Source: Sphyrna mokarran (lineage: Eukaryota). From it: a stretch of 64,000 bases of DNA. The stretch lies in assembly GCA_024679065.1 (NCBI GenBank), contig JAGIQG010000009.1, positions 91,698,001-91,762,000 of the forward strand, in the 5' to 3' direction. Both the position numbers and the translations under genes were made by a program. This document shows positions 1 through 64,000 of this stretch, piece by piece. Below the pieces are notes generated by a model. The model had not been told where the DNA came from. It did no database searches and saw nothing but the letters and a program-made list of their open reading frames with translations. The first letter of the stretch is position 1. The number at the start of each line of letters is the position of its first letter.

Positions 1-87
1 TTAAAACTCTGAATAATCAGAAAGTGAGAAAAGTGCACAAATTGTGAGTGTATTTCATTCCCAACAATCTGTCCCTCAGTCACTCAC

Positions 88-119
88 TGGAGCTGTTGTG
101 TACGTCCCACTTGGTGAAT
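88..119 (-). CDS. Gene A (nonclassical MHC class I) cytoplasmic exon; gene continues beyond window start
   Basis: ttctgcag|ATTCACCAAGTGGGACGTACACAACAGCTCCA|gtgagt; phase-1 reading DSPSGTYTTAP (class I-type YxxA tail motif); paralogous to 24977-25009. Confidence 0.7.
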
Positions 120-343
120 CTGCAGAAGTGAAATAAATGTCAGTTAGAATGGGGAATAATCCATTCTCAGAGAGTGAGAACACAACAAGTGTGAGGGAAT
201 GGAGATTGTGTGAGAAATACTCATTCTCACACTCCCCTCCATCCTTACACTTTATGGAGATCCTGTAGATCTCTTCCATTCCATCCATATTCAGTAGGTG
301 AGGATGTGAGTGTGTGCGGTGGCTTTAATGATCAATATTATAC

Positions 344-353
344 CTGGTCTGGG
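344..353 (-). CDS. Gene A candidate 10-nt cytoplasmic micro-exon
   Basis: pyrimidine tract ...ctgattttcctttgtgtgatcag|CCCAGACCAG|gtataa; same arrangement in gene B. Confidence 0.4.
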
Positions 354-525
354 CTGATCACACAAAGGAAAATCAGACAGGGAACAAGATGTGTTTATAC
401 GTGTGTATCTGTGTGTGGGAATTAAATCAGTTTATTCAATACAATGCCCCGTATTCCCAGTACTGGAGATTCCTCACACTCACTCTGTCCCCTCAGTTCT
501 ACATTCCCCTCTCTCTCATTCTTAC

Positions 526-636
526 CTCTCCTTTGACTTTTCCAGATGATTATTCCGAATATAACAGCCAGTGCTGAGATCACTGATCCGATTATAATTC
601 CAAGATGGGAACGTCCCCCACTGTTTCCTGGGATTT
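526..636 (-). CDS. Gene A connecting peptide/transmembrane exon
   Basis: tgtttcag|...|gtaag, 111 nt, phase 1; EIPGNSGGRSHLGIIIGSVISALAVIFGIIIWKSQRR. Confidence 0.92.
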
Positions 637-1399
637 CTGAAACACATTTGAATAATATGAGGATCGTCACTGTTCTCGGATCCATTCCCAGTTCTCTGTT
701 CACTGGGGACAATTTGAACTGAAACCACCCCAGTCCAAATGGGATTGATTGAAGCTCTGCTTTTACACTGGCCCCATGGTGGATAAGGGAGTGTCTACGG
801 ACCTGCTCTGGATGGACTTCTAGAAGGTCATTGATAAAGTTCACATGAGGATTCTTGATAATAACCAGAGTGTTTGGAATTGAAGGGAATCTTTGTCATG
901 GGATGAAAATTGGTTGGGAGGGAGGAGACAAGGAATGGGGAGAACAGGAATGTGCTCCCATCGGCACAATGTGATAATTCTCCAAGCAGCTGTACTGGGA
1001 TCTCAACTTCACGATCCATATTAATGACTTGGTTAAAGGAATACAGACTTGTGTATCCAACTTTACAGAGGGGACTATATTAGAAGACACAGTGAAGGGA
1101 CATTCACAGATTAAATTATTGAATTCCATCTACTATAGATTTCCCCAGTGTGGGGAAATATAGGATTATCCACATTAAATCTAATGAAGAAACATTAAAT
1201 TATTTAACATGGGCAGTGGAAATCTGGAACCGTCTGCCTAAAAGGCTGTGGATGCCGGGATGGAGAGGATTTTGTTGGGTCAGGAGGGATGGTATGGTAG
1301 AGGGGATAGAAAGGGTAACAAAGTAGAAGTATACAGTAGTGCTGCAAAGCAGCTATTTAGGTAATAATACCCAGACTGTGACAGGAAGTGACACAGTGA

Positions 1400-3460
1400 A
1401 CAAACATTAAAAAAAAGGAACAAATTGGGTCAAAGAGGGAAAAGTGATAAAGACAAATAAATGGTTCTTTACCCAAATGTACCTAGTATCTGGCAAAAAG
1501 TCAATGAATTAACAACACAAGTTGAGGTTAATATGCATGATCTGAGCCATAGTTACAAGGAGAACAAATAAATATTGAGGGTTATGTGACTTTTTGTACA
1601 GTCTGACAGAAAGGAAAGGATGGTGAGGAAGTTTTGTTGATGCGAGTGGAATAAATATAATAGTAAGAAATGGTCCTGGATTGGAAGATGTAGAATCCAT
1701 GTGGTGCATTTCCAAAATAACAAGGGGTTGAGTGTAGCCCTTAACAGTAGCTACACTATAGGAGAGTGAATAAGTCAGGAGATAATGAGGACATGTAAAA
1801 AAGGCAGTATGTTATTCAGGGGTGACTTGAATCTTCATGTTGATTGGGAAAATCAATTTGGGGAGATAGCTATGAGGAAGGATTCATAGCATGTATTTGG
1901 GAGTTTCCTAGAACAATATGTTATGGATGCAACAGGAATCAGGATATTTTGGATCTGGTCATGTATAATCAGGCAGGTTTAGTAAACAATCTCAGAATTA
2001 AAGATCTCCTGGAAATAGTGATCATAACATGATATAATTTAGCATTCAGTTTGAGAATGAAAACCTTGGATCAGAAACAATTATGCTAAACTTCAAATGG
2101 TAATTACAAAGAAATGAAGATAGAGTTTGTGGAGTGGATTGGAAAAGGAATTTAGCAAAAAAGACAGTTGCTCAACAATGGCACTTGCTCATGAAAAACG
2201 TTCATAATTGACAACAACAATATAACCCAGTGAAGAATAAGGATTCTAGGAAGGGAATAAATCAATCATGATTATCCAAAGAAGCTATATATAGTATTAA
2301 CCTGAGAGAAAAAAAAAACAAAATGTGATAATGGTTGCTGGTAATTTAGAGAAGTTTTAAAATCCAACATAAGATGACCAACGATAATATAAAGAAGGAA
2401 AAGATAAATTATAAGTGTAATCACACAAGAAACATAAAAATGGCTATTAAGAGTGTCTTTAGATATGTAAAGAGTAAGACAGAGGCCAAAGTGAACATGG
2501 GCTCCTTAGAGAATGAGACTGGGAAAATAATTCCATGATCTATAATAATAGGGAACCAGAAAATGGCAGAAGTGTTAAATGAATACTTTGTGTTGGTATT
2601 CACGATGGAAGACACTAATAACATTCAAAAAATACTAAATCATCAAGGAGAAATGCTGAAGAAAGGAGTGGGAGAAGAAGTGGGAAGCACGAGAGAAAAA
2701 CTACTAGGAAAATTAACAGGGCTGAAGTCAGGTAAATCTCACAGACCTGATGAACTGCATTCTAGGATAGTCAATGATATAACTACAGAAATAATACACT
2801 TCCACGAATCTTTAAATTCTGGAATGTCCCAAAGGATTAGGAAACTGCCAATTATTCAAAAGGAAGGGAGACAAAGTAAGCCTCAGCCTAACATTAAAAA
2901 ATCCAATATAAAAGATATAATAGCAAAGCATTTAGAAATATAATCAAGCAGGGTCAGCCCAGCTTCACGAAGGGAAAATCATACCCAACAAATTTATTAA
3001 AATTCGTTGAGGTGGTGACCAGAGAGAAAGATAAAGGGAAACCAATAAATGTAACAAACTTGGTTTTCCAAAGTGTGTTCAATAAAGGTACTAGAATATA
3101 GAACATAGAATATCACAATGCAATACAGGCCCTTTGGCTCTTGATGTTGCACCCAACCTGTGAAATTGATCTAAAGCCCATCTAACCCACACTATTCCAA
3201 TATCATCCATATGTTTATCCAATGACCCTTAAAATGGCCTTAATGTTGGCGAGTCCACTACTGTGGAATGCAGGGCATTCCACACTCTTACTACTCTGAG
3301 TTAAGAACCTACTGCACAGAAGGCTACTTGATAAGAGCCCATGTTGTTGGGGTAATTTATTAACATGGATAGATGATTGGCAACTGATAGACAACAGAGT
3401 TGAGATAAGAGGGGCATTTTCAGGATGGCAACCTGTAACCAGTGAATTATAATGTAGAGC
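1400..3460 (+). mobile_element. Decayed CR1-type LINE with a nested antisense CR1 3' end (~3091-3310)
   Basis: ORF 2563-2943 (MAEVLNEYFVLVFT...KSHRPDELH) resembles CR1 ORF2; inverted (ctatgttcta) tail near 3093-3110. Confidence 0.75.
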
Positions 3461-4365
3461 TGCCAGCATTGGACTGGGGTAAAAACAGAAAGAAGTCTCA
3501 CAACACCAGCTTAAAGTGCAACAGGTTTATTTGTAGCAAATGCCACAAGCTTTCAGAACAGGCTCTCCCTTCGTTAGGTGAGTGGGAATTCTGATCACAA
3601 ACAGGGCACAGAGACACAAACTCAATTTACATGAGTTTGGAATGTGAGTCTTTACAGCTAATCAAATCTTAAAGGTACAGACAATGTGAGTGGAGAGAGC
3701 ATTAAGCACAATTTAAAGAGATGTGTATTGTTTCCAGACAGGAAAGTTAGTGAGATTTTGCAAGTTGTGAGGGTTATACATAGTGTGACATGAACCCAAG
3801 ATCCCGGTTGAGGCCGTTCTCATGTGTGCAGAACTTGGCTATCAGTCTCTACTCAGTGACTCTGCGCTGTCCGATGTCATGAAGGCAGCTTTGGAGAACG
3901 CTTACCTGAAGATCAGAAGCCGAATGCCCCTGAACGCTGAAGTGTTCCCCAACAGGAAGGGACAGTCTTGCCTGGTGATTGTCGAGCGGTGTTCATTCAT
4001 CATTGATGAAGACGAACATCTCGTCATGGCCATCCCCACCCCCCCACTTCTTGCCTTCAAACAACGGCACAACCTCAAACAGACCATTGCTCGCAGCAAA
4101 CTACCCAGCCTTCAGGGAGGACAGTGACTACGACACCACACAACTCTGTCACAGTGACCTCTGCAAGACAGGCCAGATCACTGACATAGATGCTCTCACC
4201 TCACATGAGGACACCATCCACCAGGTACACGGCACATACTCTTGCAACTCAGCCAACGTTGTCTACCTGATACGCTGCAGGAAAGAATGTCGTGAAGCAT
4301 GGTACATTGGGGGGACCATGCAGATGCCACAACAGCGGATGAATGAACACCACTTGACAATAGAA
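3461..4365. mobile_element. Penelope-like retroelement remnant, internally inverted, with GIY-YIG endonuclease fragment
   Basis: ORF 3979-4410 TYSCNSANVVYLIRC...WYIGGT...RMNEH (GIY-YIG); degenerate hammerhead-like terminus at ~3544-3580 on minus strand. Confidence 0.8.
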
Positions 4366-4464
4366 AAAGACTGCAGAAATAGAAAAAGACTGCAGCACAG
4401 AGGAATTTAGAGGTACTCGTACAGAAATCACAAAAAGCTAGTACGCAAGTTCAGCATAAAGGGG

Positions 4465-4855
4465 CGATATTATAGAAACATACAAGATAATGAAGGGGCT
4501 AGAAAGGATAGAGGCAGAGAGACTCTTTCCACTTTTGAAAGGAAACTAGAACTAGAAGACACAGCCTCAAAATAAGGGGGAGTCAGTTTAAAACAGAGCT
4601 GACAAGGAACTTCTTCTCTCAGAGGGTACTGAATCTCTGGAATTCTCTGCCCTATTGAAGTGATGGAAGCTACCTCCTTGAGTATGTTTAAGTCACAGGT
4701 AGATAGATTTCTAATCAATAAGAGAATTAAGGTTAATGGGGAGCAGGCAGGTAAGTAGAACTGATCCACTTCAGATCAGCCATGATCTTACTGAACGGCG
4801 GGGCAGGCTCGAGGGGCTAACTGGCCTACTCCTATCCCTATTTCTTATGTTCTTA
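4465..4855 (+). mobile_element. CR1 LINE 3' end
   Basis: Typical RT C-terminal codons and tail ggcctactcct...atttcttatgttcttat. Confidence 0.75.
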
Positions 4856-4965
4856 TTAGCAAGTAATAGAAAAGCAAATTGAATGTTGATCTCTATTTCA
4901 AAGGGAATGGAATATAAGAAAAACAGAAGTCTTGCTAAAATTATACTAGGCACTAGTTAATGACA

Positions 4966-5260
4966 CATTGGCAAAGTGGTTTGCGTTGCTACCTCACAGT
5001 GCCAGGGAGCCAGATCTAATTTTGGCCTTGGGTCCATGTGGAGTTTGCACATTCTCCCCATGTCTGTGTGGGTTTCCTCCAGGTGCTCAGTTGCCTCCCA
5101 CAGTCCAAAGATATGCAGATTATGTGGATGGCTAAATTGACCTTAGTGTTAGGGGATTAGCAGGTTAAATATGTGGGGTTACACAAATAGGACCTGGTGG
5201 AATTGTGGTTGGTGCAGATTCAAGGGGACAAATGCATTTCTTCTACAATGTAGGGATTCT
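4966..5260 (+). mobile_element. HE1/V-SINE-type SINE
   Basis: tRNA-like head, then gtggagtttgcacattctccccatgtctgtgtgggtttcctcc core. Confidence 0.75.
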
Positions 5261-5588
5261 TTGAATCTCATTCTGTTAGATTATATCTGGAATATTGTGG
5301 GCAGTTCTCATCCTCTTATGGAAACATTGAAGGTAGTTCAGAGACAGTTCACTAGATTAATCCCAGGAATGGAGACATATTCTAATAAGGAGAGCTGACA
5401 CGATTTTTAAGCAGCAAGAGAATCTAGGCTTATGGGAATCAGGTGGAAAAATGGAGTTGAGAATTTCCATATCAGATGAGTCATAATACCATTGAATAGC
5501 ACAGCAGACTCAATGCACCAAACGGCCTACATTGCATTACACCTTGTGGTCTTAAAGCAATGAAGACATATCCAGTATAGTTCCTTAC

Positions 5589-5867
5589 CCCACTGATAGA
5601 GCTTGGGCTCTGCCAGGCTGCTGTGTTCAATTTGACAGGAGTATTGATCCTCATCCCCAGCATTTATTTCAATCTCTTTCTGAATCTGATGGCTCCCATT
5701 GTGGTTTGGTCGAACCCCCGAGGATAGTGTCTCAGGCATTACCTCTCCATTCCTTAACCAGTTGACCTCGATGTCTACAGGATAAAAGCCAGTAACCAGG
5801 CAGGAGAGAGTGAGCGGCTTGTACTGACTATTGGGCTCACTTCTGGAGATGAAGACTTCAGGCTGAA
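5589..5867 (-). CDS. Gene A MHC class I alpha3 (Ig C1) exon
   Basis: cattacag|TTCAGCCT...TGGG|gtaagg, 279 nt; LSCLVTGFYP...W...YSCQIEHSSL C1-set signature. Confidence 0.97.
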
Positions 5868-6054
5868 CTGTAATGGGAAAGGGTGAAAACACAAACAATA
5901 AACCCACACTGAATAGAATGGTTCAATGAACTGTATTTCATGCATTTTGATGGGGTTGGGAATAGGCAGAGCAGAAACAGAGAGATCCGCTCAGTCCGCA
6001 CACTGCTGCAGATCATCCAATCAAGTGTAAAGGCTATCAATTTGTCTCTGCTTA

Positions 6055-7080
6055 GCAGGAACTGTGCCAATCGGCAGTGTGAAGGGGGTCTGTGCAGGAA
6101 CTGTGTCAATTGGCAGTGTGAAGGGGGTCTGTGCAGGAACTGTGTCAACTGACAGTGTGAATGGGGTCTGTGCAGGAACTGTGTCAATTGGCACCGTGAA
6201 GGGGGTCTGTGCAGGAACTGTGTCAACTGACAGTGTGAATGGGGTCGGTGCAGGAACTGTGTCAACTGACAGTGTGAATGGGGTCTGTGCAGGAACTGTG
6301 TCAATTGGCAGCATGAAGGGGGTCTGTGCAGGAACTGTGTCAATTGGCAGTGTGAACAGAGTCTCAGGAACTGTGCCAATCGGCAGCGTGAAGGGGGTCT
6401 GTGCAGGAACTGTGTCAACTGACAGTGTGAATGGGGTCGGTGCAGGAACTGTGTCAACTGACAGTGTGAATGGGGTCTGTGCAGGAACTGTGTCAATTGG
6501 CAGCATGAAGGGGGTCTGTGCAGGAACTGTGTCAATTGGCAGTGTGAACAGAGTCTCAGGAACTGTGCCAATCGGCAGTGTGAAGGGGGTCTGTGCAGGA
6601 ACAGTGCCAATTGGCAGTGTGAAGGGGGTCTGTGCAGGAACTGTGTCAATTGGCAGTGTGAAGGGGGTCTGTGCAGGAACTGTGTCAACTGACAGTGTGA
6701 AGGGGGTCTGTGCAGGAACTGTGTCAATTGGCAGCGTGAAGGGGGTCTGTGCATGAACTGTGTCAACTGACAGTGTGAATGGGGTCTGTGCAGGAACTGT
6801 GTCAATTGGCAGTGTGAACAGTCTTAGGAACTGTGTCAACTGGCAGTGTGAACAGTCTTAGGAACTGTGTCAATTGGCAGTGTGAACAGTCTTAGGAACT
6901 GTGTCAATTGGCAGTGTGAAGGGATCGGTCCAGAAACTGTGTCAATCGGCAGTGTGAAGGGGGTCTGTGCAGGAACTGTTTCAATAGGCAGTGTGAAGGG
7001 GGTCTGTGCAGGAACTGTATCAATTGGCAGTGTGAACAGTCTTAGGAACTGTGTCAATTGGCAGTGTGAAGAGGGTCTCA
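6055..7080. repeat. 39-bp minisatellite (gcaggaactgtgtcaattggcagtgtgaagggggtctgt) in gene A intron 3
   Basis: ~25 tandem units with shorter variants; source of the periodic 13-aa ORFs. Confidence 0.95.
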
Positions 7081-8043
7081 GCACTCAATTGGGAATTGAG
7101 ACAGGAATCATGTGGAGCTAACAGGAAGATGGTTATGACTATAAATTGAAGATCCACTGCTCTCTGAATGAGTTTTAGAAACAGCTCAAAAAAGTCAATA
7201 AATTATCTAAGAAGCTTAGATACACAGTCCCTTCATCAACAGAATCTGCTGTTACATTCAACCACACTGCTGAGGACAGGAACTTTCTCTAAAACTTGTG
7301 TTGCTTCTTTATACCTGCCCTAAAGTATTTATAGATCCATAGACTTTTACAGCACAGCCCATCATGTCCATGTGGGTCTCAAATATCTGACTACACTAAT
7401 TTCATTTTCTAACACTTATCCAATGGCCCTGGAGGTTATGGCAGAGCAAGTGAATATCTAAATACTTCTGTAATATTTGGTTAATTTTTGATTGTAGGCA
7501 GTGAGTTCCACTCTATCACTCTGAATGAAAAGGTTTCTCTTCAACTCCTCCCTTAGATTTCTACTTTTATGTCCTGGTTATTGCCCCCAATATCTGCTCC
7601 ATCCCCCCTTCAACAGCCTGAAACACATCTCAGCCCGGTCTGCGGGTTTATTCAGTTTAAAGGCTGCTGAACGTACTAGGATATTCTCTCTCTAATATTC
7701 CACAGTGCTCTGTCTACACTCTACAGTGATGTCTACACTCGCACTGTCCTTTCCCATTGTGAAGACCGATAAAAGTATTCACTGAGCACAGGCCAGTCCC
7801 AAAGGTCTGTCTCCCTAATGACTGAACATTGATGTGGGCAACAAACAGATACACACAATTTTCCCTTTAGGAAGCAGATATTTCCATGTGCAGCTCACTA
7901 ATTGTGTGACAAACTCAGATTCCCCAATCTCTATGATCACATTACATTTAGGTACATTTGGGACTGGCCTCAGACTGGGCATGTCTCAGTAATTCAGACA
8001 CAGATCACTAAAATCAGATCAAAAATGAGACTCCATGAGATAC

Positions 8044-8319
8044 CTTTCTGTTCAAAATATTCCTTTCCAGCCTGTAAATATCTTTTCAAATACTGCACAC
8101 AATGTACTTCCAAAGTCCTTTTCCAGTGCTTGTTCCAGGATTCATTCAGATCCCATTCCTCTTTAGTCTTCACTGCAAAGTGATTGGTTGCCACCCATCT
8201 CATTCTGTCTGGCTCTAAACTAATATAGTCCTTTCCATCGAATCCAAACCGCATCGATCTCTTAATGGAGCCGTCTTCAGTGACCTCAACAACCATAATC
8301 AACTGGAAAGTGTGAATTC
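8044..8319 (-). CDS. Gene A MHC class I alpha2 exon
   Basis: ctgacag|GAATTCAC...AAAG|gtatct, 276 nt; GIHTFQLIMVVEV...FGFDGKDYI...W...EVHCVQYLKRYL. Confidence 0.96.
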
Positions 8320-8465
8320 CTGTCAGAGATTGATAATTAATGGTTTATCATTAATGGAAAATCACCAACAATCAGATCAGAGCAGAAAGGGATCTAGTAT
8401 CGGATAGAAAGGAGATTAGACTCAGACTGATCAAAGGTGATTGGGGATCTAGTTTCAGATTGAAA

Positions 8466-9636
8466 TGTGTCCCAGGGGTCAGTGCTGGGGGATTGAGTTC
8501 AGTGCCCCAGGGGTCAGTGCCGGCGGACTGAGCTCAGCGTCCCAGGGGTCAGTGCTGGGGGACTGAGCTCAGTGTCTCAGGGGCCGGTGCTGGTGTATAG
8601 ATTGAGCTCAGTGTCTCAGGGGCTGGTGCTGGTGTATAGATTGAGCTCAGTATCCCAGGGGTCAGTGTCAGCGGACTGAGCTCAGCGTCCCAGGGGCCGG
8701 TGCTGGTGTATAGATTGAGCTCAGTGTCCCAGGGGTCAGTGAGCTCAGTGTCCCAGGGGTCAGTGCTGGTGTATAGATTGAGCTCAGTGTCCCAGGGGTC
8801 AGTGCTGGTGTATAGATTGAGCTCAGTGTCCTAGGGGACGGTGCCGGCGGACTGAGCTCAGCGTCCCAGGGGCCGGTGCTGGTGTATAGATTGAGCTCAG
8901 TGTCCCAGGGGCTGGTGCTGGTGTATAGATTGAGTTCAGTATCCCAGGGGTCAGTGCCAGTGGACTGAGCTCAGCGTCCCAGGGGTCAGTGCTGGCGGAC
9001 TGAGCTCAGCGTCCCAGGGACAAGTGCCGGCGGACTGAGCTCAGCGTCCCAGGGACAAGTGCCGGCGGACTGAGCTCAGTGTCCCAGGGGTCAGTGCTGG
9101 TGTATAGATTGAGCTCAGCGTCCCAGGGGTCGGTGCCGGCGGACTGAGCTCAGCGTCCCAGGGGTCGGTGCCGGCGGACTGAGCTCAGCGTCCCAGGGGT
9201 CGGTGCCGGCGGACTGAGCTCAGCGTCCCAGGGGTCGGTGCTGGTGTATAGATTGAGCTCAGTGTCCCAGGGGTCAGTGCTGGTGTATAGATTGAGCTCA
9301 GTGTCCCAGGGGCCGGTGCCGGCGGACTGAGTTCAGCGTCCCAGTGGTCAATGCTGGTGTATAGATTGAGTTCAGCGTCCCAGTGGTCAGTGCTGGTGTA
9401 TAGATTGAGCTCAGTGTCCCAGGGGCCGGTGCCGGCGGACTGAGTTCAGCGTCCCAGTGGTCAGTGCTGGTGTATAGATTGAGCTCAGTGTCCCAGGGGT
9501 CAGTGCTGGTGTATAGATTGAGCTCAGTGTCCCAGGGGCCGGTGCCGGCGGACTGAGTTCAGCGTCCCAGTGGTCAATGCTGGTGTATAGATTGAGCTCA
9601 GTGTCCCAGGGGTCAGTGCTGGGGGATGGACTGAGT
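8466..9636. repeat. 35/39-bp minisatellite (gagctcagtgtcccaggggtcagtgctggtgtatagatt) in gene A intron 2
   Basis: ~30 units of two interspersed variants. Confidence 0.95.
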
Positions 9637-12180
9637 TGTGGATTGGGAATTGTGTGATGTGAAAGGTCTAATTAGCAATCTTGTGGTGCAAGATCCTTTG
9701 GAGAAGAGTGATTATAATATGGTAGAATTCTTCATTAAGATGGCCAATAGAATCCTGAACTTGAGAAAAACTAACTTTGATGGTGCATTGGCTAGGATAA
9801 AATGGCAAAGAATACTTGAGGGGTTGACAGACGACAGTCCATGCAGACATTCAAAGAACACATGGATAAACTTCAACAACTATACATCCCCATAATTAAA
9901 ATGGAGGAGGTGGCTCAACCATGGTGAACAAGGTAAATCAGAGAGGAGGCATAAAAATGGCCAGAAAAAGCAACAAACCCAAGAACTGGGAGAAATTTAA
10001 AATCCAGCAGTGGAGGACAAAGGATTAATTCAGAAGGGGAAAATAGAATACAAGAGTATGCTTGCAGAAAACATAAAAACTGACCGCAAACCTTCTGTAG
10101 ATATGTGAAGAGAAAAGGACTGCTGAAGACAAATGCATGTCCTTTACAGTTAGGATCATATGAATTCATAATGAACAACAAAGAGATGGCAGACTAGCTG
10201 ACCAAATATTTTGGATCTGTCTTCACTAAGAAGTTCACAAATAACCTTCCAGAAATACTAGGGGACAGAGGATCCAGCATGAAGGAGAAACTGAAGGAGA
10301 TCCTTATTATTCAGGAAATTTTTGGGAGGGATTTGCTAGGATTAAAAGTCAATAGGTCCCCAGGGTCTGATGTTCTGCATCCCAGAGTATTTAAGGAAGT
10401 GGTCCTAAAAATAGTGGACAGGATCCTACAGACTCTTAAAGAGTTCCAGTGGATTGGAGGGTTACTAATGTAACCCCACTTTTTTAAAAAAGGAGAGAAA
10501 ACAGGAATTATAGACTGGTTAGCCTGACATCGGTGGTGAGGAAAACGCTGGACTCAATTATTAAGGATATAATAATTGAGCATTTGGAAATCCAAGTCAA
10601 CATGGATTCACTGAAGGGAAATTGTACTTCACAAATCCTCTGGAATTCATTGAGGACAGTGATAGCCTTTTTCCTAGGATGGAGAAAGCTAGCACGAGGG
10701 GACACAACTTTAAATTAAGGGGTATGAGTTATAGGACGGATATCAGAGGTAGGTTCTTTACTCAAAGAGTGATTAGGGAGTGGAATGCCCTGCCTGCAGC
10801 TGTTGTAGATGCGCCAAGTTTGGTGGCGTTTAAGAGGTTAGTTGATAAGTATATGGAAGAGAAGGGAATGGTTTAGTTTGGAGGGGCATTGCTTTTTATT
10901 TTGGTCGGCACAACATCGAAGGCCGAAGGGCCTGTTCTGTGCTGTATTGTTCTATGTTCTATATGTTCTATGTGACCAATAGAGTGGATGAGGGAGAATC
11001 AGTGGATGTTGTGTACCTGGACTTTCAAAAAGCTTTTGACAAAGTACCACACAAGAAATAGTGAGGAAAATTAAAGCTCATGATATTGGGGGTAATGTAT
11101 TGATGTGGACGGAGAACTGGTTCACAGACAGGAAGCTGAGAGTGGGAATAAATGGGTCCTTTTCACAATGGTGGGCGATCGGGTAATGATGGTGTCAGTG
11201 CTGGGACTCCAGCTATTCACAATGTACATTAATTCTTTGGACAAAGGAACTGAATGCAATATCTCCAAATCTGCAAATGACACTAAGCTGTGTGGCAATG
11301 TGTGCTGTCAGGATGATGCTATAAGGTTGCAGAATGACTTGGACAGGCTGGCTGAATGTGGATCAATATGAGGTTATCCACTTTGGTGGCAAAACAGGAA
11401 GGAAGATTATTGCCATCTGAACGATGGTAGTTTAGGAAAAAGTGAAGTGCAACCTGACCTGGTATCATGGTGGAACAGTCGTTGAAGGTTGGCATCAGGT
11501 ACAGCAGGCAGTGAGGGAAGCTAATGGCATGCTAGTCTTCATAGCAAGAGGATCTGAGTATAGGAGTAGGGATATCTTGCTGCATTATACAGGGTCTTGG
11601 TAGACCACATTGTGAATATGGTGTGAAGTTGTGGTCTCCTAGTCTGAGAAAGAACAGTCTTGCTATTGAGGGAGTCCAGCGAAGGTTCATCAAACTGATT
11701 CCTGGAATGGTGGGACTGACATATGAAGAGACATGGGATCGGCTGGGCTTTTACTGACAGAAATTCAGAAGAGTGAAATGGGATCTCATAGAAACATATA
11801 AAATCCTGATGGGATTGGATAGGCTAATGCTGGAAGAATGTTCCTAATGTTGGGTAAGTCCAGAACTAAGGGTCACAGTCTAAGAATAAGGGATAAGCCA
11901 TTACAGGATGAGATGAGGATGAACTTCTTCACTCAGAGTTGTGAACCTGTGGAATTCTTTACCACAGAAAGCTGTTGGAGCCAGTTCATTAGATATGGTC
12001 AAGAGGGAGCTGGACATGGCCTTTGTGGTTAAAGGGATTTTAAGGATGTATTAAAGGGATCAAGAGTATGGAGAGAAAGTGGGAATGGGATATTAAAAGT
12101 GCATGATCAGCCATGGTCATATTGAATGGTACAGCAGGCTTGAAGGGCCAAATGACCCACTCCTGCACCTATTTTCTATG
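9637..12180 (+). mobile_element. Decayed CR1 LINE containing a nested young CR1 3' fragment (~10653-10972)
   Basis: RT fragments (SPGSDVLHPRV, ISKSANDTKL); nested piece near-identical to the 3' ends of the 28 kb and 51 kb copies. Confidence 0.85.
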
Positions 12181-12188
12181 TTTCTTAC

Positions 12189-12449
12189 CTGATGTCTGGT
12201 TCATGCTCTTCATGACTGTAGATAGATAATCCTTTGTTACAGTTGAATGTCTGTTTCCAATACTAGACAGATCATCCCAATAGGCCTGTTTGAAAGATTC
12301 TATCAGGAACTGCTGTCTGGGGATAGTCTGTCGAATATTACTGTCGTGATAATTCACCTGAATTCCATTGACCGTGGCAACTTTAGTCACCTCGGGGAAA
12401 TCTGTCATTCCGGAGACTGCGGTGTATACTGCAATTATTGAATCAGCAG
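12189..12449 (-). CDS. Gene A MHC class I alpha1 exon
   Basis: ttttccag|CTGCTGAT...TCAG|gtaaga, 261 nt; DSIIAVYTAVSG..FPE..VNG..YHDSN..YWD..NQTS. Confidence 0.95.
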
Positions 12450-13069
12450 CTGGAAAATAACCAATTACAGTTACAGGTTAATAGATATTTCCACACACTA
12501 CCCCCTGATCACAGCGAGAACCATCAACACAGTGACAAACTCCAATAATCTCCTGCTTTATCCCAATGTCAGAAGCCTGTCTGAAACAGAATCAGATTAA
12601 ACTGGGTCAGTATTGATGCTGCAGAGTCTCAGAGCAGGGAATAAACACGAAATCAGAGTCACTCCAGACTGGTCTGCTGTTTATCGTCTTTGCGGTAATC
12701 CGTTTTTAAATTGCAGCAGCTTTAAATCACTGGAAGGCATCCAGTTTTAGTTTCACTGTTGGTTATGAGCAGAACCCCGCACCATGGGATGAGGCGGGTG
12801 TGGAAACAGTCACTGTATGAACTGTCTGACTGTCAAACAGGGGGATGGACAATCCAGAGCAGGATCTCCACTGTCCTTCACTGAGCTTTTTAATCTCCCC
12901 TTTATACATATTCACTAGGATGTCAGTGATCTGAGATAACCTGACCTATTCAATTGTGAGGGCATTACAGCTGATCCTTGGTTGTGTGAAGCCTCTCCAC
13001 AGTGTTTTGAAGACTTGAGACCAGGAATGATGAAGGTGTTTTGCTTCTCCCAGTTTTTTTTTGTTGTTT

Positions 13070-13337
13070 TTTTATTAGTCACAAGTGAGGCTTACATCAA
13101 CACTGCAATGAAATTACTGTGAAATTCTCCGAGTCCCCAACTGCGGCACCTGTTTGGGTTAATGAACCTAACCAGCACGACTTTTAGATTGTGGGAGGCA
13201 ACCAGAGGAATTTGCAGATCCTGCAGATACAGGAAGAACATGCAGACACCACACAGACCGTTACCCAAGCCAGGAATTGAACCCAGCTCCCTGGCACTAC
13301 AAGGAGCAGTGCTAACCACTGTGCCACCATGCTGCCA
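13070..13337 (-). mobile_element. HE1/V-SINE-type SINE
   Basis: ggcagcatggtggcacagtggttagcactgct...ggttcaattcc tRNA-like A/B boxes. Confidence 0.8.
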
Positions 13338-13618
13338 ATTGATGTGAAAATTAGAATAGTCCATTTGAAGCATTTTCCAATTGCTCCAAGCTTCTCTGCT
13401 CTGGGTGTTTGTACATCCTGCTGTCAGGAGAGCTGAACACCAATCTCATCAGAGTCTTCCACACTGTGCTGACTTCAGTGGTGTCAAATATCAGGCTGGC
13501 TGGATAACAGTGTCTAAGCAAACATCACCCACTTCAAACTCTCACCAAAAGATTCAAATTCAACCCAGAGAGAGAGAGAGAGAGAGAGTGAGAATGGGAG
13601 AGTGAATTCTGTACTTAC

Positions 13619-13670
13619 CGGGAGAGACCCAGGAAAAACACAGGGAGATGGAGAAAAGGATCAGCAACAT
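13619..13670 (-). CDS. Gene A leader (signal peptide) exon
   Basis: ATG...CCCG|gtaagt, 52 nt; MLLILFSISLCFSWVSP. Confidence 0.9.
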
Positions 13671-13809
13671 TCTGGGAATCCACTGTCTCAATTCCAATGG
13701 GAATTAAACACTCTGAGGAGGAAACTAACGCTGTTTATCGTGACACAATAAACAAAAAGTCCACGAAGATTCAGAAGGACATAAACAGTTCAGACCAGTC
13801 CTCTTATTT

Positions 13810-13962
13810 CCTCCTTTTACTGGTTTTTGTTTCCAGTTTGATCATTTCCTGAACTTAAACTTCCTGGACAAGTTCTGATTGGCTAGTCTCAGAAAAATAA
13901 CCAATGACAAAATGAAGAATGAAGTGTCAGCAGTTATCAGGCAGATTAAACTCAGACAGTTG
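13810..13962 (-). promoter_or_regulatory. Gene A SXY-like class I promoter module
   Basis: On minus strand: aactgtctg (S-like), cctgataac-tgctgaca (X1/X2-like), ATTGG (13901-13905), CCAAT (13878-13882); conserved in B and D. Confidence 0.65.
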
Positions 13963-13969
13963 TTATTCT

Positions 13970-14110
13970 CAGAAAATGCTGGAAAATCTTCGGAGGTCTG
14001 ACGGCATCTGTGGAGCGAGAATAGAGCCAATATTTCGAGTCTAGATGACTCTTCGTCAGAGCTGAAGGCAAAGAAAATAGGACAAGATTTATGCTGTAAG
14101 GGTGGGATGG
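13970..14110 (-). mobile_element. Penelope-associated terminal repeat with degenerate minimal hammerhead motif
   Basis: Minus strand: CTGACGA-a-GAGTC-atcta-GACTC-GAAA at ~14033-14059. Confidence 0.6.
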
Positions 14111-14469
14111 AGGGGGCTCTAATGGATAGGGATGGCAAAGATAAAAAGACAAAGGGAATGCAAATGGTGATGATAAATGCCAGGAATGGTGCCAAAGCAT
14201 CCATTAAGAGACCATATTGTGTAAACAGTAGAAGAGAGGCATAGAGTGTCAAACAACCTGAGGTATGTGGCAGATGGTCTTCATGTGGTGCAAAAAGGGA
14301 AAACAAGATGGAAAGTGAGATTTTAGAAGTGGAGGAATGAAACAATAGAAGAAAATAAAAATGACAATATGAATATAAAATAATAAAAATGGATGAATAA
14401 AATAAAATGAAATAAAATAAATGGAAATGGGTGAAGGTGAGGGAAGAGTTCATGCTCTGAAGACTGGGA

Positions 14470-16405
14470 ATGGTGAAGCCCTGGTCAAGAAGAAGAAGGA
14501 GGCACATGACAAGCATCGGCAGCTGGAATCAAGTCAATCCCTTGAAGAGTATAAGGGTGTAGGAGTTAAGAGAGAAATCAGGAGGGCAATAAAGAGCATG
14601 AGATTGTTTTTGCAGATAAGACAAAGGAGAATCCAAAGATCTTCTAAAAATACGTAAGGGGCAAAAGAGTAACAAGGGAGAGAGTAGGACATCTTAAGGA
14701 TCAACAAGGTCATCTGTGTGCAGGTCCACAAAAGATCCTAAATGAACTTTTCTCATCAATACTTACTGTTGAGAAAAGCATGGATGTGAGGGAATTTGGG
14801 GAAATAAGTAGTGATGTCTCGAGGAATGTACATATAACAGAAAAGAAGGTGCTGGAAGTCTTAAAGCACATCAAGGTAGATAACCCCTGGGACCTGATGA
14901 AGTGTATTCCAAAACATTGTGGGAGGCTGGGGAGGAAATTGTGTGTCCCCTGACAGAGATATTTGAATCATCAGTCACAGGTGAGGTGTCTGAAGATTGG
15001 AGGGTGGCAAATGTTGTGCTTTTGTTTAAGAAGGGCTGCAGGGAAAAGCTTGGGAATCACAGACCGGTGAGCCTCACAACTGTTATGGGTAAGTTGTTGG
15101 AAGGTATTTTGAGAGACAGGATGTACAGATGTTTAGAGAGGCAAGGACTGATTAGAGATAGCATGACTTTCTGAGTGGAAAATCATGTCTCACAAATTTG
15201 ATAGAGTTTTTTGAAAAGGTAATCAAGAAGGTAGATGAGGGCAGTGTTGTTGATGTTATCTACATGGATTTTTAGAAAAATCTTTGATAAGGTACCACAC
15301 GGTAGCTTGTTGTATAAGATTAAATCTCATGGGATCGAGGATGAGGTAGCTAAATGGATTCAAAACTGGCTTGTTGACAGAAGCCAGAGGGTGGTTGCAG
15401 AGGGTTGCTTTTCAAACTGGAGATGTGTGACCAGTGTGTGCCTCAGTGATCAGTGCTGGATTCATTATTATTTGTCTTTTATATGAAGATTTGGATGAGA
15501 ATATAGGAGGCATTGTTAGTACGTTTTTAGATGACACCAAGACTGGTGGCATAGAGAACAGTAAAGAAGGTTATCTATGATTGCAATGGGATCTTGATCA
15601 ATTGGGCCAGTGGACTGACGAATGGCAGGTGGGATTTAATTTAGATAAATGTGTTTTGGTAGATTGAAGCAGGGCAGGACTTACTCGATTAATGCTAGGG
15701 CACTAGGGAGAGTTATAGATCAAAAAGATCTAGGAATACGTGCTCAAAGCTCCTTGAAATTGGAGTCACAGGTAGACAAAATGATGAAGAAAGCGTTCAG
15801 TATGCTTGGTTTCATCAGTCAGAACTTTGAATACATGAGTTGGAATGTCTTGTTGAAGTTGTACAAGACATTAGAAAGGCCACACGTAGAATACTGTGTA
15901 CAATTCTGATCTCCCCATTATTAAATATTAAACTAGAAAGAGTGCAGAAACAAATTACTAGGATGCTACTAGGACTTGATGGTTTGAGTTATAAGGAGAG
16001 GCTGCATAGAGTGGAGCTTTTTTCTCTGCAGCAGAAGAGGCTGAGGAGTGATCTTATAGAGGTCCACAAGTAATGAGGGGCATAGTCAATATCTTTTCCC
16101 AAATGTACAGGAGTCTAAAACTAGAGAACACAGGTGTAAGATGAGAGGGGAGAGATACAAAAGGGTCCAGAGGGGCAATTTTTTCACACAGAGAATGGTG
16201 AGTGTCCAGAACAAGCTGCCAGAGGTAGTAGTAGAGGCAAGTACAATTTTACCTTTCAGACAGTTACATGGGTAAGATGAGTAAAGAGGGATCTGGACCA
16301 AACACAGGCAACTGGAACTAATTTAGGGTTTAAATAAAAAGGGGTGGCATGGACAAGTTGGGCCGAAGGGCCTATTTCCATGCTGTAAACCTCTATGACT
16401 TTATG
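14470..16405 (+). mobile_element. Decayed CR1 LINE (RT region and 3' tail)
   Basis: EDWRVANVV..RPVSLT, FDKVPHG, RPHVEYCVQF; ggccgaagggcc tail. Confidence 0.9.
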
Positions 16406-16654
16406 AAGCTGTTGAACTCAATGTTCAGTCAGGAATGTTGCAAAATTCCTAATTAAATTAGATGCTATTCTTCCAGTTTGCGTTGGACTCCCTGTGCCGT
16501 CTCTGCCCCCCTTTCTCCCATCCCACATGTATCCTTTTGTACACTCTCCTGTCAATCAGTGGGCATATAAAATGGCAAAGGATTGTTGTTGATGCAGTCT
16601 TAAATGGACTGAATGGCTTCCTTGTGCACTGTGGGCATTCTATGATTCAAATAT

Positions 16655-19090
16655 ATTGACAGGTTAGGTGAATGGGCAGCAAATTGGCAAATGGAATTCA
16701 ATGTGGAGAAATGTGAGCATGTTCATTTTGAATGAAGGAATGAGAAGGCAGATTATTATTTAAATGGAGAGAGACTGCAGAAAGTTGCAGCACAAAGGGA
16801 CTCAGGGGGCTCCTTGTTCATGAAACCCAAAAGCTAGCAATACAGGTACAGAAGGTAATAGGAATGGTAAATGGAATGTTGGCTATTATTTCAAGACAGC
16901 AGGAGCATAAAAGTAAAGAAGTATTGTTGCAACTGTACAAGTTACTAATGAGTCCACAATTATGATACTGTGTACAGAATTTGGTCCATTATTTAAGGAA
17001 ATATATATTGTCATTGGAGACAGTACAAGAGGAGACTTACTGGGATGATGCTTGGTACAGAGGGATTGCCATATAAGGACAACGGGTTGGGTCTGTACTC
17101 AGAGTTCAGAAGAATAAGAAGTGAAATAACTGAAACATTTAAAATCCTTAGGGGTTAGACAGGGTAAATGTTGAGAGGATATTTCCACTCATGAGAGAGC
17201 GTAGGACCAGAGGGCAGAGTCACAGAATAAGGGGATGATCATTTTAATTTGATTTGATTTCATTTATTATTGTCACATGTATTAACATATATTGAAAAAT
17301 ATTATTTCTTGCGCGCTATACAGACAAAACATACCATTCGTAGAGAAGGAAATGAGAGAGTGCAGAATGTAGTGTTATAGTCATAGCTAGAATCCAGAGA
17401 AAGATCAACTTAATGCAAAGTAAGTCTATTCAAAACTCTGACAGCAGCAGCAAAGAAGCTGTTCTTGAGTCCTTTGGTACATGACCTCAAACGTTTGTAT
17501 CTTTTTGCTGAAGGAATAAGGTAGAAGACAGAACATCCCCTGAACCTGATGGTTTTGCACTGATGATCTTAAAGGAGGGAACTACAGAGATTATGGATGC
17601 ATTAGTTGGCAGCTTCCAAATATCTTTAGATTCTGAAACTGTATCAAAGGATTAGAAACATGTCAACGTGGTGCCCATGTTCAAAAAGGGAAAGAGGCAA
17701 AATGTAAGAAACTACAGACCAGTTAGTTTAACTTTGCTTGTTGAAAATATTACTGAAGAGAGACTAGCAGGGCATCTGCATCAGCATCTGATCAAACACA
17801 TTTAGCATGGTTTCCTAAGGGAAAATAATATCTGTCAAATTTACCGAAATTCTTTGAGGAGGTACTAGCCAGAGTAAATAGAGGGGAACCAGTAAATGTT
17901 GTATATTTGGATTTTCAAAAGGCATTTGATAAGGTGCCATGCAAAAGGCTCCTGTACAAGATAGGAGCTCATGGTGTTGGAGGTAATATTGTGGCATGGA
18001 TAGAGGATTGGCTAATTAACAATTAATTAATTAACTAGAAGCAGCTAGTAGCTATAAGGGGATCTTTCTCAGGTTGGAGGGCAGTAACCAGGGGAGTGTC
18101 AGGTTAGGTTGAATGGATGGAAAAATTGATAAATGGAATTCAATGTGGAAAAATATGAGATTGTTCAGTTTGAATGATAGAATGAAGAATCTAACTCTGC
18201 CTTAAAAATATTCAAAGCTTCCACTGTCTTTGGAGAAAAAGAGATCCAGAGCATTCTGACCCTTTGAAAGAAAACATTTTTCCTCATCTCTGTCTTAAAC
18301 AGGGACCCCTTATTTTAAATGCAGACCCCAAGTTTAAGATCTACCTCAAGAGGATACATCCTCTCCACATCCATCCTGTCAATACCCCTCAAGCTCTTCC
18401 AATTCACTCCATGAACCCTTACACTGGGTTTTGTGTTCTTCAGGTACTCCTGTGTTCACTGACCTGTAAGTTCCCAGTAACCAATCCATAAGACCAGAAC
18501 ATATAGGATAAAGTGTTGGCCAGTCAGCCTTGCCATTCAATGATCCTGTTGTGATAACCCTCAACTCCACTTTCACACCTTATTCCCATAACCCTTCATT
18601 CCTTAACTCATTAACAATATGTCTATCTCAGCCTTGAACATACTGAATGACCCAGCCTCTGCAGTAAAGAATTGCAGAGAGACACTATGCACTGAGAAGA
18701 AATTCCTCCTCATGGGTGGTTCCTTACTCTTGAGATTCTGCCATGCGATTCTGGGCTATTCCACAAGAAGAAACAAACTCTCAGCATCTACCCTGTCAAG
18801 GCCCCTGAGGACTCAAATACCTCAATAAAATCACCTCTCATTCTTCTAAACTCTAATGAGTACAGATCCAATCTACTCACTTTCCTCATAAGAAAATCCC
18901 TCAACATCTGGGCTCAGCCTAGTGAACCTTTTCTAGGTTCAATGCCTCCAATGCCATTATATCTTTCCTTAGATAAGTGGATTAAAACTGTTCACGGTAT
19001 TCCAGAAGTGGTCTAATTCATGACTTGTACAGTTTTAGCAAACTTTCCCTATTGTTATATTCTGTTCCCTTTAAAATAAAGCCAGCATTT
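16655..19090. mobile_element. Mosaic of old CR1 and other LINE fragments on both strands
   Basis: Recognisable decayed RT stretches such as gcatttgataaggtgcc and caactgtacaag. Confidence 0.65.
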
Positions 19091-20319
19091 CTTCTGCCCT
19101 GGATTTTCATGGAACCATCGAATTCTTACAGTGTAGTTGGAGGCCATTTGGCCCATTGAATATGCACCAAATGAGCATCTTACTCAGGCCCAGGCTTAGT
19201 CCCTGCCCTATCTGCATGCACATACTCCATTAATATCCCTAACCGACATGTCTTGAGACACTAAGCAGCAGTGTAGCATGGCCAATCCATCTAACCTGCA
19301 CATCTTTTAATCTGTTTATTTATTCATGGGACTTGTGCTTTGCTGGCTGGCTAGCATTTATTGCCCATCCTTAGTTGCTTGACAGCAGTTAAACGTCAAC
19401 CACATTGCTGTGGCTCTGGAGTCACATGTAGGCCAGAAGGGGTAAGGACGGCAGATTTTTTCCCTAAAAGACATGAATGAACCTGATGAGGTTTTTCTGA
19501 CAATTAACGATGGTTTCCATCTTCATCAGTCGATTCTTAATTCCAGATAATTTTTATTGAGTTCAAATTCTGCCGTGATGAGATTTAAACGCGGAACCCC
19601 AAAATATAAACTGAGTTTCTCGATTAATAGTCTAGCAATAATACCACTAGGTCATTGCCTCCTTGTTGTCTGGATGTCGGCAAAATCCTGGCAAGATGAG
19701 ACTTGTTGCCCGTCGTTGGTTGTTTTATGTGGTGGAGGTGACAGATTTTGGAGGTGTTGTTGAAGAAGCTGTTAAGAGTTAATCTCAGAAGCACCTGATA
19801 CTGATGTGATGCTGGTGTAATGCAGCATGAGGAGCAGAGATCTGGAACAAAGGGAGAGTTTTAGCCTCATATAGAGATCCTAATTTATATATTGAAGCTA
19901 TAAATACAGAGGAATGGTTTTAATAAGCTACAAATTACTTTGGGAGTTAGATAAGCTCCAAAGAATCCCACCTATACCTCAAACACTCAACGGAACAGCA
20001 ACCTTGGTGAGTTGCTGCAGTGGATCTTGAGAATTTTAAAATTGAGATCTCTCCATATCCTCGCCATTCCCATTTCTATAATCTTCTCCAGCTTTATAAA
20101 CTCTTGTGTTCCTCTCATTCTGATCTCCAGTGTGAGGAATTAGAATCTCCCCCACACTGGGAACTGTGGAAAGAGTAACCTCATCCTTCACTCTAATCCT
20201 CTCCTGATACCTCTCTGCAGCCTTTCTTTAAAACATTCCTTCAATCCTACAACTTTGAGGCAGTTTTTGTGCGCTGAGCTGTATGCGTCTCCAGGTCAAC
20301 CTTTTATAAAGCTGTCCTT

Positions 20320-20570
20320 GCGCAGGTTTTACTTTGTGAAAAGCGCTGGATAAAGATTAGATTTTCTTCAGCCTGAATCTGTCTGAGTTTGATCTTCCTG
20401 GGAACTAGTAAGAGACTGACTGGTTAGTCTCAGAAAATTTTTCAATTAAAGAGATAAACAGTCAGTCATCCTCTGATTCTGCAAGAAGGAAATGAGGAAA
20501 GTTTGATTTAGATGGGAAAATGGAGTTTGCATAAAGTTTTTGTTTTCCTCCCAGTTTATAAAAGTTGTTT
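20320..20570 (+). promoter_or_regulatory. Degenerate promoter of pseudogene C (paralog of gene D promoter)
   Basis: Aligns to 47325-47580; ISRE and X2 mutated; Y/CCAAT segment inverted. Confidence 0.65.
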
Positions 20571-20629
20571 CCTCCTCAGAGTGTTTAATTCCCAGTCACT
20601 GATTGGAATCGAGACAGTGTATTCCCAGA

Positions 20630-20679
20630 ATTTTGCTGATCCTTTTCTCCATTTCCGTGTTTTTACTGGGTCTTTCCTG
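20630..20679 (+). pseudogene. Pseudogene C leader exon
   Basis: Homolog of A/D leader with ATG>ATT, 50 nt versus 52; donor gtaagt retained. Confidence 0.85.
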
Positions 20680-22959
20680 GTAAGTACAGAATTCACTCTT
20701 CCATTCTCACTCTGTCTCTCACTCTGGGGTGAATTTGAATCTTTTGGTGAGAGTTTGGAATGGGTGATGTTTCCTCAGACGCTGTTATACAGCCAGCCAG
20801 CCAGATATTTGACACCATTGAAGTCAGCATAGTGTGGAAGAGTTTGATGGGATTTAGTGTCCAGGACATGTAGACACATGAAGGGCTGGTTCCTGGAATA
20901 AAGGGATTGTCTTATGAGGAAAAGGTCAGGCTTGTATCCATTAGAGTTTGGAAGAATGAGAGGTGACCTTATTGAAACAGAGAAGATTCTGAGGAGAATT
21001 GACAAGATGGATCTGAAAAGATGTTCCCCTTCTGGAGGAGATGAGAGCTGGGGGAACAGACTAAAACTGAGATCAGAGAAGCTGGGAACAAATAGAAAAT
21101 GATTCCAAAGGACAATGTTAATTTTCACATAATTGGAGGAAGCAATAGCTGTGACAATGGTGATTTTCTATGATGTTTACCGGGTAGTTTTCAATATGTT
21201 TTGTAAAGTGACAAGTATAAAGTTGTACTGGATTTAGTGATAAAGAAATAAACCATCATTAATATAAAATCAGGGCAGCAAAGTGAACAAATCCCAAACA
21301 GTGAACATCGCATGGTAGAGTTTTATGTTTAGCTCGAGGTGGAGAAAATTCCTCACCTTGAATCTAAGTTTAAGAAAGGCTGAGACTTCCCCAGACTGAG
21401 AATGAAGCTGAGCCTGTGAACTTAGGCCCGGTTGTCAGGAACAGACCTACAGAGAAAAGTGAGAGCTGTTTAAAGGAGAATATAGTACAGGACAAGGCCA
21501 AAATATTCCCATAAAGGGCAACAACTTCACTTTGCTGACAATTAAAGTCCAAATATAAAGATTCAGGACATGGTTCAACATAGATACAGAAACAAGGGCA
21601 AACGTGGAAAGGTCCAGAAACAGAGCAACAACGAGGAACAGAGATTAAATTAAGGGTTGCAGTAAGGGACATGGGGAACACGTTCAGCTAATATAAAGGC
21701 TAATAGTAAAATACTAACAATAAATGAGTGATTCTGGGAGATACGGAACTATTAAAGATGACAGAAAGAGCTGTAGATAATGCAGGAGATTTATTAACCA
21801 AGTATTTGTGCTAATTATCAGCATAGAGGAAAAAATAAAATATCAGCTGTTGAGAATATATTAAAATCTATACCTTGATTTGGGAGCAGTGATGTTAGAT
21901 TCCAAAGTTACCAATGTATTTTTACAAAAGCTGCAAGAGAGAAAGCAGATACAGAAAAATTTTGACCTTAGACAACATCACGATGCACCAAAGCTCTTTC
22001 CAGCCAATGAAATACTTTTTCTAGTGTTCTCACTGTTAGGCAGCTAAGTGTATGCACAGCAAGATCCCACAAATTTGGATTAGCCAATCTACATGAATGA
22101 TGCTGTCTCAGGGATCAGTATTGATCTAGTTTATGATTACCCTGCTCTGTCCTAGGATATATTACATTAATCTGAGAGGACAGTTCTCCCTCAGGACTGA
22201 TCCTCTGACAGTGCAGCACTCTGTCAGTAATACACTGTGCGTGTAGCCCAGTCTCTGTGCTCAAGTCTTTGGGATGGTGAATTCCATCCACAACTGTAAT
22301 AGCATGGTCCTTCAAGAGTGGCATTTCTCAAGAGCCACATGATCAGTTTGGATCCTATGGATTGCCAAGGTGGGAGGTTGAGCCGATCGGCAGGTCGGCA
22401 CGCACCACAGGTCTCACAATTGGACCCTACAATCGGAAAAATCAAAAAAAGATGAAATATCTGCAGAAGACAAGAGGAAGATTATTTTGCTGACAGTTTG
22501 TAGCCCACAGACTGACCGTTTAGTGAGAGCATTAACACCACCAAATCCTTCAGGCACCAAGGGGACAACTTACCAAAAAAATTCCAAATCCAAACAAGCA
22601 TGAAAACAGGAGAAATCCATGCCTTTTTTGAGCGACTGAGCAATTCTCTATTCTCACTGTCAGTGGCAGCGAGGTAGTGGCATGAGAGACTGGAGAATTC
22701 CACCCCTTAATTCTGTTTCTTTCCATGCAGATACTGCCAGACCCCTGCGTGTGTTTTTCCAACACTTTCTGCTTCTAATTCCAGTTTCCAGCACCTGCAC
22801 TTTCTTATTTTACAGACGCTAACACATTGAGAGGAACTTTCACTGTATGTGGGATCTTCCTGGGGTTTCTGCTATTACTCTGGTTAGTGATGTCCACCTA
22901 GATTATTCTGATACTTATGTTGGTTTTATTAAAACTTTATTTATCTTTTTCCCTTACAA

Positions 22960-23212
22960 ACACTAACTCACACACAGTGATATACACTGCCATCTCTGGC
23001 ATTGAAGATTTTCCTCAGGTACAACTTTTGCGATGATCAATGGTGTCCACATAGGATATAGTAATAACCATCACTGCATTCCCAGGCAGAAGTTCATGAC
23101 TGAAACTTTTGACAATGAATTCTGGGACTATCTCACAGAACTGGTGAACTCATACTCAGATCTGCCACAGGAGAATCTGAACATGGTCATGAAATCATAA
23201 ACCAAATATCTG
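22960..23212 (+). pseudogene. Pseudogene C MHC class I alpha1 exon (A/B family)
   Basis: TNSHTVIYTAISGIEDFPQ/TTFAMINGVHIGY..SNNHHCIPRQKFMTETFDNEFWDYLTELVNSYSDLPQENLNMVMKS/NQISG|gtaag; acceptor AG>AA and two frameshifts; no downstream alpha2 found. Confidence 0.88.
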
Positions 23213-23436
23213 GTAAGATCAGGCAGAGAGAATCAGCATGTCAATGTACAACCTTACACTGAACTCAGTCTCCCAGCACTGACCCCCTGGGACACTGAAC
23301 TCAGTCTCTCAGTTCACATTGGATTGAACCTCAGCAACTGCCCATTCCAATCGTCACAAGCTGCTGAGTGAATGAATTAAACCTTTCCTGTGAAATCAGT
23401 GAAGAAGAATTCAGGCAAATCAAACACCGACGATTA

Positions 23437-23442
23437 TTTATT
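23437..23442 (-). terminator. Candidate polyadenylation signal of gene B
   Basis: AATAAA on minus strand after an AT-rich 3' UTR-like stretch. Confidence 0.55.
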
Positions 23443-23770
23443 GATTACAATCCACAATTATCAGGGTCACAGTGAAACATTGATAATATAAAATAAGACT
23501 TTCCTACATAAATATGTTTTAACTGATAAAGGTATAAAACAGATGAAATATAACATTACATAAAGTGCAAAATAAGTCAGTTTCAATCAATATAAAATGT
23601 TGCTTTGAGTCTCCTCACTACATTCACTCAGTTCAGGTTAACCACTTGAACCAAACAAGTTGCTGATGATAAGAGAGTTCAAGGGAAAAATCATCCCTGA
23701 AGATCCTGTCGACTGTGAGAGGCGTCACACTGCTGATACTGGACAGAAATGCTACTTGAGAGAGACTCAC

Positions 23771-23803
23771 CTAAAGAATCAGATCCGGGATCCACTATTC
23801 AAT
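23771..23803 (-). CDS. Gene B candidate distal cytoplasmic exon
   Basis: tttccacag|ATTGAATAGTGGATCCCGGATCTGATTCTTTAG|gtgagt, 33 nt. Confidence 0.6.
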
Positions 23804-24976
23804 CTGTGGAAACACATTCCCAGGAAAATTAGGTCTCAGTCAAAGAGCTGAGTGTAAACAATGATGTGTAATTGTGTGTCTGTTGTGATATGGAAGGATG
23901 GACAATGATGTCCATATTCACACTAGAACAGACCAATCCAGTTATTCATCAATGAGGCTCTGGGAATGTCCTTTACTGAAGTCCAGTAAACCCACGAGGT
24001 AAGGAATGGACAGAAACAAGACAATCGGTTCAGGGTCAGGAGGGAGTAAAATTAGTCTGACAGGTTTTAAGTGTTTGGGAGGGCGAGATAGGGTCAGGAG
24101 GGAATGAAATTAGTTTGACAGGTTTTAACAGTGTCTGGGAGCCTGAGAAAGGGCAGGGGGGGGTGATATTAATGGCAGATCAATTAAAACATCACTTACT
24201 GAATCAGGAAGGTTCTGGAACAGGGAGATCAGAAGCTAAGAAGATAAAAACAGAATGTGAGTAATGATATAAAATATAAAAATGATGGAAGCGATCCTAC
24301 CAAAAAAATTCTGAGTGCTGAAAGAGCATTAAAATAAGAAAGAATCACTTTTTGGGACAAGCTCTGAGATGCAATCATATGATACTTAAAAGAAAAAGGC
24401 AAAAGTGTGATTCTCACCCATAGGGGGAGTAGATGGATTGCATTCACGCCAGGAAGCCATTTGCAGACTGCTAGAGGGTGCTATTGCACATGTACCCTGA
24501 TCTTCCAGTGGATTATGCACACACCAATTGCAGCCCCAAATGTCGCTCCTATTTCCTTCCCCCACCTCAGCCGGTAGCTGCATATTTCCACCTATCCTGG
24601 CCAATCGCCGCCCCCAATTTCCCACCAGACCCAGCTGATCACCTCCCCAGTTCCCTGCCCTTCCCCAACAGGCACCGCTCCTTGTTTTCTGCGCCCCTTC
24701 CACTCCGGACGATCGTCACACCTCATTTCCCCCGTCATGCAAGGTGAGGGAGTAGAATTGATGGTGTGGAAGCAGAGGGAGAGGGAGCAAAGGGTGAGAA
24801 ATTGGAAAGTGAGGGAGGAGAAGTTGAAGAGTTCAAGGTGTGGGAATGGAGGGGGAGGGTGAGGGCTCCCCCCACCCCTCTTCATGTAGTAACCCTGAGC
24901 TACTCCCATGGAAAATTTAATTCCACAACTTTCAATCTCTATCATATTCCCAATAATCTGTCCCTCAGTCACTTAC

Positions 24977-25009
24977 TGGGAGCTGTTGTGTACGTCCGAC
25001 TTGGTGAAT
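24977..25009 (-). CDS. Gene B cytoplasmic exon
   Basis: ttctgcag|...CCCA|gtaagt, 33 nt; phase-1 reading DSPSRTYTTAP. Confidence 0.75.
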
Positions 25010-25233
25010 CTGCAGAAGTGAAATAAATGTCAGTTAGAATGGGGAATAATCCATTCTCAGAGAGTGAGAACACAACAAGTGTGAGGGAATGGAGACTGTG
25101 TGAGAAATACTCATCCTCACACTCCCCTCCATCCTTACACTTTATGGAGATCCTGTAGATCTCTTCCATTCCATCCATATTCAGTAGGTGAGGATGTGAG
25201 TGTGTGCGGTGGCTTTAACAATCAATATTATAC

Positions 25234-25243
25234 CTGGTCTGCC
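25234..25243 (-). CDS. Gene B candidate 10-nt micro-exon
   Basis: ttttcctttgtgtggtcag|GGCAGACCAG|gtataa. Confidence 0.4.
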
Positions 25244-25375
25244 CTGACCACACAAAGGAAAATCAGACAGGGAACAAGATGTGTTTATCTGTGTGTTGGA
25301 ATTAAATCAGTTCATTTAACATACTGTTCCTGTGTCTCGGTATTGGAGATTCCCCACATTCACTCTGTCCCCTTT

Positions 25376-25607
25376 GGGTGACACAGTAGCACAATAGTGA
25401 GCACTACTGTACCAGGGACCAGTCACTGGCTTGGTGACTGTTTGTGCAGACTCTGCACATTCTCCCCATGTCCCTCTGGGCATTCTGGTTTCCTCCCCCT
25501 ATAGTCTGCAAGCCACATTGGTTAGATGCATTGACCATGCTAAGTTCTTCCTCAGTGTACCGTAACGGGCACCAGCATCTGGCGACTAGAGGATTTTCAC
25601 AGTAAAA
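25376..25607 (+). mobile_element. SINE inserted in gene B only
   Basis: Absent at the homologous gene A site (ctctgtcccctcagttctacattc, ~483-506). Confidence 0.75.
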
Positions 25608-25641
25608 CTTAGTTCTACATTCCCCTCTCTCTGATTCTTAC

Positions 25642-25761
25642 CTCTCTGCTGTCTTTTCCAGATGATTATTCCAATTATCCCAAATATAACAGCCAGTGCT
25701 GGGATCACTGCTCCAATTATTATCCCAAGATGGGAGTGTCCCCCACTGTTTTCCCGGATTT
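25642..25761 (-). CDS. Gene B connecting peptide/transmembrane exon
   Basis: 120 nt, phase 1; EIRENSGGHSHLGIIIGAVIPALAVIFGIIGIIIWKRQQR (3-aa GII insertion versus A). Confidence 0.92.
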
Positions 25762-27309
25762 CTGAAACACATTTGAATAATATAAGGATTGTCTCTGTTC
25801 TCGGATCCATTCCCAGTTCTGTGTTCATTGGGGACAATTTGAACTGAAACCACCCCAGTCCAAATGGATTGGTTGAAGCTTTGCTTTTACACTGGCCCCA
25901 TGGTGGATAAGGGACTGTCTATGGACCTGCTCTGGATGGACTTCCAGAAGGTCATTGATAAAGTTCCACACAAGAGATTCTTGACAATAATCAGTGTTTG
26001 GAATTAGACAGAATCTTTGTCATGGGGTGAGAATTGGTTGGGAGGGAGGAGACAGGGAATGGAGAGAATGGGAATATGCTCCCACTGGCAAGATGTGATC
26101 AGTTGTACACCCCAGGGATCTGTGCTGGGGCTTCAGCTTTTCACTATTTATGTGAAAAACCTGCTTTGCCATTCATTTTGATCCTGGCTAATCATCAAAT
26201 TAAATATCCTGAACCCATATCCCTTTAGCCCCAAGAGTGATATCGAATTTAATCTTGAAATCACACAATGTCTTGGCTTCAACTACTTTCTGTGATAGTG
26301 AATTCCACACATTCACTATCCTCTTCATTTGTATTTATACTCTCATGAGATGAATAATTGTGGCTTTATCCTGAAAGCTAACAACAGTGATTCTCCCAAA
26401 TAAATTCTAACTGCTGAATTTGTCTGTGCAATGCAGAATGCCCTCACAAGATTCATGCTGAAAATCAGTGAGTGGGGGCTATTCCCTTTGGAGAGGCCAG
26501 TAGCACAGTGCTAAATGGTCCACTGCACTTGTGCATTGCTGGCTTGCCCTGTGACTCCTCATCGTTGCCCCTCTGACACCCCCATGATGATTGCTGGTTC
26601 CCAGGCCAGACCAATATCCGCCAGTCCCGATCTCCCCAACTCTACTACTCTCCACTTTCTGATAACCGGCCCCAATCACCCCATTATCTCCTCTCCTTTT
26701 GTCAACGATCCCAATGCAGAGAAGCAATGGGATGCCCCCACCTGTAGTGATCTCCCCCTCACAGGCTCCACCCCAGTAGGCCCTGTTCACAATAGGCTCC
26801 ACCAACTTGGCACTGCCTGATGCCCAGGAAGCAGTGCCAAGGTGCCCTTGGACATTGATACTTTACCCTTTGGCCAAACCCAGAAGACCAGGCTGGTAGT
26901 GCCAAGGGGAGATCTTGCTCTCCCTTACCTCCATCTTCTGGGTGGTTTCCATGGCATCTGTTCACCCCAGCCGGATCAGGCCTCCAGCTTTCCATTACTG
27001 GGGAGATATGAACGGGTCCAGAGACTTCAGTCCTGCTTCCGTTAATGGGATTCAAATGAGAATTTTAATGTTTAAAATTAACTCCCCACCAATTTCTGGT
27101 CAGAACTGACGACTCCAGAAAACTTGGCTATGGTTCTCAGAAGGGAGCTTGCTAAACAGCCTCTGCTGATGTCTCCTAGAATCCTACAGTGCAGAAGTAG
27201 GTTATTTGGCCCATCGAGTCTGCATTGACAACAAACCCTATCCCCAGAACTCCATGCGTTTATTCTAGCTAGTCCCCCTGACACTAAGGGGCAACTTAGC
27301 ATAACCAAT

Positions 27310-28981
27310 TTATTCACGCAGGGTGATGTAAATGTAGTTATGGAGAACACTGAGGTACAGGGTAGCAAACTGGAAGGTATCGAAGTAGATAGGGAGGATG
27401 TGCTAGATATTCTCGAGGGTTTGAAGTTGGATAAGTCCCCTGGGCCGGACGGGATTTACCCTAGGATTCTCTGGGAGGCAAGACAGGAGATTGCAGAGCC
27501 TCTGGCTCTGATCTTCAGGTCGTCGTTGGTTACGGGTGTGGTTCCGGAGGACTGGAGGATAGCGAATGTGGTCCCATTGTTCAAGAAGGGGAAGAGAGAC
27601 CTTCCAGGGAATTATAGGCCAGTGAGTCTTACTTCTGTTGTGGGCAAAGTATTGGAGAGAATTATTAGGGATAGGATTTATAGTTATTTAGAGAGAAATG
27701 AATTGATTGGGGATAGTCAGCATGGTTTTGTGAAGGGTAGGTCGTGCCTTACTAACCTCATTGAGTTTTTTGAAAAAGTGACCAAAGAGGTGGATGGGGG
27801 TAAGGCGGTTGATGTGGTATATATGGACTTTAGTAAGGCGTTTGATAAGGTGGCCCATGGAAGACTTCTGCAGAAAATGCAGATGTATGGGATAGAGGGT
27901 GATTTAGCTAATTGGGTTAGGAATTGGCTAGCAGATAGAAGACAGAGGGTGGTGGTTGATGGGAGATATTCATCGTGGAGTTCGGTGACAAGTGGTGTAC
28001 CTCAGGGGTCTGTTTTGGGGCCCCTGCTGTTTGTAATTTTTATAAATGATCTGGATGAGGGTATTGAAGGATGGATTAGTAAATTTGCAGATGACACTAA
28101 AGTCGGTGGAGTGGTAGATAGTGAAGAGGGGTGTTATAGTTTGCAGAGGGACTTGGACAAGTTGCAGAGCTGGGCCGAGAGGTGGCAAATGGAGTTTAAT
28201 GTGGAAAAGTGTGAGGTAATGCACTATGGCAGAAATAATAAATGTGTAGAGTATAGGGCAAATGGTAGGATTCTTAGTAGTCTAGATGAACAGAGGGATC
28301 TTGGTGTGTATGTGCATAGATCCCTGAAAGTAGGCAGTCAGGTCGAGAAGGTTGTTAGGAAGGCATATGGAGTCTTGGCTTTTATTGGTAGAGGGATTGA
28401 ATTTCGGAGCCGCAACGTCATGTTGCAACTGTACAAAACTCTAGTGCGGCCGCACTTGGAGTATTGTGTGCAGTTCTGGTCCCCACATTATAAGAAAGAT
28501 GTGGAGGCATTGGAGAGGGTACAGAGGAGGTTTACCAGGATGTTGCCTGGTATGGAGGGCAGGTCTTATGAGAGAGGCTGAGGGATTTGAGGTTGTTTTC
28601 GTTAGAAAGGAGGCGGCTAAGAGGGGACCTAATCGAAACATATAAGATGATTAGAGGTTTAGATAGGGTGGACAGTGATAGCCTTTTTCCTAGGATGGAG
28701 AAAGCTAGCACGAGGGGACACAGCTTTAAATTAAGGGGTGATAGTTATAGGACGGATATCAGAGGTAGGTTCTTTACCCAAAGGGTGGTTCGGGAGTGGA
28801 ATGCCCTGCCTGCAGCAGTTGTAGATGCGCCAAGTTTGGTGGCGTTTAAGAGGTTAGTTGATAAGTATATGGAAGAGAAGGGAATGGTTTAGTTTGGAGG
28901 GGCATTGCTTTTTATATTGGTCGGCGCAACATCGAAGGCCGAAGGGCCTGTTCTGTGCTGTAATGCTCTATGTTCTATGTT
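27310..28981 (+). mobile_element. Young 5'-truncated CR1 LINE (RT ORF 27340-28581, one frameshift, then 28587-28892)
   Basis: GVPQGSVLGP, FADDTK, RPHLEYCVQFWSP; ctatgtt tail; inserted into an antisense SINE with caat on both flanks. Confidence 0.97.
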
Positions 28982-29159
28982 CAATCCACCTAACCTCTTC
29001 ATTTCACTAATAAAGTTATAAAGTATTCTCTCTGAAAAGCTAGAAATAGGGCCATTTGTTTGTAAACATCCAATAGTTCCAGTGGAGATAGTTTGATGGC
29101 CTCACCAATTCCAGTAAAATATCCCTATTCCTGTACTCAAATCCTCTCACTATGAATGA

Positions 29160-29795
29160 CGACATACCACTGCCTGCTGTACCTGCACATTTACTTTCAG
29201 CAACTGATGCACAAGGAACCTAAGGTCTGAGTATCCATCTCTCTCTCAATTTACACCCATTCAAATAATAATCCACCTTCCTGTATTTGTTACCAAACTG
29301 GATGCCTCACATTTATCCACATTGTATTGTATCTGCCGTGTACTTGCTCACATACTCAGCCTGTCCAAATCACACTGAAGCATGTCTGCACTCTCCTCAC
29401 AACTCACCCTCACACCCAAACTTTGTATCGTCTGTATATCTGGGAAGATGTATTTAGTTCCCTCTTCAAAACCATTAATATATAATGTGAACAGTTGGGG
29501 TACTAGCTCAGATCCCTGCGGATCCCCACTAGTCACTGACCATCAATCAGCAAAAGACCCGTTTATTTCAACTGTTTGCTTCCTGTCTGCTAACCAGCTT
29601 TTCATTCATCGCCAGACATGACCTGTAATCCCATGCATATTAACTTTACATAGTAGTCTGTTATGTGAGATCTTGCCAACAGCCTTTTGAAGATCTAAAT
29701 AAACCACATCCACTGGTTCTCCTCAGTCAACTCTACCAGTTATATACTCAAAGAATTCCAACAGATTCGTCAAGCATGATTTCCCCTTTGCAAAT
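29160..29795 (-). mobile_element. Decayed CR1 RT fragment
   Basis: TSGDPQGSELVPQLF..LQCDLDRL. Confidence 0.8.
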
Positions 29796-30033
29796 CTCTC
29801 CCCAAAACTCTATACGTGCTGGGGGACAACTGATATTTTTCCAGATTGAAATGGTGAGATTTTTATTGGGATATGGAGCAATAGTGGGGAAATAGAGCAG
29901 AGGAACAGACCAGTCAGGATGTGAATGAATAGTGGAACACAATCAAGAGGCTGAATGGCTGGCTGCTGCTGCTAAACTTCACATGCACATATACACACCG
30001 CAGTAACCACAAAAGAATTTGACAGTTCCTTAC

Positions 30034-30312
30034 CCCACTGATAGAGCTTGGGCTCTGCTAGGCTGCTGTGTTCAATTTGACAGGAGTATTGATCCTCATC
30101 CCCAGCATTTATTTCAATCTCTTTCTGGATCTGATGGGTTCCATCGTGGTTCGGTCGAATCCCCGAGGATAGTGTCTCAGACATTACCTCTCCATTCCTT
30201 AGCCAGTTCACCTCGATGTCTACAGGATAAAAGCCAGTAACCAGGCAGGAGAGAGTGAGGGGCTTGTACTGACTATTGGGCTCACTTCTGGAGATGAAGA
30301 CTTCAGGCTGAA
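30034..30312 (-). CDS. Gene B alpha3 (Ig C1) exon
   Basis: 279 nt; 89/93 aa identical to gene A alpha3 by manual count. Confidence 0.97.
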
Positions 30313-30429
30313 CTGTAATGGGAAAGGGTGAAAACACAAACAATAAACCCACACTGAATGGAATGGGAGAACAGTTTGATAAATCAGTGAAGTTAGAGCA
30401 GAACATGGGCTCAAAACTGAAATCAATAC

Positions 30430-30705
30430 CTTTCCGTTCAAAATATTCTTTTCCAGCTTTGAAATATGTTTTTAAATTCTGGACACCTACTTCCTCTATA
30501 CTCCATTTCCAAAACTTGTTCCAGGATTGATCTGAATTCCATTTCTCTTTAGTCTTCACTGCGAAGTGATTGGATGCAACCCATCTCATTCTGTCTGGCT
30601 CTAAACTAATATAGTCCTTTCCATCAAATCCAAAACTCATTGATCTCTTAATGGAGCCGTCTTCAGTGACCTCCACAATCTGCATTGTTTGGAAAATGTG
30701 AATTC
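30430..30705 (-). CDS. Gene B alpha2 exon
   Basis: ctgacag|GAATTCAC...AAAG|gtattg, 276 nt; contains no cysteine. Confidence 0.96.
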
Positions 30706-33700
30706 CTGTCAGAGAGCAAATGATGATCAAATTTCAATGAAAAATTAGAAACATTGCTTAGTTAAACAATAAAGTGGAGAAACTATTTTGTGATAGAATT
30801 TTCAGCAAAACTGAAACCCCTGGAATAAAATAAGCAGCAACAGATCTTATTCCTTTGGTCATTAAAGAGAAGAATGCACCATGTGATCAGCTTGTTGGTA
30901 AAACTGAAACTCAGATTAAATAGGCAACAACTGGCTGGAAACTATATTGTTAAGAAATAGAAATGAGTCCTAAAAATAGAAGACAAATGAGATGGACCAT
31001 ACAAATCCTCAAACATACTGCACAATTCAATATGATCACGGCTGAGCTCTAATTCTCTGTCCTCTTCCATGGATATCCCTCGATTCCCAGAGGGATGAGG
31101 AATGTATCAATTCCAGACATAAACATACTCAATCATTGAACGTTCGCAACCTTCTTCGGTAGCAAGTTGCATAGATTCAGTGCCTTCTCACTTCGTTATA
31201 ATCTTTGACTGTGTCTTTGTGTTGTAGCTTCCCAAGCTACCAGGAAGAATCTCTCAGTGTCCACCTTGTCAAGCTCCTTCAGAGTCTTGCATGGTTTCAA
31301 GAACATTTCTTCCCATTCTTCTAAACCCCAGAAAATATAGATCATTTTTTGCTTCATTCTTTCATGGGATGTGAGCATCACTCATTTGGCCATTTATTGC
31401 CCATCCTTATTCACCCTCGAACTAAGTGATTTGCTAGACCATTTCAAAGGGTCAGTTCAGAGTCAAGCACATTACTGTTGTTCTGGAGTTACACATAGGC
31501 TAGACTGTGTAAGGATGACAGATTTCCTTCCCTGAAGGGTATATTGTAGCAAGAATTTGCTTTTTGATTTTAGAAGAATTTGGAGATGTAGGCTGGAATT
31601 TTGTCTCCTTGAGAGGAGGGGCTTTTCTGAAATCCATTGGCTTTGGTGGGAGAGAAAATTCCCACTGATGTTAAACTCTGCACGTGGAACCCAGCACTGC
31701 AGGCAGCACTCTGGGTCTGGTCTCTCTGAAGTACTGCACCATTGTTGAAATATTTCTTTATTTTTCTAAACCAATAAAAAGCAAGACAGCAATTACCTTC
31801 CTAACTGCTTGCTGCATGCTGACTTTCTGTAACACAAAATCTGAAATTAAAACAGAAAATACAGGAAATGTTTGGCAGCCAAGGCAGCATCTGTGAAGAG
31901 AAGGAGTGCAGGTTCACGGCAGTTCTGAAACACTGAATGAATTAATCAAGAAGTGCCAGAGTGAGAGGGGTCTTGTTAACCAGCTGGGGTCAGTTAGAGA
32001 TCCCAGGTGCCTCTTGTTGTGAAGGCTGCTGAAGTACAATCCAAGTCCACTGGCAGGCCTGGCCTTGGAATTGAGGCACCAGTGGAAGAGAAATAAGCTA
32101 ACTGAAGCCAGAGTCCAGCAGCTCTTGTGCTCAGCAGCGCCATAGGGAAGGCAGTGGCAGATGCAAGAAAAACATCAACTGGAGTTCCAGGATCACAGGA
32201 CTTATGCAGGATGTAGATCTGTGGTGGGCAATCTGAGACTCCAGGCCCACATGCAATCCCCCCGGCTTCTCAGTGCAGCTCGTGAGAATTTTGCAGACCG
32301 TTGCCACCTTTGTTTTTCTTTTATATTTGAGGTTGGTGACAGTTCTAATGACGCATAAATCATTAAGCATTTCTGTAACTCAATGTGAAATACCTATTTA
32401 ACCTTATTCATGGGGTTGTGCTTAGAGAACAGGACTGTCTTCAGCCTTGTGTCCCTCTTTCATCTGAGTGGCCATGTTTGCAACCCACTCACTATTCCCA
32501 GGTTCCCTATCACTGATGTAGAGTGCTGTAATGTTGGGTATTTTGATCAAGTACCAGTTCTTTATGAAAGAGACCCTCCGCACCACCCCCCCCACCCCCA
32601 CTCCTCCACTCCCACTACTCAGGAAGCTGCCCCAGGAAGTAACTCTGGGAGCCCCTGGAGAGGGTTGTGAACTGATGTCAGAGACCCACATGCCACAAAG
32701 TCTCTCCCACCCTCACAGTGAGGCCAAATAACTCTTTAAATGTACCATTTTCTACTGGTTCAGGAACATATGAATAGAACAAACATACAAGACTTGGCCT
32801 CAAGCCTGCTCTGTTATTCAATAAAACTGATCTGTTTTTGTTCCACGTTCTCATTCACCCCAATAATCTTTAATTCTCTTGCCTAACAAGAGTCTATCTA
32901 CGTCTGCCTTAAAAATATTCAATAACCCTGCCTCCAGCACCTTCTGAGGCAGAGTCCGAAAGTCACAAAACCCTCAGAAAATAAATTCTTCTCTTCACTT
33001 CTGTTCCGTAAGGATGACCTCGAATTTTAAAACAGGCCCTCTAATTCTGGAGTCACCCACAATGAGAAATATCCTTTCCTCATCTACCTTAAAATACTGC
33101 TCAGGATCTAACCTAATTCAAATCAAGTCACCCCTCACTCTCCTAAACTCTAGTGAAAACTAATTTAAGTGTAGGTAAAGAGCAATAGTTGAGAATCTGC
33201 TAAACAATCCCAACTAAGTGCATTGGGGTAATCTTGCCGTCAGAAAATTCTGATTATGAACTGCGCACTCATCATAAGGTTTGTATTGTATATCATATAG
33301 ATTATGGGCACATAAAACAAGGTAGAGTTTCTAAAGTGTCACAATATCCAGTAATTTTCAATGGTTAACCATAGATAACATTTATAAAGTTAACACACAT
33401 TTACACTTTCTATAATCACTATGTCAGTACAAATGATTAATCTGTCAGCAGGCACACAGTGTCTATTGTGTAATAGTGGAGAAGGCCAATCTCAACCCCA
33501 TATATATGAATATACATTGAGACATAACAAGAAGACAGCAGTGAACCAACAAGCTGCCCTTTCCTGAATCATCTCAACCTTCTCACCACATTCACAACAT
33601 CTTCATTCGTAAACCCATCTTCATCAATGTCAATACAACTTTGTACAGATCTCAGTTAGAATAGGGAGAAGGAACACAATCACCCTCCATGTCTCTCTGA

Positions 33701-33819
33701 TTCATGGTCCCACACACTGTACACCCCAAGGTCACAGTCTGCAGTCTAACTGTGGCTGGGTACCTGTCTGACACATTAAACAGGACAGTCAATGGGAGAG
33801 TGAACATCAGTGACCTTAC

Positions 33820-34080
33820 CGGATGTCTGGTTTGTAATCTTCATTATCGAATTCAGATTCTCTCTCGCCATGTCTGATTGATGGTTGCAGAGATCTGTGA
33901 GATGGTCCCAGAATTCCTCATCAATAAAGTCTGCTATGACTTGCAGTCTGGGGATAGTCCGTCGATTATTACTGTCATGATAATTAACTGGCACTCCATT
34001 AACTATCGTGACTTTTGTAACCTCAGGAAAATCTGAAATTCCAGAAACTGCCGTGTATATTGCAATCATTGAGTTAGTGC
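33820..34080 (-). CDS. Gene B alpha1 exon
   Basis: ttttacag|GCACTAAC...TCCG|gtaagg, 261 nt; STNSMIAIYTAVSG...FWDHLTDLC...NQTS. Confidence 0.95.
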
Positions 34081-35964
34081 CTGTAAAACAATTAAAGAGA
34101 GGCTCAAAAACATTTACACACTGCTACCAACAGGACGAGAGAGAACAGTGAAATTCCCTTTTCCTTTCCCAAACAGGAAGGTTTTCCTAAGACATGTAGA
34201 TGTATTTAAACTCCTTAGAGTGTGAACAGTTTGAAAAGCAGCAGCAAGCTCCCTGTGAATTTAAATATAGAAAGATGGTTGCACGATTAACCTTTCTCCT
34301 TGAAATCTAATGCCACAATATTCATCAACACACTACAGTTGAAGAGAATAGTGCACTTTTACTTTCAAGGACTTCCTGCAGATCATGAAGTTTGTCATCT
34401 CAGTACCAGGAGGCCATTATGCTGGATTTTGGTACTTAAGTGGTACAGCCTTTAAGACCTAATAACGTCATAGCCTCCAGAGCTAAAGACATTGATGACA
34501 TTTTCCTTTCTACCCTAGTCAGAATTTAAAGGTTAAAAAAAAAGACAAATACAGCTGCCTTACTATGTGACTTCTCCCATTCTGTCTTTGAAATTATGGT
34601 GGCATTAGACAGGTTAAACATCCTGATTTACTTTGAAACACATTCATCCTGAGGAAGTTAAGATGGTTACCTTCTTTGTTTGAAAAAAGAGCCCATCAAA
34701 TTGGGAATGTCCTATGATGGGCTCAGGTTTAGTTAACAGATTTTCACCTGGGATGTGACCTTTGTTCTATCAGACAGTCAGTTTCTAAATACAAGGACAG
34801 GTCACCTAACTTTGAGTGATTGATCACCTTTGGAACACTGTGCCCACGTTTTGAAGGGAAAAATCAACTCCTATGTATCCACATTTGAATGAAGTTTGTA
34901 TATTTAAAGTTAGGAATATAATGGGTGCAATTCTCTCCACAAAATTCAAAGTGTCGAATTTGTGTAAAAACTAGAGTAAATTGTGCTCATTTTTCCAGCA
35001 CGAGTTTCAAAAGGACTCTCCCACATGTTGTGCACTGCAGAGCGTAGGCGTGTAATTCGCAGAAAAAGCTGGGGCAGGGCCTACTCCCACTGGAGAAGCC
35101 GGCAGCATAGTGCTGAGTGGGCCACTACACATGCACCGATCTATCAGCACTGCCAGCCTTGTGATTGCTAGCCTGCCCCGTGACCCCCATCGCTGCCTCA
35201 CTGATCCCCCCATGACCCGTTCGCTGGCCCCCAAGACAAATCCGAGCCAGCTTCAATCTGATCTTCCCCTAGTGCCAAGCTGGCAATGCCCGGGGGCACC
35301 ACCCTTCCCTCTAATCTCGTGTTGCTAACTGCCCACAAGTGGGCAGCTGTTGTAAACCCTGATGGAATGAAACATTCCTAGCAAGCAGGGAGGAGGGGGA
35401 TGGTGAAAGAGATTAATAGGCCCACTAATTAGATGCAAATGCTAATTTAAATAAATTATACAGCTCCGTGCCGATTTCTGGCACGGAGCTGATGGCAGCA
35501 GAATGACCTCCGCTTGAATCTTCCAGCCCGCTGTGCTGAGAGAATGGCCCACAACATGTTTGTGCTGGGCTAACACACTCCCATTGTATAGAAAAATAAC
35601 TGGAATCTTGTTCACAATTCTTCCCCTTCTGGGAGAGAAACATGAAGACCTCATTCCTCAACTCTACACTCATTCAGGATTCCACACATTGATCTTACAA
35701 CAACTACAACAACTACACCTGACATCGTCTGCAACTGCCAATTTTTCAGTGCCAGGTTTCAGTTTCTCATCTTCCTTTTTGGTTGAGACATACTTAGGCA
35801 ATTTGGGCCTCGAGGTTTAGATCCAGGAAAGTTTTTGTTCAGGAATCTTGCATCTTCCCTTCTCTTTCTATTTTTAGCCTTGTTATGTGTGGTCGAATTT
35901 GGACTTGTGACAATTTATAAGAGTTTGGACAAATCGATACCAATATCCATATTCCACCAGACAT

Positions 35965-36797
35965 GTAGAACATAGAACATTACAGCGCAGAACAGGCCCT
36001 TCGGCCTTCGATGTTGCGCCGACCAATTATGAATAAAGCAATGACCCTCCAAACTAAACCATTCCCTTCTCTTCCATATACTTATCAACTAACCTCTTAA
36101 ACGCCGCCAAACTTGGTGCATCTACAACTGCCGCAGGCAGGGCATTCCACTCCCTAACCACCCTCTGGGTAAAGAACCTACCTCTGATATCCGTCCTATA
36201 ACTATCACCCCTTAATTTAAAGCTGTGTCCCCTCGTGCTAGCTTTCTCCATCCTAGGAAAAAGGCTATCACTGTCCACCCTATCTAAACCTCTAATCATC
36301 TTATATGTTTGGATAAGGTCTCCTCTCAGCTGCCTCCTTTCTAATGAAAACAACCTCAAATCCCTCAGCCTCTCCTCATAAGACCTGCCCTCCATACCAG
36401 GCAACATCCTGGTAAACCTCCTCTGTACCCTCTCCAATGCCTCCACATCTTTCTTATAATGTGGGGACCAGAACTGCACACAATACTCCAAGTGCGGCCG
36501 CACTAGAGTTTTGTACAGTTGCAACATGACGTTGCGGCTCCGAAATTCAATCCCCCTACCAATAAAAGCTAAGACTCCATATGCCTTCTTAACAACCTTA
36601 TCGACTTGATTGCCTACTTTCAGGGATCTATGCACATATACACCGAGATCCCTCTGTTCATCAACACTATTAAGAATCTTACCATTAGCCCTATACTCTA
36701 CACATTTGTTATTCCTGCCAAAGTGCATTACCTCACACTTTTCCACATTAAACTCCATTTGCCACCTCTCGGCCCAGCTCTGCAACTTGTCCAAGTC
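35965..36797 (-). mobile_element. Young CR1 LINE 3' fragment
   Basis: ORF 36054-36794 near-identical to the RT C-terminus of the 27-28 kb copy. Confidence 0.95.
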
Positions 36798-36829
36798 TCA
36801 ACAGACAGGACAGACAGGATCAAGAAAAT

Positions 36830-38092
36830 GCCAGTGAGGGTCCAAAGACACCTATATCAGTCTCTTAGTTATTGGCTATAACTCAGCCTTCAACACCATT
36901 ATTCCTATAAAACTCATCTCCAAACTCCATGACCTGGGCCTCAGCTCCTCCCCCTGGATCTTGAACTTCCTAACCTACAAATCACAATCAGTAAGGATTG
37001 GCAACAATACCTCCTCCACTATCATCCTCAACACTAGTACCCTACAAGGCTGTATTCTCAGCCCCTTACTATATTCCTTACACACCTATGACCGTGTGGC
37101 CAAATTCCTCTTCAGCTCAATTTTCAAGTTTGCTGGTGATACCACCAAGTGCTTAAAAGTTCTCTTTGTATAAAGTTTAATTGCACAATAAGCTGGTTAC
37201 CACAGCAGTGATATTTAGGATCGTTTTGATCTTAACCAATGAAGGTGTTGTCCTCTTGCCAGATAATGACTTGGCTGGAGGAAAGGTTTCTTTCTAGAAG
37301 ATTCCACATAGATGTTGCAACTGAGGGAAACAAGCGGGTTGGATCTCCAACAATGATGAGATAGTGTGCCAGAATGAGGTAATATTCTCTCCCTTAATGT
37401 CAGTAAAATGAAAGAGATTGTCATCAACTTCAGGAATGTAGAGCAGAACATGCCCCTGTCTACATCAATGGGATAAAGTAAAAAGGGTTGAGAGCTTCAA
37501 TTTTTTAGGGTCCATATCATAAACTTGTCCTGGTCCCCAAATGCCGGTATTATACCAACAAAGTCCACCAATATCGCTACTTTCTCAGAAGAGGAAGGAA
37601 ATTTGGCATGTCAGCTGTGGCTCTCACCAACTTTTACAGATGCACCATAGGAAGCATCCTTTCTAGTTGTATCACAGATTGGGATGGCTCCTACTCTGCC
37701 CAAGGAACGACAAAAGGTTGTGAATGTAGCCTAATCCATCACGCAAACCAGTTTCCCATCCATTAACTCTGTCTATGCTTCCTGCTGCCTCAGAAAAGCA
37801 GCCAGCATAATTAAAAAACACCATGCACCCCAGAATTCTCTCTTCCACCTTTTTCCATTAGATACAAAAGTCTGAGGTCATGTACCAACCGACACAAGAA
37901 CAGCTTCTTCCTGCTGCTGTCAGACTTTTGAATGGATTAACCTTGCATTAAGTTGATCTTTCTCTACACTACATTCTGCACTCTCTCATTTTCCTTCTCT
38001 ATGAATGGTATGCTTTTTTCTTGTACGCAAGAAACAACAATTTTCATGGTGTGCTAATACGTATGACAATAATAAATCAAATGTCAAATCAA
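36830..38092 (+). mobile_element. Decayed Rex1/Babar-like non-LTR element
   Basis: QSVRIGNNTSSTIILNT..QGCILSPLLYSLHT..IFKFAGDT; (aaatc)n tail. Confidence 0.7.
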
Positions 38093-39734
38093 GCATGGGA
38101 TGGGATAGGTAATTGCAGTGATGGGGGAGTGTTCTCATGTGCACATCTGTAATTCATGGAGGCAATTTGAAAATTTTGCTTGTTTCCCTCAATTGCTACA
38201 TCTTCGTGGACTGTTTGGAATCCTCTAGAAACTTTTCCTCCAGCCAAATCATTGCCTGACAACAGGACAACACCTTCATTGGTTAAGTTCAGAATGATCC
38301 CAAACATCACTGCCTTGGTGACCAGCTTATTGTGCAATTAAACTTTATACAAAGAGAACGTTTAAGCATTTGGCAGTAGATCCTTTTACTAATACTATGG
38401 TGTATTTGTTCTATGTTCAAGTGGTACCTCTGTGACCTTTGCTACAAGTTGTGTTTGAAGCCAACTGGTATTCTTGAGGATGCTTATCCCTTTTCCTGAT
38501 GCCAGGGATAAAAACACTGTCACTTTCATCTTTTGCAAAGAATTGTTATGGTCCTCCCTATCACAGGCCTATCACTCTCATGGCTACACTCAGTTCTGAC
38601 TGCATCACCTGCTTTTTATGCTTTAGAAAGTCACCAATCTGCTCTTAAATTCGCAGATTTTCCACACCAAAAACACACTGAGCAAGTCCCTGCCCTTTTG
38701 CCATCTTGGTTCCTTCTTTTAAAAGTTGGACACTGCTCTACGTTCCTTCCTTATTCTCCTACAGTCATAGAGACATACAGCACAGAAATGGCCCTTTGGC
38801 CCGTTGAGTCTGCACTTACAATAATTCCCATTTTCCTACTTGTCCCATATATCTCCCTTTCCTCTCAAACACATTTCTACTTCATCTACATCCACGATGC
38901 CTCTGTCTAGTGTAAAAAAAAATGACCAGAACCAAGCAAAATTTTGAGTTAAAGGTTTAGTTGTTGATTCATTGTCATATTATGATGGCTGCTTCTTCAG
39001 TTTCTGAAACTCTTTTCTTCTATGTGAATTTTAAGGCTGTATAGAAGGGAATTTTTCCAGTAGAATTCTCTCTCTGAATTCTTCACGAGTCAATTTTGAA
39101 CACTCGCACCCAGCAACTGAATAGAAGTTGTTTAATTCTTTCAAATTTGAAAAAAGGTTTGAATGGTACTCTTTGCTGAATAAAGTGAAGGTCAGGTTTG
39201 AATACGGAGAGGTTAAATGATAAAGATGTCATGGAAGAAATGGCAAAAATGGCTGGTAGTAATGAAACAAAGCATTGGCCCAGAGTAGGTTAAACAAGAG
39301 AATGTAGGCATGATCTGCAAATAGAAACATGAAAACAAGATACAGACCAACAGTTGGGAGAAAACAAGACTTCAAACTCAAGGCGAGAGTTCACAGTCCT
39401 AAGTTGTTAAAGTGTGTAAAGTAACTGAAAGATGAGATGTTGTTCCTTCAGTTTGCGTTGGATTTTACTGGAACATTGCAGCAGGTCAAGGACAGAAATG
39501 TGAGCATGAAAGTGAGATGATGAATTAAAACAGCAAATAACAGGAAGATGAGAGTCATGCTGGAAGACCGAGCAGAGGTCACCCAGACTGTATTTGATCT
39601 CTCCACTGTAGAGGAGAGCATATGGTGAGCAGCAAATACAGTCGGCTAAATTGAAAGGAATGCAATAAATCACTACTTCACCTGGAAGGAGAGTTTGAAG
39701 CCTTTGATGATGAGGAGAGAGAGAAACAGTTGTT

Positions 39735-40597
39735 ATAGGAACACAGGAGTAGGCTATTTAACCCATCAAGCCTGCTCCACCATTCAATGTGATCAGAGCA
39801 GATCAGACCCTTCAATGGCGTCAACACCCACATAATCTTTCATGTTATTGCAAATCAAAAATCTATCAATTTCTACTTTAAGCACATTCAATAACTGAGC
39901 TTCCACAGCTTCCTGGGATAAAGAATTCCAAAGATTCTCAACCTCGAGTGTAAAGAAATTCTCCTCATCTCAGCCCTAAGGGGCTTATTTTGAAATTGTC
40001 CTCCCTGGTTCTAGGCTCCCCAACCGAAGGGAAACATCTTACCTGCATCGATCCTGTCTATTCCTTTTAGTACTTTGCTGGTTTTAATGAGACCACCTCT
40101 CATTTTTTTGAAAGTTACAGAGAATACAGACCCACTTTATCCAATCTTTCTTCATAAGACACTCCTATATCCCAGGAGTAAGTCTGGCGAATCTTTGCCT
40201 TTGCATTCCCTCTACCACAATAAATTCCTTTCTGAGGTGAGGGTACCAAAACTGCACACAGTACACCAGATGTGGTCCAACCACATGTTTGTGCAACTGA
40301 AGCAAGATCTCACTACTCCAGCATGCAAATCCTCCTGTGATAAAGGCTAGCATTCCATTAGCCTTCCTAATAGTTTGCTACACCTTCATGTTCGCCTTCA
40401 GTGATTTCCGGATGGGACATCCACCTCACATTTTCCGCATTATATTCCATTTGCCATGTTCTTGCCCACTCACTAAGTGTGCCCAAATCCTCCTATAACT
40501 GCTTTACATCTTCCTCACAACACACACTCCCATCTAACTTTCTATCATCCGAAAACTTGGAAATGTTACTTTTCATCCCCACATCCAAATCATTGAC
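39735..40597 (-). mobile_element. Decayed CR1 3' region
   Basis: PHLVYCVQFWYP, ISKFSDDRKL. Confidence 0.8.
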
Positions 40598-41543
40598 ATA
40601 TCGGCCGGAATTCTCTGGCCATTCACGTTGGTGGAATTCTCCAGTCCCACCGGCAGCACACTGCCCACCATTGCCAACCCACCCATCCCACCTCTCCCCC
40701 AACCTCCCCGCGTGGGGTGTCATCAATGGGAATTCCCATTGACAGGGTGAATCCAGAGAATCCTGCTATGAGGAAATAGCGCACCACCTTCTACCAGTAG
40801 GAAACACGTGCCTGGAAAATCACTCCCATATTATGAACAGCTGGGACCGACCCCAGGATCAGCTGTGATGCCCAATTAGATCATGATGATCCAAACATCA
40901 TCTTTTCATTGAGAACTGTCAGTGAGATATTGTGAGTGGATTGAAATGAAGAGAAACAGTAATATTTGGGAGGATGAAATTTGAGACCATAGGGGTGGGG
41001 GGGATGGGGAATGTAGTCACTGTATGAACAGTTTGACTGTCAAACAGGAGGACGGACAATCCAGAGCAGGATCTCCATTGTCCTTCACAGAGCTTTTTAA
41101 TCTCCCCTTTGTACGTACTCACTAAGATGTCGGTAGTCTGAGATAACCTGACCATGAGAGCATCACAGCTGATCCTGGGGTGGGTGAAACACGGATTATC
41201 CTTCTCCTTGCCGGAGCTTTTCAAACTCTTTAGCCTAAGAGTAACGAAGCTGTTTTGCTTCTCCCAATCGATGTGAAAATTAAAATTGTCCATTTGAAAC
41301 ATTTTCCATTTGTTCCAAGTTTCTCTGCTCTGGGTGTTTGTACATCCTGCTGTCAGGAGAGCTGAACACCAATCCCATCAGAGTCTTCCACACTGAGCTG
41401 ACTTCAATGGTGTCAAATATCAGGCTGGCTGGAGAACAGCGTCTGAGCAAACATCACCCATTTCAAACTCTCACCAAAAGATTCAAATTCACCCCAGAGA
41501 GAGAGAGAGAGAGTGAGAATGGAAGAGTGAATTCTGTACTTAC

Positions 41544-41595
41544 TGGGAGACACCCTGGAAAAATACAGAGAGATGGAGAAAAGGATTAACAACAT
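41544..41595 (-). CDS. Gene B leader exon
   Basis: MLLILFSISLYFSRVSP, 52 nt, A|gtaagt; flanks paralogous to gene A 12800-13960. Confidence 0.88.
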
Positions 41596-41739
41596 CCTGG
41601 GAATCCACTGTCCTAATTCCAAACAGTGACTGGGAATTAAACACTCCGAGGAGGAATCTAACACTGTTCATTGTGATGGGAAAACACACGATAAACAAGC
41701 AGTCCAAGGAGATTCAGAAGGACATAAACAGTTCAGACC

Positions 41740-41905
41740 AGTCATCTTATTTCCCTCTTTGACTGGTTTTTATTTCCTGTTTGATATTTCCGGAACTTAA
41801 ACTTCCGGGACAAGATCTGATTGCTTTGTCTTAGAAAAATAGCCAATGGCAGGATAAAGACTGAAGTGTCAGCAGTTCCCGGGCAGATTAAACTCAGATA
41901 GGTTT
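41740..41905 (-). promoter_or_regulatory. Gene B SXY-like promoter module
   Basis: aacctatctg (S-like), cccgggaac-tgctgaca (X1/X2-like), ATTGG at 41843-41847, two CCGGAA sites downstream. Confidence 0.65.
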
Positions 41906-42084
41906 TTATTCCGAAGAGCTGATGGGATCTTGTCAACAGCATGTCAGGTTCCCAACCCTCCAGGATTGGCCTGGACTCTCCAGGAATTAAAGATCAATCT
42001 CCAGGACTCTGCCGTGAACAAACCGGGAGAAAAATCATCAGGACACGAAACATAGATTGTGTCATGTGTCATTCTCTTTCATCA

Positions 42085-42280
42085 TGTGGAGATGCCAGTG
42101 TTGGACTGGGGTAAATACAATAAGAAGTCTCACAACACCAGGTTAAAGCCCAACAGGTTTATTTGATGGTAAATGCCACTAGCTTTCGTACTGCTGCTCC
42201 TTCACCTGATGAAAGGGCAGAGCCCTGAAAGCTAGTGATGTTTGCTACCAAATAAACCTGTTGGACTTTAACTTGGTGTC
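42085..42280. mobile_element. Penelope terminal repeat in inverted (palindromic) configuration
   Basis: acaccaggttaaagcccaacaggtttatttg...cactagctttc is mirrored by gaaagctagtg...caaataaacctgttggactttaacttggtgt. Confidence 0.8.
42203..42237 (+). ncRNA. Minimal hammerhead ribozyme motif (Penelope-type)
   Basis: CAC-CTGATGA-a-AGGGC-aga-GCCCT-GAAA-GCTA-GTG: intact core, 5-bp stem II, CAC/GTG stem I. Confidence 0.7.
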
Positions 42281-42595
42281 ATTTTCTTTCACATATACAG
42301 ATACAAAACTATTGAAAAATGGGGGTAAAGGTTGATTGTCTGACAGTCAAAGAAGAAAAAAGCACAGTACTGCTCAGGAACAGGCACTTTGGCTCTACAA
42401 GTCTGTGCCAATCGTGATGTTTGCTTAAACTAAAACCATGTGCACTTACAGAGTTCGCATCCTTCCATTCCCATCCTATTCAAGTATTCATCCAGATGCT
42501 CGGCAAATGCCACTATCATACCTGTTCCCACCACCTCCCCGGGCAGCGTATTCAAAACATTCACCACCCTCTGTTAAAAACCTGCCTCGCACATT

Positions 42596-42918
42596 TCATA
42601 GAATCATAGAATCCCTACACTACAGAAGGAGGACATTGGCCCATTGAGTCTGTACCAGCCACAGTGCCACCCTGACCCTATTCCCGTAATTCCATTTACC
42701 CTCCTAATCCTCCTGACGCTAAGGGGCAATTTAGCTTAGCCAATCAACCTAACTTACACATCTTTAGAGTATAGGAGGAAATCGGAGCACCAACAGGAAA
42801 CCCATGCAGATGCTGACAGAATGTACAAATTCCACATAGACAGTGACCTTAGGCTGGAATCAAATCCGCATCCCTGGTGCAGAGAAGCAGCAGTGCTAAC
42901 CGCTGTGCCACCATGCCC
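42596..42918 (-). mobile_element. HE1/V-SINE-type SINE
   Basis: gggcatggtggcacagcggttagcactgctgc head; tatgattctatg tail. Confidence 0.8.
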
Positions 42919-43029
42919 CCCCCCCATTCATCATCATCCCCCATTCCCCAAACCTTCCCACTTCCCATCACTCCACTCCCATTTCCCCACCACCCTTTAA
43001 CCTGGGTTCCCTTATTGGAACCTCTTAGC

Positions 43030-43930
43030 AGTGTCTTGTAGTCAACATCGCTGTGAAGCAGACTGAGATCTTGCAGCAGTCGGAGTCACTCTGAAGAATC
43101 TGTCAGACTGGGACTTTTACGGATAACATGTTTAGGGAGGTAGTCACACCCCAGGCTCAGTCTGCATAGGCAGAAAGGAAATGGGTAACTGCCACAGCAT
43201 AGAGGCAGGCAGATAGTACAGAAGTCCCCTGGAACCATGCTCCTCTCAAACAGATGTATTGTGTTGGATAGTGTTGAGGATAATGACTGCTCAAGGGATG
43301 CAGTGAAAGCTAAGCCCATGACATCACAGGTAGCTCAACTGCACTTTGATCACTATTCCCTGATCCTTATCCTTGAGGTCATTTATTAAACCCACCTCAT
43401 TACACATAACCAGATGCAAAATAGCCTGATCGCTAGCTGGTTCCATAACTTACTGCTCCAAAAAAAACCCATCTCAATGATTTAATTCTTTTGGCTTCCA
43501 TTTCCAATTTGTTTAGCCAATCTATATGAAAATGAATGTCTCCCTATATTTCTCCTTTTACATGTATTGTTATTTATAATGAACTTCTTTTCAACAGTGT
43601 GGCTACTTTTCAGCGGCCTATCTGTTACCTCCATGGTGTAAGGGTCCAGGATTCTCCTAGCCCTCTCTTTTTTCTAATGATATTTGTCCCTTCCACCCAA
43701 ATCGACACCACATCTTCTAGGCTGAGATCATTACCCATAACTCTACTTATTTCGTCTCTAATGAGCAGAACTACTCCACCACCTTTCCTTTCCTGCTTAT
43801 CCTTCCTAACAGTCAAATGACTCTGAATATTGATTTCCCAATTCTGATCTCCTTGTAACCATGCCTCAGTGATAACAATCAGATCAAACCCATTTAACTC
43901 TATTTATGCTGTCAGTTCATTTATCTTGTT
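43030..43930 (-). mobile_element. Decayed CR1 5' region (ORF1/endonuclease)
   Basis: RKDKQERKGGGVVLLIRD APE-like motif. Confidence 0.7.
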
Positions 43931-44186
43931 TTTTGTGTTATGTGCATATGGAGCCAGCTAGGGATCAGGCAATTTTGCATCTGGTAATGTGTAATGAGGT
44001 GGGTTTAATAAATGACCTCAAAGATAAGGATCAAGAAATAGTGATCAAAGTATGATAGAATTTAGCGATCCTCTTGAGTGTGAGAAAATTGGGACTGATG
44101 TATCAGTGTTAAACCTAAAGAAGAGGAAGGGGTGAGGATGAATTGGTCAAAGTGACCAATTGAAGTAACCAAAGTGACCAAAGTGA

Positions 44187-45350
44187 AGTATGGACTTCAG
44201 CAAGGCATTTGACAAGGTCCCACATGCAAGACTTCTTGAGAAGGTGAGAGGGCATGGGATCCAAGGGGCTTTGGCCTTGTGGATCGAGAACTGGCTTGCC
44301 TGCAGAAGGCAGAGGGTGGTTGTGGATGGCTCTTTTTCTGCATGCAGGTCGGTCACCAGTGGAGTGCCCCAGGGATCTGTTCTAGGACCCTTGCTGTTTG
44401 TCATTTTCATAAATGACCTGGATGAGGAAGTGGAGGGATGGGTGAGTAAGTTTGCCGATGACACGAAGGTCGGTGGTGTTGTGGATGGTCTGGAGGGATG
44501 TCAAAAGTTGCAACAGGACATCGACAGGATGCAAGACTGGGCGGATGTGGCAGATGGACTTCAACGCGGATAAATGTGTTGTGGTCCATTTTGGCAGATC
44601 CAACGGGATGAATGAGTACACTATCAAAGGTAGGAGTCTTAGCTGTGTGGAAGAGCAGAGGGATCTTGGGGTCCGGGTCCATACGACTCTCAAATCGGCC
44701 TCCCAGGTGGAGGATGTGGTTAAGAAAGCTTACGGTGTACTGGCCTTCATTCATCGAGGGATTGAGTTCAGGAGTCAGGAGGTAATGCTGCAGCTTTATA
44801 GGACCCTTGTCAGACCACACTTGGAGTACTGTGCGCAGTTCTGGTCGCCTCACTATAGGAAGGACGTGGAAGCTATTGAAAGGGTGCAGAGGAGATTTAC
44901 AAGGATGTTGCCTGGATTGGGAGGCATGCCTTATGAAGACAGGTTGAGGGAGCTGGGACTGTTCTCCCTGGAGAGACGAAGGTTGAGAGGCGACCTGATA
45001 GAGGTTTACAAGATGTTGAGAGGAATAGATAGGGTGGACTCTCAGAGACTATTTCCCAGGGCTGAAATGGTCACGACGAGAGGGCGCAGATTTAAGGTGC
45101 AGGGAAGCAAGTACAGAGGGGATGCTAGGGGAAAGTTTTTCACTCAGAGGGTGGTGAGTGAATGGAATCGGCTGCCGTCGGTGGTGGTCGAGGCGAACTC
45201 GCTGGGGTCTTTTAAAAGACTTCTGGATGAGTATATGGATCCAATGGGATTGGGGATTATAGATAGGTCTATGGCTGGGTAGGTTTTGATGTGTTCGGCA
45301 CAACTTGTGGGCCGAAGGGCCTGTTTGTGCTGTAGTGTTCTATGTTCTAT
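44187..45350 (+). mobile_element. 5'-truncated CR1 LINE (second subfamily)
   Basis: MDFSKAFDKVPH, GVPQGSVLGP, FADDTK; ttctatg tail; aaagtga on both flanks. Confidence 0.95.
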
Positions 45351-45659
45351 AAAGTGACTGGTCGTATAGATCAATGGGTAAGACAATAGATGAGCAGTGG
45401 TTAACATTTAGGGAGATAATTCATGGCTCCCATCAAAAATACATCCCATGAAGGAAATTCTATAGGAAGGAAGGATGTACCATGGATAACCAAGGAAGTT
45501 AAGGAGAGTATTAAAAGCAGAAACACATAAGGTGGCAAAGGTCAAATTCGGAATGCAACACAGTTGGACAAAAAAAATCAGGAGAAAATAAAATATGAGG
45601 GAAAGCTAGGAAGAAACATAAAAAAAAAGACAATTAGAGTTTTTAAAAATACATTACAA

Positions 45660-46015
45660 AATCATGGTTGGAATGCAAGTCTTTACGGGTAATCAAACCT
45701 TAAAGGTATAGACAATCTGAGTGGAGAGAGGGTTAAGCACAGCTTAAAGAGATGTGTATTGTCTCCAGCCAGGACAGCTAATGAGATTTTGTGAGCCCAG
45801 GCAAGTTAGTGTGACATGAACCTAAGATCCTAGTTGAGGCTGTCCTCATGTGTGCAGAACTTGGCTATCAATTTCTGCTCAGCAATTTTGCATTGTCATG
45901 TGTCGTGAAGGCCATCTTGGAAAACACTTATCTGAAGATCAGAGGCTGAATTCCCATGACCGTTGAAGTGTTCCCCAACAAGAAGAGAACAGGCTTGTCT
46001 GGTGTTTGTTCATGC
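45660..46015 (-). mobile_element. Penelope-like fragment
   Basis: Closely similar to 3635-3995. Confidence 0.75.
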
Positions 46016-47328
46016 ATCTGTTGTCGTAGTGTCTGCATCCTCTCCCCAATGCACCTTGCCTCAGGACATCCTTTCCTCCAAGAAGATTGCGCATATCAAC
46101 ACATCATGGCTTAAATGGGTGACACCTTATTCTGAGATTTTGCTCACTGACCTTAGATTCTCCAACAAGGGGAAACAATCTCTCAGCATCTACCCTGTCA
46201 AACCCCCTGAGAATCCTCTATGCCTCAATATGGTCACATCTCATTCTTCTAAACTCCAATGAGTACAGGCCTAACCTACTCAACCTCTCCTCATAAGAAA
46301 ATCCCTGAGCACCTGGGCTGAACCTAGTGAACCTTCTCTGCACTGCTTCCAATGCCAGTATATCTTTTCTTAGGTAAGGGGACTAAAACTGTTCACAGTT
46401 TTCAGTTTCAGGCCAGAAGTGGTCTAATTCGTGACTTGTGCAGTTTTAGCAAGCTTTCCCTATTTTTATATTCCACTCCCTTTGAAATAAAGCCAGCATT
46501 CCCTCTGCCCTGGATTTTCATAGAATCCCTACAGTGCAGTTGGAGGCTATTTGGCCCATTGAATATGCACTAACAGAGCACCTTACTCAGGCCCAGGCTC
46601 AGCCGCTGCACTATGCCCATTCACTTAGCCTGCTAATACCCCTAACCTACACATCTTGAGACACTAAGGAGCAAATTAGCATGGCCAATCCACCTAACCT
46701 GCATATCTTCAATCTGTTTTTTATTCATTCATGGGAGTTGGATATCACTGGCTGGAAGCATTTATTGCCCATCCCTTGTTGTCAGGGTGCAGCTAAAGGT
46801 CAACCACATTGCTTTGGCTCTGGAGTGGGGAGGAATTTTAGCCTCATGCAGAAATTCTCAGATATACATTGAAGTGTAAATACAGAGAAATGGTTTAACA
46901 AATTATAGGTTACTTTGGGAGTTAGACAAGCCCCAAAGAATCTATATCTTGAACCGAACAGCAACCTTGGTGAGTTGTTGCAGTGGATCTTGAGAATTTT
47001 AAATTTGAAATCTCTTTCTGTCCTCACACCTCCTTCCTATTTCTGTAATCTCCTCCAGTTTCACAAACTCTATGAGATCTCTGTGTTCCTCTCTTCTGAC
47101 ATCTCCAGTATCATCAGACTCTTCCACTCTGTGCTAAATTCAATTAGATTAGAATCTCCCCCACACTGGGGACTGTGCCTTCAGTAACCTCGGTCCTTCA
47201 CTCTGTAATCCCCTCCCTACACCTCTCTGCAGCCTCTCTTTAAAACCTGCGAACTTTGAGACAGTTTTTATGCACTGAGCTGAGTGTGTCTCTGGGTCAA
47301 TCTTTGTTTTATAAAGCTGTCCGTGGGG

Positions 47329-47578
47329 AGGTTTCACTTTGTGAAAGGCGCTGGATGAAGATTAGACTTTTATCAGCCTGAACCTGTCTGAGTTTGATCT
47401 TCCGGGTAACTAGTGACAGGTTAGTTATTTATCTCTTTAATTGGTTAATTTTCTGAGACTAACCAATCAGTCATTCCCTGGTTCTGCAATAAGGAAATAA
47501 GGAGAGTCCGATTTCGACGGCAAAATGGAATCTGGATAAAGTTTTCGTTTTTTCGTGTTTTCCCCTAAGTTTATAAAG
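47329..47578 (+). promoter_or_regulatory. Gene D class I promoter: ISRE, S, X1/X2, Y, CCAAT, TATA
   Basis: aggtttcacttt 47329-47340; aacctg 47381; ccgggtaactagtgaca 47402-47418; ATTGG 47440-47444; CCAAT 47463-47467; tataaa 47572-47577. Confidence 0.75.
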
Positions 47579-47643
47579 TTGTTTCCTCCTCAGAGTGTTT
47601 AATTCCTAGTCATTGATTGGAATTGGGACAGTGGATTCCCAGT

Positions 47644-47695
47644 ATGTTGCTGATCCTGTTCTCCATCTCCCTGTGTTTTTCCTGGGTCTCTCCCG
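47644..47695 (+). CDS. Gene D leader exon
   Basis: MLLILFSISLCFSWVSP, G|gtaagt; the only recognisable leader upstream of the alpha1 exon at 49362. Confidence 0.85.
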
Positions 47696-48965
47696 GTAAG
47701 TACAGAATTCACTCTCCCATTCTCACTCTCTCTCTCTCTGGGGTGAATTTGAATCTTTTGGGGAGAGTTTGAAATGGGTGATATTTGCTCAAACGCTGTT
47801 ATACAGCCAGCCTGATATTTGACACCATTGAATTTAGTGTGGAAGAGTTTGATGGGATTTAGTGTCCAGGACATGTAGACACATGAAAGGCTGATTCCTG
47901 GAATGAAGGGATTGTCTTTTGAGGAAAGGTCAGGCTTGTATCCATTAGAGTTTGGAAGAATCAGAGGTGACCTTATTGAAACAGAGAAGATTCTGAGGAG
48001 AATTGACAAGATGGATGCTAAAAAGATGTTTCCCTTTCTGGAGGAGGAGAGCTGGGAGGACACAGACTAAAACTGAGATCAGAGAAGCTGGGAACAAATA
48101 GAAAATGATTCCAATGGACAATGTTAATTTTCATATCAATTGGAGGAAGCAATAGCTGTGACAATGGTGATTTTCTATGATGTTTACCGGGTAGTTTTCA
48201 ATATGTTTTGTAAAGTGACAAGTATAAAGTTGTAGTGGATTTAGTAACAAGGAAATAAACTATAATTAATATAAATCAGGGCAGCAAAGAGAACAAATCC
48301 CAAACAGTGAACATCGCATGGTAGAGTTTGATGTCTAGCACGAGGTGGAGAAAGATTCAAAGTAAGGAATTAAGTTTAAGAAAGGCTGTGACTTCCCCGG
48401 ACTGAAAATGAAGCTGAGCGTGTTAACATACGCCTGGTTCTCAGGAACAGACCTACAGAAAAAAGTGAGAGCTGTTTAAAGGAGAATTTAGTACAGGACA
48501 AGACCAAAATATCCCTATAAAGGGCAACAACTTCACTTCTGCCGACGGCCAAAGTCCAAATGTGATCGTGACAGTGTAAAGATTCAGGACATAGTTCAAC
48601 ACAGATATAGAAAGGTGTGTGGAAACAGGTATTGAGTAAGGGAGTGGCTGGAGGGAGCTGTGAGGCTATTAAAGAACAACAGGTAGAAGAAGATTTATTA
48701 ACCTGGGATGCCCCACAGCCTCTATATAGACAATTAAGTATTGTTTGTAAGTCTAGTCACCGGAGCGATTTAGAAAAGACAGCAGGCAATTTATGTACAG
48801 CAAGATCCCAAAAGACAGTCCTTCACATTGACCAGGTAATCTGTTTTGCTTATGTTGGTTCAGTGATTAGCGCGAACTCACAGAAATGTACATTAACTCT
48901 CTGCTTGTCTTTCAAATAGAATCATATAAACCCTCCTGATAGAGCAGAAAATGCAGCACTTTCAA

Positions 48966-49202
48966 CAGTGTGCCTCGGCACTGACCCTCTGGCAGTGCAG
49001 CACTGCCTCGGCACTGACCCTCTGGCAGTGCAGCACTGCCTCGGCACTGACCCTCTGGCAGTGCAGCACTGCCTCGGCACTGACCCTCTGGCAGTGCAGC
49101 ACTGCCTCGGCACTGACCCTCTGGCAGTGCAGCACTGCCTCGGCACTGACCCTCTGGCAGTGCTGCAGCACTGCCTCGGCACTGACCCTCTGGCAGTGCA
49201 GC
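48966..49202. repeat. 33-bp tandem repeat (cagtgcagcactgcctcggcactgaccctctgg), ~7 copies
   Basis: Direct reading; related 33-mer at 59420-59540. Confidence 0.95.
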
Positions 49203-49361
49203 GGTGGGGAGGGGTGGGGGGGAGGGGGGTAGTGGGGTGGTGTTTGGAGGGCTTGAGAATGGGGTGGACTTGGGAGTGTGACGGTAGGTGGGGGAGAGGG
49301 ATGTGGTACAGTCTGTGTGTGAACATCCTTCTGAATGCGGTGAATATTTTTGCCGAGACAG

Positions 49362-49625
49362 ACAGCCACTCGTTGAGATATTACTACACCTCGATGTTGA
49401 ACAGTGGTGATCTGCCTCAGTTCATTCATGTTGGAGTGCTTGATGGCGTACCAATCACTTACTATGACAGCAACAGCAAGACAGATGTAGCACGGCAACC
49501 ATGGATGAACACATCAGTGGAGGAAAGTATTTGGAATGAAGAGACTCAGAGACTGATGGATCGAGAGAAGCTGTCGATGGCCAATGTTCGCATTGCAACT
49601 AAGAGAACAGGCAGTAATGACACAG
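49362..49625 (+). CDS. Gene D MHC class I alpha1 exon
   Basis: gacag|ACAGCCAC...ACAG|gtaagt, 264 nt; DSHSLRYYYTS..PQFIHVGVLDG..YYDS..RQPWM..WNEETQ. Confidence 0.96.
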
Positions 49626-49748
49626 GTAAGTGTACATTCGTGTTAGAGAGTGAGCCAGGTTCACAGGGAGTGTGTAATCATGAACACGTTTGTGTTAGAG
49701 AGTGAGCCAGATTCACAGAGAGTTTGTAATAGTGAACACACTTGTGTT

Positions 49749-51655
49749 CCTAGATTAGCTAGGAAGGAGGTAAAAAGTGAATTGAGGAGAGCTAAGAGGG
49801 GACACGAGAAGATGTTGGCTGATAGGATTAAGGAGAATCCTAAAGCTTTCTTTCGATATGTTAAGAATAGAAGATTGGTTAGGGCAAGATTAGGACCAGT
49901 CATAGATAGCAGTGGGAAGTTGTGCGTGGAGCCTGAAGAGATTGGCGAGGCACTGAATAAATATTTCTCTTCGGTATTCACGCAGAGTGCTGGAAATGTA
50001 GCTTTGGAGAACACTGAGGTACAGGGTTGCAAATTGGGAAGTATTGTAGTAGATAGGGAGGATGTGTTAGAAATTCTCAAAGGTTTGAAGTTGGATAAGT
50101 CCCCTGGGCCGGACGGGATTTACCCTAGGATTCTCTGGGAGGCAAGAGAGGAGATTGCAGAGCCTCTGGCTCTGATCTTCAGGTCCTCGTTGGTTACGGG
50201 TGTGGTTCCGGAGGACTGGAGGATGGCGAATGTGGTCCCATTGTTTAAGAAGGGGAAGAGAGACCTTCATGGGAATTATAGGCCAGTGAGTCTTACTTCT
50301 GTGGTGGGCAAGGTATTGGAGAGAATTATTAGGGATAGGATTTATAGTTATTAAGAGAGAAATGAATTGATTGGGGATAGTCAGCATGGTTTCGTGAAGG
50401 GTAGGTCATGCCTTACTAACCTCATTGAGTTTTTGAGAAAGTGACCAGAGAGGTGGATGGGGGTAAGGCGGTTGATGTAGTATATATGGACTTTAGTAAG
50501 GCTTTTGATAAGGTGGCCCATGGAAGACTTCTACAGAAAATGCAGATGTGTGAATAGAGGGTGATTTAGCTAATTGGATTAGAAATTGGCTGGCAGATAG
50601 AAGACAGAGGGTGGTGGTTGATGGGAGATTTTCATCGTGGAGTTCGGTGACGAGTGGTGTGCCTCAGGGGTCTGTTTGGGGGCCCCTGCTGTTTGTAATT
50701 TTTATAAATGATCTGGATGAGGGTATTGAGGGATGGATCAGTAAATTTGCAGATGACACTAAAGTTGGTGGAGTGGTAGATAGTGAAGAGGGGTGTTATA
50801 GTTTACAGAGGACTTGGACAAGTTGCAGAGCTGGGCCGAGAGGTGGCAAATGGAGTTTAATGTGGAAAAGTGTGAGGTAATGCACTTTGGCAGGAACAAT
50901 AAATGTGTAGAGTATAGGGCTAATGGTAGGGCTCTTAATAGTGTTGAGGAACAGAAGGATCTTGGTGGATGTGTCAATAGATCCCTGAAAGTAGGCAGTC
51001 AAGTGGATAAAGTTGTTAAGAAGGCATATGGAGTCTTAGCTTTTATTGGTAGGGGATTGAATTTAGGAGCCGCAGCATCATGTTGCAACTGTACAAAACT
51101 CTAGTGCGGCCGCACTTGGAGTATTGTGTGCAGTTCTGGTCGCCACATTATAAGAAAGATGTGGAGGCATTGGAGAGGGTACAGAGGAGGTGTACTAGGA
51201 TGTTGCCTGGTATGGAGGGCAGGTCCTATGAAGAGAGGTTGAAGGATTTGAGGTTGTTTTCGTTAGAAAAGAGGCGGCTAAGGGGGGGTCTTATTGAAAC
51301 ATATAAGATAATTAGAGGTTTGGATAGGGTGGACAGTGATAGCCTTTTTCCTAGGATGGAAAAAGCTAGCACGAGGGGACACAACTTTAAATTAAGGGGT
51401 ATGAGTTATAGGACGGATATCAGAGGTAGGTTCGTTACTCAAAGAGTGATTAGGGAGGGGAATGCCCTGCCTGCAGCTGTTGTAGATGCGCCAAGTTTGG
51501 TGGCGTTTAAGAGGTTAGTTGATAAGTATATGGATGAGAAGGGAATGGTTTAGTTAGGAGGGGCATTGCTTTTTATTTTGGTCGGCACAACATCGAAGGC
51601 CGAAGGGCCTGTTCTGTGCTGTATTGTTCTATGTTCTATGTTCTATGTTCTATGT
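49749..51655 (+). mobile_element. Young 5'-truncated CR1 LINE with several frameshifts
   Basis: Same subfamily as 27310-28981; (ttctatg)n tail. Confidence 0.96.
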
Positions 51656-52065
51656 TAAACAGTGAGCCAGGTTTACAGAGAGTGTGTAAAAGTGAACACA
51701 CTCGTGTTAGAGAGTGACCCAGGTTCACAGGGAGTGTAATAGTGAACACATTCATGTTAGAAAGTTACCCAGATTCACAGAGAGTGTGAAATAGTGAACA
51801 TATTCATATTAGAGAGTGACCGAGCTTTACAGGGGATGTGTAATAGTGATCACAGTCATAATACAGATTTACTCAGGTTCACAGAGGCTGCAGCAGTGAA
51901 CACAGTCACAGTTAAAGAGTGACCCAGGTTCACCAGGGGTGTGTAATAGTGAACATATTCATGTTAGAGAGTGATCCAGGTTTGTAGAGAGTATGTGGTA
52001 GTGAATATACTCATGTTGATGAGTGACCCAGATTCACAGGGAATGTATAATAGTGAACACTCATA

Positions 52066-53333
52066 GAATATAGATGGAATTTAATCCTGATAAATGTGAG
52101 GAGATGCGTTTCGGGAGAAAGAATGTAGTGGGGAGGTATATGATAAAGGGTAGACCTATTAAGAGTATAGAAACGCAGAGGGACCTGGGGGTGCAGGTGA
52201 ACAAGTCTCTGAAGGTGGCAGAGCAAGTGGAGAAGGTTGTGAAGAAAGCATATAGTATGCTAGCCTTTATAGGAAGGGGTATAGAGTACAAGAGCTGGCC
52301 TTTAATGTTGCAGTTGTATAAAACGTTGGTTAGACCTCATTTGGAATACTGCGTCCAGTTCTGGTCGCCTTACTACCGGAAGGACGTGGAGACTCTGAAG
52401 AGAGTGCAGAGGAGGTTTACCAGGATGCTACCTGGTATGGAAGGTCTGAGTTACGAGGAGAGGTTAGGCAAATTGGGACTGTTTTCCTTAGAAAGACGTA
52501 GACTTAGAGGAGATCTAATAGAGGTGTACAAGATTATGAGGGGTATAGATAGAGTAAACAGGGTTAAGCTTTTTCCTAGGATGGACTCGAATAGCACGAG
52601 GGGTCACGGGCTTAGGGTGAGGGGGGTAAGGTATAATTTGGATGCTAGAGGGAGTTTTTTCACACAGAGGGTGGTGGGGGTATGGAATGCGCTGCCAAGT
52701 AAAGTGGTGGAGGCAGGTACTCTGGAGTTATTTAAGAAATACTTAGATGGGCACATGAACAGAATGGGAATGGAGGGGTATAGAAAACTGATTTAAAATA
52801 GGGATCATGAGCCTTGGGAGTCCCTGGGAAGTGTGTAAATAGATGATGATATTGATGTACTTGTTTTTATCCTACAGGTGCTTTGGTCCACCTTGTTGTC
52901 TAACAAGGGGCATACACGCGATGGGTCGTGAGAGGGCTGCTCTTGGATTTTTTTCGAGAGTATCCTAGTGCTTCACGTCGTTAGTGTACACTTGACCTGG
53001 ACCATTTGATGGGCAACACGACAGCTCAGTGACTATCGCTGTGCTGTGCAGATACATGGATTTGGGCCTGTGTCTGTGGGAGTTTGCGCATTCTCCCCGT
53101 GCTTGCGTGGGTTTTCTCCGGGTGCTCCGGTTTCCTCCCACATCCCAAAGATGTGCTCTTAGGCTAATTGGCAAAACAAATTCTCCCTAAATTGTCTCAA
53201 CTTTGGTTTTTAATCCATAGATCTATAAACATGGACAGGGATTGCGGGTAGAGGTGGGAACATCGGGGTGGCGGCGCAGGCTTGTTGGGCCGAAGGGCCT
53301 GTTTCCCGTGCTGTTTTGTTCTTTGTTCTTTGT
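52066..53333 (+). mobile_element. CR1 LINE 3' part (ORF 52074-52796) with long 3' UTR
   Basis: RPHLEYCVQFWSP; ggccgaagggcc hairpin and (tttgttc)n tail. Confidence 0.9.
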
Positions 53334-54700
53334 TAGTATAGCACAGAAGCCCTTTCAGCCCTCAATGTTGTGCTGAGACGTCCAAACCCAAGATCAAGCT
53401 ATCTCATTCCCTGTAACTCTGGTGTGTTCCACGTGCCTATCCAATAACTGCTTGAAAGTTCCTAAAGTGTCCAACTCCACTATCTAGTGGACTAGTGGGC
53501 AGTCCATTCCACATACCAACCACTCTCTGAGTGAAGAATCTGCCTTAGACATCCTTCCTATATCTCCTACCATGAATCTTATAGTTATACCCCCTAGTAA
53601 CAGCTACATCCACCTAAGGAAATAGTCTCTGCACATCCACTCTGTCTATACCCCTCATCATCTTATAAACCTTTCATCCTCCTCTGCTGTAAACAGAAAA
53701 GCCCCAGCTCCAAACTTTTCTTCATAAGACCCTACCTCCTAACCAGGCAATGTCCTGGTAAATATCATCTGCACTCTCTCCAAAGTGCTCTCCCACAAAC
53801 AAATCTAGTACTTAGCCCAGTTCATTAACCAGTCCCAAGTTCAATGTGGCCCTATCTCTTGTCGGCTTATCCAAATATTACATCAGGAAACTCTCCCACA
53901 CACACTGTACAAAAAGTGTCCCATCCAAACTATTCAATCTATAAAGTTCCAAAAAATATTTGGAAAATTAAAGTCACCCATGATAACTAGCCTGTGACTT
54001 CCACACCTATCCATAATCTGCTTTGCCATTTCCTTCTCCGCATCTCTATTATGATTTGGGGGCCTATAGAAAACTCCTAACAACGTGATCAATCCTTTCC
54101 TATTTCTAACTTCAGCCCATATTACCTCAGTAGGCACACCGCCCTCGAAATGCCTTTCAGCAGCTGTTAAACAATCCTTCATTAACAATGCTACCCCTCC
54201 ACCTCTTTTACTGCCTTTCCTACTCTTACTGAAACACCTATATCCCGGAACTGCCAACAACCACTCCTGTCCCTGTTCTAACCATGTCTCTGTAATGGCC
54301 ACAACATCATAGTCCCAAGTACCAATCCATGCTCCAAGTTCACCTACCTTATTCCTGATGCTCCTAATACACTTCAATCCACCATCCTGTCTGCCTGTAC
54401 ACTCCTGCGACCTTGATACTTTCCTCAGTACCTTGGGACCCTCAAAACTGGTTTTTGGACTACATCTCATTTTCTCATTCCCTTGACCAATTAGTTTAAA
54501 CCCTCCCAAAGAGCTGATGCAAATTTCCCTTCCAGGATATTAGTGCCCCTCTGGTTTAGGTGCAAATGGCCCTGTTTGTACAGATCCCACCTTGCCCAGA
54601 ATGTGCTCCAATTATCCAAGTAAATGAAACCTTCTCTCCTACAGCATCCCTGTAGCGACATGTTAATCTGCACTCTCTCCCTGTTCCTCAACTCACTAGC
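53334..54700 (-). mobile_element. Internally deleted CR1 LINE (endonuclease joined to 3' end)
   Basis: YDVVAITETWL..GGGVALL..YRPPN..MGDFNFP APE domain (ORF 53934-54509). Confidence 0.88.
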
Positions 54701-56059
54701 ACCTCATGTTAGAGAGTGACTCAGATTCACAGAGACTATGTAACAGTGAACATACTCATGTCAAGAATGATCCAGGTTCATAGGGAGCGTGTATTGTAAA
54801 CACGTGTGTGTTAGAGAGTAATCTAGGTTAACAGGGAGTGTGCACTAGTGAAACACGCTTGTGTTAGAGAGTGACTCAGGTTCACAGAGCGTGTAATAAT
54901 GAACATACCCTTGTGAAAGAGTGACCCAGGTTCATAGGGAATGTGTAACAGTGAACACACTCGTGTTAGAGAATGATCCAGGTTCACATGGAGTGTGTAA
55001 TAGCAAAGATACTCATGTTAGAGAGTGAGCTAGTTTCAAAGAGAGTGTGTATAGTGAACTCATCCATATTAGAGAGTTATCCAGGTTAAGAGCGGGTTTG
55101 TAATCGTGAACATACTCGGTGTTAGAGATTTGCTCAGTTTCACAAAGTGCGTTATAGAGAACACATTCATGTTAGAGTTATCCAAGTTCACAGACAATGT
55201 ATAATAGTGAACAAACTCATGTGAGAGAGTGACCCACATTGACAAGAATGTGTCATAGTGAACACACTCCCCTTAGAGCAGTGACCCACGTTCAAGACAG
55301 TGTGTAATAGTGAGCACACCCATGTTAGAGAGTGACCCATGTACACAGGAATGTATAATAGTGAACACACTCCTCTCAGAGCAGTGACCCAGGCTCAAGA
55401 CAGTGTGTAATAGCGAATACACTCGTGTTAAAGAGTTATCCAGGTTCACTGGGGTGTGTGTGTAATAGTGAAAACATCCATGTCAGAGAGTTACCCAGGT
55501 TCACAATGTGTGTGTAACAGTGAACACATTTGTGTTAGAGATTTACCCAAGGAGTGTGTAATAGAGAACATACACAGTTAGAGATTTACCCAGGTTCACA
55601 GGACTGTGTAATAGTGAGCATACACATGTTAAGGAGTGACCCAGGTTCACAGAGTGTGCAATAGTGAACACACTCATATTGGAGTTACCCAGCTCAAGGG
55701 AATGTGTGTAATAGTGAACATACTCTTGTTAGAAAGTGAACCAGATTTCGAGGGAATGTGTAATAATGAACATACTCAGGTTAGAGAATGATCCAGGTTC
55801 ACTGAGTGTGTAATAGTGAATACACTCATGTTAGAGCTTTATTCAGTTTCACAGAGGCTAAATAGTGAACGCACTCTAGTTAGACAGTGACCCAGATTTG
55901 CAGAGTGTGTAATAGTGAATATACTCACGTTAGAGCTTTACTCAGGTTCCCAGGGAGTGTGTAATAGTGAAGACACTCATGCTAGAGTGAGTGGATAGCC
56001 TGCAGCCTCTTGTTTTTGAAAGGTTGGTGTTGATTACTGTTTTTCTGGCCTACCTTTAG

Positions 56060-56335
56060 CTCTGAACTTCCTGCAGTATACCTCAGGCTGTGAGTTGAGG
56101 GATGATGGGACTGTGAGCGGAGTTCGTCAATATGCCTTCAATGGACGTGAGTTCATCAGCTTTGACCTGGAGCACGCCATCTGGGTTGCAGCCTCACGTT
56201 TTGCCCAGTCCACACAGAATACGTGGAACCAGAACAAGGCTGACAACACATACAAGAAACAGTACACCAAGAAGATCTGTGTCGATTGGCTAAAAACCTA
56301 CCTGAAATATGGAAATGGGGCCCTTAGTTACAAAG
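56060..56335 (+). CDS. Gene D alpha2 exon
   Basis: cctttag|CTCTGAAC...AAAG|gtatgt, 276 nt; LQYTSGCEL..YAFNGREFI..W..QYTKKICVDWLKTYL with both cysteines. Confidence 0.97.
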
Positions 56336-56479
56336 GTATGTCTGAATTTCCATCCTGACTCACTCACAGCATCCATTAAAGCCGAGAGGGTCACACACCC
56401 AAATATTCACCCGTTGGCAAACACATTACACCCATCCAGTTACAGTGCAAACATCTCCTGACCAGGAGAATTCCCACTG

Positions 56480-57140
56480 TCATGGCACAGAGCTGGCACA
56501 CAGTAGAGTACACATGGCATAGAGCAGGCACACAGGGCACAGAATGGATACACACCAGAGTACATGGCACAGAGCAGGCACACAACAGAATACACAGGGC
56601 ACAGAATGGGCACAGCAGGGTACACAGGGCACAGAGCTGGCACACAGCAGAGTATACATGGCGCAGAGCAGGCACACAGCAGAGTACACATGGTGCAGAG
56701 CTGGCACACAGCAGGGTACATAGGGCACAGAATAGACACAGCACAGTACACAGGGCGCAGAATGGACACAGCAGAGTACACAGCACAGAGCAGGCACACA
56801 GCAGAATACACATGGTACAGAGCAGACAGACAGCAGAGTACACAGGGCACAGAATGGGCACACAGCAGGGTACACAGCACAGAATGGGCACACAGCAGAG
56901 TACACAGGGCACAAAGCAGGCATACAGCAGAATACACAGCACAGAATGAGCACATAGCAGAGTACACAGGGCATGGGGACAAAGACAACACACAGCACAG
57001 TACACAGGGCATGGAGGACACAGCAAGCAGTGAAATAGGGCAGGGCACAGACTTTACAGGGCATGGGGCACACTGCAGAGTCACACAGGGCACAATGTGG
57101 GCACAAAATACAGGGTGCATATCATAGGTTATAGAACACA
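56480..57140. repeat. CA-rich ~32-bp degenerate minisatellite in gene D intron 3
   Basis: Repeated cacagagcaggcacacagcagagtacacaggg-like units. Confidence 0.9.
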
Positions 57141-57638
57141 GCACCTGGTTAAGAGCGAGGGCAGGTGGAAGGGGATATGGCAGGAGGAGGAGGAGGGTAC
57201 AGGGCAGAATGTGCTATGTTATCCCAGGGCATTCAGCAACCTGCACCCTCTACTGACTGCACAAAGACAGACTGATTCATGGACACAGCTCCAGTGGCAG
57301 GGTGTCCCAATCCTCACACTCATCATCCAGACACAACCCCCACCCTGGCCTGAATTTACGTGACTCTCATCACTTCACTCTCCTCCTGCTCACCCCCTTC
57401 CTCTAACATGCACACCTCCCCATACATTGGGGCATACATGCACAAAAGCAATAAGGAGTGCCCTCTGTGGAGGCTGAGCACAGTGATAATGATTCACTGG
57501 GTGTCCAGAGCAGTGGGTGAAGCTTTGACATGGCGCAATTCTTTTCATTCCACTGTCCTCCTCAATACCCCTTTCCCTCTGTGACTACCTCAACCCAACA
57601 GATCCAGTACAGTGTGTGGTCTCCCTCTGTCTTCTCAG

Positions 57639-57914
57639 TTCTCCCAGAGGTGCACGTCTATCACACAAAGACCTTGGATGGCCAGAATCTCAATGTCTAC
57701 TGTCATGTCACTGGCTTTCATCCACGGGCCATCAATGTGAACTGGTATAGAGATGGAGAGCCCCTGGACAGGCCCCATAGCACTGGCATTCTACCCAACC
57801 ATGATGGTACCCATCAGATAAGGATACACTTCCAGACCAAAGTTGGAGATCGCCGTAGTCACGTGTGCCACGTCCAACACAGCAGCCTGTCTGAGATATT
57901 GGAGAGACCCTGGG
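57639..57914 (+). CDS. Gene D alpha3 (Ig C1) exon
   Basis: cttctcag|TTCTCCCA...TGGG|gtaagg, 276 nt; VYCHVTGFHP..W..HVCHVQHSSL. Confidence 0.96.
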
Positions 57915-58191
57915 GTAAGGAATGGGAATGAACTGGGATAAAGCTCCAGGAAGGAGGGATGTATGCAGGGGCGAGGGGCAAGAAAAGTCTTTCAAAAAGA
58001 ATGGAAGTATCTTGAGAGGATGCATGAGAGCCATGAGAGAGGGATGAGCAGTGGGAATAATCAGGGAACAGAATGGGAATGATGCTGAATAAGGAATGGA
58101 TGGGGAGCCGGGATGGTTGGTTTGGGGAGTGAGTGGGGAATTTGATAGGTACAAGGAATGTGGATCACCTGCAATAGGGAAAGGAAAACAT

Positions 58192-58485
58192 GGGTGGTTC
58201 CGGCTCGGGGTCGGGGTGGTCTCAGGTTGGGTTCTGGTGGTTCCGGCTCGGGGTCGGGGTCGGGGTGGTCTCAGGTTGGGTTCTGGTGGTTCCGGCTCGG
58301 GGTCGCGGCGGTTCCGGCTTGGGGTCGGGGTGGTTCTGGCTCGGGGTCGGGGTGGTCTCGGGTTGGGTTTCAGTGGTTCCAGGTCGGGGTGGTTTCGGCT
58401 AGGGGTCGGAGTAGTTCTGGCTCGGGGTCGGGGTGGTCTCGGGTTGGGTTCCAGTGGTTCCAGGTCGGGGTGGTTCTGGTTCGGG
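58192..58485. repeat. G-rich tandem repeat (ggttccggctcggggtcggggtggtctcaggttgggttctggt)
   Basis: Direct reading. Confidence 0.9.
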
Positions 58486-58529
58486 AATCTGGGCATTGGG
58501 AGCTGAGCCTAACTGTATTATTTATTCAG

Positions 58530-58667
58530 TTCAGAGTGATAATACCGGTCTGATTGTTGGCGTGGTGGTGCCGGTGATCCTGCTCGTGGGCGTTGTTGGT
58601 GTTTTTGTCTTTTATCGGAAACAGGCAGAGAAAATGCGGAAGAGTTTCAGCTGCTGTGATTTTGGTG
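58530..58667 (+). CDS. Gene D transmembrane exon
   Basis: ttattcag|TTCAGAGT...GGTG|gtaagg, 138 nt; VQSDNTGLIVGVVVPVILLVGVVGVFVFYRKQAEKMRKSFSCCDFG. Confidence 0.92.
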
Positions 58668-59419
58668 GTAAGGTTATATTCATACAAACATAGCAACACA
58701 GGCAAGAGTAGGCCATTCAGCCCTCCAAACTGGTCCATCATTCATTTTCATCAAATTTAATATCCCAATTCTCTCTTGATCCATATCCTTTGATTACTTT
58801 TGCCCCAATTGGCTATATCTAATTTATTGTATTAGCTATATCTAATTTATTATGTTAGCTATATCTAATTAATTCTTGAAATCCGATAACGTTTTGGCCT
58901 TAACTACTTCCTGTCTTAGTGAATTCCATACGTTCACCACCCTCTGGGTGAAGAAATTTTTCCTCACCTCAGTCCTAAAAGGTTTATCTCTTACCCTCAA
59001 ACGATGAGCCCTGGTTCTGGACACTCCCACCATCAAGAACATTCTTTCTGAAGCTACGGTTAGAATTTGATAAGTTTACATTTGGTTTACTCATTATCCC
59101 CCGATGTCCTCTCTCGAAAAGCTACAGAGCGTGCCATTATTAAAATCAGTGTCTGTATCGCTTCTGTGGTGAACTCGGGGATGTAATAAAACACAGCGCA
59201 CACAGCAGCATCCCACCAAAAGCAGTCAACAAGTGAGGTAATAAACTGTCACCGTCCAGATGGCTGAGACATGAACATTATCCACAATAAACAGCAACAT
59301 TATCCTCCCCTTACTTGCAGGAGCAATAGCAGCAATACTAGCCTTCCCTTACTTGCCCATTCATCCAACAAGACAAACTGTCTATGGAGTTACTAAAACA
59401 CAGCATCTCTTGTCATTGC

Positions 59420-59540
59420 AACACTCCCTCAGCACCGACCCTCTGACAGCGCGGCGCCCCCTCAGCACCGACCCTCTGACAGCGCGGCGCCCCCTCAGCA
59501 CCGACCCTCTGACAGCGCGGCGCCCCCTCAGCACCGACCC
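59420..59540. repeat. 33-bp tandem repeat (ccctcagcaccgaccctctgacagcgcggcgcc)
   Basis: ~3.5 copies. Confidence 0.9.
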
Positions 59541-59719
59541 TTTTGTTTCCATTATTTCCCCAGTTGTAACTGGAGACTGACAGTCATAATTCCTGAGATT
59601 TTACACCCAGCTATTAATCTGACTGTACACAGATGATAAAATATTTTGGAAACTTCTCAGTGAATAATATATTCCCAACGATTTATCAGTGACTGAAGCT
59701 TTGTGTATTTACTTTTCAG

Positions 59720-59746
59720 GTTCTGTGAGTGATGTCTCCACAGGAA
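59720..59746 (+). CDS. Gene D cytoplasmic exon
   Basis: acttttcag|GTTCTGTGAGTGATGTCTCCACAGGAA|gtaagt, 27 nt; GSVSDVSTG resembles the class I GSDVS motif. Confidence 0.8.
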
Positions 59747-60039
59747 GTAAGTAAATTGGGAATACTTGGATACATGGACTAAATGTTTGCGCAGAATATT
59801 CCAGAATTGATGGCCTGCTGAGAATGATCAGGGAGTCAACCATAATGATGTAGTGCATGTTCCATGACACTGTCAGGTCCAGGGGCAGGAGGAGTGAGTG
59901 AGGAAAGGAGTGGAGGAGAGGAGAGGAGGGAAGGGGGATCAAGTGAGGGTATTGGGGAGTGTCAGTGGGAGAGAAGATGAGGGTGGCTGAGAGGTGATAA
60001 GGTGGAGGGGAGGGAAATGTGGTTAAGTGCATGGAAAGT

Positions 60040-60375
60040 GGGGGTGGCACAGTGGTTAGCACTGCTGCCTCACAGCACCAGGGATCTGGGTTCGATTCCC
60101 GACTTGGGTCACTGTCTGTGTAGAGTTTGCACTTTCTCCCTGTGTCTGCATGGGTTTCCTTCAGGTGATTTGGTTTCCTCCCACTAAGATGTGCAAGTTG
60201 GGTGGATTGGCCATGCTAAATTGTCCCAAGATGTGTAGGTTAGCTAGATTAGCCAAAGTAAATATGTGGGGTTATGGGATAGGGCAGTGGGGTGGGCCTG
60301 GATAAATTATTCTAAAAAAGACCTGGCACAGACCCAATGGACCGAATGGCCTCCTTCTGCACTGTAGAGATTTAT
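60040..60375 (+). mobile_element. HE1/V-SINE-type SINE
   Basis: gtggcacagtggttagcactgctgcctcacagc..ggttcgattcc; V-domain core. Confidence 0.85.
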
Positions 60376-60809
60376 GAGCCGGAATGGTAGATCGGAGCTG
60401 TGGGGGCATTTGAGAAATGGGAGGAATGTGACAGTCTTTGAGGGGATTTGGCTGATGGACAGTAAGAGGGAATGGGGTCACTGGAGAATGGAGCTGTTGC
60501 TTCATGTTTACCGATAGCAATGAGGTTAGCACTGGATCCAGCACTGAGAGAGTCCCTCTCCTCCCTGCTCAGTGAATAGTCCCTTTCTCCTGGAATCTCT
60601 GCAATAATGGAAGGAGAGACAGTGAATGTGGGTTTCTGTGAGTGGCTCACAGTTTAAGGTGTTAGAATTCCAGATTGCTCATTGTTGAGTTGGGTGGGCA
60701 GAGCCATAGGGGAGGTGGGTGGAGGGATGAGTGATGGGACAAAGGGCAGCTGTAGCGGGACCACCATTCTCAAATCCACTCCCTCAATCAGGGCAACCTC
60801 ACACCAGGA

Positions 60810-61568
60810 TCACATGGCACTGTCATATGATGTGGTGCAGGTTACGCGACACTATAAGTCACGTGCCAGGATGCAGATCACAAAATGGCACAATGTTGGT
60901 CACAATGACATGGTAATGGTAACATGCCACAGTGCGGGTCACAGTGGCTCGGTGCAGGTCACATGATGCAGTGCAGGTCACAGTGGCTCGGTGCGGGTCA
61001 CATGATGCAGTGCGGGTCACTGGCTCGGTGCTGGTCACATGACACCATGTTGGTCACAGTGGCTTAATGCTGGCCATATGATGCAGTATGGGTCATGGGG
61101 CTCGGTGCTGATCACATGACGCAGTGCAGGTCACAGTAGCTCGAAGCTGGTCACATGTCACAATGCAGGGCACACAATATGGTGCTGGTCACATGACACG
61201 GTGCAGGTCACAGTGGCTCAGTGCTGGTCACATGATACAATGCGGTTACAGGCTCAGTGCAGATCACATGACGCAATGCAGGTCATAATAGCTTCCTGCA
61301 GGTCACATGATGCAGCGCTGGTCATGTGACACGATGCAGGTCACAATGAAGCAGTACGGGTCACTTTGGCTCAGTGCTGGTCACATGACGCAGTACAAGT
61401 CAGAGATCTCAATGCTGATCACATGACACTGGGGATCAGAGGGCTTGGTGCTAGTCACATGACACAGTGTGGTTCACAGGGCTCAGTGCTGGTCACATGA
61501 CACAGTGCACGTCAGAGGGCTCAGTTCTGGTCACATGACTCAGGGCGGGTCATAGGGCTCAGTGCTGA
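60810..61568. repeat. ~39-41-bp minisatellite containing GGTCACATGAC
   Basis: Repeated gctcagtgctggtcacatgacgcagtgcaggtcacagtg-like units. Confidence 0.9.
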
Positions 61569-61657
61569 TCCAACGTGCTGGGTTGATTCAGATGAAGTTG
61601 GCCTTCTATAAATGATGCTCTGTTTTTGCTGACAGCTTGTCTTTTCCTGTTTCTTAG

Positions 61658-61800
61658 GTTCTGGCAGTTCTCAGGCCTCCTCAGAGCAGACAGATGTTGA
61701 AGCTGGCACAAATTTACTATCCTCGGGCATCCAGAGCAGTACGGAGACTGTGCAGGAACCATTCCTTTCGCCCCCAGACCCCGGTACATGCAGGGAATAA
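61658..61800 (+). CDS. Gene D terminal cytoplasmic exon
   Basis: cttttcctgtttcttag|GTTCTGGC...TAA; SSGSSQASSEQTDVEAGTNLLSSGIQSSTETVQEPFLSPPDPGTCRE*. Confidence 0.72.
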
Positions 61801-63139
61801 GCCATGGTGCAAAGGAGTTGATAACACTTGTTGTTATGACACATGCTGCCTGACTTTCTTTCTAAAGAAACTTTAATTTCTTGGTGATTTGAGGTGATAC
61901 AGATCTATTTGTTGGACACCTTCTGCTCGCTATAGGACTAACCTTGACTCTACTCCTGTCACTCACCGCTACGTAACTGGCCTCTACTGAGTAATTCTCA
62001 TTGGACAATCTCTATCATCTCTTGACCCTTCCAGTAGAGCAGGTGCTGATTCATCTGGGCAGTAGTGATAAAGTGCTCTGAGGCACTAGTGATCCAGTGG
62101 ATCAGTGATCCTTTTCAGTAATCCTGTTAAGGTCTGTTGACCTCTGTATTTGTCTTTCACTGGCTGGGCAAACCTGTTTCTCCTGGCTAGCTCACTGCTA
62201 GCTGCTGGATTGCTGACTATCACTCCTCTGCAATTAAAAGTGGGTGACAGGAAGGATTTGTGACAGCAGCCACAGAGGGGCCGGGGAAACTCTGGGTTGG
62301 GTCGATCCGGAGCTCTGTAACATCCTCACAAATATGGATCATCAACTGGTCAGTCTCACCATTCATCCTGCCATTGGAGGAACTAACACGAGTGAGACAT
62401 TGGTACTGAGCAACCCTGGTATTGGACACAATGCACTCACTGCTTTACCAATGTACAGATGTTGCACAGTTGATCTAAAACCTGTTCCTTCTCGTGATGG
62501 CATAGCTTGATGCTCAGGTGGTGGTGAAGGGGAGTGAGGGGTGCAGATTAAGGCTGGGGAGGGGCAGATTAGCACTTGGAGAATAGATGAATGATTTGGC
62601 TCTGGGAGGGGGAATGATGTTCAATGGGGAGGGGGGGGAAATTAATGCTCAGGAAGGAGGAGTGCATGTAGAAGGGGAGAGCATTCAGAGGGGGAGAGTG
62701 CCCAGTGGAGGGGGGTTAGGGAGTGGTTGGATAGGGGGAGAGCACTCAAATGGGTTTAATTTTTGGAGGGATTTAATGTTTTGATGGGTTTAACTATCAG
62801 ATGGATTTAATACTTTGAAAGAGCGCTAAATGCTTGGATGGGAAATACCAATATTTTAATATATATCAATTCATTCACTTTATCTTAATCCTGTAAATAA
62901 CTTTAATTTTGTAAGTGAGATTTTCTCTCTTTCTGTTCTTCCATCTCTATATGTATTGTTTCATTGCAGATCATTACAATATACTGTGAATGAGTGAAAC
63001 CCAGCATGTGGCAATGTCTCATCCTTATTCCCATCTAACAGATCCTGTGTTATTCCCGGGATATCTGGGACCACAACCCATGCCGGCATTGGCTGTGGGA
63101 AATCCATAAACTGGGGTTAATTGGAAGGCTGTCTGGGAA

Positions 63140-64000
63140 CCTGGGAGGGAGATAGGGAGGGAGATAGGGAGGGAGCGTGGAGGGAGATAGGAAGGAAGTA
63201 CAGAGGGAGGTGTGGAGGAACACAGAGGGAGGTGTGGGGAGAGGTATTGAAAGCTGGTGGGAGAGGATTTGGGGGAATATCAAGTGGGAGAAGACAGCCA
63301 GGGACCAGGAAAATGGAGAAAGGGCAGGAGAGATAGGAATATAGATTGGGGAATGAGGGAGACTATTGGAAGGGTGTGGCGGGGGGGGAGGGGGGGATGT
63401 TGGCATGGGGGAGAAGGGTCATTGTGTGTGTGCACCTCCTTTCCCTGCTTTGCCCCTCCCTCCTCCGCTCTACCTTTATCCCCACTGCTTCCCTCTTCCA
63501 CTGTCCCTTTCCCCCCACTCCCTCCCTCCTCGCTTCCCTTCCCCCACTGCACCCCCTTTCCCCCTGCACTCCCATCTCCTCACGTTCCCTTCACCCACCC
63601 CACCTGCTCTCTCCCCCTCCCTCCTGCACCCCCTCTCTCCCCTCAATGTCTAAGGGGCGAGGGATCTGGACTGTGCGAGTAGGATCAAGGAGTGATGAGT
63701 ACAGCAGGGGGAGGACTAAGAGTGAGAGGCCTGGGTGTACGAGTGAGGGAGCAAGTAGAGAGAGGTGAAGAATTGACGGGACAGGGTTTACATACGGGAT
63801 AATGAGGGTGAAGGAGGAAGAGGTGGAGGAGTGAACGTGGAATAAGTATGGAGTAAAGGAGCGATGCTCTAAGGAATGATGAAATTAATATTGAGGTGGG
63901 AAGGTGCAAATTATGGAGGTTTGAGGGATGGAGGAGATGGGCAGAGGGGTGCTGGGGACGGGGTAGAGGGGTGAGAGGTGGAGGAGTCTGGATTTGAGCC
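63140..64000. repeat. Low-complexity polypurine/polypyrimidine tracts
   Basis: Alternating GA-rich and CT-rich blocks. Confidence 0.7.

Follow-up and report, generated by a model that had tools for sequence, protein, structure and literature searches.

The window analysed here, a stretch of 64,000 nucleotides of Sphyrna mokarran DNA, contains four MHC class I loci that form two head-to-head pairs, with A (minus strand) facing C (plus strand) and B (minus strand) facing D (plus strand). Gene D has an intact open reading frame of 391 amino acids distributed over seven plus-strand exons, and every one of its introns is bounded by canonical AG/GT splice sites. The first exon encodes a leader of 17 amino acids (47644-47695) and is followed by exons for alpha1 (49362-49625) and alpha2 (56060-56335), both of the UDA type, for alpha3 (57639-57914), which groups with UDA and shows no homogenisation with A and B, and for the transmembrane segment (58530-58667). 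The cytoplasmic region is divided between a 27-nt exon 6 (59720-59746) and an exon 7 that includes the stop codon (61658-61800).

The predicted product of D is a shark UDA, a nonclassical MHC class I molecule. In trees of alpha1 to alpha3, D clusters with the UDA sequences of sharks and with skate-like and chimaera-like UDA (support 99), and a Mustelus orthologue is identical to it at 318 of 391 positions and has the same leader-alpha1 junction. By eye, the alpha1 and alpha2 domains of D match the nurse shark UDA queries in the supplementary files used here (Verissimo et al. 2023, PMC10751288), and the protein P0120 matches the nurse shark UDA domains of the same files. The main text of that study, in the sections consulted, describes an elasmobranch class Ib cluster in which single-copy UDA lies beside multicopy UEA (Verissimo et al. 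2023), and D and its neighbours fit such a UDA+UEA cluster. There is one UDA copy in the 64-kb window, and one per species among the matches.

Examined by eye and in the usual class I numbering, the D product has Y7, R84, T143, W147, Y159, W167 and Y171, but Y59 is replaced by I and K146 by T, two residues that are usually invariant in peptide-binding class I. The Mustelus orthologue likewise has I for Y59. UDA is expected to retain most of the residues that bind peptide termini, and its polymorphism is presumably low and its expression restricted and low.

Repeats are abundant in and around D. Minisatellites occur in nearly every D intron (48971-49202, 49640-55987, 56516-56973, 58192-58481, 59426-59541 and 60917-61567), with one 33-bp unit recurring in introns 1 and 5. 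Young LINE-like reverse-transcriptase copies, so labelled by eye and 92-98% identical to one another, lie at 27229-28985, 49975-51646, 35950-36797 and 10654-10973; one of the window's young copies has a 450-aa open frame, and one resides inside a 52-bp tandem array in D intron 2.

The other loci are of a different type. A and B, both on the minus strand, have frames that are open from the leader through alpha3. In A, the leader (13619-13670) is followed by alpha1 (12189-12449), alpha2 (8044-8319), alpha3 (5589-5867) and a transmembrane exon (~521-640); in B, a leader with two amino-acid changes (41544-41595) is followed by alpha1 (33820-34080), alpha2 (30430-30705), alpha3 (30034-30312) and a transmembrane exon (~25637-25765). 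The plus-strand locus C has a leader (20630-20679) that is broken by an ATG-to-ATT change and a 2-nt deletion, and its alpha1, of the A/B (UEA) type (22960-23212), is frameshifted and has lost its acceptor AG. These defects agree with the original prediction of a pseudogene, which has to be narrowed in one respect: no alpha2, alpha3 or transmembrane remnant was found downstream in the window, and C is a 5′ fragment only.

From the sequence comparisons we infer that A, B and C represent UEA, the multicopy family that adjoins UDA in sharks. The label rests on the shark-only named matches of the family, setting aside one weak Xenopus match, and on the published adjacency of UDA and UEA. With the A alpha3 as query, the 109 matches comprised 106 named shark proteins, two unnamed proteins and the Xenopus match, with no named ray or chimaera protein among them. 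The supplementary files used here contain no sequence labelled UEA that could serve as a reference, and by eye A and B are far closer to their entry 'Gcirratum_UCA NODE_26056' than to Squalus UCA AF515705 (PMC10751288). The divergence of D from this family is as high as had been predicted, its protein identities to A and B being 17/84 and 20/86 in alpha1, 26/91 and 26/91 in alpha2, and 35/91 and 38/91 in alpha3. This amounts to 20-29% in alpha1 and alpha2 and 20-42% over all coding exons, with coding-exon DNA identities of 47-57%.

The island around exon 1 and its flanks

All four loci have in common an island of about 290 bp that comprises the 5′ UTR, the leader exon and the start of intron 1 (roughly -63 to +225 from the ATG) and is 85-98% identical across the loci. 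In D, this homogenised core occupies 47581-47869 on the plus strand, consisting of 63 nt 5′ of the ATG, the leader exon and 174 nt of intron 1, and its counterparts are found at 13433-13725 in A (minus strand), 41362-41656 in B (minus strand) and 20567-20864 in C (plus strand). In gap-free columns, the loci agree at 88-96% of 5′ UTR positions, at 76-98% of those in the leader and at 91-95% over the initial ~170 nt of intron 1. As had been predicted, the leader exon of D differs from that of A at one of 52 nucleotides and encodes the same 17 amino acids, and alignment confirms that the 5′ UTR and the beginning of intron 1 are shared as well. Allowing up to three mismatches, a 32-nt piece of the leader has two matches in the window against 0.00 expected from 100 shuffles.

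The island has sharp limits. Differences that separate A and B from C and D occupy 2 of 256 gap-free columns in the core and 38 of 185 in the promoter, the latter count being approximate since the alignment there is gappy (p 1e-13). The homogenised stretch takes in non-coding flanks as well as the exon, and the shared part of intron 1 has five private changes in A, one in B, four in C and four in D. The dead copy C thus has no excess of such changes, a result more consistent with neutral drift after the most recent conversion than with constraint, and one that speaks against constraint acting alone. Bounded tracts, patchy identity and the inclusion of neutral DNA, all seen here, are features of concerted evolution by gene conversion. 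The leader exon of B (41544-41595) has seven private changes versus one in the flanking intron; this counts against homogenisation of that exon and suggests that it is older or received a micro-conversion from a different donor.

Outside the island, D has further sequence in common with fragment C. The predicted direct duplication is confirmed, with 18763-19422 corresponding to 46165-46826 and 19852-21592 to 46828-48613, and with ~430 bp extra in C, where the 2.4-kb block extends over 18763-21592 on the plus strand. In D, the block includes an older upstream tract that is common to C only (46165-47580, plus strand; 84.8% identity over 1319 aligned columns) and a tract of intron 1, also exclusive to C and D (47870-48613, plus strand), in which successive segments are 96.5%, 95.6% and 88.6% identical. 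The first ~205 nt of the intron tract are an insertion, LINE-like by eye, that is missing from A and B. Overall C/D identity is 84.8% upstream versus 93.7% in intron 1 (p 3e-11); it peaks at 96-98% between about +150 and +550, drops to 89% and ends abruptly at 48613. The block fits a series of overlapping tracts of at least two different ages. These ages are relative, the published rate consulted being a per-generation one (7e-10, PMC10587355). In the 3′ part of D intron 1, no homology above shuffles was detected in any of the three comparisons with A, B and C, and a search for structured RNA in the shared block yielded no Rfam match across the whole window.

An old SINE-like remnant (48788-49202, plus strand) follows after the high-identity tract has ended; it is weakly similar to 22048-22221 and ends in a 33-bp tandem array of 6.9 copies (48971-49202). 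The similarity of the two remnants is significant (nhmmer E 5e-8; local score 63 versus a maximum of 32 in 300 shuffles) but old and patchy, and it lies 170-450 nt past the tract end. These remnants may be the mark of an older tract, and it is possible that a local C/D tract ended near the SINE.

Farther upstream, the promoter region of D resembles that of fragment C only. An ISRE-like motif of putative function at -314 (47330-47340, plus strand) is found in D only, with no match in the 700 nt upstream of A, B or C. Closer to the gene is a series of X-like, TGACA, ATTGG and CCAAT elements (47405-47467, plus strand) that occurs in the same order in A and B, with 77-79% identity over ~90 nt, and that we take to be an MHC X-Y module from its likeness to the consensus. 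The corresponding module of C is disrupted by a 45-bp inversion (20414-20458) that lies between inverted repeats, one ATTGG and the other CCAAT-like; the inverted segment is 91% identical to D 47428-47472 read on the opposite strand. Of the common regulatory module that had been proposed for the two lineages, the 5′ UTR, the leader and the X/Y-like boxes are thus retained and the upstream promoter with its ISRE-like motif is not; shared regulation of D and A/B appears plausible for the core only.

The leader in other sharks and other class I lineages

The same leader is present in nine of nine named shark UDA records that include the N-terminus (11 records in all, two of them 5′-partial), namely those of Mustelus, Scyliorhinus, Carcharodon, Ginglymostoma, Chiloscyllium, Hemiscyllium, Heterodontus, Pristiophorus and Heptranchias. 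Among the named shark proteins examined, from which three unnamed proteins and the Xenopus match had been removed beforehand, 90 of 115 carry it, and the other 25 start with a different or truncated N-terminus. One UDA record, the 1195-nt contig P0009, encodes the leader and alpha1-3 contiguously and so implies a spliced UDA transcript that joins this leader, rather than an alternative one, to the ectodomain. P0009 runs from alpha3 into intron-like sequence and then a stop, possibly a soluble or unspliced form.

Leaders of other class I lineages are different, contrary to the possibility that this exon is equally conserved throughout class I. In the best ungapped match, the number of identical residues out of 17 is 4 for UAA-like (P0147), 6 for ray-UAA-like (P0122), 4 for UBA-like, 4 for UGA-like, 3 for UFA-like and 7 for chimaera-UDA-like, with one protein for each, five of them labelled by similarity; the UAA, UBA, UGA, skate-UDA and chimaera-UDA labels derive from trees and a by-eye comparison with the supplement. 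The two UAA-like values indicate that the conserved leader is not that of classical class Ia. The chimaera UDA-like and ray UAA-like values are too close to tell the direction of origin. The sole skate UDA record found, P0146, lacks the N-terminus, and no ray UDA leader was found among the protein matches.

Variants of the leader track shark order rather than gene lineage. After removal of isoform duplicates, which kept 84 of 95 leaders, the UDA leader is identical to a commonest UEA leader of its own species in seven of nine species (in the window as a one-of-two tie). A private double change, F6L and I8T, is carried by the UDA of Pristiophorus and by its two UEA leaders; W14R is found in Heptranchias UDA with three of three UEA leaders, and in two bamboo/epaulette shark UDAs as in most of their UEA; and Cetorhinus has F12I in nine of nine UEA leaders, across old sublineages. 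The exceptions to an exact match are Scyliorhinus canicula (0/5, one UEA also having S13P) and Heterodontus (0/3, with C versus Y at position 16). Exact permutation of the UDA leaders gives 12/362880 by species (nine species) and 1/720 by order, with the species assigned to six order-level groups, and 1/120 after any one order is dropped. The same permutation applied to the ectodomains is null by order (542/720 for alpha1, 346/720 for alpha2 and 91/120 for alpha3) and null by species too. Derived variants that paralogues have in common within a taxon are a further feature of concerted evolution, here at the protein level: the cross-species evidence consists of 17 residues in mostly predicted gene models, which could borrow a neighbour's leader exon. 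Some convergence exists, since W14R and F6L recur in unrelated groups.

The remaining domains have other histories. The UEA alpha1+2 tree contains old trans-species sublineages, the poorly resolved UEA alpha3 tree groups sequences largely by species or family, and UDA is separate from UEA in both. At the DNA level, identity between A and B is 96% for alpha3 but 68% for alpha1. UDA is a partner in the exchange of exon 1 and not in that of alpha3. An AU test does not reject UDA and UEA as one clade (p 0.34), and part of their similarity may reflect common descent. Within UEA, alpha3 is a second homogenised segment that groups by taxon in the tree; across alpha3 and its flanks (5579-5921 and 30024-30366), the identity of A and B is 96.5%.

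Proposed recurrent exchange and its alternatives

In accord with the original prediction, exon 1 and its flanks have a history unlike that of exons 2-4, and this is best attributed to an exchange between two class I lineages that are both old. Drawing on the shared island, its shark-wide distribution, the order-tracking variants and the tracts of different ages, we infer that the molecular mechanism is recurrent segmental (ectopic) gene conversion, which most likely maintains the homogeneity of exon 1 in UDA and UEA throughout the sharks, together with purifying selection on the signal peptide. UDA and UEA would have come to share exon 1 in or before the shark ancestor, either because UEA arose from a UDA-like copy or because one lineage captured exon 1 through intron 1. 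Thereafter, no stretch other than the ~290-bp island would be alike enough in the two lineages to pair ectopically, so that recurrent conversion between neighbouring copies would homogenise it within each species. Such tracts might sometimes extend into the flanks, the C/D block being an example. In UDA, exons 2-4 would be too divergent from A/B to participate, UEA genes would also homogenise alpha3 among themselves, and purifying selection acting on the signal peptide probably slows its change further.

Ongoing exchange would be unnecessary if one ancient swap, or common descent, had been followed by nothing more than strong purifying selection on the leader and the cis-elements beside it. 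This alternative could account for mean identities among UDA orthologues of 92% in the leader versus 71%, 71% and 64% in alpha1, alpha2 and alpha3, and it agrees with the AU test. It does not, however, predict order-specific variants common to both lineages, the uniform F12I of Cetorhinus UEA leaders, a 94% C/D intron tract with an insertion missing from A/B or the unexceptional number of intron changes in the dead copy C, and we regard it as unlikely. The original prediction had instead proposed a one-off swap of a promoter/leader cassette in this lineage, with a crossover in the intron-1 SINE and with D as a chimera. The 2.4-kb C/D block is real, each SINE-like remnant is the other's best nhmmer match in the window, and the weak similarity between tract end and SINE scores 48.8, more than any of 582 random window segments (maximum 44.2). 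Yet this intervening similarity lies below the maximum of 200 shuffles (50.8) and is thus borderline, and the crossover point is not confirmed; the block is of at least two ages, and the swap could be at most one older tract among many; and the leader is already present in all nine UDA orthologues with an N-terminus, which rule out the swap as the origin of the shared leader. A swap peculiar to D is therefore very unlikely and gives way to shark-wide recurrent homogenisation.

An artefact of assembly or annotation might be suspected in a region so rich in repeats, where most comparison proteins are predicted models, some of them fused (P0001 and P0005). The window contains no N, the C and D blocks differ by 4-15% and thus are not a collapsed haplotype, the intact D frame has its junction in common with the Mustelus orthologue, and the P0009 contig carries the spliced form. 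Misassembly at D is ruled out by the same leader-alpha1 junction in nine other shark species, and artefact in general is so improbable as to be almost negligible.

Recurrent conversion of this kind has a precedent in mammals, where alpha3 undergoes concerted evolution between HLA-E/Qa-1 and class Ia (Joly and Rouillon 2006, PMC1403747). As that work presents it in the parts used here, conversion within species is likewise limited to a segment, takes place between old class I loci and excludes the groove exons, and UEA alpha3 behaves in the same manner; in the UDA/UEA case, by contrast, the segment is exon 1 with the non-coding sequence on either side, alpha3 takes no part, and identity between the partners is no more than 20-29% in alpha1 and alpha2. 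In salmonid UBA, too, recombination within an intron brings together 5′ and 3′ portions that have separate histories (Lukacs et al. 2007). In the part of that study considered here, exon shuffling occurs through intron 2 among UBA alleles, and alleles can carry different promoters (PMC1971071); that process is allelic, moves alpha1 and diversifies, whereas the shark process is inter-locus, lies in or around intron 1 and homogenises.

The leader is a concrete candidate ligand for UDA. In mammals, HLA-E/Qa-1 presents class Ia leader peptides to CD94/NKG2, according to the part of that source used here (PMC1397804), and sharks likewise combine a conserved class I leader with a single-copy, conserved nonclassical molecule. 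UDA could by analogy present a signal-peptide fragment of UDA/UEA as a read-out of class Ib expression, in which case selection would favour conversions by which every leader stays matched to the host UDA and its receptor. The sole positive hint is the higher identity of the UDA-orthologue leader (92%) than of the ectodomains (64-71%). The shark leader belongs to two nonclassical lineages and not to classical UAA. UDA also occurs in skate and chimaera, where no UEA match turned up and the chimaera-like leader matches at 7/17; homogenisation is as strong in the non-coding flanks as in the exon; and two changes are tolerated in the leader of B. Such an independent analogue of HLA-E/Qa-1 is thus quite unlikely.

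Concerted evolution in the MHC is a known process; what is unusual in the case proposed here is its location and the depth of the divide that it spans. A small conversion island would couple two class I lineages that are otherwise too divergent to recombine, in six shark orders. In the available text of PMC10751288, 'leader' and 'signal peptide' do not occur, its query files cover alpha1-3 only, and a shared exon 1 is not described; the available parts of PMC7677710 and PMC2846915 contain nothing on the UDA/UEA leader, and the literature searched, so far as its text was available, makes no mention of it. The novelty is provisional, as the primary UDA/UEA papers (Almeida et al. 2020, 2021) may already show the leader identity. 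In practice, 5′ primers, probes and short reads in exon 1 cannot tell UDA from UEA. The Carcharodon model P0001 fuses a UEA-type gene with UDA, and the Scyliorhinus canicula model P0005 fuses UDA with a UFA-like gene, which shows both the adjacency of these genes and a hazard for their annotation.
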